Shown: one piece after another, positions 1 to 64,000 of the stretch
Numbering within the stretch: position 1 is the first letter of the stretch
Layout of the letters: the number at the start of each line of letters is the position of its first letter
Origin: an uncultured Chloroflexia bacterium
GTDB lineage: Bacteria > Chloroflexota > Limnocylindria > Limnocylindrales > CSP1-4
Length of the DNA stretch: 64,000 bases
Direction: 5' to 3'
Assembly (NCBI GenBank): GCA_963707215.1
Contig: CAVPPB010000002.1
Location: forward strand, 64,001 to 128,000
The notes under the pieces: model-generated
The model's database searches: none
The model's input: the letters and a program-made list of their open reading frames with translations, nothing else
Told to the model about the DNA's origin: nothing
Translations under genes and position numbers: made by a program

Positions 1-187
1 CCGTGGAGGCGCTGGCGAGGACAGCGTCGGGGGTCTGGTGCTCCATGCCGGCCGCGCGTGCCACGAGTCGGGCCCGGACCATGCGCGCGGCAGACGGGTC
101 GGGCCGCAGACGCCTCTCGGCGTACAGCTCGAGCAGCTCCTCGACCTCCCGGTCGTCAGGGATGCGGTCGCCCGCTCCGTCGTTCAT
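1..187 (-). CDS. 5' part of a gene running off the window; probable anti-sigma or sigma-associated protein
   Basis: ATG at 187 overlaps the sigma-factor stop (ATGA); open frame MNDGAGDRIPDDREVEELLELYAERRL... to the window edge. Function inferred from position only. Confidence 0.5.
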   Translation of the reverse strand, partial: MNDGAGDRIPDDREVEELLELYAERRLRPDPSAARMVRARLVARAAGMEHQTPDAVLASAST

Positions 188-780
188 CGCTCGCCCGTCC
201 GTTCGATCCCGCCGCCCGGCTCCTCGCCGGTCGGCACGTCCAGCCCCAGTCGCCGCCGTAGGGCGGCGATCCCCCGGAACTGCAACCCCCGGATCGTCCC
301 TTCCTGCTTGCCCATCGCGACCGCGGCCTCCCGGGCCGAGAGGCCCGCGAAGAACCGCAGGGCGATGGCGTCGCGCTGCTCGTCCGTCAACTCGGTGAGC
401 GCTCGGGCCACGTCGTCGAGCGCCTCACGCATCGCCGCGATGTCGTCCGGCCCGTCATCGTCGCCGGGCCGTTCGGCCAGCGCCTCCAGGTCGACGTGGT
501 CACGCCTGGTGCGCGCGTGGTCGATGATCGTGTTCCTGGCCAGCCGGAACAGCCAGCCCCCGAAGGGAGCGCCGCGAGCCTCGTAGCGTGGCAGCGCCTC
601 CAGGGCCTTGACGAAGACGAGCTGCGTCAGGTCCTCCGCGTCCGCCGGGCGTCCGACGCGGCTGGCGACGAAGCGATAGAGGGGGTCGTGGTAGTGGTCG
701 AAGATCCTGCCGAACGCCTCGGCGTCGCCAGCCTGCGCCTGCTCCACGAGCCGCTGGATCGCGGCGTCGTCGATGGACAT
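184..780 (-). CDS. ECF-family RNA polymerase sigma-70 factor
   Basis: AQAGDAEAFGRIFDHY, region 2 (DAEDLTQLVFVKA, FGGWLFRLARNTIID) and region 4 HTH (LTDEQRDAIALRFFAGLSAREAAVAMGKQEGTIRGLQFRG). Confidence 0.93.
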   Translation of the reverse strand: MSIDDAAIQRLVEQAQAGDAEAFGRIFDHYHDPLYRFVASRVGRPADAEDLTQLVFVKALEALPRYEARGAPFGGWLFRLARNTIIDHARTRRDHVDLEALAERPGDDDGPDDIAAMREALDDVARALTELTDEQRDAIALRFFAGLSAREAAVAMGKQEGTIRGLQFRGIAALRRRLGLDVPTGEEPGGGIERTGER

Positions 781-801
781 AACGAACCCGCCCCCCCGGC
801 G

Positions 802-1649
802 TTAGGCGTTCCGTGTCGCAAGGGGGAGCCGCACCGACTCGTCCCCGCGGCGGAAGTGGAGTTCTTCGAAGCCGGCCGATGCGGCCAGGCGGTAGCCGTC
901 GCCGAGGAACGCGCCGAAGCTATGGAGCCGGTGGGCATCCGAGCCGATCGTGATCCGCTGGCCCCCGAGCTCGCGGAAGCGAGCCACGGCCCAGGGAGCC
1001 GGGTAGGTCTCGTGGGCCACCTGGCGGAGCCCGCTGGTGTTGATCTCGAGGCCGGTCCCGACCTCCACGAGCGCCTCCAGGATCGGCTCGTACAGCTCGG
1101 GCGCCGACGCCAGCTGTGCCGGCTCCACGTGCGGCACGAGATAGCGCTTCACGAAGTCGAGGTGGCCGAGGGCATCGAACATCCCGCTCCGGGCCGCCGC
1201 CAGGACCTCGCCGAAGTACGGCTCCAGGATCTCGGGGAGGGACCGTCCGGCCACGAAGGCCGCGACCCGCGACGCCTCGTAGGGGGAGCCTGCCATCACG
1301 TGGACCGAGCCGATGACGAAGTCGTACGCGTGCCCGGCGAGGTGCTCCCGGATGTCCCTCTCGTGGCGCGCCTGGTAGGTGATCTCGACCCCGAAGCGGA
1401 TGGCAACACGGTCGGCCCATCGCGCGGCCGCCTCCCGGACGACGTGCTCGCGCTCGGAGAAGGTGGCGAACCCATAGGCCGGGGCGCCCGGCTCGAAGTC
1501 GAGGTGGTCGGTGATGGCCAGCTCGGCGACCCCGCGCTCGATCGCCATGGCCGCATAGACGTCGAGGTCGGCGTCGGCGTCGGGCGACAGCTTGGTGTGG
1601 AGGTGGGCGTCGAGGGGCAGGTCCCGGTCGCCCGGGCGCGAGCCGGCCG

Positions 1650-1653
<4 letters not shown>
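802..1653 (-). CDS. PHP-domain phosphatase, histidinol-phosphatase HisJ/HisK family
   Basis: DAHLHT, AITDH, GVEI, DFVIGSVH, LGHLD, LEINTSG and TIGSDAH metal-binding motifs. Confidence 0.88.
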
Positions 1654-2878
<1,225 letters not shown>

Positions 2879-2879
<1 letters not shown>

Positions 2880-3907
2880 CACGCGCTCCAATCCATGATG
2901 ACCTTGCCGGACTCGCCGGAGCGGGCGGCCGCGAAGGCCGCCTCGAACTCCCTGAACGGGAAGCGGTGGGTGATCGCCGGCCGGATGTCCAGGCCGGACT
3001 GGACCATGACCGTCATCTTGTACCAGGTCTCATACATCTCACGACCGTAGATGCCCTTCAGGGTGAGCATCTTGAAGATGACCTCGTCGAGGTCCAGCGA
3101 GAGCTCCTCGGTCGGGATGCCGAGCTGGGCCAGGCTACCCCCGTGGGCCATGTTGGCGATGGCCGTCCGGATCGCCTCCGACACCCCCGACATCTCGAGG
3201 ACGACGTCGAACCCCTCGACCATCCCCAGCTCGCGCTGGACGTCGCCGAGGTCGGTCTCGCGGGGATCGACCGCGACCGACGCCCCCATGCGCAGGGCCA
3301 GCTCCCGGCGGAAGGGGTTCGGTTCGCTGACCACGACATGGCGCGCTCCGGCGTGACGGACCACCGCCGTCGCCATGAGGCCGATCGGACCGGCGCCCGA
3401 CACGAGGACGTCCTCGCCGAGGACCGGGAAGGCGAGCGCCGTGTGCACCGCGTTCCCGAACGGGTCGAAGATCGCCGCGACCTCCTCGTCGATGCCCGCC
3501 CAGTGGTGCCAGACGTTCGTCATCGGCAGGACCACGAACTCGGCGAAGGCGCCGTCGCGGCCGACGCCCAGACCGATGGAATGAGCGCACAGGTGCCGAC
3601 GACCGGCAAGGCAGTGGCGACAGCGCCCGCAGACCACGTGGCCCTCGCCACTGACCAGGTCGCCTGCCCGGAAGTCGCTGACGTTGGCCCCGACGTCGAC
3701 GATCTCACCGACGAACTCGTGGCCCACGATGAGCGGCGGCTCGATCGTCTTCGCAGCCCAGGGGTCCCAGGCCTCGATGTGGAGGTCGGTCCCGCAGATC
3801 CCCGTCTTGTGAACCTGCACCAGGACGTCGTTGATGCCGATCTCCGGCCGCGGGACCTCCTCGAGCCGGAGGCCGGGCCCTGCGGCCGTCTTCACGAGCG
3901 CGAGCAT
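2879..3907 (-). CDS. tdh: L-threonine 3-dehydrogenase
   Basis: [61 protein letters not shown]. Confidence 0.95.
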
Positions 3908-3927
3908 CAGACCGCCTCCTGTGAACC

Positions 3928-4884
3928 TCAGGCGAGCAGCTCCACGACCGGGTTGCCGACCCGCCCGATCCCCTCCGCCTCCACGACCACGCGGTCGCCC
4001 GGCCCCAGGAAGACCGGCGGGTCGCGGAAGACGCCGACGCCCGCCGGGGTCCCGGTGACCAGGAGGTCGCCGGGCTCGAGGGAGATGACCGCGCTGACGT
4101 ACGCGATCAGCTCGGGGATCCGGAAGATCATGTCGGCGGTCGTGCCGACCTGCATCGGGACCTCGCGTCCGGCATCGGGACCGGACCCCGGGATCCGCCA
4201 GGATCGTAGCGCCAGGCGGTTCGGGTCAGGCAGGTCCTCCGGTGTCACCATGACCGGGCCGATCGGCAGGAAGGTGTCGGAGCCCTTGGCCCGGAGCCAC
4301 TGACCGTCACCGCGCTGCCCGGGCGCCAGCGCCGCCTTGTTGCCCTGCCAGTCGCGGGCGGTGACGTCGTTGCAGACGACGTAGCCGGCGACGTGCTCCA
4401 TCGCTCGTTCGGCGGGGACCCGGCTGGCCGCCCGCCCGATGACGACGCCTAGCTCGACTTCGAGATCGAGCGCCGCCGTTCCGGGCGGTCGGACGATGGG
4501 CTCCCCGTCGCCGACGATGCTGTTGGCGAATTTGGCGAAGAGCGTCGGCCGATCAGGGGCGTCGATGCCCTGCTCCGCGCAGTGGTCGCGGTAGTTGAGG
4601 CCGATGCAGACGATCTTCCCGGCATCTTCGGGTTCGATGGCCGGCCGCGGCGCCCGCTCGGTCGGGTCGATCGGCCTGGCCCCGGCGGCAAGCGCCCGCT
4701 TCACGGCGCGGCGGACGCTGCGCTCCCAGCGCTCGTCGAGGCGGAGGTGCTGGACGAGACCGAGATGGGTCGGCAGCTGCAGCCCACCCCGCTTCTCGAG
4801 CTGGGCGCCGGTCAGCAGCCTGCCGTCGAGGAGGACGCCCCAGCGCGGATCCCCGAAACGGTCGAGGTAGGCGTGGAGGCGCAT
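3928..4884 (-). CDS. fumarylacetoacetate hydrolase family protein
   Basis: [53 protein letters not shown]. Confidence 0.9.
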
Positions 4885-4899
4885 GCGGACCCCCCGTCC

Positions 4900-5646
4900 T
4901 CAGCCCGGGCTCGCCGAGGGCGACGGGCTGGGCGCGCACTGGGGTTCCGGTGCACCCTTCTCGGCCTCGGTGTCGAAGAACTCGAGCATCTCCGCGGTGT
5001 CGAGGTCGTCCTGGTACAGGACGCGACCCCAGAGCAGCGCGGCGTAGTCGTGCGGCATCTCCTCGAACCTGGCGATGACCGGCCCCTGCACCCCGGCGGG
5101 CAGCCCGCAGACCGGGCTGATCGGGAAGCTGGCGAGCATGGCCCGCAGGGCATCTTGCGCAGCCTCGTCGCACGACCCGTCACCACAGCGGTACAGGACG
5201 ACCATGCCGCCATGCTCGAGGTTGTGGATCCAGCCCTGCGGTGGGGCCTGGTCGCCGGGCCCGTAGTAGCGGGCGTCGATCGGCCCCTGGCCGGCGCGGT
5301 TGACGTGGGCGCCGGACGCCGGCGGGCAGTAGGTGTAGCGGACGAACTCACCGGCCTGGACGTGGTCGCGGGCCATGTCGTCCTGGGGCGCCCCGAGCCG
5401 ATCGGGGTCCTGGGCGCCCGCCGGCTGCCACTCGCTGGAGCAGGCATAGGTGGGTGATGAGGCGCCGACGAAGAGGATCGCGCCGACCACGACCACGACC
5501 GCCACGACGGCCGCTCCCAGGAGCAGGGTCCGATAGCGCTCGAAGAAGCTCACCTCGGTGGGGGCTCGTCGATCAGCGCGCCCTGCCCGGCGACCTGACG
5601 GTTTCGGGTCGGTGGCGCCAGCCCGGCGCCGCTCGGTCTTGCTCAC
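4900..5646 (-). CDS. membrane-anchored DUF3105-like protein
   Basis: N-terminal TM helix, then YCPPASGAH and HNLEHGGMVVLYRC motifs typical of DUF3105. Confidence 0.75.
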   Translation of the reverse strand: MSKTERRRAGATDPKPSGRRAGRADRRAPTEVSFFERYRTLLLGAAVVAVVVVVGAILFVGASSPTYACSSEWQPAGAQDPDRLGAPQDDMARDHVQAGEFVRYTYCPPASGAHVNRAGQGPIDARYYGPGDQAPPQGWIHNLEHGGMVVLYRCGDGSCDEAAQDALRAMLASFPISPVCGLPAGVQGPVIARFEEMPHDYAALLWGRVLYQDDLDTAEMLEFFDTEAEKGAPEPQCAPSPSPSASPG

Positions 5647-5805
5647 GCGTTTCCCTCATCGGAAGTGGATCCCCCGCGGAAGACGAGCGTCGCTCGCGGT
5701 GGACAGGACAGCTGCGACCGCGCAGATCGCGGTCGTCGGGGAAGGGTATCGCGGGTGGCCCGATGACGCGAGCGAGGCGCCGGGCGGGCTGGGCCGCTCG
5801 GCCGC

Positions 5806-6177
5806 TCAGGCCTCGCTCAGGTAGGCCCGGACCGACGGTCGGGTCAGGCCCCTGAAGAGGATGACCGCGAGGATCGCGACCGCGATCGCCGGGACCAGGA
5901 GGCCGCCCAGGAGCAGCAGGGGGACGGCTGGCACCGTCAGGGTCGTCAGCCCGAGGGCCAGCGTGCGTGCCGCCTCCTTGCGCTGGAGGACCAGGGTCAC
6001 GGTGAAGATGGTGTAGGCGAGCAGGACCATCACCACGACCCCGGGAAGCGACAGCGGCGCCGAGATGGAGAGGTCGATCACGAAGCGCAGCGACAGGCCG
6101 ATGCTCCCGAGGACGAGCATGGCGTAGCCCAGGAAGATGACGATGCCCGGCGGCATCGCCCGGATCCGCTCGATCAC
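5806..6177 (-). CDS. small integral membrane protein (about 4 TM)
   Basis: 123-aa hydrophobic ORF; CAGAAT lies 6 nt before the GTG, suggesting a leaderless start. Confidence 0.7.
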   Translation of the reverse strand: MIERIRAMPPGIVIFLGYAMLVLGSIGLSLRFVIDLSISAPLSLPGVVVMVLLAYTIFTVTLVLQRKEAARTLALGLTTLTVPAVPLLLLGGLLVPAIAVAILAVILFRGLTRPSVRAYLSEA

Positions 6178-6219
6178 CTGCCGATTCTGCCACGGACGCG
6201 ATGGCTGCCGGACGAGCGC

Positions 6220-6248
6220 TTGACACGATGTCCGAACGTGGGTACGTT
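6220..6248 (+). promoter_or_regulatory. sigma70-type promoter of the lacI-mal operon
   Basis: TTGACA (6220-6225), 17-bp spacer, TACGTT (6243-6248). Confidence 0.8.
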
Positions 6249-6250
6249 TC

Positions 6251-6278
6251 GCTAAACCGGTTTGCTAAACCGGTTTGC
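6251..6278. promoter_or_regulatory. tandem LacI-family operator sites
   Basis: GCTAAACCGGTTT twice in tandem; each contains the palindrome AAACCGGTTT (6254-6263, 6267-6276), just downstream of the -10. Confidence 0.8.
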
Positions 6279-6366
6279 GCGACCTCCGTCCCGGGTCGCG
6301 ACCCCACCGTCCAGGCGTCGACGCAGAGCTGCGGCCTGCCCGACGGCCGGGAACGACGGAGACCGA

Positions 6367-7440
6367 GTGCAGACTCGCCCCACGCGCCCGCGTATCGCCG
6401 ACGTCGCCCGCGAAGCCGGGGTCTCCAAGACCGCCGTCTCCTTCGCCTTCAACAACCCCGACCGGCTCAGCCCGGAGACGGCCAGCCGCATCCGAGAGGT
6501 CGCCGACGGTCTCGGCTACCGACCCCACCCGGTGGCCCGGATGCTGGGCCAGCGACGGACCCAGGCGATCGGCATCCTGACTCCCCAGGCGCTCTCGACG
6601 GCCTTCGCCAACCCGTTCTTCCCAGCCTTCGCCGAGGGCGTCGCCCTGGCGACCGAGGACTCCGGGTACGCCCTCCACTTCATCTCGCCGGAGCATGGCT
6701 CGCTGGCCCAGGCCATGGGCCGGGCGACGGTCGACGGCGTCGTCGCGGTCGGCCTCTCGGCCGAGCATCCAGAGGTCGAGGCGATCGAGCGGTCGGGTGT
6801 GCCCGTCGTGCTCGTCGATTCGGTCCCGATGCCGGCCGTCACTTCCGTGGAGGTGGACGACGAGGGAGGCGCGCAGGCGGCCGCCAGCTACCTTCTCGAC
6901 CTCGGTCATCGCTCGTTCCTGGTGATCGGCGTCGAACCGACCCCGCCGGGACGCGACGTCGAGGCGGACGGCGTCTACGCGCGTCGGCTGCGGGGCTACC
7001 GTTCCGCCCTCGAGCCGGCCGGAGTCGAGCTCCTCGACGAGGCGATCGTCGTCGGACCGGCGACGGTGGACGGGGGGCGGGCGGCATTCCACCGGTCATG
7101 GGAGGACGGTCTCCGACCGACGGCCGTCCTGGCCATGAGCGACGCGATGGCGATCGGCGCGATGCGCGCGTGCCGCGATCTGCGGCTGACCGTTCCGGGT
7201 GACGTCAGCGTCGTCGGCTTCGACGACATCGACCTCGCCCAGCTGACCGATCCCACGCTGACCACGGTCCGCCAGCCGATCCGGCGCAAGGGAGAGGAGG
7301 CCGCGCGCCTCCTCATGTCCCTCATCCAGCGGGAGTCCCGCGAGCCGGCCGAGCATCATCGACTGGAGACCAGGCTCATCGTCCGGGCGTCCACCGGGGC
7401 ACCGGGCAAGGGACTGGAGGTGATCGGGGTCCACGACTGA
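6367..7440 (+). CDS. LacI-family transcriptional regulator
   Basis: RIADVAREAGVSKTAVSFAFN HTH; LGHR, SDAMAIG, VPGDVSVVGFDDI, LTTVRQP; GTG start at 6367 chosen. Confidence 0.93.
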   Translation: MQTRPTRPRIADVAREAGVSKTAVSFAFNNPDRLSPETASRIREVADGLGYRPHPVARMLGQRRTQAIGILTPQALSTAFANPFFPAFAEGVALATEDSGYALHFISPEHGSLAQAMGRATVDGVVAVGLSAEHPEVEAIERSGVPVVLVDSVPMPAVTSVEVDDEGGAQAAASYLLDLGHRSFLVIGVEPTPPGRDVEADGVYARRLRGYRSALEPAGVELLDEAIVVGPATVDGGRAAFHRSWEDGLRPTAVLAMSDAMAIGAMRACRDLRLTVPGDVSVVGFDDIDLAQLTDPTLTTVRQPIRRKGEEAARLLMSLIQRESREPAEHHRLETRLIVRASTGAPGKGLEVIGVHD

Positions 7441-7603
7441 GGTCTTGCGAGGCGAGCTGTCCGCTCGGTGCGGCCGCTCCCAGTCCGCACCGAACGACAT
7501 GGTCCGCCGCGTCGCGGCGACCGAGGCCGGGATCGCCGGCCACCGATCGACAGAGCGACGACCGTTCGGTCGTCGAAGGAACAGCAAGGAGAGATCCACC
7601 ACG

Positions 7604-8851
7604 ATGAAGAAGCATCTGCGCCTCGGCGCCCTGGCCGCCGTCGCGGTCATCGCGCTCGCGGCGTGCTCCAGCGGCGCCACCACGGCGCCGACCACCGCCC
7701 CGTCGGAGGCTCCCGCCAGCTCCGAGCCGGCTCCGTCGCTGGAGCCCGCGGGACTCAGCGGCGAGCTGACCCTCTGGCACGCCTACGGCTCGTCCGGCGG
7801 CAACGCCGAGTTCAAGGCCTTCACCCGGATCATCCAGGGCATCCAAGCCGCCAACCCGGACCTCAAGCTGACCATCCTCGAGGTCCCCTTCAACGACATC
7901 TACAAGAAGTTCGAGACCGAGTCGGCCACCGGCGGCGGCCCCGATCTCTTCATCGCCCCCAACGACAGCCTGGGCTCGCAGGCCCGCGGCAACTTCCTCG
8001 TCAACCTCGACGGCAAGATCGACGACGTCATCGCCAACTCCAGCGACGTCTCGGTCAACGGCAGCAAGGTCGGCGAGAACCTCTTCATGGTCCCCGAGTC
8101 CCTCAAGGCCGTGGCCATGTACTACGACACCGAGATCGTCCCCGAGGCACCGGCCACCACCGACGACCTCCTCACCTACGTGAAGGCGGGCGGCAAGGTC
8201 GGCCTCATCAGCGGCGCCTACTTCGGTTGGGGTTTCTACAGCGCCTTCGGCGGCGACATCTTCGACGAGACGCAGACCACCTGCCAGGCGACCGCCAACA
8301 GCGGCGTCGCCGACGCCCTGGCCTTCGTCAAGGAGCTGAAGGACGCCGGCGCGCTCGTCGACGCCGACTACGGCAAGGTCAACGACGCGTTCCTCAACGG
8401 CGAGATCGACGTCATGCTCAACGGCAACTGGACGCTCGGCGACTACCGCGCCGCCCGCCCCGCCGTTGCGGTGGCTCCGGTCCCGGCCGGCCCCGGTGGC
8501 CCGGCTGCGACCATGGCCGGTGTCGACGGCTGGTACATCAACACCTCGTCGAAGAACGTCGACCTGGCGATCGCCGCGGCTGCCGCGATGGTCTCCCAGG
8601 ACGCCCAGACGATCTACGTCGACGTGGCCGGCCACGTTCCCGCCAACAAGAACATCGAGATCATCGACCCGCTTGTCGCTTCGTTCGCGGAGGCCATCGA
8701 CCAGGGCTACGCCCGGCCGCAGGGTGAGGCGATGAACAACTACTGGGGCAATTTCGACAACGCCTGGAGCCAGGTCCTCACTGCGGACGCCGACCCCGTC
8801 GCCGCCGTCGAGGAGGCCTGCGCGGCCATGGACGCCGCCAACGGCTTCTAG
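7604..8851 (+). CDS. malE: maltose/maltodextrin ABC transporter substrate-binding lipoprotein
   Basis: AAGGAG RBS, lipobox LAAC, LTLWH, GPDLFIAPND, LNGNW; next to permeases and GH13 enzymes. Confidence 0.8.
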   Translation: MKKHLRLGALAAVAVIALAACSSGATTAPTTAPSEAPASSEPAPSLEPAGLSGELTLWHAYGSSGGNAEFKAFTRIIQGIQAANPDLKLTILEVPFNDIYKKFETESATGGGPDLFIAPNDSLGSQARGNFLVNLDGKIDDVIANSSDVSVNGSKVGENLFMVPESLKAVAMYYDTEIVPEAPATTDDLLTYVKAGGKVGLISGAYFGWGFYSAFGGDIFDETQTTCQATANSGVADALAFVKELKDAGALVDADYGKVNDAFLNGEIDVMLNGNWTLGDYRAARPAVAVAPVPAGPGGPAATMAGVDGWYINTSSKNVDLAIAAAAAMVSQDAQTIYVDVAGHVPANKNIEIIDPLVASFAEAIDQGYARPQGEAMNNYWGNFDNAWSQVLTADADPVAAVEEACAAMDAANGF

Positions 8852-8860
8852 TCGCGCACG

Positions 8861-8921
8861 CGCCCGTCACCTGACGGGCGTCGGCGGGGCGGGCGGCCGG
8901 TCGACCGGCCGTCCGCCCCGC
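8861..8921 (+). terminator. two intercistronic stem-loops after the SBP gene
   Basis: CGCCCGTCA-CC-TGACGGGCG (8861-8880) and a 38-nt near-perfect palindrome (8884-8921, one G-U pair); no U-tract. Confidence 0.6.
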
Positions 8922-8983
8922 TACCATCCACGGCACAGCCCGAGGGGTGCCCGAGGCCCGGGGCCTGAGGAGAGGGAGCGCCG

Positions 8984-9994
8984 ATGACCGCTGCGGCAAC
9001 CGAAGCTCAGACGGCGAAGGCGGCGTCGCGCCGCTGGCGCCGAGGCGGATCCGCCTATCTGTACCTGGTGCCCGCGCTCCTGGTCATGGGCGTGATCACG
9101 CTCTACCCCCTGCTGTACCAGGTCTGGATGTCGTTCACCGACTACGGGATCCAGAACCTCCGCTTCGACTCCCCTCCGGCCAACTTCGTGGGCATCGACA
9201 ACTACGTCAACGTCCTGACCAGCCAGCTGGAGATCCCCAACTACTACTTCGTCCGGCTGATCCTGTACAACATGTTCTGGGCCTTCAGCAACGTGGCGAT
9301 CCATGTCGTGCTCGGCGTTGCGATCGCCCTGCTGATGCACACCAAGGGCCTCTGGTTCAAGCGGCTCTACCGCTCGCTGTTCATCCTCCCCGTCGTCATC
9401 CCGCCGCTCATCGTGGCGACGGTCTGGAAGAACATGTACGACGCCAACTACGGCGCCATCAACCAGCTGCTCATGCTCCTCGGCGGCTTTTTCGGGATCG
9501 AGCAGTCCGCCTTCCAGATCGACTGGCTGCGCCAGGTCGAGGACCCCATCCCGTTCATCCCGCTGCCGCTCGCCTTCTTCGCCATGCTCGTCACCAACAC
9601 GTGGCTGGGCTGGCCGCTGAACGCGGTCGTGGCGACCGGGGCGCTCCAGAGCATCCCGAACGAGCTCTACGAGGCGGCCGAGATCGACGGCGCGGGCTCG
9701 TGGCAGAAGTTCCGCAACGTGACGATGGTCTACCTGCGGCCGGCCATGCTGCCATACGCCATCTACGGCTTCGTCATCACCTTCAACCTGTTCCACCTCG
9801 CCTACTTCATGTCGGCCGGAGGTCCGTTCGGCAGGACCGAGCTCCTGGTCACCCAGGCCTACCGCCTGGTCAATGACCAGCAGCTGTACGGGGTCGCGGC
9901 GTCGTTCGCCGTCGTCATGTTCTTCATCCTGCTCACCATCACCCTGATCACCAACCGGATGGCCAGGGCGACGAAGAGCTACGCGGACCTGTGA
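8984..9994 (+). CDS. carbohydrate ABC permease (MalF-like)
   Basis: Multiple TMs; NFVGIDNY; EAA motif LYEAAEIDGAGSWQKFRNVT. Confidence 0.9.
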   Translation: MTAAATEAQTAKAASRRWRRGGSAYLYLVPALLVMGVITLYPLLYQVWMSFTDYGIQNLRFDSPPANFVGIDNYVNVLTSQLEIPNYYFVRLILYNMFWAFSNVAIHVVLGVAIALLMHTKGLWFKRLYRSLFILPVVIPPLIVATVWKNMYDANYGAINQLLMLLGGFFGIEQSAFQIDWLRQVEDPIPFIPLPLAFFAMLVTNTWLGWPLNAVVATGALQSIPNELYEAAEIDGAGSWQKFRNVTMVYLRPAMLPYAIYGFVITFNLFHLAYFMSAGGPFGRTELLVTQAYRLVNDQQLYGVAASFAVVMFFILLTITLITNRMARATKSYADL

Positions 9995-10004
9995 GGGAGA
10001 TGCG

Positions 10005-10985
10005 ATGAGCGCCTACGGAGCCGGCGTCCTCGACGCCATGAGCCGCCGCCGCAACCTTCCCAAGGGCCCACGCTGGCGTCGGCCTGCCCTCTACCGGAGC
10101 CGCCGTGACCAGCCCTCGCTGGTCAAGCAGGCCGGGATGCAGGCGATCGCCATCGGCCTGCTGTTCACCGTGATGTTCCCGATCCTGTGGGTCTTCTCGC
10201 TGTCCCTGGACCCGCTCAACCGCTCGCGCCCCGAAGGCCTGAGCCTCATCCCGACAAACGCGACCCTGGAGTCCTACCGCCAGGCCATCGAGCAGCCCAC
10301 GAACAACCCGATCACCTTCCTGGAGCTGACCGCCAACAGCCTGAAGATCGCCGTCGGCGCGTCGGTCATCAGCGTAGCCATCGGGGTCCTGGCGGCCTAC
10401 GCGTTCTCGCGGCTCAAGTTCCGAGGCCGTGAGGTGCTCATGCTCGCCATTCTCGGCGTGCTCATGCTCCCGGCGGTCGCGACGCTGGCGCCCCTGTTCA
10501 CCCTATTGAACGGGGTCCAGATCAGCCTGCCCATCATCGGCGAGTTCAACCTCAGGAACTCGCTGCTGGGGGTGGGCCTGGCCATCATCTCGGGGCTTCT
10601 GCCGTTCGCGATCTGGAACCTCAAGGGCTACCTCGACACGATCCCCCGCGACCTCGAGGAGGCCGCGGCGGTGGACGGGGCGACCCAGAACCAGACGTTC
10701 CTGCGGATCATCCTGCCCCTGGCGACGCCGGCCCTGGCCGTCACGGCCTTCCTCGGCTTCGTGGCCGGCTGGACGGAGTTCTACTTCTCCTGGATGTTCC
10801 TCAACAAGGTCGAGGACCAGACCCTGGCCATGGCCCTCTACTCGATGCAGGGCCAGTTCACCAACACGCCATGGTCGACGTTCTCGGCCTTCGCGATCAT
10901 GTTCGCCCTGCCTCCGGCGATCGTGTACTTCTTCGCCCAGCGCTACATCACCTCGGGCCTCGCGGTCGGCGCCGTCAAGGGCTGA
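10005..10985 (+). CDS. carbohydrate ABC permease (MalG-like)
   Basis: AAYAFSRLKF, LKGYLDTIPRDLEEAAAVDGA, C-terminal GLAVGAVKG. Confidence 0.9.
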   Translation: MSAYGAGVLDAMSRRRNLPKGPRWRRPALYRSRRDQPSLVKQAGMQAIAIGLLFTVMFPILWVFSLSLDPLNRSRPEGLSLIPTNATLESYRQAIEQPTNNPITFLELTANSLKIAVGASVISVAIGVLAAYAFSRLKFRGREVLMLAILGVLMLPAVATLAPLFTLLNGVQISLPIIGEFNLRNSLLGVGLAIISGLLPFAIWNLKGYLDTIPRDLEEAAAVDGATQNQTFLRIILPLATPALAVTAFLGFVAGWTEFYFSWMFLNKVEDQTLAMALYSMQGQFTNTPWSTFSAFAIMFALPPAIVYFFAQRYITSGLAVGAVKG

Positions 10986-11014
10986 CCCCAGGCCGCCACC
11001 GCCCTGTCCTCGCC

Positions 11015-12736
11015 TCAGGAGCCCAGGCGGAGGACGACGGTGGAGCGGGCCGGCAGCTCGGCGAGGGGCACCCAGCCCTCGACCCCGCCGGTCAGGGTCA
11101 GCACCGGGGGCGTGGCCTGGGTCGGCGCGGCGCCGGCGTCCCAGCCGTCGGCGAAGATCACGTCCGGCGTGCCCGGGCCGCACGGCAGGCCGCTGTCGAG
11201 GCTCAGGCCGACGTCGGCCACGGGCGCCCCGGAGAGGTTCACCATGACCAGGAGCGTCTCCGTGGGCGTGGAACGGATGACCGCGCTCACGGCCGACGAT
11301 GACGTCTGGAGCGGGATCGTCGAGCCGACCCGGAGTGCCGCCTCCTCGTTCCGGAGGCCGATCAAGGCCCGGTAGTGGGCGAGCAGCGAGGCGGCGTCGT
11401 CCACCTGGGCTGCCACGCTCGTCTCCGGTGGGTCGTCGCCGAAGGCCTGCCACGGCTCCCCCGAGGTGAAGCCGTTGCCTGGCTCTCCCGGATCCCAGGG
11501 CATCGGCGTCCGGATCCGCTCGTCGGGCTTGCGGCCCGTCAGCCCGATCTCCTCTCCGTAGTAGACGAACGGGACGCCCGGGTCGGTCAGCAGCAGCGAG
11601 GCCGCCACCCGCAGCGCCCCCGGGTCGCTGCGGAGCTCGCTGGCGACCCGGTTCTGATCGTGATTCGTCAGGAAGGCCGCATACGTGCCGGGCGGGTAGA
11701 GGTCGAGGAGCTGCTCGCGGAGGGCCGCGATCGGGGCGGTGTCCTCCAGGTCGGCCGCCCGGACCATCGCGTCAGCCAACTCGAACTCGAAGGCTACGTC
11801 GACGGCGCCCTCGGTGACGTAGCGGGCCGCCGTGACCGAGGCATCCCAGATCTCGCCGACGAGGAACGCGTCAGGGGAGGCCGACTTGACCGTGGTCCGG
11901 AAGTCACGGGCCCAGGCGAAGGTCGCCGGCGTGTTCTCCTGTTCGGGTCCCTCCTCGACGTAGTGCTTGACGGCGTCGAGGCGATAGCCGTCCACGCCGG
12001 CCGCCAGCCACGACCCGGCGATCGCCTCCAGCTCGGCGGTGATGTCAGGCTGGGTGAGCGCAAGGTCCGGCATCCCCTCCCAGAACAGGCCGTAGTAGAA
12101 CCGACCATCGAGGGGGTGCCAGACCGGCTGCCCTGCCGGCCCGGCCCAGCCCGGCTGCTCGTCGGCCCAGACGTACCAGTCGGCCCGGTCGGACGTCGGA
12201 TCGCGGGACGCCGGAACCAGGGGTGCTCGGTCGAGGTGTGGTTGAGGACCAGGTCGACGATGACCGCGATCCCGCGCTCGTGGGCGGCGCGACGAGCGCG
12301 AGGAGGTCCTCCGTGGAGCCGTAGTCACGCTCGATCGCCCCGTAGTCGACCGTGTCGTAGCCGTGGTAGCTGGCGGCCTCGAAGACCGGCATCAGCCAGA
12401 TCCCCGTCACGCCGAGGTCGGTCGGTCGTCGCCGGGTCGCCGTCGTTCAGGTAATCGAGCCGGTCGATCAGGCCGCGCAGGTCGCCGATACCGTCGCCGT
12501 CGGAGTCCTGGAAGCTTCGGACGAAGATCTCGTAGAAGACCCGGTCGTTCCACCAGCCCAGCTCGGGGGTCGGCTGCGGGGCGATGCAGGCGGCGGGAAT
12601 CGCCGGACGATGAGGGCGTCGCCGACGCGGCCGACGACGGCGTCGACGGCTGGGCCTCCGTCGACGGGGCAGCCGAGCCGCAGCCGACGAGGACCAGCGC
12701 CAGGACGAGCAGGCCGGCGCGGCGGAATGGTCGCAT
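11015..12736 (-). CDS. GH13 alpha-amylase lipoprotein, frameshifted in this sequence
   Basis: Lipobox LVGC; [57 protein letters not shown] and FLTNHDQ are spread over several frames; indels at about 12220-12610. Confidence 0.85.
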
Positions 12737-12783
12737 CCGCGGAGCGTACCGCGGGCGCGCCGGGCTCGCCCTACACTCGACCG

Positions 12784-14312
12784 ATGCCGATCGACACGCC
12801 GGCCTGGGTCCGTGACGCGGTCTTCTACCAGATCTTCCCGGACCGCTTCGCGGCCAGCGCGCGGGTCCCCAAGCCCGGCCCCCTCGAGCCGTGGGACGCA
12901 GCACCGACGCGGCACGGCTTCAAGGGCGGTGACCTCCTGGGGATCGTCGAGCGGCTGCCCTACCTGGAGTCGATCGGCGTCACCGCTCTCTACCTGACCC
13001 CGATCTTCGCCTCGGCCTCGAACCACCGCTATCACACCTACGACTACCTCCATGTCGATCCGCTCCTCGGTGGCGATGCGGCGCTGCGGGAGCTGCTCGA
13101 CGCGTCGCACGACCGAGGGATGCGGGTCGTCCTCGACGGTGTCTTCAACCACACTGGCCGTGGCTTCTGGCCCTTCCACCACGTCGTCGAGAACGGCCTT
13201 GACTCGCCGTATGCAGGCTGGTTCCACCTCGACCGCGACCGCCTCGCCGCGGGCCGTCCCCTGGACCCGTACCCGGCGGTCGTCCACGAGGTCCATGGCG
13301 GCGACGGCGGCTCCCTCACCCGCCTCGGCTACCGGGCCTGGTGGGACCTGCCGGCGCTGCCCAAGCTCGACACGAACGAACCCGCGGTCCGCGAGTATCC
13401 TGTTCGGGGTGGCCGAGCACTGGCTTCGCTTCGGCATCGACGGCTGGCGTCTCGACGTCCCGCACGGAGATCGACGACGGGGCGTTCTGGGCCGAGTTCC
13501 GCCGGCGCTGCCGGGCGATCCGAGGTGACGCCTACCTCGTCGGCGAGATCTGGCGCGAGGCTCCCGAGTGGCTCCAGGGCGACCGGTTCGACGCGGTCAT
13601 GGATTACCCGCTGGCGGAGGCGCTGCTGGGCTTCGCCAGCGGGCGCCACCTCGATCGCGCGGTCCTCGACTTCCACGAGGAGTACCGCGAGCGGGTCCGG
13701 CCGCTGACCGGGCCGGAGTTCGGGCAGGAGCTCGAGCGCATCCTCCAGCTCTACCCTCCCGAGGTCACGGCGGTCCAGCTCAACCTCATCGACAGCCACG
13801 ACACGCCGCGGTTCCTGACCTTCAGTGGGGGAGACCGGGCCGCCCTCCGCCTGGCCCTGCTCCTGCTCCTCACCCTGCCCGGGGTTCCGTGCATCTACTA
13901 CGGCGACGAGATCGGCCTGGAGGGCGGTCCGGACCCGGATTGCCGACGAGCGTTCCCCTGGGAGGAGGATCGCTGGGACCGCGAGCTCCTCGAGCTGACC
14001 GGCTCGCTCGCCCGCCTCAGGCACGCGGTGCCGGCGCTGCGGCACGGGACCACCCGGGTGGTCGGCGCCTCCGGCGGCGCGGTGGCCATCGAGCGGGCTC
14101 TCGACGGCGAGCGCCTGTTGATCCTCGCCAACGCCGCCGACGATCCAGTCGATCTCGGGGTCCACCTCGGGCAGCCGCACGGCGGACGACCCCTGGCAGT
14201 CGTCCCGGTGCCGGGCATGGAGTCGTCGTCGACACCCGGACGACTGTCGGCGGAGGGGGCGGCGACACTCGGCCTGCCCGGTCGCGCCGGCGCGATCGTC
14301 CGTCTCGCCTGA
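12784..14312 (+). CDS. GH13 neopullulanase/cyclomaltodextrinase, frameshifted
   Basis: [76 protein letters not shown]; single extra bases at about 13400 and 13462. Confidence 0.88.
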
Positions 14313-14327
14313 CGGGGCTATCCTTCG

Positions 14328-15035
14328 GTGCCCGTGGCCGATCATCCCCTGCTCCTCGACCCGACCGCTGCGACCCGGCTCGAGCCGCACCTCGATGCCG
14401 CCGGGAAGGTCGTCCGCGCGCTCGAGGCGCTGGGACCGGTCGCCGGTCGCGACGTCGTGCTCGTCGACGGCGGTGGCGGAAGGATGGCGGCCGCTCTGAT
14501 CGCCACCGGCGCACGCCTGACCGTGGTCGACCGGGCGGCGCCACGGTCGAGCGTCCCCGCGTCCGCCGTGTCGCCTGCTGCGGGTCGCGCCGGCGACGAC
14601 AGGGGCCCGGCTGCCCGGAGCGGCGAGCCCGCCGACCTCGGCCTGCCGTCGGCGTCGGCCGATGTCATCGTCGGCTGCTGGTCCGCCTATCGCGGCGTGG
14701 ACCCCGACGAGATGGCCGAGGCGGACCGGGTCCTTCGCCCGGAGGGCCGGATCCTGGTGCTCCACGACTACGGCCGCGACGATGTGTCGCGACTGGCCGA
14801 CCCGGACCTTCCCGAGTACGCGTCCTGGGGACGGCGCGACGGCCCCTTCCTGCTGGCCGGCTTCAGGGTCCGGGTCATCCACGCCTGGTGGACGTTCGAC
14901 TCGGTCGAGCAGGCCGGCGAGCTTCTGGCCGCATCGTTCGGGGAGCGCGGCGCCGCCCTGGCCGCCGAGCTGCGGCGACCCCGTCTCTCGTGGAACCTGG
15001 CCGTCTACCACCGCGACCGGACGGCGATCCCGTGA
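14328..15035 (+). CDS. class I SAM-methyltransferase-like protein
   Basis: VVLVDGGGG (degenerate motif I), LPSASADVIV, EADRVLRPEGRILV. Confidence 0.65.
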   Translation: MPVADHPLLLDPTAATRLEPHLDAAGKVVRALEALGPVAGRDVVLVDGGGGRMAAALIATGARLTVVDRAAPRSSVPASAVSPAAGRAGDDRGPAARSGEPADLGLPSASADVIVGCWSAYRGVDPDEMAEADRVLRPEGRILVLHDYGRDDVSRLADPDLPEYASWGRRDGPFLLAGFRVRVIHAWWTFDSVEQAGELLAASFGERGAALAAELRRPRLSWNLAVYHRDRTAIP

Positions 15036-15463
15036 CCACGCCCCCTCGGGACCCTCGTCCTCGCGGGGGCGACCGCTCCCAGGCCACGCCGCGGCGCTCC
15101 CAGGCCACGGCCGCCTCGCCGCCCGGGACGGCCCGCAGGCGCCGCCGTCGGATCTCGCCGCTGTGGTCGATCCTGGTCGTCGCCGTCGTCGGTTCGGTCG
15201 TCTTCAGCCTCTACGCCCTCACCATCCGTGACGAGGCACAGGTCCCGATGCTCGCCGCCGGCTCGCTCGTCGTCGCGATCTCCTTCGGCGCCGTAGCCGT
15301 GGCCGGAGCGTTCACGGCGTATCGCTCCGCCCGAGACGGGAGGAGCGGCACGGCCCTTGCCGCAGCCCTGCTCGGGGGCCTCGCGGCGCTGATCGCGGCC
15401 GGGTCGCTGGCCGTCGCCACGGTCCTGGCGCAGATCTGGGGCGGGACCGGCACGGTCAGCTGA
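15032..15463 (+). CDS. small membrane protein (3 TM)
   Basis: GTGA overlap with the upstream stop; Arg-rich N-terminus followed by three hydrophobic helices. Confidence 0.65.
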   Translation: MTTPPRDPRPRGGDRSQATPRRSQATAASPPGTARRRRRRISPLWSILVVAVVGSVVFSLYALTIRDEAQVPMLAAGSLVVAISFGAVAVAGAFTAYRSARDGRSGTALAAALLGGLAALIAAGSLAVATVLAQIWGGTGTVS

Positions 15464-15509
15464 CGCCTCCGAGTCCTGGCAGGGCGCCCTGCTACACTCG
15501 CCGCCCATG

Positions 15510-15586
15510 GCCCCCATCGTCTAGAGGCCTAGGACGCCACCCTTTCAAGGTGGAGATCAGGGGTTCGAATCCCCTTGGGGGCACCA
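15510..15586 (+). tRNA. tRNA-Glu (anticodon TTC)
   Basis: Acceptor stem GCCCCCA/TGGGGGC, anticodon arm CCACC-CTTTCAA-GGTGG, T-loop TTCGAAT, encoded CCA; TACACT at 15493-15498. Confidence 0.97.
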
Positions 15587-15671
15587 TCCCTCGGCCCGAC
15601 CCGACCCGAACTGGTCGGAGACCGGCGCCCGGGCACGCGCGCAAGGCGGCCCGCTGCTACCATCCGGGGCG

Positions 15672-16025
15672 ATGGAGATCATGGGGATCCGGATCCCGAC
15701 CATCATCCACGACAACGTCGCAAGCCGATGCGACGGCTGCGGCGAGGTCATCGTCGGCACCCCGTGGCGGGTCAGCCTGCTCGACGTCGTCGCCGCCGAG
15801 GCCCCGGCCAGCTGGTCCGAGCGGCCGGCCCTCAACCCGGGCCCGTTCCAGTTCCACGCCGACCCGTCGCACGTCCGGGCCTGGCTGAGGGAGCGCGACA
15901 TCCTCTTCTGTCGGCTCGGTCAGGTCCGCGAGATCATGCGCCCCGTGCTCATCCCCGGCGACACGCCGCGATGGGGCGTCTGCGACGGGCTGCATCGCGA
16001 CGCCCACGAGTTCATCCCGGCCTGA
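15672..16025 (+). CDS. small Cys/His-rich hypothetical protein, putative metal-binding
   Basis: CDGC, FHADPSH, FCR, CDGLHRDAH; TACCAT just upstream of the ATG. Confidence 0.75.
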   Translation: MEIMGIRIPTIIHDNVASRCDGCGEVIVGTPWRVSLLDVVAAEAPASWSERPALNPGPFQFHADPSHVRAWLRERDILFCRLGQVREIMRPVLIPGDTPRWGVCDGLHRDAHEFIPA

Positions 16026-16058
16026 GCCGGTCGGCCGCCCGCGGCCGAGGATCGAGCC

Positions 16059-17129
16059 TTGACCTTCGACGCCCTGCTGCCTGCCCTGACCGCCCTCGTC
16101 GCCTTCGTCCTGGCCGTCGCCCTGCTGGACCAGTGGCTCGAGCGGCGGCGCGCCTACCAGCTGGTCTGGGCGGCCGGGTCGGCCTTCTACGGCGTCGCCT
16201 CGGTCTGCTCGGCCATCGGCTACGCCGCCGGCTGGAGCGAGCCCGTCTTCCGGCTCTGGTACCTCACCGGAGCGCTCTGGACGGCAGCCTGGCTGGGCCT
16301 CGGGACCGCCTACCTCCTGGGGCGAACGAGGTTCGGCTACACCGTGGCCGCCACCCTCGTCATCGCCGGGATCGCGACGATCGGCTACCAGCGCCGGAAC
16401 GAGTTCGAGGGCGTCGGCTCGCTGCCGCTGCTTTACTTCATCGGGGCCGCGGTCCTGGCCCTCGCCGTGGCCGTGGAGACCTACTTCCAGAACGAGCGCT
16501 GGCCGCGGCTGGCCGCGGTGGCGGTGGGTGGGGCGACGGTCCTGTCGATCGTCCTCATGGCGACCTCCCCGCTCCTGGGGCCCGTCACGGCCGGCTCCGA
16601 CGGCCTGCCCGACCTGGCGGTCGTCCCGGGCTCCGTGCGGCTCCTCTCGCCGTTCCTCAACATCACCGGCGGTCTCACCCTTGCCTTCGGGGCCCTCTTC
16701 TCGGCGTACGTCTTCATGCCCAAACGACGGGTCCTCGACTACTCCCTCGACCCCACCCAGCCGGGCGACCAGTTCCTCTTCAACCTGGCGATCTCACCGG
16801 TCGCCATCCTGGTCAACCTCGTCGCCTCGCTGCCGGGCGCCGTCCGGGCGCTCTTCGCCGGACAGCTCAACAGCCGGGTCCCGGCGACCCTGCTGATCGC
16901 CGCCGGAGGCTTCCTGGCCAGCGGCGTCGACGCCTTCATCAAGCTCGGCTACACGGGGCTGTTCGAGCTCTCCAAGCTCGTCGCCCTGCTGCTGATCTTC
17001 GCCGGCTTCCTGGTCTCCATCGAGGTCTTCCGGGAGATCCGGATCCCCTTCACCGGGATCCGCTTCGCCACCGGACGGCGAGAGCACCCGGCCGCCCTCG
17101 TCGAGGAAGGGGCGCAGCCCCGGGGCTGA
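16059..17129 (+). CDS. polytopic membrane protein of unknown function
   Basis: 356 aa with about 10 hydrophobic segments and high GC3. Confidence 0.8.
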   Translation: MTFDALLPALTALVAFVLAVALLDQWLERRRAYQLVWAAGSAFYGVASVCSAIGYAAGWSEPVFRLWYLTGALWTAAWLGLGTAYLLGRTRFGYTVAATLVIAGIATIGYQRRNEFEGVGSLPLLYFIGAAVLALAVAVETYFQNERWPRLAAVAVGGATVLSIVLMATSPLLGPVTAGSDGLPDLAVVPGSVRLLSPFLNITGGLTLAFGALFSAYVFMPKRRVLDYSLDPTQPGDQFLFNLAISPVAILVNLVASLPGAVRALFAGQLNSRVPATLLIAAGGFLASGVDAFIKLGYTGLFELSKLVALLLIFAGFLVSIEVFREIRIPFTGIRFATGRREHPAALVEEGAQPRG

Positions 17130-17157
17130 GCCCCGAGGCCCGTCCCGCCGCGACCAC

Positions 17158-18147
17158 ATGTCACGCGACCGAGAGCTCCTGATCGGAACGGCCGCTGCCC
17201 TGGTGGCCGCCTCCTGCTTCGCGACGCTCGGACCGCTCTCGAGGTTCGCCGCCGAGGCGGGGCTCGGCGCCTTGGCCTTCGTCGCCTGGAGGGCGGCGGT
17301 CGGCGCCGTCGCGCTGTGGGCGGCCATCGTCGCGCGCGGCTCGGCGCCCGTGGCCACGGCCTCGTTCCGGTCGCTCGACCGCCGTGGACGCCTGTCGCTC
17401 GCGGTCGCCGTGGCGATGGGCTTCACCCTGAACCTGTCGATCTTCCTGGCCTTCGCCCGGATCCCGATCGCGATCGCCCTGATGCTCTTCTACACCTACC
17501 CGGTGATGGTCGCCCTGGTCGGGGTCCTCACCGGCCACGACCGCCTCGGTCCGGCCAAGCTCGCCGCCCTGGTCGCGGCCACGACGGGGGTGGGCCTGGT
17601 CCTGCTCGGGGGCCTGGACGTCGCTGGCGCGGAGCTGGACCCGGTCGGCGTCCTCCTGGGTCTCGGCGCCGCCGCCAGCCAGACCGTCTTCATCACCGTC
17701 AGCCGATCCGGCTACCGGGCCGTCCGATCCGACGCCGCGACCCTGGCGATCCTCCTGGGGTCCGCGGTCCTGGGGGCCATCCTGGCGGTCGCGTCCGGAC
17801 TGCTGCCCGAGCTGCTCGCGCCGCTCGGCGACGTCGAGCCCTGGCCGTTCATCCTGGTCGCGGGGGTCATCGGCGCCGGCTTCCCGTCGCTGCTGTTCCT
17901 GGGCTCCATTCGGCGGATCGGGGGGACCAGGACGGGGATCCTGATGCTCTGGGAGCCCGTCATGGGCGCGATCCTGGCTGCCGCCCTGCTGGCCGAGCCA
18001 CTCGGGCCGCTGCAGATCGTGGGAGGTGCTCTGGTGCTGCTGGCCGCGGCCATCCTTCAGCTGTCGGGGCGCGCGCCCGTGGCGGTCCCCCGGGCCACGG
18101 TCGAGGGTGGGACCGACGAGGGTCCATCCGAGGCCTCGATCGCCTGA
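17158..18147 (+). CDS. DMT/EamA-family transporter
   Basis: Two EamA-like repeats (FYTYPVMVAL; WEPVMGAILAAALLAEPL), about 10 TM. Confidence 0.88.
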   Translation: MSRDRELLIGTAAALVAASCFATLGPLSRFAAEAGLGALAFVAWRAAVGAVALWAAIVARGSAPVATASFRSLDRRGRLSLAVAVAMGFTLNLSIFLAFARIPIAIALMLFYTYPVMVALVGVLTGHDRLGPAKLAALVAATTGVGLVLLGGLDVAGAELDPVGVLLGLGAAASQTVFITVSRSGYRAVRSDAATLAILLGSAVLGAILAVASGLLPELLAPLGDVEPWPFILVAGVIGAGFPSLLFLGSIRRIGGTRTGILMLWEPVMGAILAAALLAEPLGPLQIVGGALVLLAAAILQLSGRAPVAVPRATVEGGTDEGPSEASIA

Positions 18148-18199
18148 GGCCGCCGAAGTTCGTCACGCCGCGGGGCCGTGCGGCGGCTATGCTGGCGGC

Positions 18200-18868
18200 G
18201 TGACCGAGCCCCGATCCTCGGACGACCGGATCCGCGTCCTGCTCGTCGATGACCATGGCGTGGTCCGGCGCGGGCTCCGGGGGTTCCTCGAGCTGCTCGA
18301 CGACATCGAGATCGTGGGGGAGGCGGAAGACGGCCGAGCGGCCGTCGAAGCCGCCGTGAGCCTGGAGCCCGACGTCATCCTGATGGACCTCGTCATGCCG
18401 CAGCTGGACGGCATCGGCGCGATCTCGGCTATCAAGGCCGAGCGACCCGGGATCGAGATCGTCGCTCTCACGAGCTTCATCGAAGAGTCGAAGGTCACGG
18501 CGGCCCTCGAGGCCGGGGCGGCCGGGTACTTGCTCAAGGATGCCGAGGCAGACGCCGTCGCTGCGGCCATCCGGGCCGCCCACGCCGGCGAGGTCCACCT
18601 CGACCCGGCGGTGGCCCGGCTGCTGGCCCAGCGGATGCGCGAGCGCCGCGACCGCGACGAGCCGGTCGAGCCGCTGACCGAGCGCGAGCGCGAGGTCCTG
18701 GCGCTCGTCGGGCGGGGCCTGGCGAACAAGGAGATCGCCTACGAGCTCGGGATCACCGAGCGGACGGCCCGGACACACGTCAGCAACATCCTCGGCAAGC
18801 TCGGCCTCCAGAGCCGCACCCAGGCCGCCCTCTGGGCCGTCGAGAAAGGGATCGTCGGCCCGTCGTAG
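18200..18868 (+). CDS. NarL/LuxR-family response regulator
   Basis: IRVLLVDDH, PDVILMDL, GYLLK, LTEREREVLALVGRGLANKEIA; no cognate kinase adjacent. Confidence 0.93.
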   Translation: MTEPRSSDDRIRVLLVDDHGVVRRGLRGFLELLDDIEIVGEAEDGRAAVEAAVSLEPDVILMDLVMPQLDGIGAISAIKAERPGIEIVALTSFIEESKVTAALEAGAAGYLLKDAEADAVAAAIRAAHAGEVHLDPAVARLLAQRMRERRDRDEPVEPLTEREREVLALVGRGLANKEIAYELGITERTARTHVSNILGKLGLQSRTQAALWAVEKGIVGPS

Positions 18869-19006
18869 GGTCATCCCGCGGAGTCGATGCAGCCGGCACC
18901 GTTCGCCCGGAGTGCCCCTGCGCCGGGCGGCCGAGATGGGCGCCGAGGGGGCGGATGGGCCCGCCCCGGTATACTCCTCGGGTCCCCAGACGCACCGCGA
19001 GGTCCG

Positions 19007-19885
19007 ATGCGCGTTCGAAAGGCCGTCCTCCCTGCCGCCGGCTGGGGGACCCGCTTCCTCCCCGCCACCAAGGCGCAGCCGAAGGAGATGCTGCCCCTGG
19101 TCGACAAGCCGGTCATCCAGTACGCGGTCGAGGAGGCCGTCGCTGCCGGCATCGACCAGATCATCATCGTGACCTCGAGCCAGAAGCGGGCGATCGAGGA
19201 CCACTTCGACCTCAACTACGAGCTCGAGCACCTGCTCGAGGAGCGGGGCGACGTCGACATGCTCCGCCGCATCCGCCACATCAGCGACCTCGCCCAGGTG
19301 GCCTACGTCCGCCAGAAGGAACAGCTGGGCCTTGGCCATGCGGTCCTCATGGCCAAGGAGCTCATCGGGCACGAGCCGTTCGCGGTGATCCTCTCCGACG
19401 ACGTCGTCGTTGGCGAGCGGCCCTGCATCGGCCAGCTCATCCACGCCTACCACCAGACCCACGGGTCGGTCGTGGCGACCATGCCGGTGCCGCACGAGGA
19501 GACCGGGCGGTACGGGATCATCGGCGTCGACGAGGGCGAGGAGGCCCGCGAGGGTGGGCGTCTCCGGCGCGTCGGTCGGCTCGTCGAGAAGCCCGACCCG
19601 GCCGACGCCCCGTCCGACCTGGCCATCATCGGCCGCTACGTCCTGACGCCGAAGATCTTCGACAAGCTCGAGCAGACGCAACGCGGGACCGGCGGCGAGA
19701 TCCAGCTGACCGACGCGATCGAGGCCCTCATGGAGGACCAGCACGTCTACGGCTACGAGTTCGAGGGCGTGCGATACGACGCCGGCACCACGATGGGCTG
19801 GCTCCAGGCCTCGGTCGAGCTCGCGCTCCAGCGTCCTGACCTGGCCGCCGACTTCCGAGCCTACCTGCGGGAGCTGCCCCTGTAG
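19007..19885 (+). CDS. galU: UTP-glucose-1-phosphate uridylyltransferase
   Basis: KAVLPAAGWGTRFLPATKAQPKEMLP, QKEQLGLGHA, VEKP, GEIQLTDA. Confidence 0.95.
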   Translation: MRVRKAVLPAAGWGTRFLPATKAQPKEMLPLVDKPVIQYAVEEAVAAGIDQIIIVTSSQKRAIEDHFDLNYELEHLLEERGDVDMLRRIRHISDLAQVAYVRQKEQLGLGHAVLMAKELIGHEPFAVILSDDVVVGERPCIGQLIHAYHQTHGSVVATMPVPHEETGRYGIIGVDEGEEAREGGRLRRVGRLVEKPDPADAPSDLAIIGRYVLTPKIFDKLEQTQRGTGGEIQLTDAIEALMEDQHVYGYEFEGVRYDAGTTMGWLQASVELALQRPDLAADFRAYLRELPL

Positions 19886-19980
19886 CGGGACGCCAGGGGC
19901 CATCAAGCGCCCCTGCGGTACGATGCGCGACGGTGCCGCCTCCGGCGGCCCCCCTGCGCCGACGTTGGAGGACGAGTCCG

Positions 19981-21717
19981 GTGGCCGATATCGGCACTAT
20001 GCTGGGCGGTCGTTACCGCCTCATGGAGCTGCTCGCCGAGGGCGGCATGGCCTCGGTCTTCCGTGCCCGCGACACCCAGCTGGAGCGGGACGTCGCGGTC
20101 AAGGTCCTGCGCCCCGAGTACGGGCGCGACCCCGACTTCCTGGCCCGTTTCCGCCACGAGGCCCAGGCCGCCGCCGGGCTGAACCATCCCGACGTCGTCG
20201 CGGTCTACGACTTCGGCCAGGACCCGGCCGGCCCGTACCTGGTCATGGAGCTGGTCCAGGGCCAGGACCTTTCGACGATCCTGCGCCAGAACGGAGCCCT
20301 GTCCGCGCGCCAGGCTGCCCGCATCACGGCTGCGACCGCCCGCGCCCTCCAGGCCGCCCACGATCGCGGCGTCGTCCACCGCGACGTGAAGCCGGGCAAC
20401 ATCATGGTCTCGAGCGATGGCCGGGTGAAGGTGACCGACTTCGGGATCGCCCGGGCCGTCGCCGAATCCCAGCTCACCCTCCCGGGCACGACGCTGGGAT
20501 CGGTCCACTACTTCAGCCCCGAGCAGGCCCGTGGCGAGGCGACATCGCCTTCCTCGGACGTCTACGCTCTCGGCATCGTCCTCTTCGAGATGCTCACTGG
20601 GCGGCGACCGTGGGAGGGCGACAGCGCCGCGGCGATCGCCGTCGCCCGACTTTCCGGGCCGGTCCCCACGCCGTCGGCCCATCGGTCGGGTATCCCACCG
20701 GCCGTGGAGGCGATCGACCGCAAGGCCCTCGCCCCCGAGCCTGGGGACCGTTTCTCCAGCGCGGCCGCGATGGCCGACGCCCTCGACGTCTTCCTCGCCG
20801 AGGGCGCCGGGCGCGATGACACGACCGGGGTCGTCGGGCTGGCCGCGGGTGCGGCCGCTGGCGCCGCGGCCGCCGGGGTCGTCTCCGGCGTCGCCTCACC
20901 GAGCCGTTCGTCCGGCATCCCCTACAGCCCCGACGCGTACGCTGGCGGGGACGCCGGCGGCGCCCCGCCGGCCGGTGGTGCCCAGTACCCGCCCGACGAC
21001 GGCCAGGACAAGGGCGGCACCAGCGCCTGGACCTGGATCGCGGGCCTGCTCGGTCTCGCCATCCTCGTCGTCATCGGCTTCCTGGCCATCCAGCTGCTGG
21101 GCGGCGGGGGCGGCCCGGGAGCCACGCCCGAGCCAGGGGAGGTCGAGGTCCCGTCGCTGATCGGGTTGTCCGTCGAGCAGGCCACGACCGTCGCGGGAGC
21201 TGTCGGCCTCGAGGTGCTGCCGGACTCGACCATCCAGAGCAGTGACCTGCCGGACGGGAGCGACCTCGAGGAGGGCGACATCGCCGAGCAGGATCCGGCG
21301 GCCGGGGAGATGGTCGCCGAGGGCACGTCGATCCGGCTCACGATCGTCGTGGGTCCGGGCGTCGTCGAGGTCCCCGACGTCCGCGCGCAACCGGAGGCCC
21401 AGGCGCTCAACACGCTGCGTGACGCCGATCTGACCATCGGCGCCCGCACCGAGGAGTTCGACGAGATCGTGCCCGTCGGGGCGATCGTCTCGACCGACCC
21501 GCGGGCCGGCATCCAGGTCGCAAAGCTCACGCCGATCGACTACGTCGTCTCGAAGGGCCCCGAGCCGAGCCCGAGTCCTTCGCCGAGTCCCAGTCCCACC
21601 CCGACCCCGACGCCGACCCCCACACCGACGCCGGCTCCGACGCCGACCCCCACGCCGGCCCCGACGCCGACCCCGCCGCCACCGAGCCCGAGCCCGAGCC
21701 CGGAGCCCAGCGCGTAG
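19981..21717 (+). CDS. Hanks-type Ser/Thr kinase with TM and two PASTA domains (PknB-like)
   Basis: GGMASV, VAVK, HRDVKPGN, DFG, SPEQ, SDVY; TM helix; VPSLIG and VPDVR PASTA starts; Pro/Ser/Thr tail. Confidence 0.93.
   Translation: MADIGTMLGGRYRLMELLAEGGMASVFRARDTQLERDVAVKVLRPEYGRDPDFLARFRHEAQAAAGLNHPDVVAVYDFGQDPAGPYLVMELVQGQDLSTILRQNGALSARQAARITAATARALQAAHDRGVVHRDVKPGNIMVSSDGRVKVTDFGIARAVAESQLTLPGTTLGSVHYFSPEQARGEATSPSSDVYALGIVLFEMLTGRRPWEGDSAAAIAVARLSGPVPTPSAHRSGIPPAVEAIDRKALAPEPGDRFSSAAAMADALDVFLAEGAGRDDTTGVVGLAAGAAAGAAAAGVVSGVASPSRSSGIPYSPDAYAGGDAGGAPPAGGAQYPPDDGQDKGGTSAWTWIAGLLGLAILVVIGFLAIQLLGGGGGPGATPEPGEVEVPSLIGLSVEQATTVAGAVGLEVLPDSTIQSSDLPDGSDLEEGDIAEQDPAAGEMVAEGTSIRLTIVVGPGVVEVPDVRAQPEAQALNTLRDADLTIGARTEEFDEIVPVGAIVSTDPRAGIQVAKLTPIDYVVSKGPEPSPSPSPSPSPTPTPTPTPTPTPAPTPTPTPAPTPTPPPPSPSPSPEPSA
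21560..21711 (+). repeat. PS/PT hexanucleotide-type coding repeats
   Basis: CCGAGC/CCGACG-like units encoding PSPSPSPTPTPT... at the kinase C-terminus. Confidence 0.8.
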
Positions 21718-21786
21718 CGTAGGCCCGGCGGCCTGGGGAGCGGAGCGGATGACCGCAGCGCGCGTCGACCCGGACGCTCGGGCGAC

Positions 21787-22248
21787 CTAGCGGTCCAGCT
21801 CGGGGAAGAGGCTCCAGCCGGACGGCGGCGTGCCGACTGCCGCAGGTTCGGTGGCGCCATCGCGACCGCCGCTCGTCGCTCCTCCTGCCCGTGCCACGGC
21901 CGTTCGGGCGGTGCCGCGGTCCGCTGACTCGGTCAGGGACAGGGGGACGAACTCGCGGCGATTGCGAACGCCCGTTCGAGCCGGGCGTGGTCCCCCCGAC
22001 CCCTGGCCGGCCTCCCCGGCGTCGCCGGGGTCGCCGGTCGTCGCGGCGACCGCGGTCCAGCAGGGCCGGGTCTCGTGGCCTGTCAGCGGGCGGCGCCGAC
22101 GGTCGAGGCCGCAGTAGCCGAGCCCCGCAGCGACGGCCTGGCGGTAGTCGCGGCAGGTCGCGCAGCAGGTCGAGGAACGCCGACAGACCCAGCACCGATC
22201 GGCCTCGGGCTGGGGCGTGCCGCAGTGGGGGCACCGCCACATCGGCAT
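21787..22248 (-). CDS. Cys-rich zinc-ribbon-like hypothetical protein
   Basis: MPMWRCPHC..CWVC..CCATC..YC..C; TACCAT lies 6 nt upstream of the ATG. Confidence 0.72.
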   Translation of the reverse strand: MPMWRCPHCGTPQPEADRCWVCRRSSTCCATCRDYRQAVAAGLGYCGLDRRRRPLTGHETRPCWTAVAATTGDPGDAGEAGQGSGGPRPARTGVRNRREFVPLSLTESADRGTARTAVARAGGATSGGRDGATEPAAVGTPPSGWSLFPELDR

Positions 22249-22370
22249 GGCGGGATGGTAGCTGCGCTCACGGTGCCTGTCGAGGCGGACCGTGCGGCTG
22301 CGCCGAGCGCCGGCAGGCGGGCCACGGCCCGGCGCGTACTCCGACTCGGCCCGTCCCGCGACCCGCGCGT

Positions 22371-23579
22371 TCACTCGACGACCAGGATCCCCCGCTTGGC
22401 GGTGACCTCTCCGTCGAGCTCGGTGGTCACCAGGGCGGTGATCAGGCCGCTGCCGGTGGTCGCGCCCGTCGGGATGACCGTCCGGTATGACGCACTCCCG
22501 GAGTCGTCCGTGGTCAGCTCGCCGGGGACGATGGGCGGCAGCCCGGGCACCGTGAGGTTGAAGAGCACGGTCGCCCCGGCCAGCGGCCGGCCGTTCGGGT
22601 CGGTCACGGCGATCCGCACGGTCAAGGCCTGGGGGAGGGACTTGACCGAGATCCGGTAGTCCGACGCGGTGATGGTGGCGGCGAGCTCCCCCGAGCCCTG
22701 CAATACGCTCAGGACCGCGCTGCCGGCATTGCCCGCCGGGTCGGTGACGCTGATCGTGATGCCGTTGATGCCGGCGGCCAGCGGGACCGTGACGCTGAAC
22801 GAACCGTCACCCTCGGCGGTCGCCTGGGCCGTCGACCCGTTCGCCTCGTTGCGAGCGACGACCTCGCTCAGCTCCTGGGTGACGCCCAGGATCTCGACGA
22901 CGTCGCGATTGACGGTCGCTCCGTCGTCCGGGGACTGGATGGCGATCTCGGGGGGCGCGCTGTCGAGGACGTAGCTCACGACCGGCGACGGGTCGCTCTC
23001 GGTGCCGGGGGCGACGAGGGTCGCCGTGAAGTCGTTGACACCGTCGACGAGCGGGACGGCCGTGATCGTGAAGAGCGCCGTGGGCGGGACCGCCACCTCC
23101 TTGACCTCGCTCGGGGCCCCGCTGCCGACAGCCACGTAGAGCCGGACGGTGACGTCCGGGTCGCCGGCGAACTCGGCCGGGATGCTGCCGGTCAGGGTGA
23201 CCTGGGGCTGGTTCGTGTACGGGTTCGTCGGGGCATCGAGGATCGGGGCGACCAGGAACGGGAGCGGCGTCGGCTCCGGCTCGGGCGTTGCCGTGATCCG
23301 GCCGAAGAGGCCACCGAAGGCCCCGCCCAGGGCGTCTCCGGCCCAGCCCAGGCCGCCGCCGGCGAAGAGGACGACGGATGCGGCCAGGCCGACGACCGCG
23401 ATCGCGAGGAGGGCGCTCGCCGGGAGGGGCAGTCGACGTCCCCGTGCCGGCGCTCGGGCGGGGATCCGGCCGCTCGTCGAGCTGCGCTTGCGCTTGGAGG
23501 GGGCGGGGGACGGGGAGCGCCCGCCCGAGGGAGGTCTCGGCCGGACCTGCGAGGGGCGGGTCTGGCGCCGGTTCGACAC
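22371..23579 (-). CDS. membrane-anchored protein with bacterial Ig-like domains
   Basis: Basic N-terminus, TM helix, beta-rich repeats (LVDGVNDFTA, DSAPPEIAIQSPDDG, GINGITISVTDPAGN). Confidence 0.75.
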   Translation of the reverse strand: MSNRRQTRPSQVRPRPPSGGRSPSPAPSKRKRSSTSGRIPARAPARGRRLPLPASALLAIAVVGLAASVVLFAGGGLGWAGDALGGAFGGLFGRITATPEPEPTPLPFLVAPILDAPTNPYTNQPQVTLTGSIPAEFAGDPDVTVRLYVAVGSGAPSEVKEVAVPPTALFTITAVPLVDGVNDFTATLVAPGTESDPSPVVSYVLDSAPPEIAIQSPDDGATVNRDVVEILGVTQELSEVVARNEANGSTAQATAEGDGSFSVTVPLAAGINGITISVTDPAGNAGSAVLSVLQGSGELAATITASDYRISVKSLPQALTVRIAVTDPNGRPLAGATVLFNLTVPGLPPIVPGELTTDDSGSASYRTVIPTGATTGSGLITALVTTELDGEVTAKRGILVVE

Positions 23580-23715
23580 GCGCCGGATTGTCGCATGTCC
23601 CCGTCGGCCCGGCCTGTCCCGCGACCCGGGGCCGCCCCGATGGTCCTTGCCGCTCGTAGTACTCTGGCGGCCGAGCGCGCCGTCTGTCCCTGCGCGCGCA
23701 CGACCGAGGAGAGCG

Positions 23716-24141
23716 GTGGAGCGCCGAGACCCCGGCGACCGGATGCGTCGCGCGTCCGCGAGCGAGTCGGACGACGTCGCCCGCAAGCGCGGTGGCGTGC
23801 GCCCGGCCTCGCGTCCACCCGCCTTCGGCCATGGGCCGATCGCTCGGATGGCGACCGCGACCCGGGAGCCCGACCAGCCGGCCATGCCGGTCCGGCCCGC
23901 CTTCGGGCTGCCCAACCTCAGGCGCAACGTCTGCCCGCACTTCTACATGACCGGTGCCCGGGGGGCGATCCCCATCCAGGCCCCCCACCTCCTCAAGGCG
24001 CTGGTCCGCCAGGACCGCAACGTCTCTCGCTGCCAGCTCCGGGGCGGCGTCCACTTGGAGCAGGGCTACGTCAACGACGTCTGCCTCTCGCCGCGCTTCA
24101 ACCAGTGCGTCTTCTACGAGGACGACCTCACCGGCGATTGA
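23716..24141 (+). CDS. small protein with a 4-Cys C-terminal domain
   Basis: AGGAG RBS before GTG 23716 (start uncertain); CPHF...RC...CLSPRFNQCVFY; high GC3 in the 3' half. Confidence 0.65.
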   Translation: MERRDPGDRMRRASASESDDVARKRGGVRPASRPPAFGHGPIARMATATREPDQPAMPVRPAFGLPNLRRNVCPHFYMTGARGAIPIQAPHLLKALVRQDRNVSRCQLRGGVHLEQGYVNDVCLSPRFNQCVFYEDDLTGD

Positions 24142-24178
24142 CCGTGCTCCCACCACGACACGGATCCGTGCCGACGCC

Positions 24179-25540
24179 ATGACCCTCTCCTACCCGGAGG
24201 CCCTTGAGGCACTCGCCGAACGCGGTCGCTTCGGCATCCGCCTCGGCCTTGGTCGGACCCGTGCGTTGCTCCGTGAGCTGGGATCGCCGGAAGCCGCGGT
24301 CCGGGGTGCCCTCATCGCCGGTACCAATGGCAAGGGCAGCGTCCTGGCCCTCTGCGACGCGGCCCTTCGGGCGGCCGGCCACCGGGTCGGGGCGACCCCC
24401 AAGCCTCACCTCGTCTCGTACCGGGAGCGGCTCCAGGTGGATGGCGTCCCGGTCGATCCAGCGACCTTCGCCCGCCTCGTCGGGGAGGTCCTGCCGATCG
24501 CCGAGCGGGTCGCCCGCCGGCACGGCCCGCCGACCGAGTTCGAGCTCCTGACGGCGATGGTCTTCCGCTGGTTCGCGGAGATGGGCGTCGAGATCGCCAT
24601 CGTGGAGGTCGGCCTGGGCGGGCGCCTCGACGCGACCCACGCCTGGGATGGCGGGGTCGCCGTGGTGACGAACGTGGAGCTCGACCACACGGATCGACTC
24701 GGCGCGACGATCGCGGCCATCGCCCGCGAGAAGGCGGCCATCATCGAGCGCGGCAACCTGGCGGTGACGGGCGCCGAGGGCGATGCCCTGGCCGTCGTCC
24801 GGCGGCGCGCCGCTCGCCTTGGCGTGCCGCTCGAGGTCGTCCGTCCGGCTCCGGTCCTGGCCCATGACGTCGACGGCCTGCTCGTCGAGCTCGGCTCGCT
24901 CGGGGCCGCGCGGGTCGGCCTGCTGGGTCGCCACCAGGCCGCCAACGTCGCCGTCGCCGACGCGACCCTCGACGCGCTCGCCGCCGCCGGCATCGCCGAC
25001 ACCCCGCCCGCGGCACGGCGAGCCGGCTTCTCCGACGCCCGCTGGCCAGGGCGCCTCGAACTCATCGAGGTCGTCGGGCCGGACGGTCCGCGTCGGATCC
25101 TGCTCGACGGTGCCCACAATCCGTCCGGCGCTCGGGCCCTCGCTGCGGCTCTCGAGGATCTCGGCCCGTCGCTCGCGTTCGGCCGCCCCCCCGTATCGCC
25201 GACGCTGCTCATCGGCTCGATGGCCGACAAGGACGTCGCTGGCATGGCGGCCGCCCTCGCGACGTCCCCGGCCCTCCGGGGCGCCCTGGTCGTCGCCACG
25301 AGGCCGAGTGGTCCGCGCGCCTTGGCACCCGCCGACCTCGCTGCGGGCTGGGCCCGCCTCGACCCCACCGCCCTGATCGAGATCATCGAGGACCCGGGAG
25401 CGGCCCTCGACCGCGCCCTGGCTCTGGCGCCCGGGCCCGTCGTCGTGGCAGGCTCCCTCTACCTCGTCGGCGAGATCCGCGGCCGGCTCGTCGACGGACC
25501 GATCGAGCCCGATCCGGCCATCGCTGGGAGCCCGGCATGA
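24179..25540 (+). CDS. folC: dihydrofolate synthase/folylpolyglutamate synthase
   Basis: IAGTNGKGS, PHLVSYRER, TEFE, VEVGLGGRLDAT, DH, WPGRLE, LDGAHN, GSLYLVG. Confidence 0.95.
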   Translation: MTLSYPEALEALAERGRFGIRLGLGRTRALLRELGSPEAAVRGALIAGTNGKGSVLALCDAALRAAGHRVGATPKPHLVSYRERLQVDGVPVDPATFARLVGEVLPIAERVARRHGPPTEFELLTAMVFRWFAEMGVEIAIVEVGLGGRLDATHAWDGGVAVVTNVELDHTDRLGATIAAIAREKAAIIERGNLAVTGAEGDALAVVRRRAARLGVPLEVVRPAPVLAHDVDGLLVELGSLGAARVGLLGRHQAANVAVADATLDALAAAGIADTPPAARRAGFSDARWPGRLELIEVVGPDGPRRILLDGAHNPSGARALAAALEDLGPSLAFGRPPVSPTLLIGSMADKDVAGMAAALATSPALRGALVVATRPSGPRALAPADLAAGWARLDPTALIEIIEDPGAALDRALALAPGPVVVAGSLYLVGEIRGRLVDGPIEPDPAIAGSPA

Positions 25541-26574
25541 CCAAGGGACCCGAGCAGCCCCGCCCCTCGGCCGACGCCGCCGACGCCGCCGACACGGTCG
25601 CTGCTGATCGGCCGGCCTCCGGTGTGGTGAGCGCGCGGCCCGATCTCGGCGGCGGCGCGGCCACGCCATCCTTCGCCCTGCCCGCCGGGGCGCTCCCGGG
25701 CCTGCCCGGGCAGGCGGCCCCGACCGCCGTCGGACGCCGCTCGTTCGAATGGGGCAGCCGGACGTACGTCATGGGCATCCTCAACGTCACGCCCGACTCG
25801 TTCTCCGGCGACGGCCTGCTCGGCGAGGACGGCCAGCCCGTTGCCGCGGCTCGGACCCTCGCCGACCGGATGGCGGCCGACGGGGCGGACATCATCGACG
25901 TCGGCGGCGAGTCGACGCGGCCCGGCCACGCCCCGGTCGATGCGCAAGCCGAGGCCGCCCGGGTGGTACCCGTCATCCGGGCCGTGCGGGCGAGCCTGCC
26001 CGACCTGCCGATCTCGGTCGACACGACCAAGGCGTCCGTGGCCGAAGCAGCGATCGACGCGGGCGCCGACCTGGTCAACGACGTGGCCGCGACGTCCCCT
26101 TCCACCGAGCTGCTGCGGGTCGCCGCCGAGCGCCAGGTCCCGGTCGTGCTCATGCACGATCGGTCCGAGGCACGCTACGTCAACATGGTCGCCGAGGTCG
26201 TCTCCGACCTGGAGCGAGCCATCGAGCGGGCCCTGTATGCGGGGGTCGCCTGGGAGCGGATCCTGGTCGACCCCGGCTTCGGATTCGGCAAGACCCCGGC
26301 CCAGAACCTCGTGCTGCTCCGGGAGCTGCCCCTCCTGCGGGTGCTGCGACGACCCCTCGTCCTCGGGACCTCGCGCAAGTCGACGCTGGGCAAGATCCTG
26401 GACCTGCCGCCCGAGGACCGCCTTGAGGCGACCCTCGCCACCACGGCACTGGCGGTCGCCGCCGGCGTCGACCTCGTCCGGGTCCATGAAGTCGGCCCGA
26501 ACGTCCGGGTCGCCCGGGTCGCCGACGCGATCGTCCGGGGCGGCCACCCGCTCGAGACGGAGGGAAGTCGCTGA
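25537..26574 (+). CDS. folP: dihydropteroate synthase
   Basis: MGILNVTPDSFSGDG, DVGGESTRPG, SVDT, DPGFGFGK, GTSRKS, RVHEV. Confidence 0.96.
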   Translation: MTKGPEQPRPSADAADAADTVAADRPASGVVSARPDLGGGAATPSFALPAGALPGLPGQAAPTAVGRRSFEWGSRTYVMGILNVTPDSFSGDGLLGEDGQPVAAARTLADRMAADGADIIDVGGESTRPGHAPVDAQAEAARVVPVIRAVRASLPDLPISVDTTKASVAEAAIDAGADLVNDVAATSPSTELLRVAAERQVPVVLMHDRSEARYVNMVAEVVSDLERAIERALYAGVAWERILVDPGFGFGKTPAQNLVLLRELPLLRVLRRPLVLGTSRKSTLGKILDLPPEDRLEATLATTALAVAAGVDLVRVHEVGPNVRVARVADAIVRGGHPLETEGSR

Positions 26575-26948
26575 TGGACCGGGTCTTCGTGCGGGGGATC
26601 CTCGTGGACGGCCACCACGGGTCGGAGGCTGCCGAGCGCGCCGAGGCGCAGCCCTTCGCGGTCGACGTGGAGCTCGCGCTCGACCTCGGGCCGGCCGGCC
26701 GCTCGGACGATCTCGAGCGGACCGCCGACTACGCGGCCATCGATCGCGAGGTGCGGCGGGTCGTGGCGACGACCAGCTTCCGGCTCCTCGAAGCCCTGGC
26801 CGAGGCGATCGCCGGCGCTCTCCTGGCCGGCTTCCCGGCCGACGAGGTCGCTGTCCGGATCGCCAAGCCGGCGGTCCGCCTGGACGGTCCGTTCGGGTCC
26901 GCCGGTGTCGAGATCCGACGGGCCAGGAGACGGGACGTGGACGCCTAG
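26574..26948 (+). CDS. folB: dihydroneopterin aldolase
   Basis: MDRVFVRG..GHHG..ER..Q.F.VD, DDLERTADY, LLEALAE, KP. Confidence 0.92.
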   Translation: MDRVFVRGILVDGHHGSEAAERAEAQPFAVDVELALDLGPAGRSDDLERTADYAAIDREVRRVVATTSFRLLEALAEAIAGALLAGFPADEVAVRIAKPAVRLDGPFGSAGVEIRRARRRDVDA

Positions 26949-28345
26949 AGGTCCGCCGGCCTGGTCCCGAGGACGAGGGGCACGGTCACCTCCTCGCCGC
27001 CACGGATCACGACCATGTCGACCGTCTCCCCCGGGGAGAACTGGCTGACGACCGCATCAAGCGGGTGATCGCGGTCGAGGGTGATCCCGCCGACGGTGAC
27101 GATGATGTCGCCGGGCTCGATCCCGGCCTGGTCGGCGGGCCCGCCGGGCACGACCCCGTAGACTGTCCCGCCGTTCGGATTCTCGGTGTCCTCGGCGACG
27201 AGCGCCCCGTCCTGGACATCGAGCCCATCGCGCTCGACGACCCGAAGGTCGATCGTCTCGAAGCGGACCCCGATGTAGGGGCGGGCGAGGGATTCGCCGG
27301 CGACCGCCTGGCGCATGATCGGCTTGGCCAGGTCGATCGGGATGGCGAAGCCGATGCCCTCGGCCGAGGTGGCGATGGCGGTGTTGATGCCGATGACGTT
27401 GCCGCCGGCGTCGAGGAGCGGCCCGCCGCTGTTGCCGGGGTTGATGGCGGTATCGGTCTGGAGGAGGTTGTTGAGCTGCCCGCCGTCCACCTGGATCTGC
27501 CGGCCGCTGGCTGAAAGGATCCCGGCAGTGACCGAGTTGCTATAGGTGCCCAGCGGGCTGCCGATGGCGATCGTGAGCTGCCCGACCTTGAGCTCGTCCG
27601 ACTCCCCGAGCGGGACCGTCGGCAGGCCGTCGGCCTCGATCTTCACGATGGCGAGGTCGGTCAGGGTGTCGATGCCGTAGATCGTCCCCTCGAACTGGCG
27701 GCCATCGGCCAGCTCGACGGTGAGGGCGTCACTGCCCTCGACGACGTGACGGTTCGTGAGGATCCAGCCGGCGGGGTCGTAGACGAAGCCTGAGCCGACG
27801 CCCTGCGCCGGGATGGAGAGCGGGTCGGTGATGACCGCACCGGTCGTAGAGGAGATCCGGACGACGGCCGGACCGGCGCTGGCCGCGACGTCGATGACCG
27901 CCGAGGACTCGTCGATCGCCACGGGCTGCCGGGTGGCGGCTGGCTCCGCGGACGGGGCGGCGATCGTCGGCGCCGGAGCCTGGAGCGTACCGGTCGCCTG
28001 CAGGGCGATGACCGTCCCGCCGGATGCGAGGACGGCGGAGATGAGCGCCGCGGCCAGGACGGTCCCGACGCCGGCTCCCCGGCCGTTGCCGCGGGGCGGC
28101 GCGATGGGCGCGGTCGTCGGCTTGGGATCGAACCACGAAGGCTCCGGCGGAGCCTGGTAGGTGGGGCGAGCCCAATCCGGCCTCGGCGCCGGGTCGGGCG
28201 AGTAGCGGCCGGTGGGCGCCGGGGCCCATGGGACCTCCGGCGAGGCCGGGGTGGCGGGACTTGGATCGATCCCCGGCGCAGCGCTCGACTCGGTGTTCGC
28301 GTCGCCCGGTTCCGGGTTCGGCTGGGGGGCGGATGGGTCGGTCAT
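26945..28345 (-). CDS. htrA: HtrA/DegP-family serine protease with PDZ domain
   Basis: GSGF, TNRHVV, DLA, QTDTAINPGNSGGPL, C-terminal PDZ; N-terminal TM. Confidence 0.93.
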   Translation of the reverse strand: MTDPSAPQPNPEPGDANTESSAAPGIDPSPATPASPEVPWAPAPTGRYSPDPAPRPDWARPTYQAPPEPSWFDPKPTTAPIAPPRGNGRGAGVGTVLAAALISAVLASGGTVIALQATGTLQAPAPTIAAPSAEPAATRQPVAIDESSAVIDVAASAGPAVVRISSTTGAVITDPLSIPAQGVGSGFVYDPAGWILTNRHVVEGSDALTVELADGRQFEGTIYGIDTLTDLAIVKIEADGLPTVPLGESDELKVGQLTIAIGSPLGTYSNSVTAGILSASGRQIQVDGGQLNNLLQTDTAINPGNSGGPLLDAGGNVIGINTAIATSAEGIGFAIPIDLAKPIMRQAVAGESLARPYIGVRFETIDLRVVERDGLDVQDGALVAEDTENPNGGTVYGVVPGGPADQAGIEPGDIIVTVGGITLDRDHPLDAVVSQFSPGETVDMVVIRGGEEVTVPLVLGTRPADL

Positions 28346-29955
28346 GAGGGAGGCAGGTCCGATGCTGCTGATGTCGTCGTCGGGTCCGGGTCTGCCCCGA
28401 TCCCTGCCCCGATGGTGCCCGATGATCCGTTCAGGGGCGGCCCATCTGCAGGTGAAGTCTTCTGAACCTCGGAACCGACCGCTCCCGGAGGCTGGTCCGC
28501 CCTGGGGACGGCGCGAGGATCGCGGGGCAGGATCACGGAGAACACCGACCCTTCGCCGGGGCGACTCTCCACGGCCAGCCGGCCGCCGTGCATGTCCACG
28601 ATCGACTTGACGATGGCCAGGCCGAGGCCGCTCCCGGCGCTGCGGGCGTCAGCGGCCCCGGTCCCACGGTAGAACCGCTCGAAGATGTGGGGGAGCTCGT
28701 CCGGAGCGATGCCGATGCCGGTGTCGCGAACCTCGATGCACGCCCCGTCGGGCACGGACCGAAGGCTGACCACGACCTCCCCGCCGGTCGCGGTGAACTT
28801 CACGGCGTTGCCGACGAGGTTCGAGACGATCTGGCCGACCCGGTGCGCGTCGTGGTGGACCCGGACCGGCTGGTCGGGCACCCGGATGTCGAGCCGGACG
28901 CCGCGGCGCTCGGCGGCAGCGCCGACCTGCTCCGCGCCCGATTCCACCGCCGCTCGCAGATCGTCGGGGCGGAGCTCCAGCAGGACGAGCCCGGAGTCGA
29001 GCTTGGAGAGCTCGAGCAGGTTCTGGGCCAGCCAGTCGAGACGGGAGAGCTGCTGGGCGCCGGACGCCAGGAACTCCGCCCGCGTCGCCGGGTCGTCGCC
29101 GGCCCGGCCCTGGAGCAGCTCGATGAAGGTCCGCAGCGCGGCGATGGGGGTCCGCAGCTCGTGCGATACGTCGGCCAGGAACTCCCGGCTCCGATCGCGG
29201 TCCTCGCGGATGATCTCCATGCTCTCCTCGAGTCGCCCGGCCATCTTGTTGAACTGGCGCGACAGCTCGCCGATCTCGGCGCTGCCAGCCGATGCCTCCG
29301 CCTGCGAGACCCGGCGCGAGAGGTCGCCCTGGGCCATCCTCCGGGACGCTTCCGTGAGGCGGCGGAGCGGCGTCGCGAAGCGACCGGCGAGGAAGGCCGC
29401 CACCACGACCGAGGCGGCGAGGCCGATCGCCCCGATGACCAGGAAGAGCGCCGAGACGTTCGCGACCGTCGATGCACGGAACGTGTACGGGTCCGAAAGG
29501 GTGACCCTCAGGCCGTACTCGAAGCCCCCTTCGTTCGACAGGCGATAGGACTCGGTGTGGCTGAGGTCCTCGCGGGTCTGGCCGGCCTGGGCTTCGCGGG
29601 TCAGCTCCCCGCTGAAGGTCCCGTTCGCCGCCCCGTCCACGCCGACGTCCCCGTCCCCGTCGAGGAAGATCTGCCCGACGACGATCTCGACATCGGCGAG
29701 GGCGATCTGGTCGGCCAGCAAGGTCTGCAGGAAGGGGCCCCAGTCGAGGGCGGCAGCCACCTCGGGGCTGACGACGTTGCTCGCCGACACGACCGGGTTC
29801 CGCCCACTGGCCAGGTCGACCCGGACGTCCACGATCGCCGCCACGTTGTCCGCCCGGTTCGCCAGACTGGTGCGCTCCTGCTGGAGGAAGAAGTCGTCCA
29901 GGCGGTTGAGGACGAGGCCAGCGACGAGGGCGAGGGTGAGGGTCGTGACGCCCAC
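28342..29955 (-). CDS. HAMP-domain sensor histidine kinase (start uncertain; frame is open about 100 bp further upstream)
   Basis: HAMP, DVSHELRTP, NLVGNAVKF, DTGIG, FERFYR, GSGLGL. Confidence 0.92.
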   Translation of the reverse strand: MGVTTLTLALVAGLVLNRLDDFFLQQERTSLANRADNVAAIVDVRVDLASGRNPVVSASNVVSPEVAAALDWGPFLQTLLADQIALADVEIVVGQIFLDGDGDVGVDGAANGTFSGELTREAQAGQTREDLSHTESYRLSNEGGFEYGLRVTLSDPYTFRASTVANVSALFLVIGAIGLAASVVVAAFLAGRFATPLRRLTEASRRMAQGDLSRRVSQAEASAGSAEIGELSRQFNKMAGRLEESMEIIREDRDRSREFLADVSHELRTPIAALRTFIELLQGRAGDDPATRAEFLASGAQQLSRLDWLAQNLLELSKLDSGLVLLELRPDDLRAAVESGAEQVGAAAERRGVRLDIRVPDQPVRVHHDAHRVGQIVSNLVGNAVKFTATGGEVVVSLRSVPDGACIEVRDTGIGIAPDELPHIFERFYRGTGAADARSAGSGLGLAIVKSIVDMHGGRLAVESRPGEGSVFSVILPRDPRAVPRADQPPGAVGSEVQKTSPADGPPLNGSSGTIGAGIGADPDPTTTSAASDLPPS

Positions 29956-30046
29956 GAAGCCGAGGGTCAGACGACCCTGGAAGGTCCGCGGCAGGGCCCG
30001 TCCGATGAAGCGCGGACCCCGGCGCTGCCCGGGAGCCGGTCCAGGC

Positions 30047-30745
30047 TCAGCGCTCGGCGAACGCGTAGCCCGCTCCCCGGACGGTCAGCACGAACTCGGG
30101 CTGCGAGGGATCGTCCTCGACCTTGTCGCGCAGGTGGCTGACGTGGACGTTGATGGTCTTCTCGTCCTGGTCGAGCGCCTCATAGTCGCGGAGGAGCTCG
30201 AGCAACTCGCGGCGGCTGAAGACGCGGCCGGGCCGGCTCGCCAGGTGGCGCAGGATCTCGAACTCGGTGGTCGTGAGGGAGATGCGCCGGGACCCACGGG
30301 CGACGCGTCGCCGTTCGAGGTCGATGATCAGGTCGCGATGACGGATGACGCGACCGCCGGAGGCGTCCGCGAGGTCACCGTAGGCACGCCGAAGGAGAGC
30401 CCGGATGCGGCTCAGCAACTCGCGCAGGGAGAACGGCTTGGTCAGGTAGTCGTCGGCCCCCAGCTCGAGGCCGACGACCTTGTCGAGCTCGTCGTCTCGG
30501 GCGGTCAGCATGAGGACCGGCGCCTTCGACCCGGAGGCCCGCAGCCTGCGGAGGACCTCGAAGCCGTCCATGTCCGGCAGCCGGACGTCGAGCACGACGA
30601 GGTCTGGCGCCTGGCTGGTGGCGAGCTCGAGGCCGTCGGGCCCGCTGCCGGCGACCGCGACGTCGTAGCCCTCCTGTTGGAGGGCGAACTGGATGCCGCG
30701 AGCGACGGGCGCCTCGTCTTCGACGATCAGGATGGTGGCCGCCAT
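30047..30745 (-). CDS. OmpR/PhoB-family response regulator
   Basis: ILIVEDE, DLVVLD, GADDYLTKPF, wHTH LTTTEFEIL..TVRGAGY. Confidence 0.95.
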   Translation of the reverse strand: MAATILIVEDEAPVARGIQFALQQEGYDVAVAGSGPDGLELATSQAPDLVVLDVRLPDMDGFEVLRRLRASGSKAPVLMLTARDDELDKVVGLELGADDYLTKPFSLRELLSRIRALLRRAYGDLADASGGRVIRHRDLIIDLERRRVARGSRRISLTTTEFEILRHLASRPGRVFSRRELLELLRDYEALDQDEKTINVHVSHLRDKVEDDPSQPEFVLTVRGAGYAFAER

Positions 30746-30900
30746 GGCGCGCCGATGATACCCGGGTCCTGCGGGGAAGACCTCGTGCTGTGCTACCCTC
30801 TACGCTCCCGACGACCCGGCGTTCCCGGGCGCCCCCGCGCCGTGCAGCGCGCCCATCCAGCCGAACACCACTACGCCGCCCCAACCGAAGGATCGCCCCG

Positions 30901-31578
30901 ATGACCACCGACCGCCCAACTCTCGCCGCCGACAGCCGTGAGATCACGGGCAAGGCCGTCGCCCACCTGCGTCGCGACGGCAAGCTCCCGGCCGTCGTCT
31001 ACGGCCACGGCGTCGACTCGGCGTCGCTCACCGTCGACGCTCACGACTTCGACCTGCTGCGCCGCAGGGTCAGCGCCAACGCCATCGTCGACCTCTCGAT
31101 CGACGGCAAGAAGTCCACGCCCGTGCTGATCCATCAGGTCCAGGTCCATCCGGTGACCCGGCGACCACTCCACGTCGATCTGTTGCAGATCAAGATGACC
31201 GTGGAGCTGACGGTCGACGTGCCCGTCGTGGCGGTCGGAGAGGCTCCTGCGGTCGAGCTTGGGGGGACCTACCTCCAGATGCTCGACACCGTTCGCATGA
31301 GGGCGCTGCCGGACCACATCCCCCAGCAGCTCCAGTTGGCGGTCGAGTCCCTCGAGGATTTCGATGCCGTGCTCCACGTCCGCGACCTCGAGATCCCGGC
31401 TGATGCCACCCTGCTGACCGACCCGGACGAGGTCCTGGCCAAGGTCATGCCGCCGCGCGTCGAAGCCGCCCCGATCGAAGAGGGCCTCGAGGAGGGCGAG
31501 GCCGCCGAGGGCGAGGCCGCCGAGGGCGAAGCCGGCGCCGAGGGCGAGTCCGGCTCGAGCGAAGCCGCCGAGGCCTGA
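30901..31578 (+). CDS. rplY: 50S ribosomal protein L25/Ctc (long form)
   Basis: LRRDGKLPAVVYGHG, QVHPV..PLHVD, C-terminal TL5 domain and acidic tail. Confidence 0.95.
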   Translation: MTTDRPTLAADSREITGKAVAHLRRDGKLPAVVYGHGVDSASLTVDAHDFDLLRRRVSANAIVDLSIDGKKSTPVLIHQVQVHPVTRRPLHVDLLQIKMTVELTVDVPVVAVGEAPAVELGGTYLQMLDTVRMRALPDHIPQQLQLAVESLEDFDAVLHVRDLEIPADATLLTDPDEVLAKVMPPRVEAAPIEEGLEEGEAAEGEAAEGEAGAEGESGSSEAAEA

Positions 31579-31581
31579 TCC

Positions 31582-32412
31582 TCAGCCCGGGCGGCGCGCG
31601 AAGGCGCGGACGACGGGGGTCCGCCACTCGAAGGCGTCCGCCGCCAGGCCGGCCATCCGGCGCTCGGTCGCGGCCAGGAGTCGCCGCCGGTCACCGGGCT
31701 CCAGGGAGCCGAACAGGTCGGCGGCATCGTATGCCTCGAGGAAGCGGAGGTAGCCGCTCGCCGTCCAGCGATGGATCAGGGTGTCGGCCCGGGCCCGGAC
31801 CTGCACGAAGCCGTTTCGCCGCAGCTGGGACGCGAGGGCCGCCGGCGACGGGGGGTCGCCGCTCCGGGGCGCCTCCTCCGCCTCCTCGTCCCCCAGGTCG
31901 AGCTCCTCGAGGGCCGCGTCGAAGGCGGCCTCGGGCTCGAACGCCGTGTCGTCGGCGAGCCATGTCACCAGCGCGAGGGTCCCACCGGGTTCGATGACCC
32001 GGTATGCCTCGCGCAGGGCGGCCGATCGATCGGGCACCAGCTGGTAGACGAACGAGGAAACGACGAGATCGAAGCTGCCCGCCGGGTACGGCAGTCGTTC
32101 GGCCAGTGCCGCCCGCCACTCGATGCGCGCCAGCGACTCCGGGCGTAGTGCCCCGGTGCTGATGGTCCGGGCGGTCGCCAGCATCCCCGCCGACCCGTCG
32201 ACGGCGGTCACCGTGGCGGCAGGCCATCGATCGACCGCCGCCCGGGTCATGGTCCCGGTCCCGACCCCGATGTCGAGGACCCGACGCGGACTCCGATCCC
32301 CGAGCTCGGCGGCCAGGGCGTCGAGCATCGCCAGAGCGGTCGGCGCGAGCACCGGGGCCCAGTGCTGGTCGTAGGCGGCGGCATGGCGGTCGTAGCGGGC
32401 CGTGATCGTCAT
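31582..32412 (-). CDS. class I SAM-dependent methyltransferase
   Basis: VLDIGVGTG, VDGSAGML, AERLPYPAGSFDLV, RVIEPGG. Confidence 0.9.
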   Translation of the reverse strand: MTITARYDRHAAAYDQHWAPVLAPTALAMLDALAAELGDRSPRRVLDIGVGTGTMTRAAVDRWPAATVTAVDGSAGMLATARTISTGALRPESLARIEWRAALAERLPYPAGSFDLVVSSFVYQLVPDRSAALREAYRVIEPGGTLALVTWLADDTAFEPEAAFDAALEELDLGDEEAEEAPRSGDPPSPAALASQLRRNGFVQVRARADTLIHRWTASGYLRFLEAYDAADLFGSLEPGDRRRLLAATERRMAGLAADAFEWRTPVVRAFARRPG

Positions 32413-32556
32413 CGCAGGGCCCATCCTGCCACCGACGGCCTTCGGTCCGTTCGGCCCGCGACTTCGGTTCCCCAGCCGCTTCGCAGCGGATGGGCCCGCG
32501 CCGACCATGGCGGGAAGGTCAGCGGTGATGCGCCGCTCACCCCTGGAGGTCTTCAG

Positions 32557-32958
32557 ATGCAACGGATCCTCGTGGCCTACGACGGCGGAGATCCGGCGAA
32601 GCGGGCGCTCGAGACGGCCATCGAGCTCGCCCGTGCGTTCCACGCCACCGTCGACGTCGTCAGCGTCGTTCCCTACCATCCCGGTCGTTCGCCCATCGAC
32701 CCCTGGGACGATCGGGAGCTCCACGCCGCCGAGTTGCTCGAAGCCAAGGAGCGCCTCGTCGCGGCCGGCCTGAACCCGCAGCTGTACGAGCCGGCCGGAG
32801 ACCCGGCCAAGACGATCGAGCTCATCGCCAGCGAGCACGAGTACGACACCGTCGTCCTCGGCTCGCGCGGCCTCAGTGCCCTCGAGCGGGTGCTCCAGGG
32901 CAGCGTCTCCGAGCACGTCGTCACGCACACCAACTCGACGGTCATCGTCACCCACTAG
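32557..32958 (+). CDS. universal stress protein
   Basis: RILVAYDG, GDPAKTI, VLGSRG, GSVSEHVV; GGAGG RBS. Confidence 0.93.
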   Translation: MQRILVAYDGGDPAKRALETAIELARAFHATVDVVSVVPYHPGRSPIDPWDDRELHAAELLEAKERLVAAGLNPQLYEPAGDPAKTIELIASEHEYDTVVLGSRGLSALERVLQGSVSEHVVTHTNSTVIVTH

Positions 32959-32986
32959 CGTCGGCTGCCCGGTCGGCGGCACGAGG

Positions 32987-33012
32987 GAGCCCGGAGCGAT
33001 CGCTCCGGGCTC
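32987..33012. terminator. perfect 26-bp palindrome between convergent genes
   Basis: GAGCCCGGAGCGATCGCTCCGGGCTC; probable bidirectional terminator without a U-tract. Confidence 0.6.
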
Positions 33013-33036
33013 GTCGGTGTGCGGCGGTCGGACCGG

Positions 33037-34035
33037 TCAGTCGGCCGGCGCCGCCGGCAGGGTCGTCGCCGGTGGTGCCGGCGGCGCGCTCGGCGCGCCC
33101 GGTCGCCGGAGGACGCCGCTGCGCCGCACGACGAAGGCGACGAGCACGACGATCACGCCGCCGACGAGCAGGAATGGCAGCCACGCGATGACGAACCAGA
33201 TGGCTGCGGTGGCGAGGCCCTGGAGCGCGCCCACGAGGCTGGCCGCAGCCTCGTCGACGATCGCCGCGGGATCCCAGCCCTTGGCCGTCTGGGCGACGGC
33301 GACGACCTCGACGACGTAGGTCGCGGTCACGGTCGCGAGGTCGGCCTGGTCCTCGACCAGCGCCTTCTGGGCCTCGAGCTGCTCGATCTGCTCCCGGGTC
33401 GCGGTCAGCTCGCGCTGGACCTCGAGCACGTCGGCGATCTTCGTAGCCTGCTCGAGGATGCCGACCAGGGCAGCCTCGCTGGCCCGCAGGTTCCGGATCC
33501 TGGCTTCGAGGTCGACGATCTGGGCAGTGACCTCGACCGACTCCGTCCGCTCGTCCACGACCTCGGAGGCCACGTCGCGGAGGGCCGCCAGCGCGTCCTC
33601 CCAGCGCTCGACGGGCACGCGGTAGGTCACGGTGGCCGAGGCCATCGCTTCGTCGTTGAGCTGGTTCGAGGCGCTGACGTAGCCGCCCAGGGCCGCGATG
33701 CGGGCCTCGGCGGAGCGGACGGCCGGGTCGATGTCGGTCACCCGCAGGGTCAGCCAGCCGGTCCGCACGACCCGGGCATCGTCCCGGGCGATGGTCGCCC
33801 CTCCGCCGCCGAAGTCCCGCGTCCCGTCCGACTCGCCGTTCGCCGGCTCGCCCGGGGCCGGTACCGCCGCGACGTCCGGGTCGATGTAGGAGCCGTCGCC
33901 GACCGCGTTGCCGACGTTCGAGAGGATCTGGCCCTCGCCGCTGCAGGCCGCCAGGAGGACGGCCAGCGTGGCAGCCGCGAGCACGATCCATGGCCTCCCC
34001 GTCCACTTGCCCCGGTGCCACTGCCGTTGGTCCAT
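33037..34035 (-). CDS. DUF4349-like lipoprotein
   Basis: Lipobox LAAC; VVRTGWLTLRV, GGYV, RVP, EVTAQIVDLEAR coiled coil, C-terminal TM. Confidence 0.82.
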   Translation of the reverse strand: MDQRQWHRGKWTGRPWIVLAAATLAVLLAACSGEGQILSNVGNAVGDGSYIDPDVAAVPAPGEPANGESDGTRDFGGGGATIARDDARVVRTGWLTLRVTDIDPAVRSAEARIAALGGYVSASNQLNDEAMASATVTYRVPVERWEDALAALRDVASEVVDERTESVEVTAQIVDLEARIRNLRASEAALVGILEQATKIADVLEVQRELTATREQIEQLEAQKALVEDQADLATVTATYVVEVVAVAQTAKGWDPAAIVDEAAASLVGALQGLATAAIWFVIAWLPFLLVGGVIVVLVAFVVRRSGVLRRPGAPSAPPAPPATTLPAAPAD

Positions 34036-34160
34036 GGTGTGCCTCCGCTCGTCTCCCTCGTCGTCTCGGCAGACCGTGCTGTGCCGCCCTGACGTCCCGG
34101 CGCCGGCCTGTGTTCCCCTGGGCAGCCGGGACCGCGCTCATGGGGGGCTACACTCCGGCG

Positions 34161-35257
34161 ATGCGACTGCCGTTCCAGCCGCCGCTCGAGCCGATGCTGG
34201 CAAAGGCCGCCGCGGCGCTGCCCGAGGGCGAAGGCTGGCTGTACGAGCCGAAGTGGGACGGCTTCCGGGCGATCGTCTTCCGGGACGGCGACGAGATCCT
34301 GACCCAGAGCCGGGACCTGAAGCCCCTGGACCGCTACTTCCCGGAGCTGGCCGAGCCGCTGCGGGCCGCCCTGCCGGAGCGGTGCGTCGTGGACGGCGAG
34401 ATCGTGATCGCCCGGGACGGCGCACTGGACTTCGAGGCGCTGTTGCTGCGCATCCACCCCGCCGAGTCGCGCGTCCGGCTGCTGGCTGGCGGAGACGCCG
34501 GCGTCGTTCGTCGCCTGGGACCTGCTGGCGCTCGGCGACGAGGACCTGCGGGCCGTCCCGCAGGGCGAGCGCCGCGCGCGGCTGGAGACGGTCCTGGGCG
34601 CCGCCGCGCCACCGGTCCATCTCACCCCGGCGACGGTCGATCGAGCGCCTCGCCGCCGACTGGTTCGAGCGGTTCGAGGGCGCCGGGCTGGACGGGGTCG
34701 TGGCCAAGCGGCTGGACGCGGGCCTACCAGCCGGGCAAGCGGGCGATGCTCAAGGTCAAGCACGCCCGAACGGCCGACTGCGTCGTGGCCGGTTTCCGGT
34801 GGCACAAGAACGGACCGGGGACCCACGTCGGGTCGCTGCTGCTGGGCCTCTATCGACGACGACGGCCAGCTCCACCACGTCGGCGTCACCTCGTCGTTCA
34901 CCTGGGAGCGGCGGGCCGAGCTGGTCGGCGAGCTGGCGCCGCTGCGCGAGCGGCGCGATCGACGACCATCCGTGGGCGGAGTGGGCCGAGTGGGCCGGCT
35001 CCGGCACCGCCGACGCATCGGGGCAGCGCCTGCCGGGTGCGACGAGCCGCTGGAACCGGGGAAAGGACCTCTCCTGGGAGCCGCTCCGGATCGAGCGGGT
35101 CTGCGAGGTCGCCTACGATCACCTCCAGGGCGACCGCTTCCGCCACGCCACCACGTTCCGGCGCTGGCGGCCCGACAAGCCGCCGAGCGACTGCCGCTAC
35201 GACCAGCTGGAGGTGACGCCGGCCTTCGAGCTTGCCCGGATCTTCGGCGGCGGCTAG
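34161..35257 (+). CDS. ligC: ATP-dependent DNA ligase, LigC type (frameshifted)
   Basis: PLEPMLAK, YEPKWDGFR, DGEIV, GLDGVVAK, KVKHARTADCVVAGFRWHK, GSLLLGL, SRWNRGKDLSWEPLR, FRH..F.RWRPDK spread over three frames. Confidence 0.9.
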
Positions 35258-35263
35258 CGCCGG

Positions 35264-36250
35264 CTACGGCGACCCGGCTCGATCGAGGCTGCTGGGCGTC
35301 CAGGAGACCGTGATCTCGACCGGTCGGTCCCAGGCCGCCCGCAGCTCGGCGGCCAGCTCGGCGGCTGCCGCCGGTTCGTCGGGTCCGACGATGTCGAGGC
35401 GGAGCGTCGTCCCCTCGAGGTCGTAGGTCGTCACCTCCAGGTCCCGCTCCCCGATCCACGCCCGGACGATCGGCACGGCCTCCTGGGCCAGGAGCGCCTC
35501 GACCACCTGCTCCGCCGACCGCCAGGCCAGCGGGATGGTGATGACCGCGAGCGCGATCATCGCCACGATGAAGCCGTTGCGGAGTCGGCGTCGTTCGCGC
35601 AGCTGGGTCGGCGTGGGGGTCGCCCGGAAGGCGATGAAGACGATCGAGGCGGCGACGACGATGGCCGCCAGGTTCGTCAGGAAGAGGACGGTCGCGCCGG
35701 CCGCGTCATCCCATCGCCCGAGCTCGATGCAGATCCCGATGGTCGCCAGTGGAGGGACAAGCGAGACGGCGATGGCGACACCGGGGAGGGCGTCGGTGCC
35801 CGTCCGCCGGACGGCGACGTAGGCGCCGGCGGCGCCGGCGGCCAGGGCCACGCCGAGGTCCAGGAGCCCGGGCGCCGTCCGGGCATCGATCGATGGCGTC
35901 AGGACCAGTGGGTCCGGCATGATCGCCGAGACGATGATGCCGATGGCGACGACCCAGATCGAGCCGAGCGCGACCTGGGCGATGGTGATCGGCTGCCAGC
36001 GGGTCCGCCCGGTCACCAGCGCCGCCGCGATCGCCATGATCGCCCCGCCCAGGGGTGCCACGACCATCGCGCCGATGATCGAGGCGACGGAATCCTGGTA
36101 GAGCCCGAAGGCGGCGATGAAGCCCGCCAGGGTGAGCAGGACGGCGAAGGTCTGGACAGAGCGCCGGAAGGCGGGCCCCTCCGGGAAGAGATCGTCGAGC
36201 ACGGCGGGCCCGAGCGACATCCGGGCGTCGGGCAGCTTCGGCTGGGTCAT
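35264..36250 (-). CDS. DUF389-family membrane protein
   Basis: GLYQDSVASIIGAMVVAPL, ARTAPGLLDLGVALAAG, LPGVAIAVSLVPPL, LFLTN. Confidence 0.88.
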   Translation of the reverse strand: MTQPKLPDARMSLGPAVLDDLFPEGPAFRRSVQTFAVLLTLAGFIAAFGLYQDSVASIIGAMVVAPLGGAIMAIAAALVTGRTRWQPITIAQVALGSIWVVAIGIIVSAIMPDPLVLTPSIDARTAPGLLDLGVALAAGAAGAYVAVRRTGTDALPGVAIAVSLVPPLATIGICIELGRWDDAAGATVLFLTNLAAIVVAASIVFIAFRATPTPTQLRERRRLRNGFIVAMIALAVITIPLAWRSAEQVVEALLAQEAVPIVRAWIGERDLEVTTYDLEGTTLRLDIVGPDEPAAAAELAAELRAAWDRPVEITVSWTPSSLDRAGSP

Positions 36251-36497
36251 CGGATCAGGTCCCCAAGGGCGCTGCTGCGGTCCCATCGATCCGTGCCCGT
36301 CGCCGGAGCGGACTCTAGCGCCCAGCGGGGCGCGCGGTGGGGACTTCGCGCAGGTTCGGCCCGGTCGCCGTCCTGCCCGCCGAGCGGTCGCCGGCGCCGA
36401 CGTCGTCCAGGGACGATACTGATCGGGTCCCCCGCGCCGGGATCCATCGTCCGGGCGTCCGGAGCCCCCGCCGGGGCCTCACCACAGGAGATCGATC

Positions 36498-36992
36498 GTG
36501 AGCATCGGACCCATCCAGACCGTCGTCATCGGCTTCCCGACGACTGACCGCTTCGAAGGCCGTATCGCGGAGGAGCTGGGGCTCCTGAGCGACATCGGGC
36601 TCATCCGGATCATCAACGCCGTCTTCGTCACCCGGCAGGATGACGAGGCTGTGCTCCTGCAGGTCTCCGACCTCGATGACGAGCAGCGCGAGATGCTCGG
36701 GGCGGCGGTCGGGGCCGTGGTCGGCCTGGTGGCCGGCGGCGAGGAGGGTGCCGAGGTCGGCGCGGTGGCCGGCGCCATGGCGACCGAGGGCACCGGGGTC
36801 GCCGGGGCCCTGGCCGAGGACATCCTCGACGAGCTGCCGGACGGGACCGCCGCCCTCGTGCTGGTGGTCGAGCATCGCTGGCTCATCCCGCTCCGGGATG
36901 CGGTCCGGGATGCGGGCGGCGTCGTCCTCGCCCGGCAGACGGTCGGCCTCGAGGAGCTCGCGGCCCTGGGTGTCGCCCTCTCCGAGGACTGA
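36498..36992 (+). CDS. DUF6325/DUF1269-like protein (paralog 1)
   Basis: GPIQTVVIGFP..FEGRIAEEL..GLIRIIN, LPDGTAALVLVVEHRW..LRDAVRDAGG; CAGGAG RBS. Confidence 0.8.
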   Translation: MSIGPIQTVVIGFPTTDRFEGRIAEELGLLSDIGLIRIINAVFVTRQDDEAVLLQVSDLDDEQREMLGAAVGAVVGLVAGGEEGAEVGAVAGAMATEGTGVAGALAEDILDELPDGTAALVLVVEHRWLIPLRDAVRDAGGVVLARQTVGLEELAALGVALSED

Positions 36993-37037
36993 CGCTCCGA
37001 TGGTCCCGTGGCCGGCTCTCGATCCGGGGCCGGCCGC

Positions 37038-37463
37038 CTAGCGCCGTCGGGGATCGGTGAACCCGGCGTCCCGTGCGTCGACCAGCTCGATCCGGTTGCC
37101 GAACGGATCGTCGACGTAGCACCGTCGGATCGCCAACCCGCTCTCGTCGTCGTGGACGGGATAGCCGGCTGCCTGGACGGCCCGGCAGGCTCGCTCGAGG
37201 TCGGCGACCAGCAGGGCCGGGTGCGCCCTGCGACCCGCCCGGAACGGCGTCTCGACCCCCAGGTGGATGGTCACCCCCGGGCCCAGGAACCAGCAGCCGC
37301 CCCGGATCTTGAGGGCACGCGGCTTGGCGACCGGCCGCAGGCCCAGTAGTTCGCCGTAGAAGAGGCGGGCGAGCGCCTCCTCGCCCTTCGGCATCGCGAG
37401 CTGGACATGATCCAGGCCGACGACCTCGATCGCCGGCGTCCGGCGTGGTGCGCCGCTACTCAT
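37038..37463 (-). CDS. VOC/glyoxalase family protein
   Basis: LDHVQLAMP, FYGELLGL, GGCWF, IHLGVE, HPAL, DPFGNRIEL. Confidence 0.9.
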   Translation of the reverse strand: MSSGAPRRTPAIEVVGLDHVQLAMPKGEEALARLFYGELLGLRPVAKPRALKIRGGCWFLGPGVTIHLGVETPFRAGRRAHPALLVADLERACRAVQAAGYPVHDDESGLAIRRCYVDDPFGNRIELVDARDAGFTDPRRR

Positions 37464-37588
37464 CGAGCCTCCCGCACGGTCGTCGCTCGCCCCTTTGCCA
37501 TCTCGCGTCACGGTTCACCCCTGCCCGACCGGCGATCCCGTCGGGGATGCGTGCTCGACGAGCATCGTAGTCCCTGGCGTGCCCGCGT

Positions 37589-39250
37589 TCACCCGTCTCG
37601 AGCGGCCCGGACCGCGTCGATCGTCCGCCGGTACGTGCCGGCGACCGCCGCGGCGGCACCGGTCCGCTCCAGGACCGCGGCCACCTCCGGGTGGACCCGG
37701 GCGAGGTAGAGCGCGACCCCTTGCTGGTCGAGTCGCCCGGCCAGCTGGGCGATCATGTCCGCGCCGGGAACGTCGAGGCTGACGGTCGCCTCGATGTCGA
37801 TGACCACGGCGTGCACGTCCGTGTCGCCCTGGGCCAGCGCCGCGAGCGACGCGAGCAGGGTGTCGGCGTTGGCGAAGAACAGCGGCTCCTCGAGACGCAG
37901 GATCACGATCCCGGAGGGGATCCCGGCATCGGGCTCCTCGGCTGCTTCGACGAGCGTGTCGCCGATCACGGCCAGCGGGGTCAGACGTGCCGAGCTGGCC
38001 CGCCAGATGACCAGCGCCAGCGACAGGGCGACCGCGAGGAGGAGGCCCGGCAGGACGTCGAGCACGAGGACCCCGACGAGGGCGACCATCGCCAGCCAGA
38101 AGTCGGCAGGGCCCACGTGCCAGAGCCGCCGGAGCGTGGCCAGCTTGAACATCGAGGCGACCGCCACGACGACGATCGCCCCCAGGACGGCCTCCGGCAG
38201 CGGCTCGAACAGCGGCGTCAGGAAGAGCGCGACGGCGATCGTGATGCCGGCGGCGACGACGCCGGCGAGCTGGGTCTGCATCCCGGCGTGCTGGGCGGCA
38301 GCGGTCTTCGACAGGCTGCCGCCGATCGGGAAGCCCTGGAAGACGCCCGCGCCGACGTTGGCCGTGCCCAGGCCGATCAGCTCTTGGTTCGCATCGACCT
38401 GCTCGTTGTGCTCCCGGGCCAGCTCGCGCGCCGGTCCGTAGGCCTCGGCGAAGGTGAGCAGGGTGAGCCCGACGGCACCCGAGAGGAGCAGGGCGAGGTC
38501 GTCGAGCCGGATCTCGGGCAGCCTGGGGCCCGCCAGCCCGGACGGCAGGTCCCCGACCACCTCGACCCCGCGGGCTTCGAGCCCGAGGATCACCGAGGCT
38601 GCGATCCCGAGCACGAGGGCGACCAGCGGTCCGGGGATCCGCTCGTCGAGCCGCTCGAGCCCGACCATCAGCCCGATGGCGAGCAGACCGACCAGGGTCG
38701 TCGGCAGGTGAGCCTCGGGCAGCTCCTGGACGATCGTCGCGATCTGGACGAAGAAGTCTCCGCCCGACCCCTCGATCCCCAGGATCTTCGGCACCTGGCG
38801 GACCGAGATGACGAGGGCGAGTCCCGACACGAAGCCGGCCAGGACCGAGGCCGAGAAGAACTGGGCCAGCCGACCGGCCCGGGCGAGGCCCGCGAGGATC
38901 GAGACGAGCCCGGCGAGGATCGCGAGCGCGGACGTGAGGGTGACGTACTCGAGGGTGCCCTGGGGGACGAGCGCGCCGATCGTCGCCGCGGAGAAGACCG
39001 CCTGGGTGGAGCTGACGACGACGACCAGCCGTCTCGACGAGCCGAAGATCGCGTACAGGAGCAGCGCGGGTGGCGCTGCGTAGAAGGCGGCCTCCGGGCT
39101 GACCCCGGCGAGCTGGGCGTAGGCCATCCCCTCGGGCACGAGGAGGGCCGTGATCGTGATCCCGGCGAGGGCGTCCCGAACGAGCCAGCCGCGTCGATAC
39201 CCGGGCAGCCAGCCGAGGATGGGGACGAGCGTCCGGAGCGTGGTCAGCAT
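37589..39250 (-). CDS. SulP/SLC26 anion transporter with STAS domain
   Basis: DALAGITITALLVPEGMAYAQLAG, FGSSR, DANQELIGLG, LFFANA, C-terminal STAS. Confidence 0.93.
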   Translation of the reverse strand: MLTTLRTLVPILGWLPGYRRGWLVRDALAGITITALLVPEGMAYAQLAGVSPEAAFYAAPPALLLYAIFGSSRRLVVVVSSTQAVFSAATIGALVPQGTLEYVTLTSALAILAGLVSILAGLARAGRLAQFFSASVLAGFVSGLALVISVRQVPKILGIEGSGGDFFVQIATIVQELPEAHLPTTLVGLLAIGLMVGLERLDERIPGPLVALVLGIAASVILGLEARGVEVVGDLPSGLAGPRLPEIRLDDLALLLSGAVGLTLLTFAEAYGPARELAREHNEQVDANQELIGLGTANVGAGVFQGFPIGGSLSKTAAAQHAGMQTQLAGVVAAGITIAVALFLTPLFEPLPEAVLGAIVVVAVASMFKLATLRRLWHVGPADFWLAMVALVGVLVLDVLPGLLLAVALSLALVIWRASSARLTPLAVIGDTLVEAAEEPDAGIPSGIVILRLEEPLFFANADTLLASLAALAQGDTDVHAVVIDIEATVSLDVPGADMIAQLAGRLDQQGVALYLARVHPEVAAVLERTGAAAAVAGTYRRTIDAVRAARDG

Positions 39251-39388
39251 CGGCGGATCACCACGCATCCATCATGCCAGTCGCCAGCGACCCGGCTGGG
39301 CTCCTTGCACCGCATGGGTCTCGCAGAGCCCGGTCAGCGGCAGAGGCGGTCCAGGGTCAACGCGCGGTCGACTCCCGGTCGGCGGCGA

Positions 39389-39595
39389 CTAGAACCGGCG
39401 ACGTCCCGGCGTGACGGCCGCGCCCACGACGGCGGCCTTGGCGACCGGCGACGGGCCTGGCTTCACGGCCGCGCCCACGACGGCGGCCTTGGCGACCGGC
39501 GACGGGCCTGGCTTCACGGCCGCGCCCACGACGGCGGCCTTGGCGACCGGCGCACCGATCACCCCTACTCCTCGACGACCGGGTCCGAGCGGCAT
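39389..39595 (-). CDS. 68-aa tandem-repeat peptide (3x PVAKAAVVGAAV)
   Basis: AAGGAG RBS; ATG lies 1 nt after the DUF6325 stop; the repeat keeps frame (51 bp = 17 aa). Confidence 0.7.
   Translation of the reverse strand: MPLGPGRRGVGVIGAPVAKAAVVGAAVKPGPSPVAKAAVVGAAVKPGPSPVAKAAVVGAAVTPGRRRF
39414..39552. repeat. perfect 51-bp tandem repeat, 2.7 copies
   Basis: Units start at 39414, 39465 and 39516 (last one 37 bp); identical sequence ACGGCCGCGCCCACGACGGCGGCCTTGGCGACCGGCG-ACGGGCCTGGCTTC. Confidence 0.95.
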
Positions 39596-39596
39596 G

Positions 39597-40055
39597 TCAG
39601 GCTCCTTGTGCTTCGAGCGCGGCGTCGGCCTCGACGGCGGCGATGAGGGCCTGGATCGGGATCCGGCCGTTGGCGATCAGCTGACCACCCGCTCGGCGCA
39701 TCGCCGATGCGAATGGCGCAGCCCACAGGTTCTCGTAGACGAGGACGCCGGCAACGCTGCCGGGATCCATCGCGGCCGCAAGGTGATCGACATCCTCTTC
39801 GGCCAGCGTCTGGACGAGCTCGGTCTCGATCCGCGCGAGCTCACCGAGCTCGTCGAGATCACCCAGCTCCTGGGCCATGACCGTCCCGTCCTCCCCCTTC
39901 TGGAGGATGAGCAGGTCCATGAGTCGGATGATCCCGGCATCGTGGAGACGGAGGAGCTGGGCGGCGCCTTCGCCGGTGAAGTTCTGCTGCCCTGCTGGGA
40001 ACTCGACGATCAGGTAGTCGACGGGCCCGAGCTCGTCGAGCGATCTGTCTGTCAT
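39597..40055 (-). CDS. DUF6325-like protein (paralog 2)
   Basis: LGPVDYLIVEFP..NFTGE..GIIRLMDL, PGSVAGVLVYENLWAAPFASAMRRAGGQLIANGRIP; GGAGGAG RBS. Confidence 0.85.
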   Translation of the reverse strand: MTDRSLDELGPVDYLIVEFPAGQQNFTGEGAAQLLRLHDAGIIRLMDLLILQKGEDGTVMAQELGDLDELGELARIETELVQTLAEEDVDHLAAAMDPGSVAGVLVYENLWAAPFASAMRRAGGQLIANGRIPIQALIAAVEADAALEAQGA

Positions 40056-40164
40056 GACTCCTCCACTTCGGTGGTTCGAAGAACGAGCCTCGCCGACGTC
40101 GTGGTCGAGGCGGCACAGTTGGTCCCCGAGCCTCTCAGAGGGTGCTCCCATACGAGCCCACCCG

Positions 40165-40281
40165 CCTCCCCCCATCGGGAGGACTCGGCCCGCGGACGCC
40201 ACCCCGCTCGCGGGTCCGGTGTGGCGTCTGCGGGTGCCGTGGCCGCCCGAGCCATCGCAGCGTCCACCCGCGCGGGGGATG
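40165..40281. promoter_or_regulatory. two palindromic MalT-box-like sites in the divergent promoter
   Basis: CCTCCC-N6-GGGAGG (40165-40182) and CCACCC-N6-GGGATG (40264-40281). Confidence 0.55.
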
Positions 40282-40377
40282 ACCGTGGGCGTGCCGGGAT
40301 GGTGTGATTGGACTGACGACGTACCAGGCGGTGTCCTGGTCGCGAGAACCGGGCGCATCCGGGCAAGGAGCACGAAC

Positions 40378-41544
40378 ATGACCGAGGTCCAGAGAGTCTC
40401 CACCACGGTGCCGCTGAACTGGAACGAGGTCTGGTTCACCAATTGCCCCATGGTGTCCGCCAACAACGTTGACCAGGAGCTCGGCTGGTGCCGCGAGGAG
40501 TTCAAGAAGATCGGCGTCGAGTACGCCTACTTCCGCCACGCACCCGAGAACAACTGGTACCCGCACTACATCCACAACCTCGACAACCTCATCCGCTTCG
40601 GCGGCCTGTACCCGCCGATCCACGTGAACGCCGACCTCCGCCGCACCGTGCTGCTGGGAGCGACCTGGGTCTATGAAGGCGGCTGCATGGCGGTCCGCGC
40701 CCGTGACGACGTCTTCAAGATGGCGGACCTCAAGGGCAAGAAGATCGGCATCAGCAAGAGCCTGAACACCATCAAGAACGACTGGTGGCGGATCCAGGAG
40801 CACATGGGCATCCTGAACATGCTCAAACTCCACGACATGACGATGGACGACATCGAGCTCGTCGAGTTCCCGTACCCCGACGACTGGTACGACAAGCCCG
40901 AGATGCTCATCCCGCCGATGAACAACCCGTCCGAGCTGTGGATGCGGCGCGACCACAAGCACGACCTCGCCTTCCGCCCGCTCGAGAAGGCGCTGCTCGG
41001 CGGCGTCGTCGACGCCATCTACACCCAGAGCAAGCCCTTCCAGCATCTCCAGGAGGCCACGGGCCAGCTCAAGATGATCGAGGACCTGTCCCGGTACCCC
41101 GACTGGACCATCCAGGTCGCCAACACCCCCGCGGTGATCACATGCACCAGGGAGATGGCCGACGAGCATCCCGAGCTCGTCATCGCCTACATGAAGGCCA
41201 TGGTCAAGGTCGGGCGCTGGGCCAATGAGCACAAGCGCGCCGCCGGCGCGATCCTCAACCGCCAGACGTTCTATCTGGATGCCGAGGATACGTACCAGGG
41301 CATCAAGCACGTCGACATGGTGCCGAGCCTGAGTGCGATGAACATGCAGACGATCAAGATCGGCAAGGACTTCATGTTCAGCCACGGCTACATCAAGAAC
41401 GACTTCGACGTGGATGAGTGGGCCCGCCCGGAGTTCCTGGAAAGGGCGTTCGAGGAAGTCCTCAAGGAGGAGTGGGAGCGCCGGAGCTGGAGCAAGCTTC
41501 CCGAGGGCGGCGGGCTCGAGGCCGAAGGCGTGCGACTGGGCTGA
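40378..41544 (+). CDS. DszB-like (desulfinase family, periplasmic-binding-protein fold) protein, no signal peptide
   Basis: FTNCP, PHYIH, IRFGGLYPP, RTVLLGAT, ADLKGKKIGIS, GVVDAIY and FDVDEWARPEFL are colinear with DszB motifs recalled from memory; AAGGAG RBS. Confidence 0.75.
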   Translation: MTEVQRVSTTVPLNWNEVWFTNCPMVSANNVDQELGWCREEFKKIGVEYAYFRHAPENNWYPHYIHNLDNLIRFGGLYPPIHVNADLRRTVLLGATWVYEGGCMAVRARDDVFKMADLKGKKIGISKSLNTIKNDWWRIQEHMGILNMLKLHDMTMDDIELVEFPYPDDWYDKPEMLIPPMNNPSELWMRRDHKHDLAFRPLEKALLGGVVDAIYTQSKPFQHLQEATGQLKMIEDLSRYPDWTIQVANTPAVITCTREMADEHPELVIAYMKAMVKVGRWANEHKRAAGAILNRQTFYLDAEDTYQGIKHVDMVPSLSAMNMQTIKIGKDFMFSHGYIKNDFDVDEWARPEFLERAFEEVLKEEWERRSWSKLPEGGGLEAEGVRLG

Positions 41545-41586
41545 GCCGGCAGGCATCGATCGTGTGCCCCCCCAGGGGCGTACGCG

Positions 41587-42024
41587 GTGAACCTCTGGTC
41601 GCTCGCGGCTCTCGGCTGGACGGCGCGTAGCTGTCTGGACGCGCAGCTCTACTACGCGAACGCCCTCACGGTGCGTGACGAGATCATGGGTCTGGTCGCG
41701 GATCCGGACACGCCGGTCAGGGCCATCCTCATCGACGCCGCGGCCCAGGCTGGCCTGGACATCACGGGCTCGGACATGCTGAAGGGCCTCGTCAGCCGGT
41801 TGCGCAAGCGAGGTATCGATGTGGACTTCGCCGATGTCCGCCAGCCGGTCCTGGGGTTTGCGGCTCGGACGAACCTGCTTGAGCTGATCGGGGAGGACCA
41901 CCTGTTCCCGACCATCCAAGCCGCCGTCGACCGGATCGAAGCACCGTCTCGGACCGGTCAAGCAACCACCACCCGATCCAGCACCGAGAGGCCCGCGCCG
42001 ACACAGGAAGGGAGTCATCGATGA
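41587..42024 (+). pseudogene. orphan STAS domain, probable 3' remnant of a SulP gene
   Basis: LDAQLYYANA..RAILIDAAAQAGLDITGSDML..IGEDHLFPTIQAAV matches the SulP STAS domains in this window; no TM domain and no clear RBS. Confidence 0.65.
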
Positions 42025-42575
42025 GCTCGAATCACCCGATCGAGACGATCGCCGAGGCCCGGCGGACCAGCCTTGGGCTGTACGTCACGAGCAAGGAGGC
42101 GTACGACATGTGGCAGGCGGACCCCAGCCTCAGGATCCTCGACGTCCGCACGCCGGAGGAGTACGTCTTCGTCGGCCACGCGCCCATGGCCACCAACGTC
42201 CCCTTCGCGCTCCAGACCTACGAATGGGACCCCGAGCAGAGTGCGCTGCGCTGGGAGCTCAACCCGGACTTCGTGACGGCGGTGAAGGCTTGGGCCAGGA
42301 CCGATGAGACCCTCCTCGTCTCATGCCGGTCGGGGGGCCGCAGCGCGAAGGCGATCGACATGCTCGCGGCGGCCGGCTACACGAACCTCTTCAACGTCCT
42401 CGATGGCATGGAGGGAAGCAAGATCGAGGACCGCGACAGCGTCTTCGACGGCGTGCGGATGAAGAACGGCTGGAAGAACTCCGGGCTGCCCTGGACGTAC
42501 GAGATCGATCCCAGCCGGATGAAGCTGCCACCTCGGCAGAGCCGGACGTTCGTGGCCGGGAGCGAGCACGACTGA
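42021..42575 (+). CDS. single-domain rhodanese/sulfurtransferase
   Basis: ILDVRTPEEY..GH, active loop CRSGGRS, NVLDGMEG, GWKNSGLPW. Confidence 0.92.
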   Translation: MSSNHPIETIAEARRTSLGLYVTSKEAYDMWQADPSLRILDVRTPEEYVFVGHAPMATNVPFALQTYEWDPEQSALRWELNPDFVTAVKAWARTDETLLVSCRSGGRSAKAIDMLAAAGYTNLFNVLDGMEGSKIEDRDSVFDGVRMKNGWKNSGLPWTYEIDPSRMKLPPRQSRTFVAGSEHD

Positions 42576-42604
42576 GCGGTCGCCTTGCAGCGGCCAGCGT
42601 TCTC

Positions 42605-43261
42605 CTACGCGGCCCCCCGGGTCCGGCCGAGGCGAACGAGCGGGAGCGCCAGCAACAGTGCCGTCGCCGCCACGTAGAGGCCGACGGCGACGAACGGCGC
42701 GATCAATGCGAAGGCGATGGCGACGATCCAGATAACGTTCGAGATCCTGCGCTGGCGGGTCATCGCCGCGAGCGTCTCGTCGGCCACCTCGTCCAGCAGC
42801 AGCGTCTGATCTCCGACGAGATAGGCCATGAGGAAGGTCAGCATCAGCGATGCAGCCAGCACGTTGATCCCGTAGATGAGGACGGCGACCGCGACGTCGG
42901 GGCCGGTGAGGTTGCCCACCATCAGACTGGTCGTGAACGGGATGACGGCGACGAGGAGCAGGAACAGCAGGTTGATCCCGGCCACGAGTCCGTCACTCCG
43001 CTGCATGAGCTTGGTCGTCCGCGCATGGGAGACCCAGCTGCCGCCGATGAACGCGAAGCTCATGAGATAGCCCAGGAACTCCGGCCATTGCTCGACGAGG
43101 GTCGGGAGCAGTGCCTCGGGTCCCACCGGGACCGTCAGCTCGAGGACGAGCAGGGTGATCGCGATCGCGAAGACGCCATCGGAGAAGGCGTCGAGGCGGT
43201 CGAGCGGTAGGGCGTCGGCAGGACGACGCTTCCGGTCGCCCGCGACGTCTCGGTCAGTCAT
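42605..43261 (-). CDS. TMEM175-family (DUF1211) putative K+ channel
   Basis: Signature RLDAFSDGVFAIAITLLVLEL, W..H, N..FL....PF.T; 6 TM. Confidence 0.88.
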   Translation of the reverse strand: MTDRDVAGDRKRRPADALPLDRLDAFSDGVFAIAITLLVLELTVPVGPEALLPTLVEQWPEFLGYLMSFAFIGGSWVSHARTTKLMQRSDGLVAGINLLFLLLVAVIPFTTSLMVGNLTGPDVAVAVLIYGINVLAASLMLTFLMAYLVGDQTLLLDEVADETLAAMTRQRRISNVIWIVAIAFALIAPFVAVGLYVAATALLLALPLVRLGRTRGAA

Positions 43262-43562
43262 GGCACATCTCCTCGTCGCGGGTCGGGCCAACACGATCGC
43301 GGACCGAGTCTACGTGAGCCCGAGCGGCAGCCTCCCACCCTGGGTGCAGGCGCTCGAACGGGATCCGAGCGCCCGGGCATCAGGGCCCGAGCGCTCGGTC
43401 CGATGGGGCCGGACACGCCGGCTCAGCCGGGCGGTGGGCGCTCTCAGTCCGACTCGGCCTCGGCTTCCTCAGCCGCGAGGACGGTGGCGAGCGCCTCTTC
43501 GGCAGCTTCCGGGCATAGCGCCACAGGGTGGTCCGGGTCAGAGGGCCGCCCACTCCCGGCGG

Positions 43563-43868
43563 TCAGCCGCCCAGGAGCTTGGCCTTGGCAGCCGCGAACT
43601 CCTCGTCGGTGAGGACGCCGGCGGTGTGCAGGTCGCCGAGCTGCTTGAGCTGCTCCATGTCGATCCCGGCTGCCGGCGCGGCCGGGGCAGGAGCGGGAGC
43701 CGCGGCGGCGGCCTGCTGCTCGTAGGCGGCCTGCTGCTGGGCCTGCTGCTCGGCCGCCTGGTTGGCGTACTTCTGCTGCTGGTGGTGGCTGACGGCCCCG
43801 GCGGTGCCGGCGACCACCGCCGTCGTCGCTGCCGCCCGGACGAGAGGTCGTCCGCGTCGTCGCATCAT
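43563..43868 (-). CDS. SHOCT-domain protein
   Basis: N-terminal RAAATTAVVAGTAGAVS, Gln/Ala/Pro linker, C-terminal QLKQLGDLHTAGVLTDEEFAAAKAKLLG; AAGGAG RBS. Confidence 0.9.
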   Translation of the reverse strand: MMRRRGRPLVRAAATTAVVAGTAGAVSHHQQQKYANQAAEQQAQQQAAYEQQAAAAAPAPAPAAPAAGIDMEQLKQLGDLHTAGVLTDEEFAAAKAKLLGG

Positions 43869-43925
43869 GATGGTCTGGTCTCCTTGGCTTGCTCTGGGGG
43901 GTCTGGACGATCCGGTCCGGTCGGG

Positions 43926-44354
43926 TCAGCCGGCGGCCTCGAGCTCGGCGCTGACCTCCTCGAGGACCTCGGGCGGGATGACGACCCGGTCGACGAGGAA
44001 GCCGCCCTTGGCCGCGATCGCCTCCTTGAGGTCGACGGCCCAGCGATGCTCGAAGAGCATGGCCAGCCCCGCGGTGTCCGGCGGCAGCGAGAGGGCGATC
44101 GCCTCGAGGTCCTCCGGCGTGAAGAGGCCCATCCGGCCGTCGAGGAGCGGGGCGAACGAGGCGAAGCGCGGGTCGTCCTTGGCGTCGAGCTCGAGGATGA
44201 CCGCGCCGCCGTCGGCCGCTCGCCCGACGAAGACGACGTCGACGAGCCGGATGATGCCCTGGTCGACGACCTCACCGAGCTCCCGGGCGATGCTCCCGTC
44301 GAACTGGGTGCCCTCGAAGCCGATGACGATGTATTCCAGCGGGCCGAGTGTCAT
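43926..44354 (-). CDS. DUF6325-like protein (paralog 3)
   Basis: LGPLEYIVIGFEG..FDGSI..GIIRLVD, LPPDTAGLAMLFEHRWA..AKGG; AGGAGG RBS. Confidence 0.85.
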   Translation of the reverse strand: MTLGPLEYIVIGFEGTQFDGSIARELGEVVDQGIIRLVDVVFVGRAADGGAVILELDAKDDPRFASFAPLLDGRMGLFTPEDLEAIALSLPPDTAGLAMLFEHRWAVDLKEAIAAKGGFLVDRVVIPPEVLEEVSAELEAAG

Positions 44355-44529
44355 GGATGGCCTCCTGCCTGTGCAGCCCGTCCCTCGACCAGGGCCCTGC
44401 GGCTGCGAGCGTTCATGGTCGACACGACCCCTTCCGGGTGCCCCGAGTGGCGACCCCGCAAGTGCGAACCGGGCTTCCCGACCGGGGACGGTCGCGTGCG
44501 AGCACAGTCGCCCAACGTCCGTGCCGGCG

Positions 44530-44547
44530 CATCCCCCCGGAGGGAGG
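44530..44547. promoter_or_regulatory. palindromic MalT-box-like site
   Basis: CATCCC-N6-GGGAGG, between the divergent DUF6325 and MalT-like genes. Confidence 0.5.
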
Positions 44548-44697
44548 AGCTGCCCATCCCCGTCCGAGTCGGCGGCTCTGGACCACCGCGCCTCGCTCGG
44601 CTAGCCTTCTCAGGGATGGATGGAGTGTCCCGGTGCTGGACCCTGCGGAGGATCCGGCTTGCGCACGCTGCCTGACGCCTCCGTGCCTCAGCCGGAG

Positions 44698-46962
44698 ATG
44701 CTCCGTCCCATAGCGCTCGACCCGGGTGAGCAGCCCCGCTCCGGCGCCCCCGGTCTCATGGAGGCCAAGCTCACGCCGCCTCGCCCCCGTGCAAGGACGG
44801 TGCGCCGGACGAGGCTCCTCCGCCGAGTCCGCGTCGCTCGAGATCTGCGGGTCCTCTCGATCGTCGCCCCGGCCGGCTACGGCAAGACGAGCCTCCTGGT
44901 CCAACTGGCGCGCCAGGCCCCTGACGCCACCGCCTGGCTGACGGCCGACGACGGTGACAACGATCCTGTCGTGTTCCTCACGAATCTGGCGTCAGCGATC
45001 GACCGGATCGTGCCCGTGGACGCAGGGGTCTTCGACGCGATCGTGTCTCCGCACCTGTCGGAGCGGGCTGCGGTCGGACGCCTTCTGGGCGCGATGTCCG
45101 GACGAGCCGAGCCCTCGATCGTCGCGATCGACGATGCGGACCGGATCATCGACCGCGCCTGCCTCGATGGCCTTGCCGAGTTCATCACCTACCTGCCTGA
45201 CGGGTGGCAGGTGATGATCGCCGGTCGGCGGCCAGCCGGCCTGCCCTTCCCTCGCTGGCAGATCGACGGATCGATGCTCGAGATCGGCCCTCGTGACCTC
45301 GCGATGGACGAGACGGAGGCGTCCAGCCTGGGCCGCCACCTCGGGCTCGCGCTCGAAGCCGAAACGGTGTCGCGGTTGACGCGGGATACGGAGGGTTGGC
45401 CAGCGCTGCTCGCGCTTGCCGCCCTGGAGGCCATCCGATCGCCGCGGCTCGATGGCGGCAGCGATGACCGCACCGAACCGACCCGAGGCCGGCACATGAC
45501 CGACTACCTTCGGTCCGAAGTGCTCGAGTCCCGCTCCGGAACGGAGGTCGAGTTCCTGACCCGCACCTCGATCCTCGAGCGCCTTTCCGGCCCGGTCTGC
45601 GCCACGGTCACCGGCCTGTCGGGATCTACGGACATCCTGGCCGGCCTCGCGCGATCGACCCTGCTCATCGACGAATACGGCGCGTCCTATCGCTACCACA
45701 GCCTTCTCCGCGACTTCCTGCGCGCCGAGCTGGCGGAGCGCGAGCCGGATCGGGTCGCCGAGCTGCACCGCCGGGCCGCGGCATGGTACAAGGCCGACGG
45801 CGCCCTTGATCTCGCGGTCGACCACGCGTTCGCGGCCGCCGATCCCGATCTCGCCGCGAACCTGGCGGGCCAGGGGATGGCTCGATACCACTGGTCGGGG
45901 CGGCGCGCAACCGTGAGATCGTGGTTCACGCGGTTCGACGACGAGGCCCTCGGGCGGCAGCCATGGCTCGCCGTCCTCGCCGCCTGGGAGGAGCTCGCGG
46001 CTGGCGACGTCGTTGCGACCGAGCGGCTGGCGGACATCGCCGACCGCGGGAAGTCCGAGGGACGGCCCCCCGACGGGACCGCTTCGTTCGAGTCAGGGCG
46101 CGCGATGCTGCGGGCCGTGATGGTGCGCAGGGGTGCGGCGGATGCGCTGGAGAATGCCACCCGGGCGGCGGAGCTGGAGACGGCCGGCAGTCCCTGGCGT
46201 GACTTCGCGCTCTGGACACTGGCCACGACCCGGCGGACCCTGGGTGACGAGGAGGGCGCGGACGCGGCGCTCGCGGATGCAGTCGCCGCCGCGCGATCGG
46301 CCGGCAACGATGGGCTCTGCTACTGCCTGCTCGGGCACCGCTCGCTGCTGGCCATCGAGCGGCACGACCTAACGGCTGGCGCTGCGTTCGCGGCCGAAGC
46401 TCGTTCGATCGGGGCGTCCCGGAGCGTGGATGGCTACCTTTCCTCAGTCCTCGCTCGCGCCGCCGCCATCAGGATCGCCGTCGACCGCGGCGACATCGCG
46501 GCCGCGCGCGCGCAGCTTGCCGGGGTCGTGGGACTGCGACCGCTGCTGACGGCCGCGGCGCCCGCGCTGGCCGTCATGTCGCTCATGAGCCTCGCCCGGG
46601 CCCATCTCGTTGTGGATGACCCGGGCGGCGCGCGCGCTTTGCTGGTACAGGCCGGCCACGTGATCCGCCAGCGTCCCGACCTCGGGGTCCTGCCCGACGA
46701 GGTAGCGGCGCTCCGCACGGAAGTCGCCGCGCGCCCGTTCGCCCTCGGTGGCGCCACGACCCTGACGACCGCCGAGCTCCGCGTGCTGGCGCTGCTGCCC
46801 TACTACCTGTCCTTCAAGGAGATCGGACAGCGGCTCGGCACCCGGTCGAGCACCGTGAAGACGCATGCGCTGTCGATCTACGGCAAGCTCGGCGCCTCCT
46901 CCCGGAGCGAGGCGGTCGATCTGGCTGTCCAGGCGGGCCTCCTTGAACGCTTCCCGCGGTAG
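44698..46962 (+). CDS. MalT-type STAND ATPase / LuxR-HTH transcriptional regulator
   Basis: EAKLTPP, Walker A APAGYGKTS, DNDP..F, TEGWPA, YRYHSLLRDFL, ELHRRAAAWY, HTH LTTAELRVL..TVKTH..IYGKLGASSRSEAV. Confidence 0.92.
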   Translation: MLRPIALDPGEQPRSGAPGLMEAKLTPPRPRARTVRRTRLLRRVRVARDLRVLSIVAPAGYGKTSLLVQLARQAPDATAWLTADDGDNDPVVFLTNLASAIDRIVPVDAGVFDAIVSPHLSERAAVGRLLGAMSGRAEPSIVAIDDADRIIDRACLDGLAEFITYLPDGWQVMIAGRRPAGLPFPRWQIDGSMLEIGPRDLAMDETEASSLGRHLGLALEAETVSRLTRDTEGWPALLALAALEAIRSPRLDGGSDDRTEPTRGRHMTDYLRSEVLESRSGTEVEFLTRTSILERLSGPVCATVTGLSGSTDILAGLARSTLLIDEYGASYRYHSLLRDFLRAELAEREPDRVAELHRRAAAWYKADGALDLAVDHAFAAADPDLAANLAGQGMARYHWSGRRATVRSWFTRFDDEALGRQPWLAVLAAWEELAAGDVVATERLADIADRGKSEGRPPDGTASFESGRAMLRAVMVRRGAADALENATRAAELETAGSPWRDFALWTLATTRRTLGDEEGADAALADAVAAARSAGNDGLCYCLLGHRSLLAIERHDLTAGAAFAAEARSIGASRSVDGYLSSVLARAAAIRIAVDRGDIAAARAQLAGVVGLRPLLTAAAPALAVMSLMSLARAHLVVDDPGGARALLVQAGHVIRQRPDLGVLPDEVAALRTEVAARPFALGGATTLTTAELRVLALLPYYLSFKEIGQRLGTRSSTVKTHALSIYGKLGASSRSEAVDLAVQAGLLERFPR

Positions 46963-46970
46963 ACCAGCGG

Positions 46971-46988
46971 CCTCCGCCATCACGGAGG
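46971..46988. promoter_or_regulatory. palindromic MalT-box-like site
   Basis: CCTCCG-N6-CGGAGG right after the regulator stop, upstream of the CMD-like gene. Confidence 0.5.
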
Positions 46989-47007
46989 ATGCGACCGGAC
47001 CAGGTGC

Positions 47008-47424
47008 GTGATGGAGTGGCGAGGACCAGTCATCGCAGCCGGGTGCAGTGTGTCGCGGACGATCACCAGCGAGGAAATCCTCCGGAGGCTGACCGTCGGG
47101 GACCGAGCGTACTGCCGGACCGTCATGTCGAGCGGTGCGGACGACCCGCTTCCCCCGCTCGACGCGCGCAGCGTGGCGCTGCTTCGCCTCGGCTGGTCGA
47201 TCACCGGCGGTTCCGTGAGCCCGATGTGGCAGCGGCGTGTCGGCGAAGCCCTCGACGCGGGACTGACCTTCGACGAGATCGTCGGGTCGCTCCTTGCTCT
47301 CGCGCCGATCATCGGGCTCGATCGGGTCGTGGCGATCGCTCCGCACCTGGCGCGAGCGCTCGGCTATGACGTCGACGCAGCGCTCGAGGAGCTGGACCCG
47401 GCACCGCCTGGATCAGGGCCGTAG
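47008..47424 (+). CDS. carboxymuconolactone decarboxylase/AhpD-like fold protein (start uncertain)
   Basis: LDARSVALLRLG, ALDAGLTFDEIVGSLLALAPIIG..RVV..AP.LA.ALGYD; no CxxC. Confidence 0.7.
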   Translation: MMEWRGPVIAAGCSVSRTITSEEILRRLTVGDRAYCRTVMSSGADDPLPPLDARSVALLRLGWSITGGSVSPMWQRRVGEALDAGLTFDEIVGSLLALAPIIGLDRVVAIAPHLARALGYDVDAALEELDPAPPGSGP

Positions 47425-47560
47425 CCGAGGGGACGGCAAGCGCTCGGCGCCGGGGAGGCCGATGGAGGCCGGCCAGCGCAGCCGGCTCCCCGGCTCGTGC
47501 GAGATCCGGACCAGGACAGCACGCTCATGTGCGACAGCGGCGATCCGCCGGTCGCACCGG

Positions 47561-49056
47561 TCAGGGCGTGTCGTCGCCCGACCTCCGTCGTCCTCGCTCC
47601 GCCTGGCCCGAGTGATCGGGCCACTCGAAGCCGGCCCAGGGGTCGTAGTCGGGGTCGAGCTGCTCCTGCGTCGGGCGGAGCTCCTCGGGAACGTGGATCA
47701 GGTTCACCCGGATCCGGGTCCAGGTCGTCGAGCGACCGCGCATCGCGTCGACCAGGACGTCCGCGGGCTCGAGGGTACGGCACGACGTCGGGATGGCGGG
47801 TCTTCCAGCGGTCGAGGCCCTCGACGCCTCCTCCTTCCGGGCGGCGCGGGCGATCTCGACCACCGGGACCTGGCTCCGTCGACGCCCGGTCGGGGTCGGG
47901 CGGGTGCCCTTCCAGCTGGGTCGGGCCCACGGCGACGAGCCTTCGAGCCCGGCCCCCGCGTCCCCGGCCTCGACCGCCCGGCGTCGCGCCTCGGCGACCT
48001 CGGGAGGTGGCCCTCCATCGACGCCGCGGCCCTCGTACTCAGCCGGAGCGCGCCGCCGCTTCGACGGCTGCACGCGCGGCGGCTCGCCGGTCTGCTTCGC
48101 GTAGTGGGGCGGCCAGGGGGCATCGCCCAGGCCCTCCGCCTCGTGGCGGGCGGACAGCTCCAGCAGATGCCTCGAGCGAGCCGACCGCATCGTCGATCCC
48201 GGCGCCAGGATCGCCGCGCTCGGCGTACGATCCCCGGGCACCGTGGCCAGCGTGAAGGCTTCGGGCTCGACGTCGGCTACCTCGTCCCAGGTCAGCGGCA
48301 TCGAGACGCGGGCGTCGGGCGTCGGGCGGACCGAGTAGGCCGAGGCCACCGTCCGGTCCTTGGCGTTCTGGTTGTAGTCGAGGAAGACGCCGTGACGCTC
48401 CTCCTTCCACCACTTGCTGGTGGCGATGGACGGCGCGCGGCGCTCCACGTCGCGAGCGAGGGCGAGGGCGGCCCGCCGGACCTCGCGGTAGGTCCAGCGG
48501 CGCTCGATCCGGACGTTGACGTGGATGCCCCGCGACCCGGAGGTCTTGGGCCAGCCGACGAGGCCGACGGCATCAGAGCGCCTCACGGGCGACCAGGGCG
48601 ACCTCGCGGATCTGCGACCAGGGCACGCCGGGGACCGGGTCGAGGTCGACCCGCAGCTCGTCGGGGTGGTCCAGGTCGTCGGCGCGGACCGGATGCGGGT
48701 TCAGGTCGATGCAACCGAGGTTGGCGACCCAGGCCAGCCCGGCCGGCTCGTCGAAGACGACCTCGTCGGCGGTCCGGCCCGAAGGGAAGCGACAGGGTCG
48801 CCACCCGGATGAAGTCCGGCCGCTTCTCCGGTGCGCGCTTCTGGAAGAAGAAGTCGCCCTCGACGCCATCGACGAACCGCTTCAGGGCCATCGGGCGGTC
48901 GCGGACGCCCCGCAGCGCCCCGTCGCCGACGGCCAGGTAGTAGCCGACCAGGTCGAGCTTGGTGTAGCCGGCCCGCGGGAAGTAGACCTTGTCGGGGTTG
49001 GTGACGGTCACCTCGCGGTCGCCGACCTGCAGGATCTCCGACTTCCTGGTCGCCAT
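47561..49056 (-). CDS. LigD-type primase-polymerase (Prim-PolC-like), frameshifted, with C-terminal extension
   Basis: VTNPDKVYFP, TKLDLVGYY, KRFVDG, FFQKRAP, PDELRVDLDP, KTSGSRGIH, WWKEERHGVFLDYNQNAKDRTVASAYSVR across frames. Confidence 0.9.
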
Positions 49057-49173
49057 GACCGAACGATATCGGACCGGGGAAGCCGTTCCCGCGCTCAGGC
49101 AAGCGCGCGGGAGGGCCAGCACCGGTCTGGCCGCCCGACGCGTACCATCGGCGTGAGACCCGAGGTGACCGCC

Positions 49174-49518
49174 ATGCCAGATGCCACCGTCATCCCCGAC
49201 ATCCGGGCCGAGGTCGAGATCCCGACCGACGGGATCCTCTCCCGGACGGTCCACTCGTCCGAGCGAGCCCGGGTGGTGGTGTTCGGCTTCGATGCCGGCC
49301 AGGAGCTCAGCGAGCACACCGCATCGATGCCGGCGATCATCGAGATCCTCGACGGCGAGGCCGACGTCCTGCTGGGCGACACGCACCACCGGATGGGGCC
49401 CGGGGCCTGGGCCCACATGCCGGCCGGGCTGCGTCATGCCGTCCGGGCGACGTCCCGACTCCGGATGCTCCTCGTCCTGCTTCCCGGTCCCGCGGCTCCC
49501 GACGATCCCGGCACGTAG
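49174..49518 (+). CDS. cupin-domain protein
   Basis: GILSRT, FGFDAGQELSEHTA, ILDGEA, MPAGLRHAVRA. Confidence 0.88.
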   Translation: MPDATVIPDIRAEVEIPTDGILSRTVHSSERARVVVFGFDAGQELSEHTASMPAIIEILDGEADVLLGDTHHRMGPGAWAHMPAGLRHAVRATSRLRMLLVLLPGPAAPDDPGT

Positions 49519-49558
49519 CCCCGAGGCCGCCCTGCCGCGCCGAGGTCCGGGTCGTGGG

Positions 49559-50095
49559 CTAGAGCGCGCCCCCGGCCGCGGCGGGTGCGTCGGCTTCCGT
49601 TTCGGCGGCGCCACCGGCGCCAGCGGTCCGGGCCAGATAGTCCTCGACGAGTAGGATGCTCGACTCCGAGGCGCGCTCGACCGTCCGCAGGAGGGCCGAC
49701 ATGCTGGCGACCTCCTCGACCTGCTCCTTGAGGAACCACTGAAGGAACTGCTCGCCGAGCATGTCTCCGTCTTCGCGGGCGATCCGGACGAGTCCCTGGA
49801 TCTGCTCGGTGACGGTGCGCTCCTGGGTCAGCGCCAGGGCCACCGGCTCGGCCGCGTCGCCGAACGAGGTCCTGGGTGCTTCGACACCGGGGATGACGAC
49901 CTCCTCGCCTGCGTCGAGGAGGTACTGGACAAGCATCATCGCGTGGTTCCGCTCCTCCACGGCCTGGCGGTAGAAGAAGCCGGCCAGCTGGGGGAGCGTC
50001 TCGGCGTCGTAGTAGACGGCGATAGCCACGTACTGCTGCGAGGCGCCGAACTCGTTGGCGACCTGCCCGTTGAGGGCGTCGGTGAAGCGGGACAT
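49559..50095 (-). CDS. ferritin
   Basis: LNGQVANEFGASQQY, QAVEERNHA, ERTVTEQI, FLQWFLKEQVEE ferroxidase residues. Confidence 0.92.
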   Translation of the reverse strand: MSRFTDALNGQVANEFGASQQYVAIAVYYDAETLPQLAGFFYRQAVEERNHAMMLVQYLLDAGEEVVIPGVEAPRTSFGDAAEPVALALTQERTVTEQIQGLVRIAREDGDMLGEQFLQWFLKEQVEEVASMSALLRTVERASESSILLVEDYLARTAGAGGAAETEADAPAAAGGAL

Positions 50096-50299
50096 CGGTC
50101 CTCCCGTGAGCATGAGGGTCCGGGTGGCGTCGGGCGACGCCGGCCGAACCTCAGGATAGCGAGCCCGACGGCGATCCCCATGGGCTGGCCGGACCGTCCC
50201 GTGACGACGCGGGACCGATGACGGGGGGCCATCCGGTGCGGTAGGGTCCGAGCCGAGGGAGTCGCCGCCCGAGCGGTGGGCCCGACCGAGGAGGGAGCC

Positions 50300-52186
50300 A
50301 TGAGCGACGGCGCCACGGCGCCCCGCGACCGATCCGGCGCCCTCGCCGCGGCTACGCGATACCTGCCCGGGATCGGCGTCCTGATCTCGTACCAGCGGTC
50401 CTGGCTTCCCCGCGACATCGGGGCCGGCCTCGTCCTCACGGCGATCCTGGTGCCGGCCGGCATGGGCTATGCGGAGGCATCCGGCCTGCCGGCGATCACC
50501 GGCCTCTATGCCACGATCGTCCCGCTGCTCGTCTACGCGCTCGTCGGACCGTCCCGCATCCTCGTCCTCGGCCCGGACTCGTCGCTCGTCGCCCTCATCG
50601 CGGCCGCCGTGCTGCCGCTCGCGGCCGGCGATCCGGAGCGAGCCGTCGCGGTCGCCGGGCTCCTGGCCCTCATGACCGGCGCCATCATCGCGGTCCTCGG
50701 GATCGCCCGGCTCGGGTTCATCACCGAGCTCCTCTCGGACCCCGTCCGGAACGGCTACCTGACCGGGATCGCGGTGACCGTCGTGGTGTCCCAGCTGCCG
50801 AAGCTGTTCGGCTTCTCCGTCGACGCGGTCGGCTTCATCGGTGACCTGCTGGCGTTCGTCGGCGGGATCGCCGACGGCCTCACCGAGCCGGTCGCCCTCG
50901 CCCTTGGCGTGGGATCGCTGGCGGTCATCTACGGTCTCCGGGCCATCCGCTTCCCGATCCCGGGGATCCTCGTGGCCGTCGTCGCCGCGACATTGGTGTC
51001 GGCCGTGCTCGGACTGGAGGCGGCGGCCGGGATCTCGGTCGTCGGCGTGCTGCCCAGCGGTCTGCCAGGCTTCTCGGTGCCGCCGCTCGAGCTGGGCCTG
51101 GTCATCGACCTGGCCCCGGCCGCCATCGGCATCGCCGTCGTCGCGGCCGCCGACACCAGCGTCCTGTCGCGCACCTTCGCGGCCCGCCACGGCGACGACG
51201 TCGACCCGGACCAGGAGCTCGTGGGCCTCGGGGCGGCCAACGCAGTGGCGGGATTCTTCAGCGGCTTCCCGATCTCGTCCAGCTCGTCGCGGACCCCGGT
51301 GGCCGAAGCAGCCGGCGCCCGGACCCAGCTGACCGGGGTCGTCGGGGCGCTCGCGGTCACCGGCCTCATCGTCTTCGCTCCCGGGCTGCTGGCCGCGCTG
51401 CCGAGCGCGACCCTGGCCGCCGTGGTCATCGTCGCCGCGACCTCGCTCGTGGACCTTCGCTCCCTGGTCCGGCTTTATCGGGTCCGTCGCTCGGAGTTCC
51501 TGCTGGCCCTCGTCTCGTTCGGCGGCGTCGTCTTCCTCGGCGTCATCCAGGGGATCTTCCTGGCCGTCGCGATGTCGCTCCTGGCGTTCGTCCGCCGGTC
51601 GTGGCAACCGCACGACGCCATCCTGGGCCGAGCCAAGGGCGTCAAGGGCTACCACGATCTCGCCTACTACCCCAGTGCCCGGCGGATCCCGGGGCTGCTC
51701 CTGTACCGGTTCGACGCCCCGCTGTTCTTCGCCAACGCGGACCTCTTCGCGGACCGGGTCCTCGCCCGGATCCGGAGCGCACCGGAGCCCGTCCGCTGGG
51801 TCGTCGTGGCAGCCGAGCCCGTCACGGACGTCGACACGACCGCGGCGGCCAGGCTGGACCTCCTGCTCGACGACCTGGAGCAGCGGGGGATCGTGCTGGC
51901 CTTCGCCGGCCTCAAGGACTTCGTCAAGGACCGCCTCCGGGCGACCGGGACGCTCGAGCGGATCGGGGAGGACCGCTGCTACCCGACGATGGGGACGGCC
52001 GTCGACGCCTACGTCGAGGCGACGGGGACCGACTGGATCGACTGGGAGGAGGCAGCCGAGGCCGGTCGGGCCGACGCCTGGGGCGGAGGCGCGCCGGGCG
52101 AGGACGTGGGCCCGCCGGCCCCCGATCAGGTCCCTCCCGACGACGGGACCCCGGGGACGGGGCCGACCGACCGTCCGACCGACTAG
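50300..52186 (+). CDS. SulP/SLC26 anion transporter with STAS domain
   Basis: DIGAGLVLTAILVPAGMGYAEASGLP, GPDS, DQEL, SSSRT, YRFDAPLFFANA, TDVDTTAA. Confidence 0.94.
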   Translation: MSDGATAPRDRSGALAAATRYLPGIGVLISYQRSWLPRDIGAGLVLTAILVPAGMGYAEASGLPAITGLYATIVPLLVYALVGPSRILVLGPDSSLVALIAAAVLPLAAGDPERAVAVAGLLALMTGAIIAVLGIARLGFITELLSDPVRNGYLTGIAVTVVVSQLPKLFGFSVDAVGFIGDLLAFVGGIADGLTEPVALALGVGSLAVIYGLRAIRFPIPGILVAVVAATLVSAVLGLEAAAGISVVGVLPSGLPGFSVPPLELGLVIDLAPAAIGIAVVAAADTSVLSRTFAARHGDDVDPDQELVGLGAANAVAGFFSGFPISSSSSRTPVAEAAGARTQLTGVVGALAVTGLIVFAPGLLAALPSATLAAVVIVAATSLVDLRSLVRLYRVRRSEFLLALVSFGGVVFLGVIQGIFLAVAMSLLAFVRRSWQPHDAILGRAKGVKGYHDLAYYPSARRIPGLLLYRFDAPLFFANADLFADRVLARIRSAPEPVRWVVVAAEPVTDVDTTAAARLDLLLDDLEQRGIVLAFAGLKDFVKDRLRATGTLERIGEDRCYPTMGTAVDAYVEATGTDWIDWEEAAEAGRADAWGGGAPGEDVGPPAPDQVPPDDGTPGTGPTDRPTD

Positions 52187-53092
52187 GCCGGGGTGTCCTT
52201 CGAGCGCCGGTAGGCGACGTAGCCCAGGCCACCCACGACGACCGCGGCTGCGACGACCAGCAGCGCGAGCAGGCCCGTGGAGATGCCCTCGTCACCACCG
52301 GGTTCGGTCGGTCCCGGGGATGCTTCGGGGCTGGGGCTCGGACTCGGGCTGGGGCTCGGACTCGGGCTGGGGCTCGGCTCGGGCGACGGGCTGGGGCTGG
52401 GGCTCGGGCTCGGCTCCGGCGACGGGCTGGGCGCGGCTCGGGCGACGGGCTGGGGCTCGCCTCGGGCGACGGGCTGGGCTCGCCTCGGGCGACGGGCTCG
52501 CCTCCGGCGACGGGCTCGCCTCCGGCGACGGGCTGGGCTCCGGCGACGGGCTGGGCTCCGGCGACGGGCTGGGCTCCGGCGACGGCTCACGCGACGGGAG
52601 CAGGCCCGGGACCTCGACGTCGCAGGGCAGGTCTTCGATCCGCGAGATCACGAGCAGGGCGGCGCCGAGCAGCGTGGCCGCTCGGTCGATCGCATCGAGC
52701 GCCGCCTGGACGGCCTCGACGTCACCGGCCGCGATCGCCGTCCGGAGCTCGGACGATGCGGCCTCGATCGCATCGAGCGCCTGGTTCAGCTGATCCTTCA
52801 GGCCCGGTGCCTCCGGGATGTCCGGCAGGTCGGCGACGGCCTGGCGGGCCTGCTCGACCAGCGCGTCCAGGCGGTCGAGCGACGCAAGGGCCGCCTCGGA
52901 TTCGGGAGAGCCCGGGGTCGCGATGGCCTGCGCGTCGCCGTCCGCGATCTCGCTCAGCTCGGCGTGCAGGGACTCGAGCGACGGGACGGCGCGGCAGAGC
53001 GCGTCGGCGGCGTCACTGGGAAGAGCCGGCAGGGAGCAGGCGCCAAGAAGGAGGGCGCTGGCGAGCGCGAGCGCGGCGAGAAGACGGGTCAA
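52183..53092 (-). CDS. lipoprotein/surface protein with SPEPSP repeats and a C-terminal TM anchor (frameshifted within the repeat)
   Basis: Lipobox LLGAC, helical domain, 18-bp repeat tract, then GLLALLVVAAAVVVGGLGYVAYRR in another frame. Confidence 0.65.
52327..52590. repeat. 18-bp/6-bp coding tandem repeats (SPEPSP/SPEASP)
   Basis: Repeated GGCGACGGGCTGGGCTCC and GGGCTGGGGCTCGGACTC-like units. Confidence 0.85.
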
Positions 53093-53307
53093 CGGTGAGC
53101 TCCTGGTGGGATGTACGGCTGCGGTCCCCCCGGGGTCGCGAAGCGGCCGTCATGATACCGGGCCCGGGAGGATCCGGTGCTCGGCGACCCGGTCACCGAC
53201 CCGGCAGACGCGTTCGAGCGGCCATGCTGACCTTCGGCCCTGCCTGCTTCTCGGGTTCCGTCGGACGATCGGCCCGTTCAAGCGACATGTGTCCGAGGGA
53301 GGCATCA

Positions 53308-53571
53308 ATGGACATCCGTACCGAGGCCGGACGGCTGGCCAGCGTCGCCACGTTCTTCGTCGTGGTCGGCTGGCTCTTCGTGATCTACGCCCTGGTGGCC
53401 GGGGTCTTCTGGTGGATCGACCTGGCGGGCAAGGACGCCTTCAACTTCCTGGAGGCCCTGGCCCTGTCGGCGAGCGCGATCGCCGGCCCCATCTTCCTGG
53501 CCCTTCTCGTCGCGGGCCTGGGCCATTCGATGCGGCTCTTCGCCCTGTACGTGGCCAGCAAGAGCAGCTGA
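53308..53571 (+). CDS. small 2-TM membrane protein
   Basis: GGAGG RBS; MDIRTEAGRL... with two hydrophobic helices. Confidence 0.7.
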   Translation: MDIRTEAGRLASVATFFVVVGWLFVIYALVAGVFWWIDLAGKDAFNFLEALALSASAIAGPIFLALLVAGLGHSMRLFALYVASKSS

Positions 53572-53707
53572 CCCATCGCCGCGAGGACGGCCGCTCGACG
53601 ATGTCCGTCGGGCGGCCGATACTCGTCCAGGCGAACCGCCAGACCGCTCTGTTCACGGGTGCGGGGCCAGACGGCCCGGTCGCCCGCACCCACTGGGAGA
53701 TGAACGA

Positions 53708-54223
53708 ATGTTGCGACGACGAGGCGGTGACGCACCGACCAACGCCTACAAGATGCGCGAGCGCATGTTCTCGATCGGCGACGATTTCTGGGTCGAGGAC
53801 GGCGCCGGCCAGCGGGCCTTCCTCGTCGACGGCAAGGCGCTCCGGGTCCGCGAGACGCTCGAGCTCAAGGATCCCGGCGGCGCGGTCCTCTTCACGATCA
53901 AGGAGAAGCTCGTCTCGATCCGCGACGTCATGACGATCGAGAAGAACGGCCAACCGGCCGCGACGGTCAAGAAGGCCCTGATCTCGCCCCTCCGGGAGCG
54001 CTACAACGTCGAGTTCGCCGACGGCAAGGAGTGGAAGGTCCAGGGCAACATCGTCGACCACGAGTACGAGATCGACGGGCCCGCCGGCCGGATCGCCAAG
54101 GTCTCCAAGGCCTGGTTCCGGATCCGTGACACGTACGGGATCGAGGTCGCCCCGGACCAGGACGACGCGATGGTCGTCGCGGTCGCCATCGTGGTCGATC
54201 AGATGAGCCACGACATCGGCTGA
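53708..54223 (+). CDS. LURP-one-related/scramblase (Tubby C-like) protein
   Basis: YKMRERMFSIGDDFWVED, VDGKALRVRET, VQGNIVDHEY, SKAWFRIRDTYG. Confidence 0.87.
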   Translation: MLRRRGGDAPTNAYKMRERMFSIGDDFWVEDGAGQRAFLVDGKALRVRETLELKDPGGAVLFTIKEKLVSIRDVMTIEKNGQPAATVKKALISPLRERYNVEFADGKEWKVQGNIVDHEYEIDGPAGRIAKVSKAWFRIRDTYGIEVAPDQDDAMVVAVAIVVDQMSHDIG

Positions 54224-54466
54224 CGGGCCGGCTTCCGACCGACAAGATCGGCCGAACCCTTCGCGACCGGCGGCCGCTCGGCAGGGTCGGGCCGACCTCG
54301 TGGACCCGTCGCGTAGGGCCGCCGGCCCCCCGGCTTCGGTCCGGCCGGACCGGGTGCGGCGAGGCGGGGCGGGTCATCCTTGGAGCCGTCCCGAGCCCCC
54401 TTGCGCTCGCCCACGCCCCGCGGTCGTCGGAGGGAAGCGGCCGCCGTCCACCACGGAGTCATCGCC

Positions 54467-55462
54467 ATGAAGCGCCTGCTCGGCCCGCTCGTCGCGGGCC
54501 TCCTGCTCCTGGGTCTCGCCCCGGCCGCCCTTGCCCAGGACGGGATGGAGGACCTTGGCCACGTCCTCGTCTCCATCAACGGATCGGTCGAGGTGGCCGA
54601 GGGCGAGCGGACCGAGGTCCTGGTCGCCGTGAACGCCTCTGCCGGGGTCGCAGGGACGTCGGAGACCGCGGTAGTCATCAACGGTGACGCCGAGGTCAGC
54701 GGCGCGACGGAGACCGTGGTCGTGATCAACGGCGACGTGGTCCTCGAAGGGGCCGACGTCTCGAGCGTCGTCGTCGTCGGCGGTACGGCCACGATCGGAG
54801 CGGGCAGCGTGGTGTCGGGCGACGTCATGACCGTCAACGGGACCGCCACCGTCGACCCCGGCGCGACGGTCGCCGGCGAGGTCCGCGACATCGGTCCCGA
54901 GCTGGCCGCGCTGGGGATCATCCTGGTCCCCGCCCTGCTGCTGTTGGCGATCGGCGCTGCGCTGGTGACGATCGTCGTCGCCCTGTTCATCGCCGCGCTG
55001 GCGTCGCGCCAGGTCCGGGCGGCCGAGTGGCTCATCAGCAACGAGCCCGGGCCCAGCCTCCTGTTCGGCTTCCTCGGCGTCTTCATCCTGCCGCTGCTGG
55101 GGGTCCTGGCGCTGATCACCGTGATCGGCGCCCCGATCGGGCTCGTCTTCCTCTTCTCGGTCCTGCCGACGCTCGCCTACTTCGGCTGGATCGTGGCGGC
55201 GATCTGGCTCGGCGACTGGGTGCTCGGCCGGACCACCTCGGGGCGCCAGGCCGAGCGGCCGTACCTGGCGGCGGTCCTGGGGGTGATCCTCCTCGGGGCG
55301 ATCGGGCTCATCCCCGTCGCCGGCTCGATCGCCGGGCTGGTCGCCAGCCTCTTCGGCCTGGGGTCGCTGCTGCTCCTCGGCTGGCGGACCTACCGGCGCG
55401 AGCCGGTCCCGGGCCCGAGCGCACCCGCCGTGGGTCCGCCCGCGGCCCAGCCGGTCGCCTGA
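54467..55462 (+). CDS. membrane protein with N-terminal beta-helix (bactofilin-like) repeats
   Basis: Signal peptide (ALA), repeated VVINGD units, then about 5 TM helices. Confidence 0.7.
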
Positions 55463-55546
55463 CCCGAGCCGGCGGCGCCGGCGCCCTGACAGCCGCCCGC
55501 GGCCCCGCTATGGTCGCCGCACGTCGTTCCTACCCGTCGGACGGAG

Positions 55547-56302
55547 GTGCCCGTGGACTGGCTGCCGACCATCGCTGCGGTCGTCATCGGCTACCTCGTG
55601 GGCTCGATCTCGTTCGCCCGGATCGTCCTGCGGTCGGTCCGGCCCGAGGCTCGGCTCGAGCCGATCGAGGTCGAGCTGCCGGGCGGCGAGACCTTCGTCA
55701 GCGACAGCGTCAGCGCGACCGCGGTCCGGATGCAGGCCGGCCCGCGCTTCGGATGCCTCACGGCGATCCTCGACATGGCCAAGGTCGCCGTCCCGACCCT
55801 GGCCTTCCGTCTCTGGGCGCCGGACCAGCCCTACTACCTGATCGTCGCGGCCGCGGCCATCGTCGGCCACGACTGGCCGTTCCTGGGGCGGATCCGGGGT
55901 GGCCGCGGCGAGTCCGCTCTCTACGGCGGTGTCGTCGTCATCGACCCGCTGGCCATCGTCGGAACGACCCTGATCGGCGCGCTCCTCGGCTTCGTCGTCG
56001 GCAACATCCTGGTCCTCCGCTGGGCCGGGATGATCCTGCTCATCCCCTGGATGGGGCTCTCCAGCGGCGACCCGTGGACGCTGGCCTACATCGTCTTCGC
56101 CGTCGGGACCTACTTCGTGGCGATGATCCCGGAGCTCCGCCAGTACGCCGCGATGCTCGGTCACTCGACCGACCCGACGAACGAGGAGATCGCCGTCGAG
56201 TTCGCGATGGGCGCCGGCCTGGGGCGGGCCATGGACCGCTACGGCCTGATCCCCCGGTTGCGTCGACGGGCACGCGGCGACCAGGATCGGCCGGAGGTCT
56301 GA
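55547..56302 (+). CDS. divergent PlsY-like acyltransferase
   Basis: [28 protein letters not shown]; motif 1 (GSGNxGxTN) and motif 3 (HxxN) are not conserved. Confidence 0.75.
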
Positions 56303-56311
56303 CCCCGTCCT

Positions 56312-56347
56312 GGTCACGGGCGCATCGCCCCGGTCACGGGCGCATCG
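56312..56347 (+). repeat. 16-bp direct repeat upstream of the ABC exporter promoter
   Basis: GGTCACGGGCGCATCG at 56312 and 56332 (20-bp period); TACACT at 56399-56404. Confidence 0.7.
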
Positions 56348-56457
56348 GCCCGCCCCGGCAGGCCGGTCGGCCGCTCCGGGTCCAAGCCCCGGCCCCGCTA
56401 CACTCGGCCGGGGCTCCCGAGCGCCCCGCTGCCCGAACGGAGCTCCGACCCGATCCG

Positions 56458-57231
56458 ATGACCGCTACCCCAGCCGACGGGGTCGACGCCGCCGCGACCG
56501 CGCCTGCCGAGCCCGCCATCCCCGACCGGCCCGCCACGCCGGGACCCGTCGTCGAGCTGCGCGACGTCGTCAAGGACTACCGGACCGACGCCGGGCCCTT
56601 CCGCGCGCTCGACGGGGTCGACCTCGAGATCGACCCGGGCGAGTTCGTGGCCATCGTCGGTCGCTCCGGTTGCGGCAAGTCGACGCTCCTCAACATGATC
56701 ACCGGGATCGACCGGGCGACGTCCGGGCAGGTCCGGGTCGCCGGCTCCGAGCTGGCCGCCTTCTCCGAGGATGCCCTGGCCCGCTGGCGGGGCCGGACCG
56801 TCGGGGTCGTCTTCCAGTTCTTCCAGCTCCTGCCGACGCTCTCGGTGCTCGAGAACGTCATGCTGCCGATGGATTTCCTGGGGGCCTACGGCAGCCGCGA
56901 GCGGCGGGAGCGGGCCATGGACCTGCTGGAGCAGGTCGATATGGTCGACCAGGCCGAGAAGCTCCCGCTCTCGACCTCCGGCGGTCAGCAGCAGCGGGTG
57001 GCCATCGCCCGAGCCCTGGCCAACGACCCCGCCCTCCTCGTCGCCGACGAGCCGACCGGCAACCTCGACTCGGCGACGGCCGAGAGCGTCTTCGAGCTCT
57101 TCCATGATCTCGCCGATCGCGGCACCACGGTCGTCATGGTGACCCACGACGTGGACCTGGCGGCCCGGACCCGGCGCATCGTCCACATGGCCGACGGCCG
57201 GATCACGGGTTCGGAGGCGACCGGTGGATAG
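56458..57231 (+). CDS. ABC transporter ATP-binding protein (LolD/MacB type)
   Basis: [42 protein letters not shown]. Confidence 0.94.
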
Positions 57232-59617
57232 CGTCCGCTGGCGCAAGGTCGTCGGCGACCTGCTCGCCTACCGGGCCCGGACCGCGCTGGTGGTGGCCTC
57301 GATCGCCACCGGCGTCTTCGCCGTGGGCGCGATCGTCGGCAGCGACGCCATCCTCGGCGAGAGCCTCGACGCCGCGGCCGAGGCGAGCCGCCCGGCCAAC
57401 GCGACCTTCTACACCGCCATCGGCTTCGACCGGGAGCTGGTCGACGCCGTCGAGACGATGCCCGGGGTGGCCGAGGCCGAGGGACGACGGAGCGTCATCG
57501 TCAGGCTCGTCGCCGTCGACGGCGCGGAGGCCGGCTCCCGCGAGCTCCAGCTGACCGCGATCCCTGACTTCGCCGACCAGCGGATCGACCTCGTCGAGGC
57601 CGAGTCAGGTGCCTTCCCTCCGCGCCGAGGAGAGATCGCCCTGGAGCGATCGGCCCAGCGGGTCGTCGACATCGCGCCCGGCCAGGCGGTCACGATCCGG
57701 ACCCCGGGAGGCGACGAGCACGGGCTCGACGTCGCCGGGCTGGCCCACGAGCCCGGAGCGTCGCCGGCCTTCTACTTCGGCCGCCTCAATGGCTACGTGA
57801 CCTTCGAGACGCTCGAGGACCTCGGCTGGACGAACGACTTCGACGAGCTCCGGATCCGGGCCGACGATCCGACGGCGGCCGAGGCCGACATCCGCGCCCT
57901 GGCCGACGACGTCCGCCAGCGGATCGAGCGGGCCGGGACCCCGGTGACCTTCGCCCTCATCCCCGAGCCCGGCAAGCACCCGTCGCAGGAGCTGATCGGC
58001 GCGGTCTTCCTGGTCCTCGGCTTCCTCGGCTTCCTCTCGCTCCTCGTCGGGGGGTTCCTGGTCGTCAACACCATCGCCGTCATCATGGCCCAGCAGACCC
58101 GCCAGATCGGGATCATGAAGGCCGTCGGGGGGACCCGTCGCCAGATCGCCGGGATGTACCTCGCCCTGGTGCTGGCGTACGCCCTCGTCGCCCTGGCGAT
58201 CGCCATCCCCCTCGCCGCGATCGGCTCGTACCTGCTGGCCGTGCTGGCCGCCGGCCTGCTCAACTTCGACGTGACCCGGGCCCTCGTGCCGCTCCACGTC
58301 ATCGTCCTGGAAGTGGCCATCGGCGTCCTCGTGCCGGTCGTCGCGGCGCTCGTCCCGGTCCTCCGCGGCGCCCGGGTCACCGTCCACGACGCCCTGGCCG
58401 ATCCGGGGGTCGCCGAGCACTTCGGCCACGGCGCCCTCGACCGGCTCCTCGGACGGCTGCGGGGGCTCTCGCGGCCCGTCCTGCTCTCGATCCGGAACAC
58501 GTTCCGGCGGAAGGGTCGCCTGGTGCTCACCCTGGCCGCCCTCGCCATCGGCGGCGCCGTCTTCATGACGATCTTCACCGTCCGCTCGTCGCTCAGCTCG
58601 ACCCTCGACGACACCGTCCGCTACTTCGACTACGACGTCCAGGTCGAGCTGGCCGAGCCGACCCGATCCGAACGGGTCGTCGAGGAGACGCTCCGGGTCC
58701 CCGGCGTCGTGGCGGCGGAGCCCTGGCGGTTCGCCAGCTCGATCCGGGTCCGGCCCGACGGGAGCGAGAGCGGCTCGCTGGTGACCTTCGGGCTGCCGGA
58801 GGACACCCAGACCGTCGACCCGATCATCGTCGCCGGCCGCTGGCTGCTGCCCGGCGAGGGCAATGCCGTCGTGGCCACCGCCAACATCGTCCGTGACGAG
58901 CCCGACCTCGAGCTCGGCGACCCGGTCGTCCTGCGGGTCAACGGTCGCGAGGCGACCTGGACGCTCGTCGGCATCGTCCAGTCGCCGACGATGGCGCCGT
59001 TCCTCTACGTGGGCTCGGCTCCGCTCGACCGCGTCACCGGGCGGATCGGCGAGGCCGGGATCGTCATGGTCAAGACCGACGACCATGGGCCGGAGGCGCA
59101 GGCGACGGCCGCCCGGGCCGTCCGCGAGCAGCTCGAGGCCGCAGGGATCGGGGTCGCGGCGACCACCACGACGTCCGACGTGATGGGCACGATCGACACC
59201 CTCTTCACCACCCTCGTCCTGTTCGTCTCGGTCATGGCCGTGCTGCTCGGCGTCGTCGGCGGCCTGGGTCTCGCCGGGACGATGACGATGAACGTCGTCG
59301 AGCGGGCCCGCGAGATCGGCATCATCCGGGCCATCGGGGCGACCCGCCGGGCCGTCCTCCTGATCTTCGTCGCCGAGGGCGTCATGATCGGACTCCTCGC
59401 CTGGGGGATCGGCGCGGGTCTCTCGCTGCCGCTGAGCAAGCTCATCTCGGACCAGCTGGGCGACGTCTTCGTCCAGCGGCCGCTGGCCTTCTCGCCCTCC
59501 CTCGAGGGGTTCGCGATGTGGCTGGCCGTCGTGCTGGTCCTGTCCGTCCTGGGGAGCATCGCCCCCGCCTGGCGGGCTGCCCGGATGGCGGTCCGCGAGG
59601 TGCTGGCCTATGAGTGA
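57224..59617 (+). CDS. FtsX/MacB-type ABC permease (two repeats)
   Basis: [13 protein letters not shown] and [14 protein letters not shown] motifs; C-terminal [17 protein letters not shown]. Confidence 0.92.
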
Positions 59618-60602
59618 GGAACGTCGCATGGATCGCCGCCCGGTCGTCATCGCCGCCATCGCCATCGTGGCCGTGGTCGCGATCGCCCTCGTCGTGCTCG
59701 CGTCCGGGATCGTCGGCGGGCCGGGTGTCGGGGCGACCCCGACGCCGCTGCCGCCGGTCGCCGTGCCCGACGAGGTGACCGTCGAGGGTCGCGCCGTGCC
59801 GACGCGAGCCGCGGAGCTCGCGGCGACCGTCGCCGGCACGGTCGCCGAGGTCGCGGTGGAGGTGGGTGACGAGGTGGCCGCTGGAGCGACCATCGTGCGG
59901 CTCGATGCGGAGGCGGCGACGGCCGAGCTCGACGCCGCCCAGGCGGGTCTCGAGTCGGCGACGGCCCGGGCCGAACAGGCGGCGGCTGCGGTCCGCCAGG
60001 CCGAGGCCGGGGTGGACCAGGCCGAGGCCTCGCTACGGAGCGCCGAGGCCGCCGAGGACCAGGTACCGTCCGGCGCCTCGGCCGCGGCCAAGCGCCAGGC
60101 GGCGGCCCAGGTCGACGTGGCCGAGGCCGCCGTCGCCGGGGCCCGGGCCCAGCTGGAGGTCGCCCAGGCCGCGGCCCGAGCCGCCCAGGCCGATCAGGCC
60201 CGTGCCGAGGCGGCGCTCGATGGCGCCCGGGTCGGGGTCGAGCGCCACGCCTTCGTGGCTCCGTTCGCCGGCATCGTGGCTTCGGTCCACGTCGAGACGG
60301 GGCAGCTGGTCAGCCCGGGCTTCGTCGTCGTGCGGATCGCCGACACCGGCGACTGGACCTTCGAGACGACCGAGGTCGACGAGGCCGTCGTCGGCGAGAT
60401 CGTCGTCGGGGCGTCGGCCACCGTCCGCCTCGACGGGCTCCCGGACGTCGACATCCCGGCCACCGTGACCCGGGTCGGTCAGTACGGCGCCGAGCTCCAG
60501 GGCGACGTCCGCTTCACGGTCGTCGTCGAGCCCGACGGCGAGGTCCCCGAGGGCGTCCGCTGGAACATGACGGCGACGATCCGGATCTCGACCCCGGACT
60601 GA
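59610..60602 (+). CDS. HlyD/MacA-family membrane fusion (adaptor) protein
   Basis: N-terminal TM, lipoyl halves (GTVAEVAVEVGDEV; APFAGIV), Ala-rich coiled coil. Confidence 0.88.
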   Translation: MSEERRMDRRPVVIAAIAIVAVVAIALVVLASGIVGGPGVGATPTPLPPVAVPDEVTVEGRAVPTRAAELAATVAGTVAEVAVEVGDEVAAGATIVRLDAEAATAELDAAQAGLESATARAEQAAAAVRQAEAGVDQAEASLRSAEAAEDQVPSGASAAAKRQAAAQVDVAEAAVAGARAQLEVAQAAARAAQADQARAEAALDGARVGVERHAFVAPFAGIVASVHVETGQLVSPGFVVVRIADTGDWTFETTEVDEAVVGEIVVGASATVRLDGLPDVDIPATVTRVGQYGAELQGDVRFTVVVEPDGEVPEGVRWNMTATIRISTPD

Positions 60603-60606
60603 TCCG

Positions 60607-62028
60607 CTAGAGGGCCTTGACCGCCTGCGTCAGGCTGGCGAGGCCGTCCTTGGCGTCGGCGAAGAGCATCCCGGTCTTCGGGTTCGAGTACAGCTCGTTG
60701 TCGATGCCGGCATAGCCGCGGCCCATCGAGCGCTTGATGACGATGATCGACTTGGCCTGGTCGACGTCGAGGATCGGCATCCCCGAGACCGGGGTCCCGG
60801 GCCGCCGGGCGGCCGGGTTGGTCACGTCGTTGGCGCCGACCACGAGGGCGACGTCGCAGCGCGTGGAACTCGGGGTTGATGTCCTCCATCTCCTTGAGCT
60901 GGGGATAGGGGACGTTGGCCTCGGCGAGCAGGACGTTCATGTGGCCCGGGCATCCGGCCGGCCACCGGGTGGATGGCGTACTTGACGTCGACGCCGCGGT
61001 CCTCCAGCAGCTCGGCCAGCTCGCGGACGGCGTGCTGGGCCTGGGCGACGGCGAGGCCGTAGCCGGGGACGACGATGACCGAGTCGGCGTAGGCCAGCTG
61101 GATCGCCGCGTCGTCGGCCGAGACCTCGCGGACCGATGCCGCCGGGGCCGGCGGCCGCGCCGACCGCGCCGTCGTCCGCCGCCGAAGCCGCCGATCATGA
61201 TGTTCGATGACCGAACGGTTCATCGCGTCGGCCATGAGCTTCGTCAGGATCGCGCCCGAGGCGCCGACCAGGGCGCCGGCGATGATCAGGACGTCGTTGC
61301 CGAGGACGAAGCCGGCCATCGCCACGGCCGTGCCGGTGAACGAGTTCAGGAGGCTGATGACGACCGGCATGTCGGCCCCGCCGATCGGCAGGACCATCGT
61401 GACGCCGAAGATGAGGGCCGCCGCGATGATGATCAGCAGGACCGGTGCGCTGACGTTGCCGGCGAACAGGTAGATCGCCGCGACGACCGTGGCGATCGCC
61501 AGGGCGAGCGGTCACGATCCGGCCGCCCGGGATGATGATCGGCTTGCCGTCGATGATGCCCTGGAGCTTGCCGGAGGCGATGAGCGAGCCGGTGAAGGTG
61601 ATGCTGCCGATGATCACGTCGAGGACGACGAAGATGGTCGTCTCCAGGGCGACCGCCTCGCCGGCATTGGCGAAGCGGAGGTAGTCGTCGATGGCGATGA
61701 GGGCCGCCGCGCCGCCGCCGACCGCGTTGAAGAGCGACACCAGCTGCGGCATCGCCGTCATCTTCACGGTCCGGGCGGTGTAGAGACCGGCGCCCCCGCC
61801 GATGGCGATGCCGACGGCGATGATGATCCAGGCCTGGAGGGGCGCCTCGCCCCCGGCCAGCAGCAGGACGGCCGTGGCGGCGACCGCGATGGCCATCCCG
61901 GCCGCGCTCAGGAGGTTGCCGTTGCGGGCCGTCGCGGGCGAGTTCATCCGCATCAGGCCGATGACGAAGAACGAGGCGGCCAGCAGCCAGGCCAGCCGGA
62001 CCAGGACCTCGACGGTCTCGAAGTCCAT
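60607..62028 (-). CDS. pntB: NAD(P)+ transhydrogenase beta subunit (frameshifted)
   Basis: MTAMPQLVSLFN, IGGADMPVVISLLNS, VPGYGLAVAQAQH, HPVAGRMPGHMNVLLAE, GANDVTNP, GYAGIDN across frames. Confidence 0.93.
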
Positions 62029-62031
62029 CGC

Positions 62032-62346
62032 CTAGCCCTCCGCCTTCTCGGCCTTGGGGGCGACCGGCTTCTTCTTGAACATCTGGAGCATCCGGTCGGT
62101 GACGACGTAGCCGCCGACGACGTTCATCGTCGAGAACGCTACGGCGACCAGGCTGAGCGCGATGCTCAGCGGGTCGTCGGCCGTCGCGGCGATGATCATC
62201 GAGCCGACCAGGACGATGCCGTGGATCGAGTTGGCGCCGGACATCAGGGGCGTGTGGAGCGTCGCCGGGACCTTCGAGATGACGGCGAAGCCGACGAGGA
62301 TCGCCAGGACGAAGACCGTCACGGCGTCGAGCAGTTCGGGGTTCAC
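62032..62346 (-). CDS. pntA: NAD(P)+ transhydrogenase alpha subunit, membrane part (alpha-2)
   Basis: VPATLHTPLMSGANSIHG, NVVGGYVVTDRMLQMF. Confidence 0.93.
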   Translation of the reverse strand: MNPELLDAVTVFVLAILVGFAVISKVPATLHTPLMSGANSIHGIVLVGSMIIAATADDPLSIALSLVAVAFSTMNVVGGYVVTDRMLQMFKKKPVAPKAEKAEG

Positions 62347-63503
62347 GAGGCGCCTCCGGTGGCGGGCTCGAGGAGCTGCTTCACGGGCGCGGCGACGACC
62401 GCCCCGTCGTGGGTGATGACGGTCGCCGCGGTGACCTCCTCCTCGAAGTCGAGGTGGAGCGCCCCGTCCTTGACCAGCTGGAGCAGCAGCGCCGAGATGT
62501 TGCGGGCATAGAACTGGGATGCCCCGGCGGGCATCGAGGCGGGCAGGTTCTCGGGGGCGATGATCGTCACCTGGTTCGGGGTGACGACCTCCTCGCCGGC
62601 CTTCGAGAGCTCGCAGTTGCCGCCGAGCGGGCCGGCCGCCATGTCGACGACGACCGAGCCCGGCTTCATCCCCTGGACGGCCTCGGCGGTGACGAGGACC
62701 GGCGGCTTGCGGCCGGGGACCTGGGCCGTCGTGATGACGACGTCCATGCCGGCGATGACCGCGTTGAGCTCGGCCTGCTGGGCGGCCCGCTCCTCGGCGG
62801 TCAACTCGCGGGCGTACCCGCCGGCGCCGGTGGCGTCGATGGCCGTCTTGAGGGTCACGAACTGGGCGCCCAGCGACTCGGCCTGCTCCTTGGTCTCCGG
62901 CCGGACGTCGTAGGCCTTGACGACCGCGCCGAGGCGCCGGGCCGTGCCGATGGCCTGGAGCCCGGCGACGCCGATGCCCAGGATCAGGACGTTGGCCGGC
63001 TTGGCCGTGCCGGCCGCCGTCGTGAGGAGCGGGAAGTAGCGGCCGTAGGCGTTGGCGGCCAGGATGACCGCCTTGTAGCCGCCGACGTTGGCCTGCGACG
63101 AGAGGGCGTCCATCGTCTGGGCTCGCGACAGGGTCCGGGGGATCGCGTCGAGGCTGACCGCCGTCACGCCCTTGCCGGCCAGCTCGGCCATGAGCTGCGG
63201 GTCGAGGAGCGGCTGGAGCAGGCCGACGAGGGCCTGGCCGCTTCGGAGGCGGGCGATCTCGTCGGCGGAGGGCTTCTGGACGCGGAGCACGACGTCGGCC
63301 TGGGCGTACAGGTCGTCCGCCGGGAGGACCGTCGCGCCGGCGTCGGCGTAGGCACTGTCGGGGATCAGGCTGCCGTCACCGGCCCCGCGCTCGACGAGGA
63401 CGTCGAGCCCGGCCGCCTGGAGCTTGCCGAGCGCCTCGGGTACCAGGGCCACGCGGCGTTCGCCGTGCGCGGTCTCCCTGGCCACACCGACCTTCATGGG
63501 CAT
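62343..63503 (-). CDS. pntA: NAD(P)+ transhydrogenase alpha subunit, domain I (alpha-1)
   Basis: ERRVALVP, RAQTMDALSSQ, GIGVAGLQA, TTAQVPGRKPP, GGNCE. Confidence 0.94.
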   Translation of the reverse strand: MPMKVGVARETAHGERRVALVPEALGKLQAAGLDVLVERGAGDGSLIPDSAYADAGATVLPADDLYAQADVVLRVQKPSADEIARLRSGQALVGLLQPLLDPQLMAELAGKGVTAVSLDAIPRTLSRAQTMDALSSQANVGGYKAVILAANAYGRYFPLLTTAAGTAKPANVLILGIGVAGLQAIGTARRLGAVVKAYDVRPETKEQAESLGAQFVTLKTAIDATGAGGYARELTAEERAAQQAELNAVIAGMDVVITTAQVPGRKPPVLVTAEAVQGMKPGSVVVDMAAGPLGGNCELSKAGEEVVTPNQVTIIAPENLPASMPAGASQFYARNISALLLQLVKDGALHLDFEEEVTAATVITHDGAVVAAPVKQLLEPATGGAS

Positions 63504-63594
63504 CACCTTGTCGGGTCATCGGGCCTGGGCAGGCCCGGGAGTTGGGGTACCGGCGAAGGATACAGGGTCGGCGGAGGGGAGCGGTGGTCATGGC

Positions 63595-63762
63595 TGTCCG
63601 CGGCTCGTCGCCCCAGAGTTCGTCGAGGATCCGCTCGGTCGAGACGAGCCGGCCGGCGTTGACGAGGAGCAGGCCGAGGAGCGCCCGCTGATGCGGGGAC
63701 GAGATCGGCGTGACCCGATCGCGGTCGGCGACCTCGACCGGGCCCAGGACCCGGAACTCCAC
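63595..63762 (-). pseudogene. truncated SARP/AfsR-family regulator (N-terminal wHTH fragment)
   Basis: GGAGG RBS; EFRVLGPVEV..QRALLGLLLVNAGRLVSTERILDELWGDEP, then similarity is lost; no BTAD domain. Confidence 0.7.
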
Positions 63763-63888
63763 GGCGAGGGCGACCTCCGTGCCGCCCGATGCTATGGGCA
63801 GCGTCGCGGGGCCCCCAAGGGCCGTCGGGCCCCTTGTCGCCTGGGCCGGCGCGACCGGCCGACGCGGGGATCGCCGGACGACGCCCGG

Positions 63889-64000
63889 TCAGCTCCGGGC
63901 GACTGGCTCCGGCGCCTTCAGCTCCAGGACCTCGGTCGCACCGGCCTGGATCGCCAGCAGCCGATCGAGCAGTCCGGCCGAGTCCGCCGGTCCCGGGGCG
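63889..64000 (-). CDS. 3' end of an unidentified gene entering from beyond the window
   Basis: Open frame ...SAGLLDRLLAIQAGATEVLELKAPEPVARS-stop with high GC3. Confidence 0.45.
   Translation of the reverse strand, partial: APGPADSAGLLDRLLAIQAGATEVLELKAPEPVARS

Follow-up and report, generated by a model that had tools for sequence, protein, structure and literature searches.

A Chloroflexota gene block with a MalT-type STAND regulator and DUF6325 proteins as a probable version of the MRLGR regulon of Actinoplanes

The block under study (35264..47424) lies in a window, the whole stretch of DNA that was analysed, of 64,000 nt. It encodes a MalT-type STAND activator together with DUF6325-type proteins, a repeat microprotein, a SHOCT protein and several transport and sulfur-related proteins (Table 1). 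Pfam, NCBIfam and PDB profile matches recovered every gene listed in the original prediction, including a second full SulP placed 3 kb further on, though two descriptions require amendment. Two of the three DUF6325-like paralogs (b and c) match Pfam DUF6325, but the third matches DUF1269 while still being homologous to DUF6325 (33% identity, E 2e-19). The gene for the supposed CMD-fold protein is present, but the CMD Pfam match fails for the protein itself and is weak in its relatives (E 1e-4 to 9e-3). A VOC/glyoxalase gene was missing from the earlier list. A generic promoter scan returned no sigma-70 sites, a terminator scan gave two matches (chance level), and tRNA was the sole match of an Rfam scan; the gene caller was heuristic and missed some short or frameshifted genes.

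Table 1. Genes and candidate regulator sites of the block, with the second SulP beyond it.
Feature	Position	Strand	Basis or remark
DUF389 membrane protein	35264..36250	-	Pfam E 1e-32
DUF6325a, DUF1269 type	36498..36992	+	DUF1269 28.5 vs 26.9 bits; internal Gly/Ala hairpin (Gly-rich insert)
VOC/glyoxalase protein	37038..37463	-	Pfam; 0/80 loci
SulP anion transporter with STAS	37589..39250	-	Pfam E 8e-84
Basic repeat microprotein, 68 aa	39389..39595	-	three copies of PVAKAAVVGAAV unit; 51-nt DNA repeat
DUF6325b, acidic	39597..40055	-	net charge -18; Pfam 33.7 bits vs cut-off 23.4
Candidate regulator site before DUF6325b	40165..40185	-	-10 candidate CACCCT 21 nt downstream
Candidate regulator site before DszB-like operon	40261..40281	+	-10 candidate TGTGAT 40303-40308
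DszB-like putative sulfinate desulfinase	40378..41544	+	PDB 2de2 E 7e-10
Lone STAS domain	41587..42024	+	Pfam E 3e-10; similarity from about 41635
Single-domain rhodanese	42021..42575	+	Pfam E 2e-11; active-loop CRSGGRS
TMEM175-type putative K+ channel	42605..43261	-	Pfam E 3e-25; 2/80 loci; no own site
SHOCT protein	43563..43868	-	Pfam SHOCT E 6e-9; basic Ala/Val-rich N-terminal motif
DUF6325c, acidic	43926..44354	-	net charge -16; Pfam PF19850, 38.5 bits vs cut-off 23.4
Candidate regulator site before DUF6325c	44530..44550	-	-10 candidate GACTGT 21 nt downstream
MalT-type STAND activator, 734 aa	44758..46962	+	NOD ATPase, helical arm and sensor, C-terminal LuxR HTH
Candidate regulator site before CMD-like gene	46971..46991	+	CCTCCGCC-N5-GGAGGATG; weak -10 candidate TGGAGT 47012-47017
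CMD-like protein without CxxC	47050..47424	+	directly behind regulator in L006, L007, L010, L017 and L049 too
Second SulP, outside block	50300..52186	+	Pfam/NCBIfam; no convincing site

The reading frame of the regulator is open from 44620. Its product matches Pfam GerE and the NCBIfam MalT model (E 6e-69, 233 bits, below the equivalog cut-off of 537 bits). Walker A (GYGKT, within APAGYGKT) and Walker B (IDD) align with PDB 8bob (E 2e-34) in an alignment that covers residues 3-365 against a 420-residue construct, that is, NOD and arm only; 8bob is also the best Foldseek match of the predicted structure (pLDDT 86.7). Residues G40, G42, K43, D125 and D126 are conserved across 15 regulators. A helical-repeat region is predicted in the window protein, and Pfam TPR_MalT is matched by a relative, not by this protein itself. 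Phylogenetically, it sits in a four-row Chloroflexota clade (support 100/100), which the tree, at a fork left unresolved, does not unite with the Nonomuraea regulators discussed below. In Escherichia coli, MalT oligomerises on binding ATP and ligand and then activates transcription. The window regulator shares with it the STAND NOD and arm, the LuxR HTH and a half-site like the MalT box GGGGA(T/G)GAGG near -35 (PMC7567727 being the source for the box and its location). It differs in length, falling some 170 residues short of the MalT model (903 positions), in a sensor unmatched by sequence, in sites that are inverted repeats and in putative targets that are not maltose genes.

DUF6325b is modelled as an alpha/beta fold (pLDDT 91.4) with no Foldseek match at E 0.001; the best VIA hits (Z 4.0) are small ferredoxin/MinE-like folds, and the lack of a clear match does not make the predicted fold new. 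Its PDB-sequence profile matches were short, looked spurious and were rejected. The DUF6325 profile finds 5072 clusters at 50% identity, and an Atlas search with DUF6325 returned DUF6325 clusters alone. The coding sequence of DUF6325b contains the AAGGAG ribosome site of the repeat microprotein, which starts 1 nt past the stop codon. Such a microprotein lies behind the b-type DUF6325 in 78 of 80 loci. A b-type query gave at least 593 confirmed matches, of which the top 80 supplied these loci, so the set is biased towards the b subfamily and its members are mutually related. The codon-position mismatches of the microprotein (0.16/0.12/0.53) indicate purifying selection. It has 972 homologue clusters, and no Pfam domain was found in any of the 120 listed; the median net charge is +11, against -22 for DUF6325. 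Literature searches found neither this apparent pairing nor the purifying selection, and the pair is absent from the accessible portions of the text and tables of PMC7567727.

The conserved core would consist of an acidic DUF6325 co-translated with a basic Ala/Val-rich partner, either the repeat microprotein or SHOCT; DUF6325 is followed by SHOCT in all five plasmid loci examined. DUF1269-type members have a hydrophobic hairpin in cis, which the partner may provide to DUF6325 in trans. No microprotein-like ORF stands behind the five short Gly-insert members checked among the 80 loci or behind the window copy, though SHOCT does follow a Gly-insert DUF1269 gene in Nonomuraea, a partial exception to this cis/trans pattern. 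By eye, the N-terminal motif of SHOCT resembles one microprotein repeat. A complex prediction for DUF6325b and the microprotein scored 0.10 against a mark of 0.32, with controls not folded, and is counted neither way on binding. DUF6325-SHOCT and DUF6325-receiver fusions (P0142, P0231 and P0183) were set aside as apparent products of frameshift or read-through. A signalling role is hinted at by one locus that encodes a DUF6325-like domain joined to a LuxR HTH. DUF6325 and its partner probably work as one unit.

The original prediction placed a shared palindrome in three intergenic regions; the regions were right, but they hold four sites, the extra one preceding the DszB-like operon. The palindrome, not spelled out there, was taken as C[AC]TCC[CG]-N6-[CG]GGA[GT]G, which occurs three times in 64 kb, always within the block (40165, 44530 and 46971). 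Within the window alone the statistics are weak (3 versus 0.66 expected, with 2 of 100 shuffles reaching 3, for a pattern chosen post hoc), and a one-mismatch search of the window gave no excess (13 versus 12.9). It is the occurrence of the motif at independent loci, rather than window statistics, that identifies the palindrome as real.

The 80 DUF6325 loci yield the consensus TCA[CT]CC-N5-GG[GA]TGATG, followed after 21-22 nt by a -10-like hexamer; the Chloroflexota consensus is TCATCC-N5-GGATGA. The top dyad in an unbiased search before recurrent neighbours was CATC-N10-GATG (21/254 regions versus 6/736 others). When a matrix was built from DUF6325 upstream regions alone and applied with a threshold of 12 bits, it marked 36 of 184 held-out neighbour promoters, compared with 29 of the 736 others and 5 of the 1840 shuffled sequences (Fisher p 5e-11). 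An xA...T hexamer begins at +21 in 36 of 66 sites and at +22 in 12 (48/66 together). This spacing agrees with the Actinoplanes palindrome TCATCC-5nt-GGATGA, which overlaps -35 and lies 34.4 +/- 1 nt from the transcription start (PMC7567727); with the -10-like hexamer as proxy, the site appears to overlap -35. Strong sites occur in 41 of the 80 loci. They are equally frequent without a nearby regulator (30/57 loci) and with one (11/23), so the protein acting on them could be a paralogue encoded outside the locus.

Gene neighbourhoods were evaluated by applying Pfam to 39 cluster representatives and 105 of 190 further selected neighbours, with distance decay and control families as background for linkage. 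Of the families expected to accompany DUF6325, the regulator was found in 23/80 loci, SulP in 14/80, TMEM175 and rhodanese in 2/80 each and DUF389 in 0/80; sulfatase was found in 35/80. The nearest third of the flank holds 15 of 23 regulators, 10 of 14 SulP genes and 29 of 35 sulfatases, compared with 5 of 32 for control families.

A Chloroflexota model trained without the window ranks the four window sites ahead of all other window positions, and each of the four is intergenic and gene-facing; since this model includes equivalent sites of close relatives, ranks 1-4 reflect conservation more than independence. The site before the CMD-like gene ranks first (20th of all window positions in an all-loci model) and shares its position with L006, L007 and L017. 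That before DUF6325c ranks second in both models (L006 counterpart at 8489), that before the DszB-like operon third (10th with all loci; L007 counterpart at 5325) and that before DUF6325b fourth (6th). The window sites, which score 6.1-10.8 bits with the DUF6325 matrix and so stay below the 12-bit cut, are degenerate and lie 59-176 nt from start codons; two of the four have the full xA...T form, the others lacking A at position 2. Neither model placed a site before DUF389, DUF6325a or TMEM175, and the second SulP scored weakly, without a -10. Co-regulation by the MalT-type STAND protein through the palindrome is nevertheless well supported, given independent enrichment of the motif before DUF6325 and its usual neighbours, sites at the activator position and agreement with the experimentally tested Actinoplanes system. 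It is likely that this regulator acts on these four sites, and the regulon architecture as such is held with high confidence.

The description of the regulon as undescribed did not survive: for the MRLGR of Actinoplanes SE50/110, its regulator type, its motif and SHOCT/DUF1269 genes as targets have already been reported, together with results from deletion and overexpression (Droste et al. 2020; PMC7567727). The MRLGR comprises 51 genes, shuffled in order between species and reported from few close relatives of Actinoplanes, with its MalT-like LuxR activator (ACSP50_3915) inside the cluster (PMC7567727). Deletion of malT silences SHOCT and three DUF1269-labelled genes, such genes including ACSP50_3901; the decrease is about 2500-fold for SHOCT and about 300-fold for the DUF1269 gene next to it (PMC7567727). 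Regulator type, palindrome, predicted overlap of the site with -35 and the SHOCT and DUF1269/DUF6325 genes all recur in the window, and AI-2E, BrkB/YihY, class II amidotransferase, DUF308, amino-acid permease, PPK2 and DUF2252 are MRLGR cargo also found in the analysed loci. The two systems differ in phylum, in extent (51 genes versus 12 kb), in the degeneracy of the window sites (CCTCC/GGAGG variants) and in cargo, with DszB-like, rhodanese, SulP and CMD-like genes in the window versus arginine deiminase and peptidases in the MRLGR.

A region in Nonomuraea gerenzanensis, the first-listed match of the window regulator in a plasmid collection (56 records), provides a further case for comparison. 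It contains two MalT-like genes, three DUF1269/DUF6325-type genes (including homologues of DUF6325a at 37-39% identity), SHOCT, AI-2E, glucosidase, amylase and an arginine deiminase operon. This region carries 10 sites of at least 14 bits, compared with none in 31 kb for a MalT-like gene in an aromatic-catabolism cluster. The block is best explained as a Chloroflexota version of the MRLGR-type regulon already shown in Actinoplanes. With its cargo shuffled, the regulon appears to extend to Chloroflexota and to many classes of Actinomycetota, an extension that literature searches did not return.

The cargo of the window is distinguished by its sulfur-related genes. Residues C23, H63, R73 and G76 of the DszB-like protein align with C27, H60, R70 and G73 of DszB (residues as given in PMC12168087) and are kept in 117, 120, 120 and 118 of the 120 best homologues. 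These 120 matches, 78-91% identical and labelled ABC binding protein, have named sources including Chloroflexi, Thermoleophilia, Alphaproteobacteria and Lutimonas. A hydrophobicity check found no hydrophobic N-terminus. Like DszB, the 2'-hydroxybiphenyl-2-sulfinate desulfinase of the 4S pathway, the protein has a periplasmic-binding-protein-like sequence and the four active-site residues; unlike in that pathway, the gene lies without dszA or dszC beside STAS, rhodanese and SulP, and the similarity is remote. Literature searches did not return this retention of desulfinase active-site residues in the DszB-like protein. The lone STAS domain best matches the C-terminus of an L014 SulP (43%), has a lower GC3 (0.81) and is preceded by no transmembrane remnant; on these grounds it is probably a SulP remnant, and an independent role was judged less likely. 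Rhodanese also follows the DszB-like gene in L006 and L010, and SulP, DszB and rhodanese are consecutive in L006, where the operon is headed by a gene 51% identical to the second SulP of the window. The SulP within the block is probably co-transcribed from the DUF6325b promoter: no terminator match lies in the 139-nt gap before it, and the microprotein-SulP arrangement recurs in L006, L025, L038 and L058.

A single 12-kb system, as originally proposed, is too wide. DUF389, VOC and TMEM175 are absent or nearly so from the 80 loci, and these genes, DUF6325a and the second SulP each lack a site of their own. DUF389 was rejected as a member, as its Actinoplanes counterpart lies outside the MRLGR and is unchanged on malT deletion (PMC7567727). 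VOC is a passenger or operon end and may be read through from the DUF6325b promoter; read-through from DUF6325c-SHOCT into TMEM175 is possible, its membership being unproven. The proposed membrane, ion and sulfur theme fits the cargo seen in related loci.

A mechanism can be proposed by analogy with E. coli MalT and the Actinoplanes mutants. The regulator is encoded beside four promoters with inverted MalT-box-like half-sites, and each pair ends about 21 nt before a -10-like hexamer, so that the right half would overlap -35. On binding ATP and a small ligand, the regulator would oligomerise, occupy both half-sites and recruit RNA polymerase. This would switch on four units: DUF6325b-microprotein-SulP(-VOC), DszB-like-(STAS remnant)-rhodanese, DUF6325c-SHOCT(-TMEM175) and the CMD-like gene. 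The DszB-like enzyme may release sulfite from an organic sulfinate, with rhodanese moving sulfur and SulP exporting or importing an oxyanion. Around the fixed core the cargo would be interchangeable, and across genomes it reads as a growth-phase-induced kit for cytoplasmic pH, ion balance and anion clearance. We assign a probability of about 0.6 to the full reading, in which the block is an MRLGR-type regulon fragment of four units with a DUF6325-partner core for growth-phase ion, pH and anion housekeeping.

Housekeeping of this kind as the purpose is a tentative proposal, somewhat short of even odds, that draws on cargo from other genomes. Acid or ion genes occur in 30 of the 80 loci and sulfur or anion genes in 43, and the cargo includes arginine deiminase with antiporter, glutamate decarboxylase, ClC, K+ channels, a cation/H+ antiporter, HdeD, aminoacyl-PG synthase and sulfatase plus SulP. 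Three of four glutamate decarboxylase upstream regions carry a site, and the fall of a polyphosphate kinase in the malT mutant (see below) also fits; against this, acid/ion genes are only weakly concentrated near DUF6325 (16/33, p 0.085). In E. coli, the acid fitness island and the ydeNM sulfatase genes belong to an acid-resistance network controlled by GadE, GadX and EvgA. Glutamate decarboxylase, HdeD, chloride channel, amino-acid antiporter, sulfatase with maturase and growth-phase-dependent control are shared with it; the network has no STAND controller and no DUF6325 core, and the likeness is in cargo only. The glutamate decarboxylase decrease in the Actinoplanes malT mutant is not significant (M -2.5, padj 1; PMC7567727). 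The growth series in which the region rose was held at pH 6.7 and 30% oxygen (PMC7682106), so external acid is not the required signal. A bolder version, which we consider improbable, would make DUF6325/DUF1269 and its peptide an unrecognised split module, the invariant effector or signal input of a STAND stress regulon and a soil counterpart of the acid fitness island. The microprotein, with one to four hairpin copies, could then scaffold DUF6325 oligomers at the membrane, and the STAND-controlled stress regulon would span Actinomycetota and Chloroflexota.

The same regulon might instead serve organosulfur scavenging or detoxification, a sensed sulfur compound inducing sulfatase or desulfinase, maturases, rhodanese and SulP. 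Sulfatase is the commonest DUF6325 neighbour, with a site in 10 of 32 upstream regions and the C-x-P-x-R motif kept in all 26 full-length proteins; FGE (7/80), anaerobic maturase (5/80) and DszB-like genes (3/80) accompany SulP and rhodanese, and the window cargo itself is of this type. This purpose is nonetheless unlikely, as nothing in the MRLGR gene list is annotated as sulfatase, SulP or DszB-like, expression of sulfate-assimilation genes does not change in the malT mutant (PMC7567727), the Nonomuraea region has no sulfatase or SulP match, only one of the 26 sulfatases has a hydrophobic N-terminus, and amino-acid catabolism and ion channels are left unexplained.

Droste et al. proposed maltose/alpha-glucan sensing, in which a malto-oligosaccharide sensor controls habitat-specific nutrition cargo. 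Maltose gives stronger MRLGR expression than glucose does, malT shares an operon with glucosidase and amylase (PMC7567727), genes also present in the Nonomuraea region, and an MGH1-like glucosidase occurs in L039/L040. Maltose metabolism genes are, however, unaffected in the mutant (PMC7567727), the window regulator resembles MalT over NOD and arm only, with TPR_MalT unmatched, and the sugar ABC/amylase cluster of the window lies 25 kb off beside a LacI regulator without a top-ranking site, which makes maltose sensing less likely still. Similarly doubtful is low-energy or low-oxygen survival, in which arginine deiminase and PPK2 would yield ATP without respiration and membrane cargo would curb ion loss. 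The arginine deiminase operon of Actinoplanes and Nonomuraea, PPK2 (3/80), cytochrome bd (4/80), anaerobic sulfatase maturase and the fall of polyphosphate kinase, outside the MRLGR, in the malT mutant (M -4.9, padj 0.009; PMC7567727) agree with it, but induction occurred at 30% dissolved oxygen (though clump interiors could be hypoxic), three of four cytochrome bd matches lie in the farthest flank third, and cytochrome bd tends upward in the mutant, not significantly (PMC7567727). A chance pile of passengers at an insertion hotspot between ligC and ligD, with palindromes as GC-rich noise or ribosome sites, is very improbable: one-mismatch palindromes show no excess, GGAGG doubles as a Shine-Dalgarno word, no relative has the same gene order, and DUF389 and VOC look like passengers, but the distances to start codons, positions kept in relatives, the fixed -10 spacing across loci and agreement with the tested motif largely refute the noise and ribosome-site reading of the four sites.

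These results suggest that the MRLGR, earlier a large and strongly regulated region, is widespread, with a small fixed core and exchangeable cargo. To the known system they would add a tiny repeat protein nearly always behind b-type DUF6325, plus sulfur and ion-transport cargo. The microprotein and the highly conserved DszB-like family are concrete uncharacterised targets. The cross-genome cargo list provides hypotheses on pH and ion balance, sulfur oxyanions and energy, for which Actinoplanes mutants have already been made; if the reading is true, the regulator would represent a second genetically tractable bacterial STAND activator.

The regulon represented by the block, about 12 kb of the window, is not undescribed as the original prediction proposed: its regulator, motif and core targets are already described in the available text of a study of Actinoplanes (PMC7567727). 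There, a MalT-like protein activates a 51-gene region (MRLGR) through TCATCC-5nt-GGATGA, situated 34.4 +/- 1 nt from the transcription start, as backed by data from deletion and overexpression; among its targets are one SHOCT gene and three labelled DUF1269 (PMC7567727). SHOCT and DUF1269-type genes and a MalT-like regulator are thus shared by MRLGR and the block. A bridge between the two is provided by Nonomuraea gerenzanensis, named as a holder of homologues in a table of the same paper (PMC7567727) and the first-listed plasmid-collection match of the window regulator, a MalT-type STAND-LuxR protein. Its region encodes two MalT-like proteins, three DUF1269/DUF6325-type proteins, SHOCT, AI-2E, a glucosidase, an amylase and an arginine deiminase operon, and contains 10 sites of at least 14 bits; none of this strength was found around the MalT-like gene of an aromatic-catabolism cluster. 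It is because both regions match that the regulon is assigned to the described kind. Phylogenetically, the window regulator falls within a Chloroflexota clade, inside a supported group of DUF6325-neighbouring regulators (9 rows), with no supported branching order relative to the Nonomuraea regulators.

Every gene named in the original prediction was found in the window (Table), together with a VOC gene in the block that it did not list. All three DUF6325-like paralogues are present, but one has a Gly/Ala insert and belongs to the DUF1269 type; the gene for the CMD-fold protein is likewise present, but the CMD call is based on weak matches of its relatives. A search for a transmembrane remnant of the lone STAS gave none. 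The window has a GC content of ~72%. The closest named homologues and loci are from Chloroflexota, one labelled Limnocylindrales. The flanking genes ligC and ligD converge toward the block from either side, and since each is split across reading frames, indel errors in the assembly are suggested at both; frames within the block are open. The block may have been inserted between these two genes, which do not flank it in close relatives. Around the DszB-like gene, the lower GC of window 40056-42575 (0.655 vs 0.722) is compatible with transfer.

Table. Features of the block and the surrounding window
Feature	Window position	Remark
LacI regulator, sugar ABC transporter, alpha-amylase genes	6367-14312	
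tRNA-Glu(TTC)	15510-15586	sole RNA gene found in window
ATP-dependent ligase ligC	33908-35257	flanks block; split across reading frames
Block	35264..47424	
DUF6325a	36498-36992 (+)	DUF1269 type
Microprotein	39389..39595 (-)	
DUF6325b	39597..40055 (-)	
DszB-like gene	40378..41544 (+)	
GC-rich inverted repeats built on CCGAGCGC	43349-43398	between SHOCT and TMEM175; possible terminator or mRNA-stabilising hairpin
DUF6325c	43926..44354 (-)	
Window regulator	44758..46962 (+)	
LigD primase-polymerase gene (ligD)	47561-49614	flanks block; split across reading frames
Cupin and ferritin-like genes	49174-50095	between ligD and second SulP
Weak palindrome	50097-50117	without -10 element
SulP2 (second SulP)	50300..52186 (+)	
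NAD(P) transhydrogenase genes	60607-63503	beta subunit in pieces, probably frameshifted

Within the window alone, evidence for a shared palindrome is thin, with three matches to a pattern picked post hoc against 0.66 expected, and no excess of one-mismatch matches; 80 loci around b-type DUF6325 genes were therefore compared. These are the 80 top-ranking among at least 593 confirmed matches, with 17 treated as Chloroflexota and the remainder mostly Actinomycetota. When the inverted repeats of upstream regions were counted without bias, CATC-N10-GATG ranked first, and it occurs in 21 of 254 upstream regions of recurrent neighbours vs 6 of 736 others. A matrix trained solely on DUF6325 upstream regions (consensus TCA[CT]CC-N5-GG[GA]TGATG) matched, at 12 bits, 32/70 training, 36/184 held-out neighbour and 29/736 other regions, and 5/1840 shuffles; some of the 29 precede further cargo (SHOCT, CMD, AI-2E, BrkB, K+ channel). 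A -10-like hexamer starts 21 nt past the site in 36 of 66 sites and 22 nt past it in 12, a spacing that, judged from sequence, is that of an activator site lying over the -35 element. Sites are as frequent in loci with a regulator (11/23) as in those without (30/57), as expected for a chromosome-scattered regulon; the acting regulator could be another paralogue. A short palindrome with no spacer (TCACCC-GGGTGA type) was also observed upstream of genes in 10 loci (L029, L031, L036, L039, L040, L043, L051, L065, L078 and L085). A regulator subfamily may read another half-site spacing, given that the regulators of L036, L039 and L085 group together in the tree, albeit weakly (82/86).

Trained on the 17 Chloroflexota loci with the window left out, a site-plus-10 model placed its top four positions of the 64 kb at 46971 (+), 44530 (-), 40261 (+) and 40165 (-), with scores of 23.6 to 15.7 and the next position at 12.5. 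In the all-loci model, the four have ranks 20, 2, 10 and 6, respectively. Equivalents occupy the same places in three other loci (L006, L007 and L017). No comparable site was found by the model in the 64-kb window before DUF389, DUF6325a, TMEM175 or SulP2. A CMD-like gene lies directly behind the regulator in L006, L007, L010, L017 and L049, the short gap between them carrying a predicted site in L006, L007 and L017, and L007 and L010 each contain two such pairs within 20 kb. Maltose sensing is a rival reading of the regulon. In the window, the LacI regulator, sugar ABC transporter and alpha-amylase genes make up a probable maltose/maltodextrin cluster. This cluster has no top-ranking MalT-type site, resembling Actinoplanes, in which maltose genes are independent of MalT.

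The gene for the 68-aa repeat peptide is, on sequence evidence, real. In 78 of the 80 loci, b-type DUF6325 has a homologue of the peptide behind it, its start nearly always 1-2 nt past the stop and its ribosome site inside DUF6325; of the remaining two loci, one ends at a contig edge and the other has a frameshifted DUF6325 with the peptide visible. Changes are mostly third-position (0.53 vs 0.16 and 0.12), and each microprotein contains 1 to 4 repeats (two in 57). A profile search recovered 972 clusters; the 120 listed contain no Pfam domain, and nearly all are named 'hypothetical'. DUF6325, modelled with high confidence (pLDDT 91.4), has a strongly negative net charge and the peptide a positive one (medians -22 and +11). 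Other DUF6325 types are followed by a SHOCT protein in 5/5 plasmid loci, one divergent, and these proteins have one N-terminal motif that by eye resembles the microprotein repeat. Members with an internal Gly hairpin have no partner peptide behind them in 5/5 short cases among the 80 loci or in the window copy, with one partial exception in Nonomuraea. DUF6325 and its partner peptide are accordingly viewed as a putative split module. In a single case (L062:3152-4303 (-)), a DUF6325-like domain is joined by acidic Ala-rich repeats to a C-terminal LuxR HTH (Pfam GerE, E 4e-6).

The cargo around DUF6325 is diverse, and close relatives differ in gene order. Across the 80 loci, families recur as follows: sulfatase (35), regulator (23), SulP (14), cation/H+ antiporter and DUF2252 (10 each), DUF7144 (9), CMD-like (8), ClC and FGE (7 each), K+ channel (6), anaerobic maturase (5), glutamate decarboxylase (4), DszB-like, aminoacyl-PG synthase and PPK2 (3 each), and TMEM175, rhodanese and HdeD (2 each). 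DUF389 and VOC are absent from all 80. Genes for the regulator, SulP, sulfatase and antiporter cluster toward DUF6325 (p 0.007 to 1e-8), those of control families do not (5/32), and a pooled acid/ion set does so only weakly (16/33, p 0.085).

Sulfur scavenging is a rival purpose. All four active-site residues that the available text of PMC12168087 names are retained in the DszB-like protein, each conserved in 117 to 120 of its 120 best homologues, which span several phyla at 78-91% identity and are mostly labelled ABC binding protein; 3038 proteins match at E 1e-20. As the gene is adjoined by rhodanese and SulP in L006 and L010, and by SulP in L007, the simplest reading of this cargo would be a sulfinate-to-sulfite route with export.

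Literature searches over main texts, mostly outside subscription journals, gave nothing on DUF6325, DUF1269/SHOCT/LuxR or the cargo combinations; among the DUF1269 papers listed, none addressed this topic by title, and for MRLGR the original paper alone was relevant. Within that scope, the wider taxonomic range, the DUF6325-microprotein core pair and the cargo synthesis therefore appear undescribed, the microprotein being nameless and so hard to search.

Energy stress is a further rival purpose. Two observations speak against pH, ion and anion housekeeping: the Actinoplanes growth series was kept at pH 6.7 and 30% oxygen according to the available text of PMC7682106, so outside acid was not the trigger, and the glutamate decarboxylase change in Actinoplanes was not significant (PMC7567727). 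Standard acid-tolerance parts include arginine deiminase with an antiporter, glutamate decarboxylase, ClC, K+ channels, HdeD and aminoacyl-PG synthesis. Since the cargo includes such parts, growth-phase-induced pH, ion and anion housekeeping is tentatively favoured as the purpose of the regulon, at a probability of roughly 0.4.
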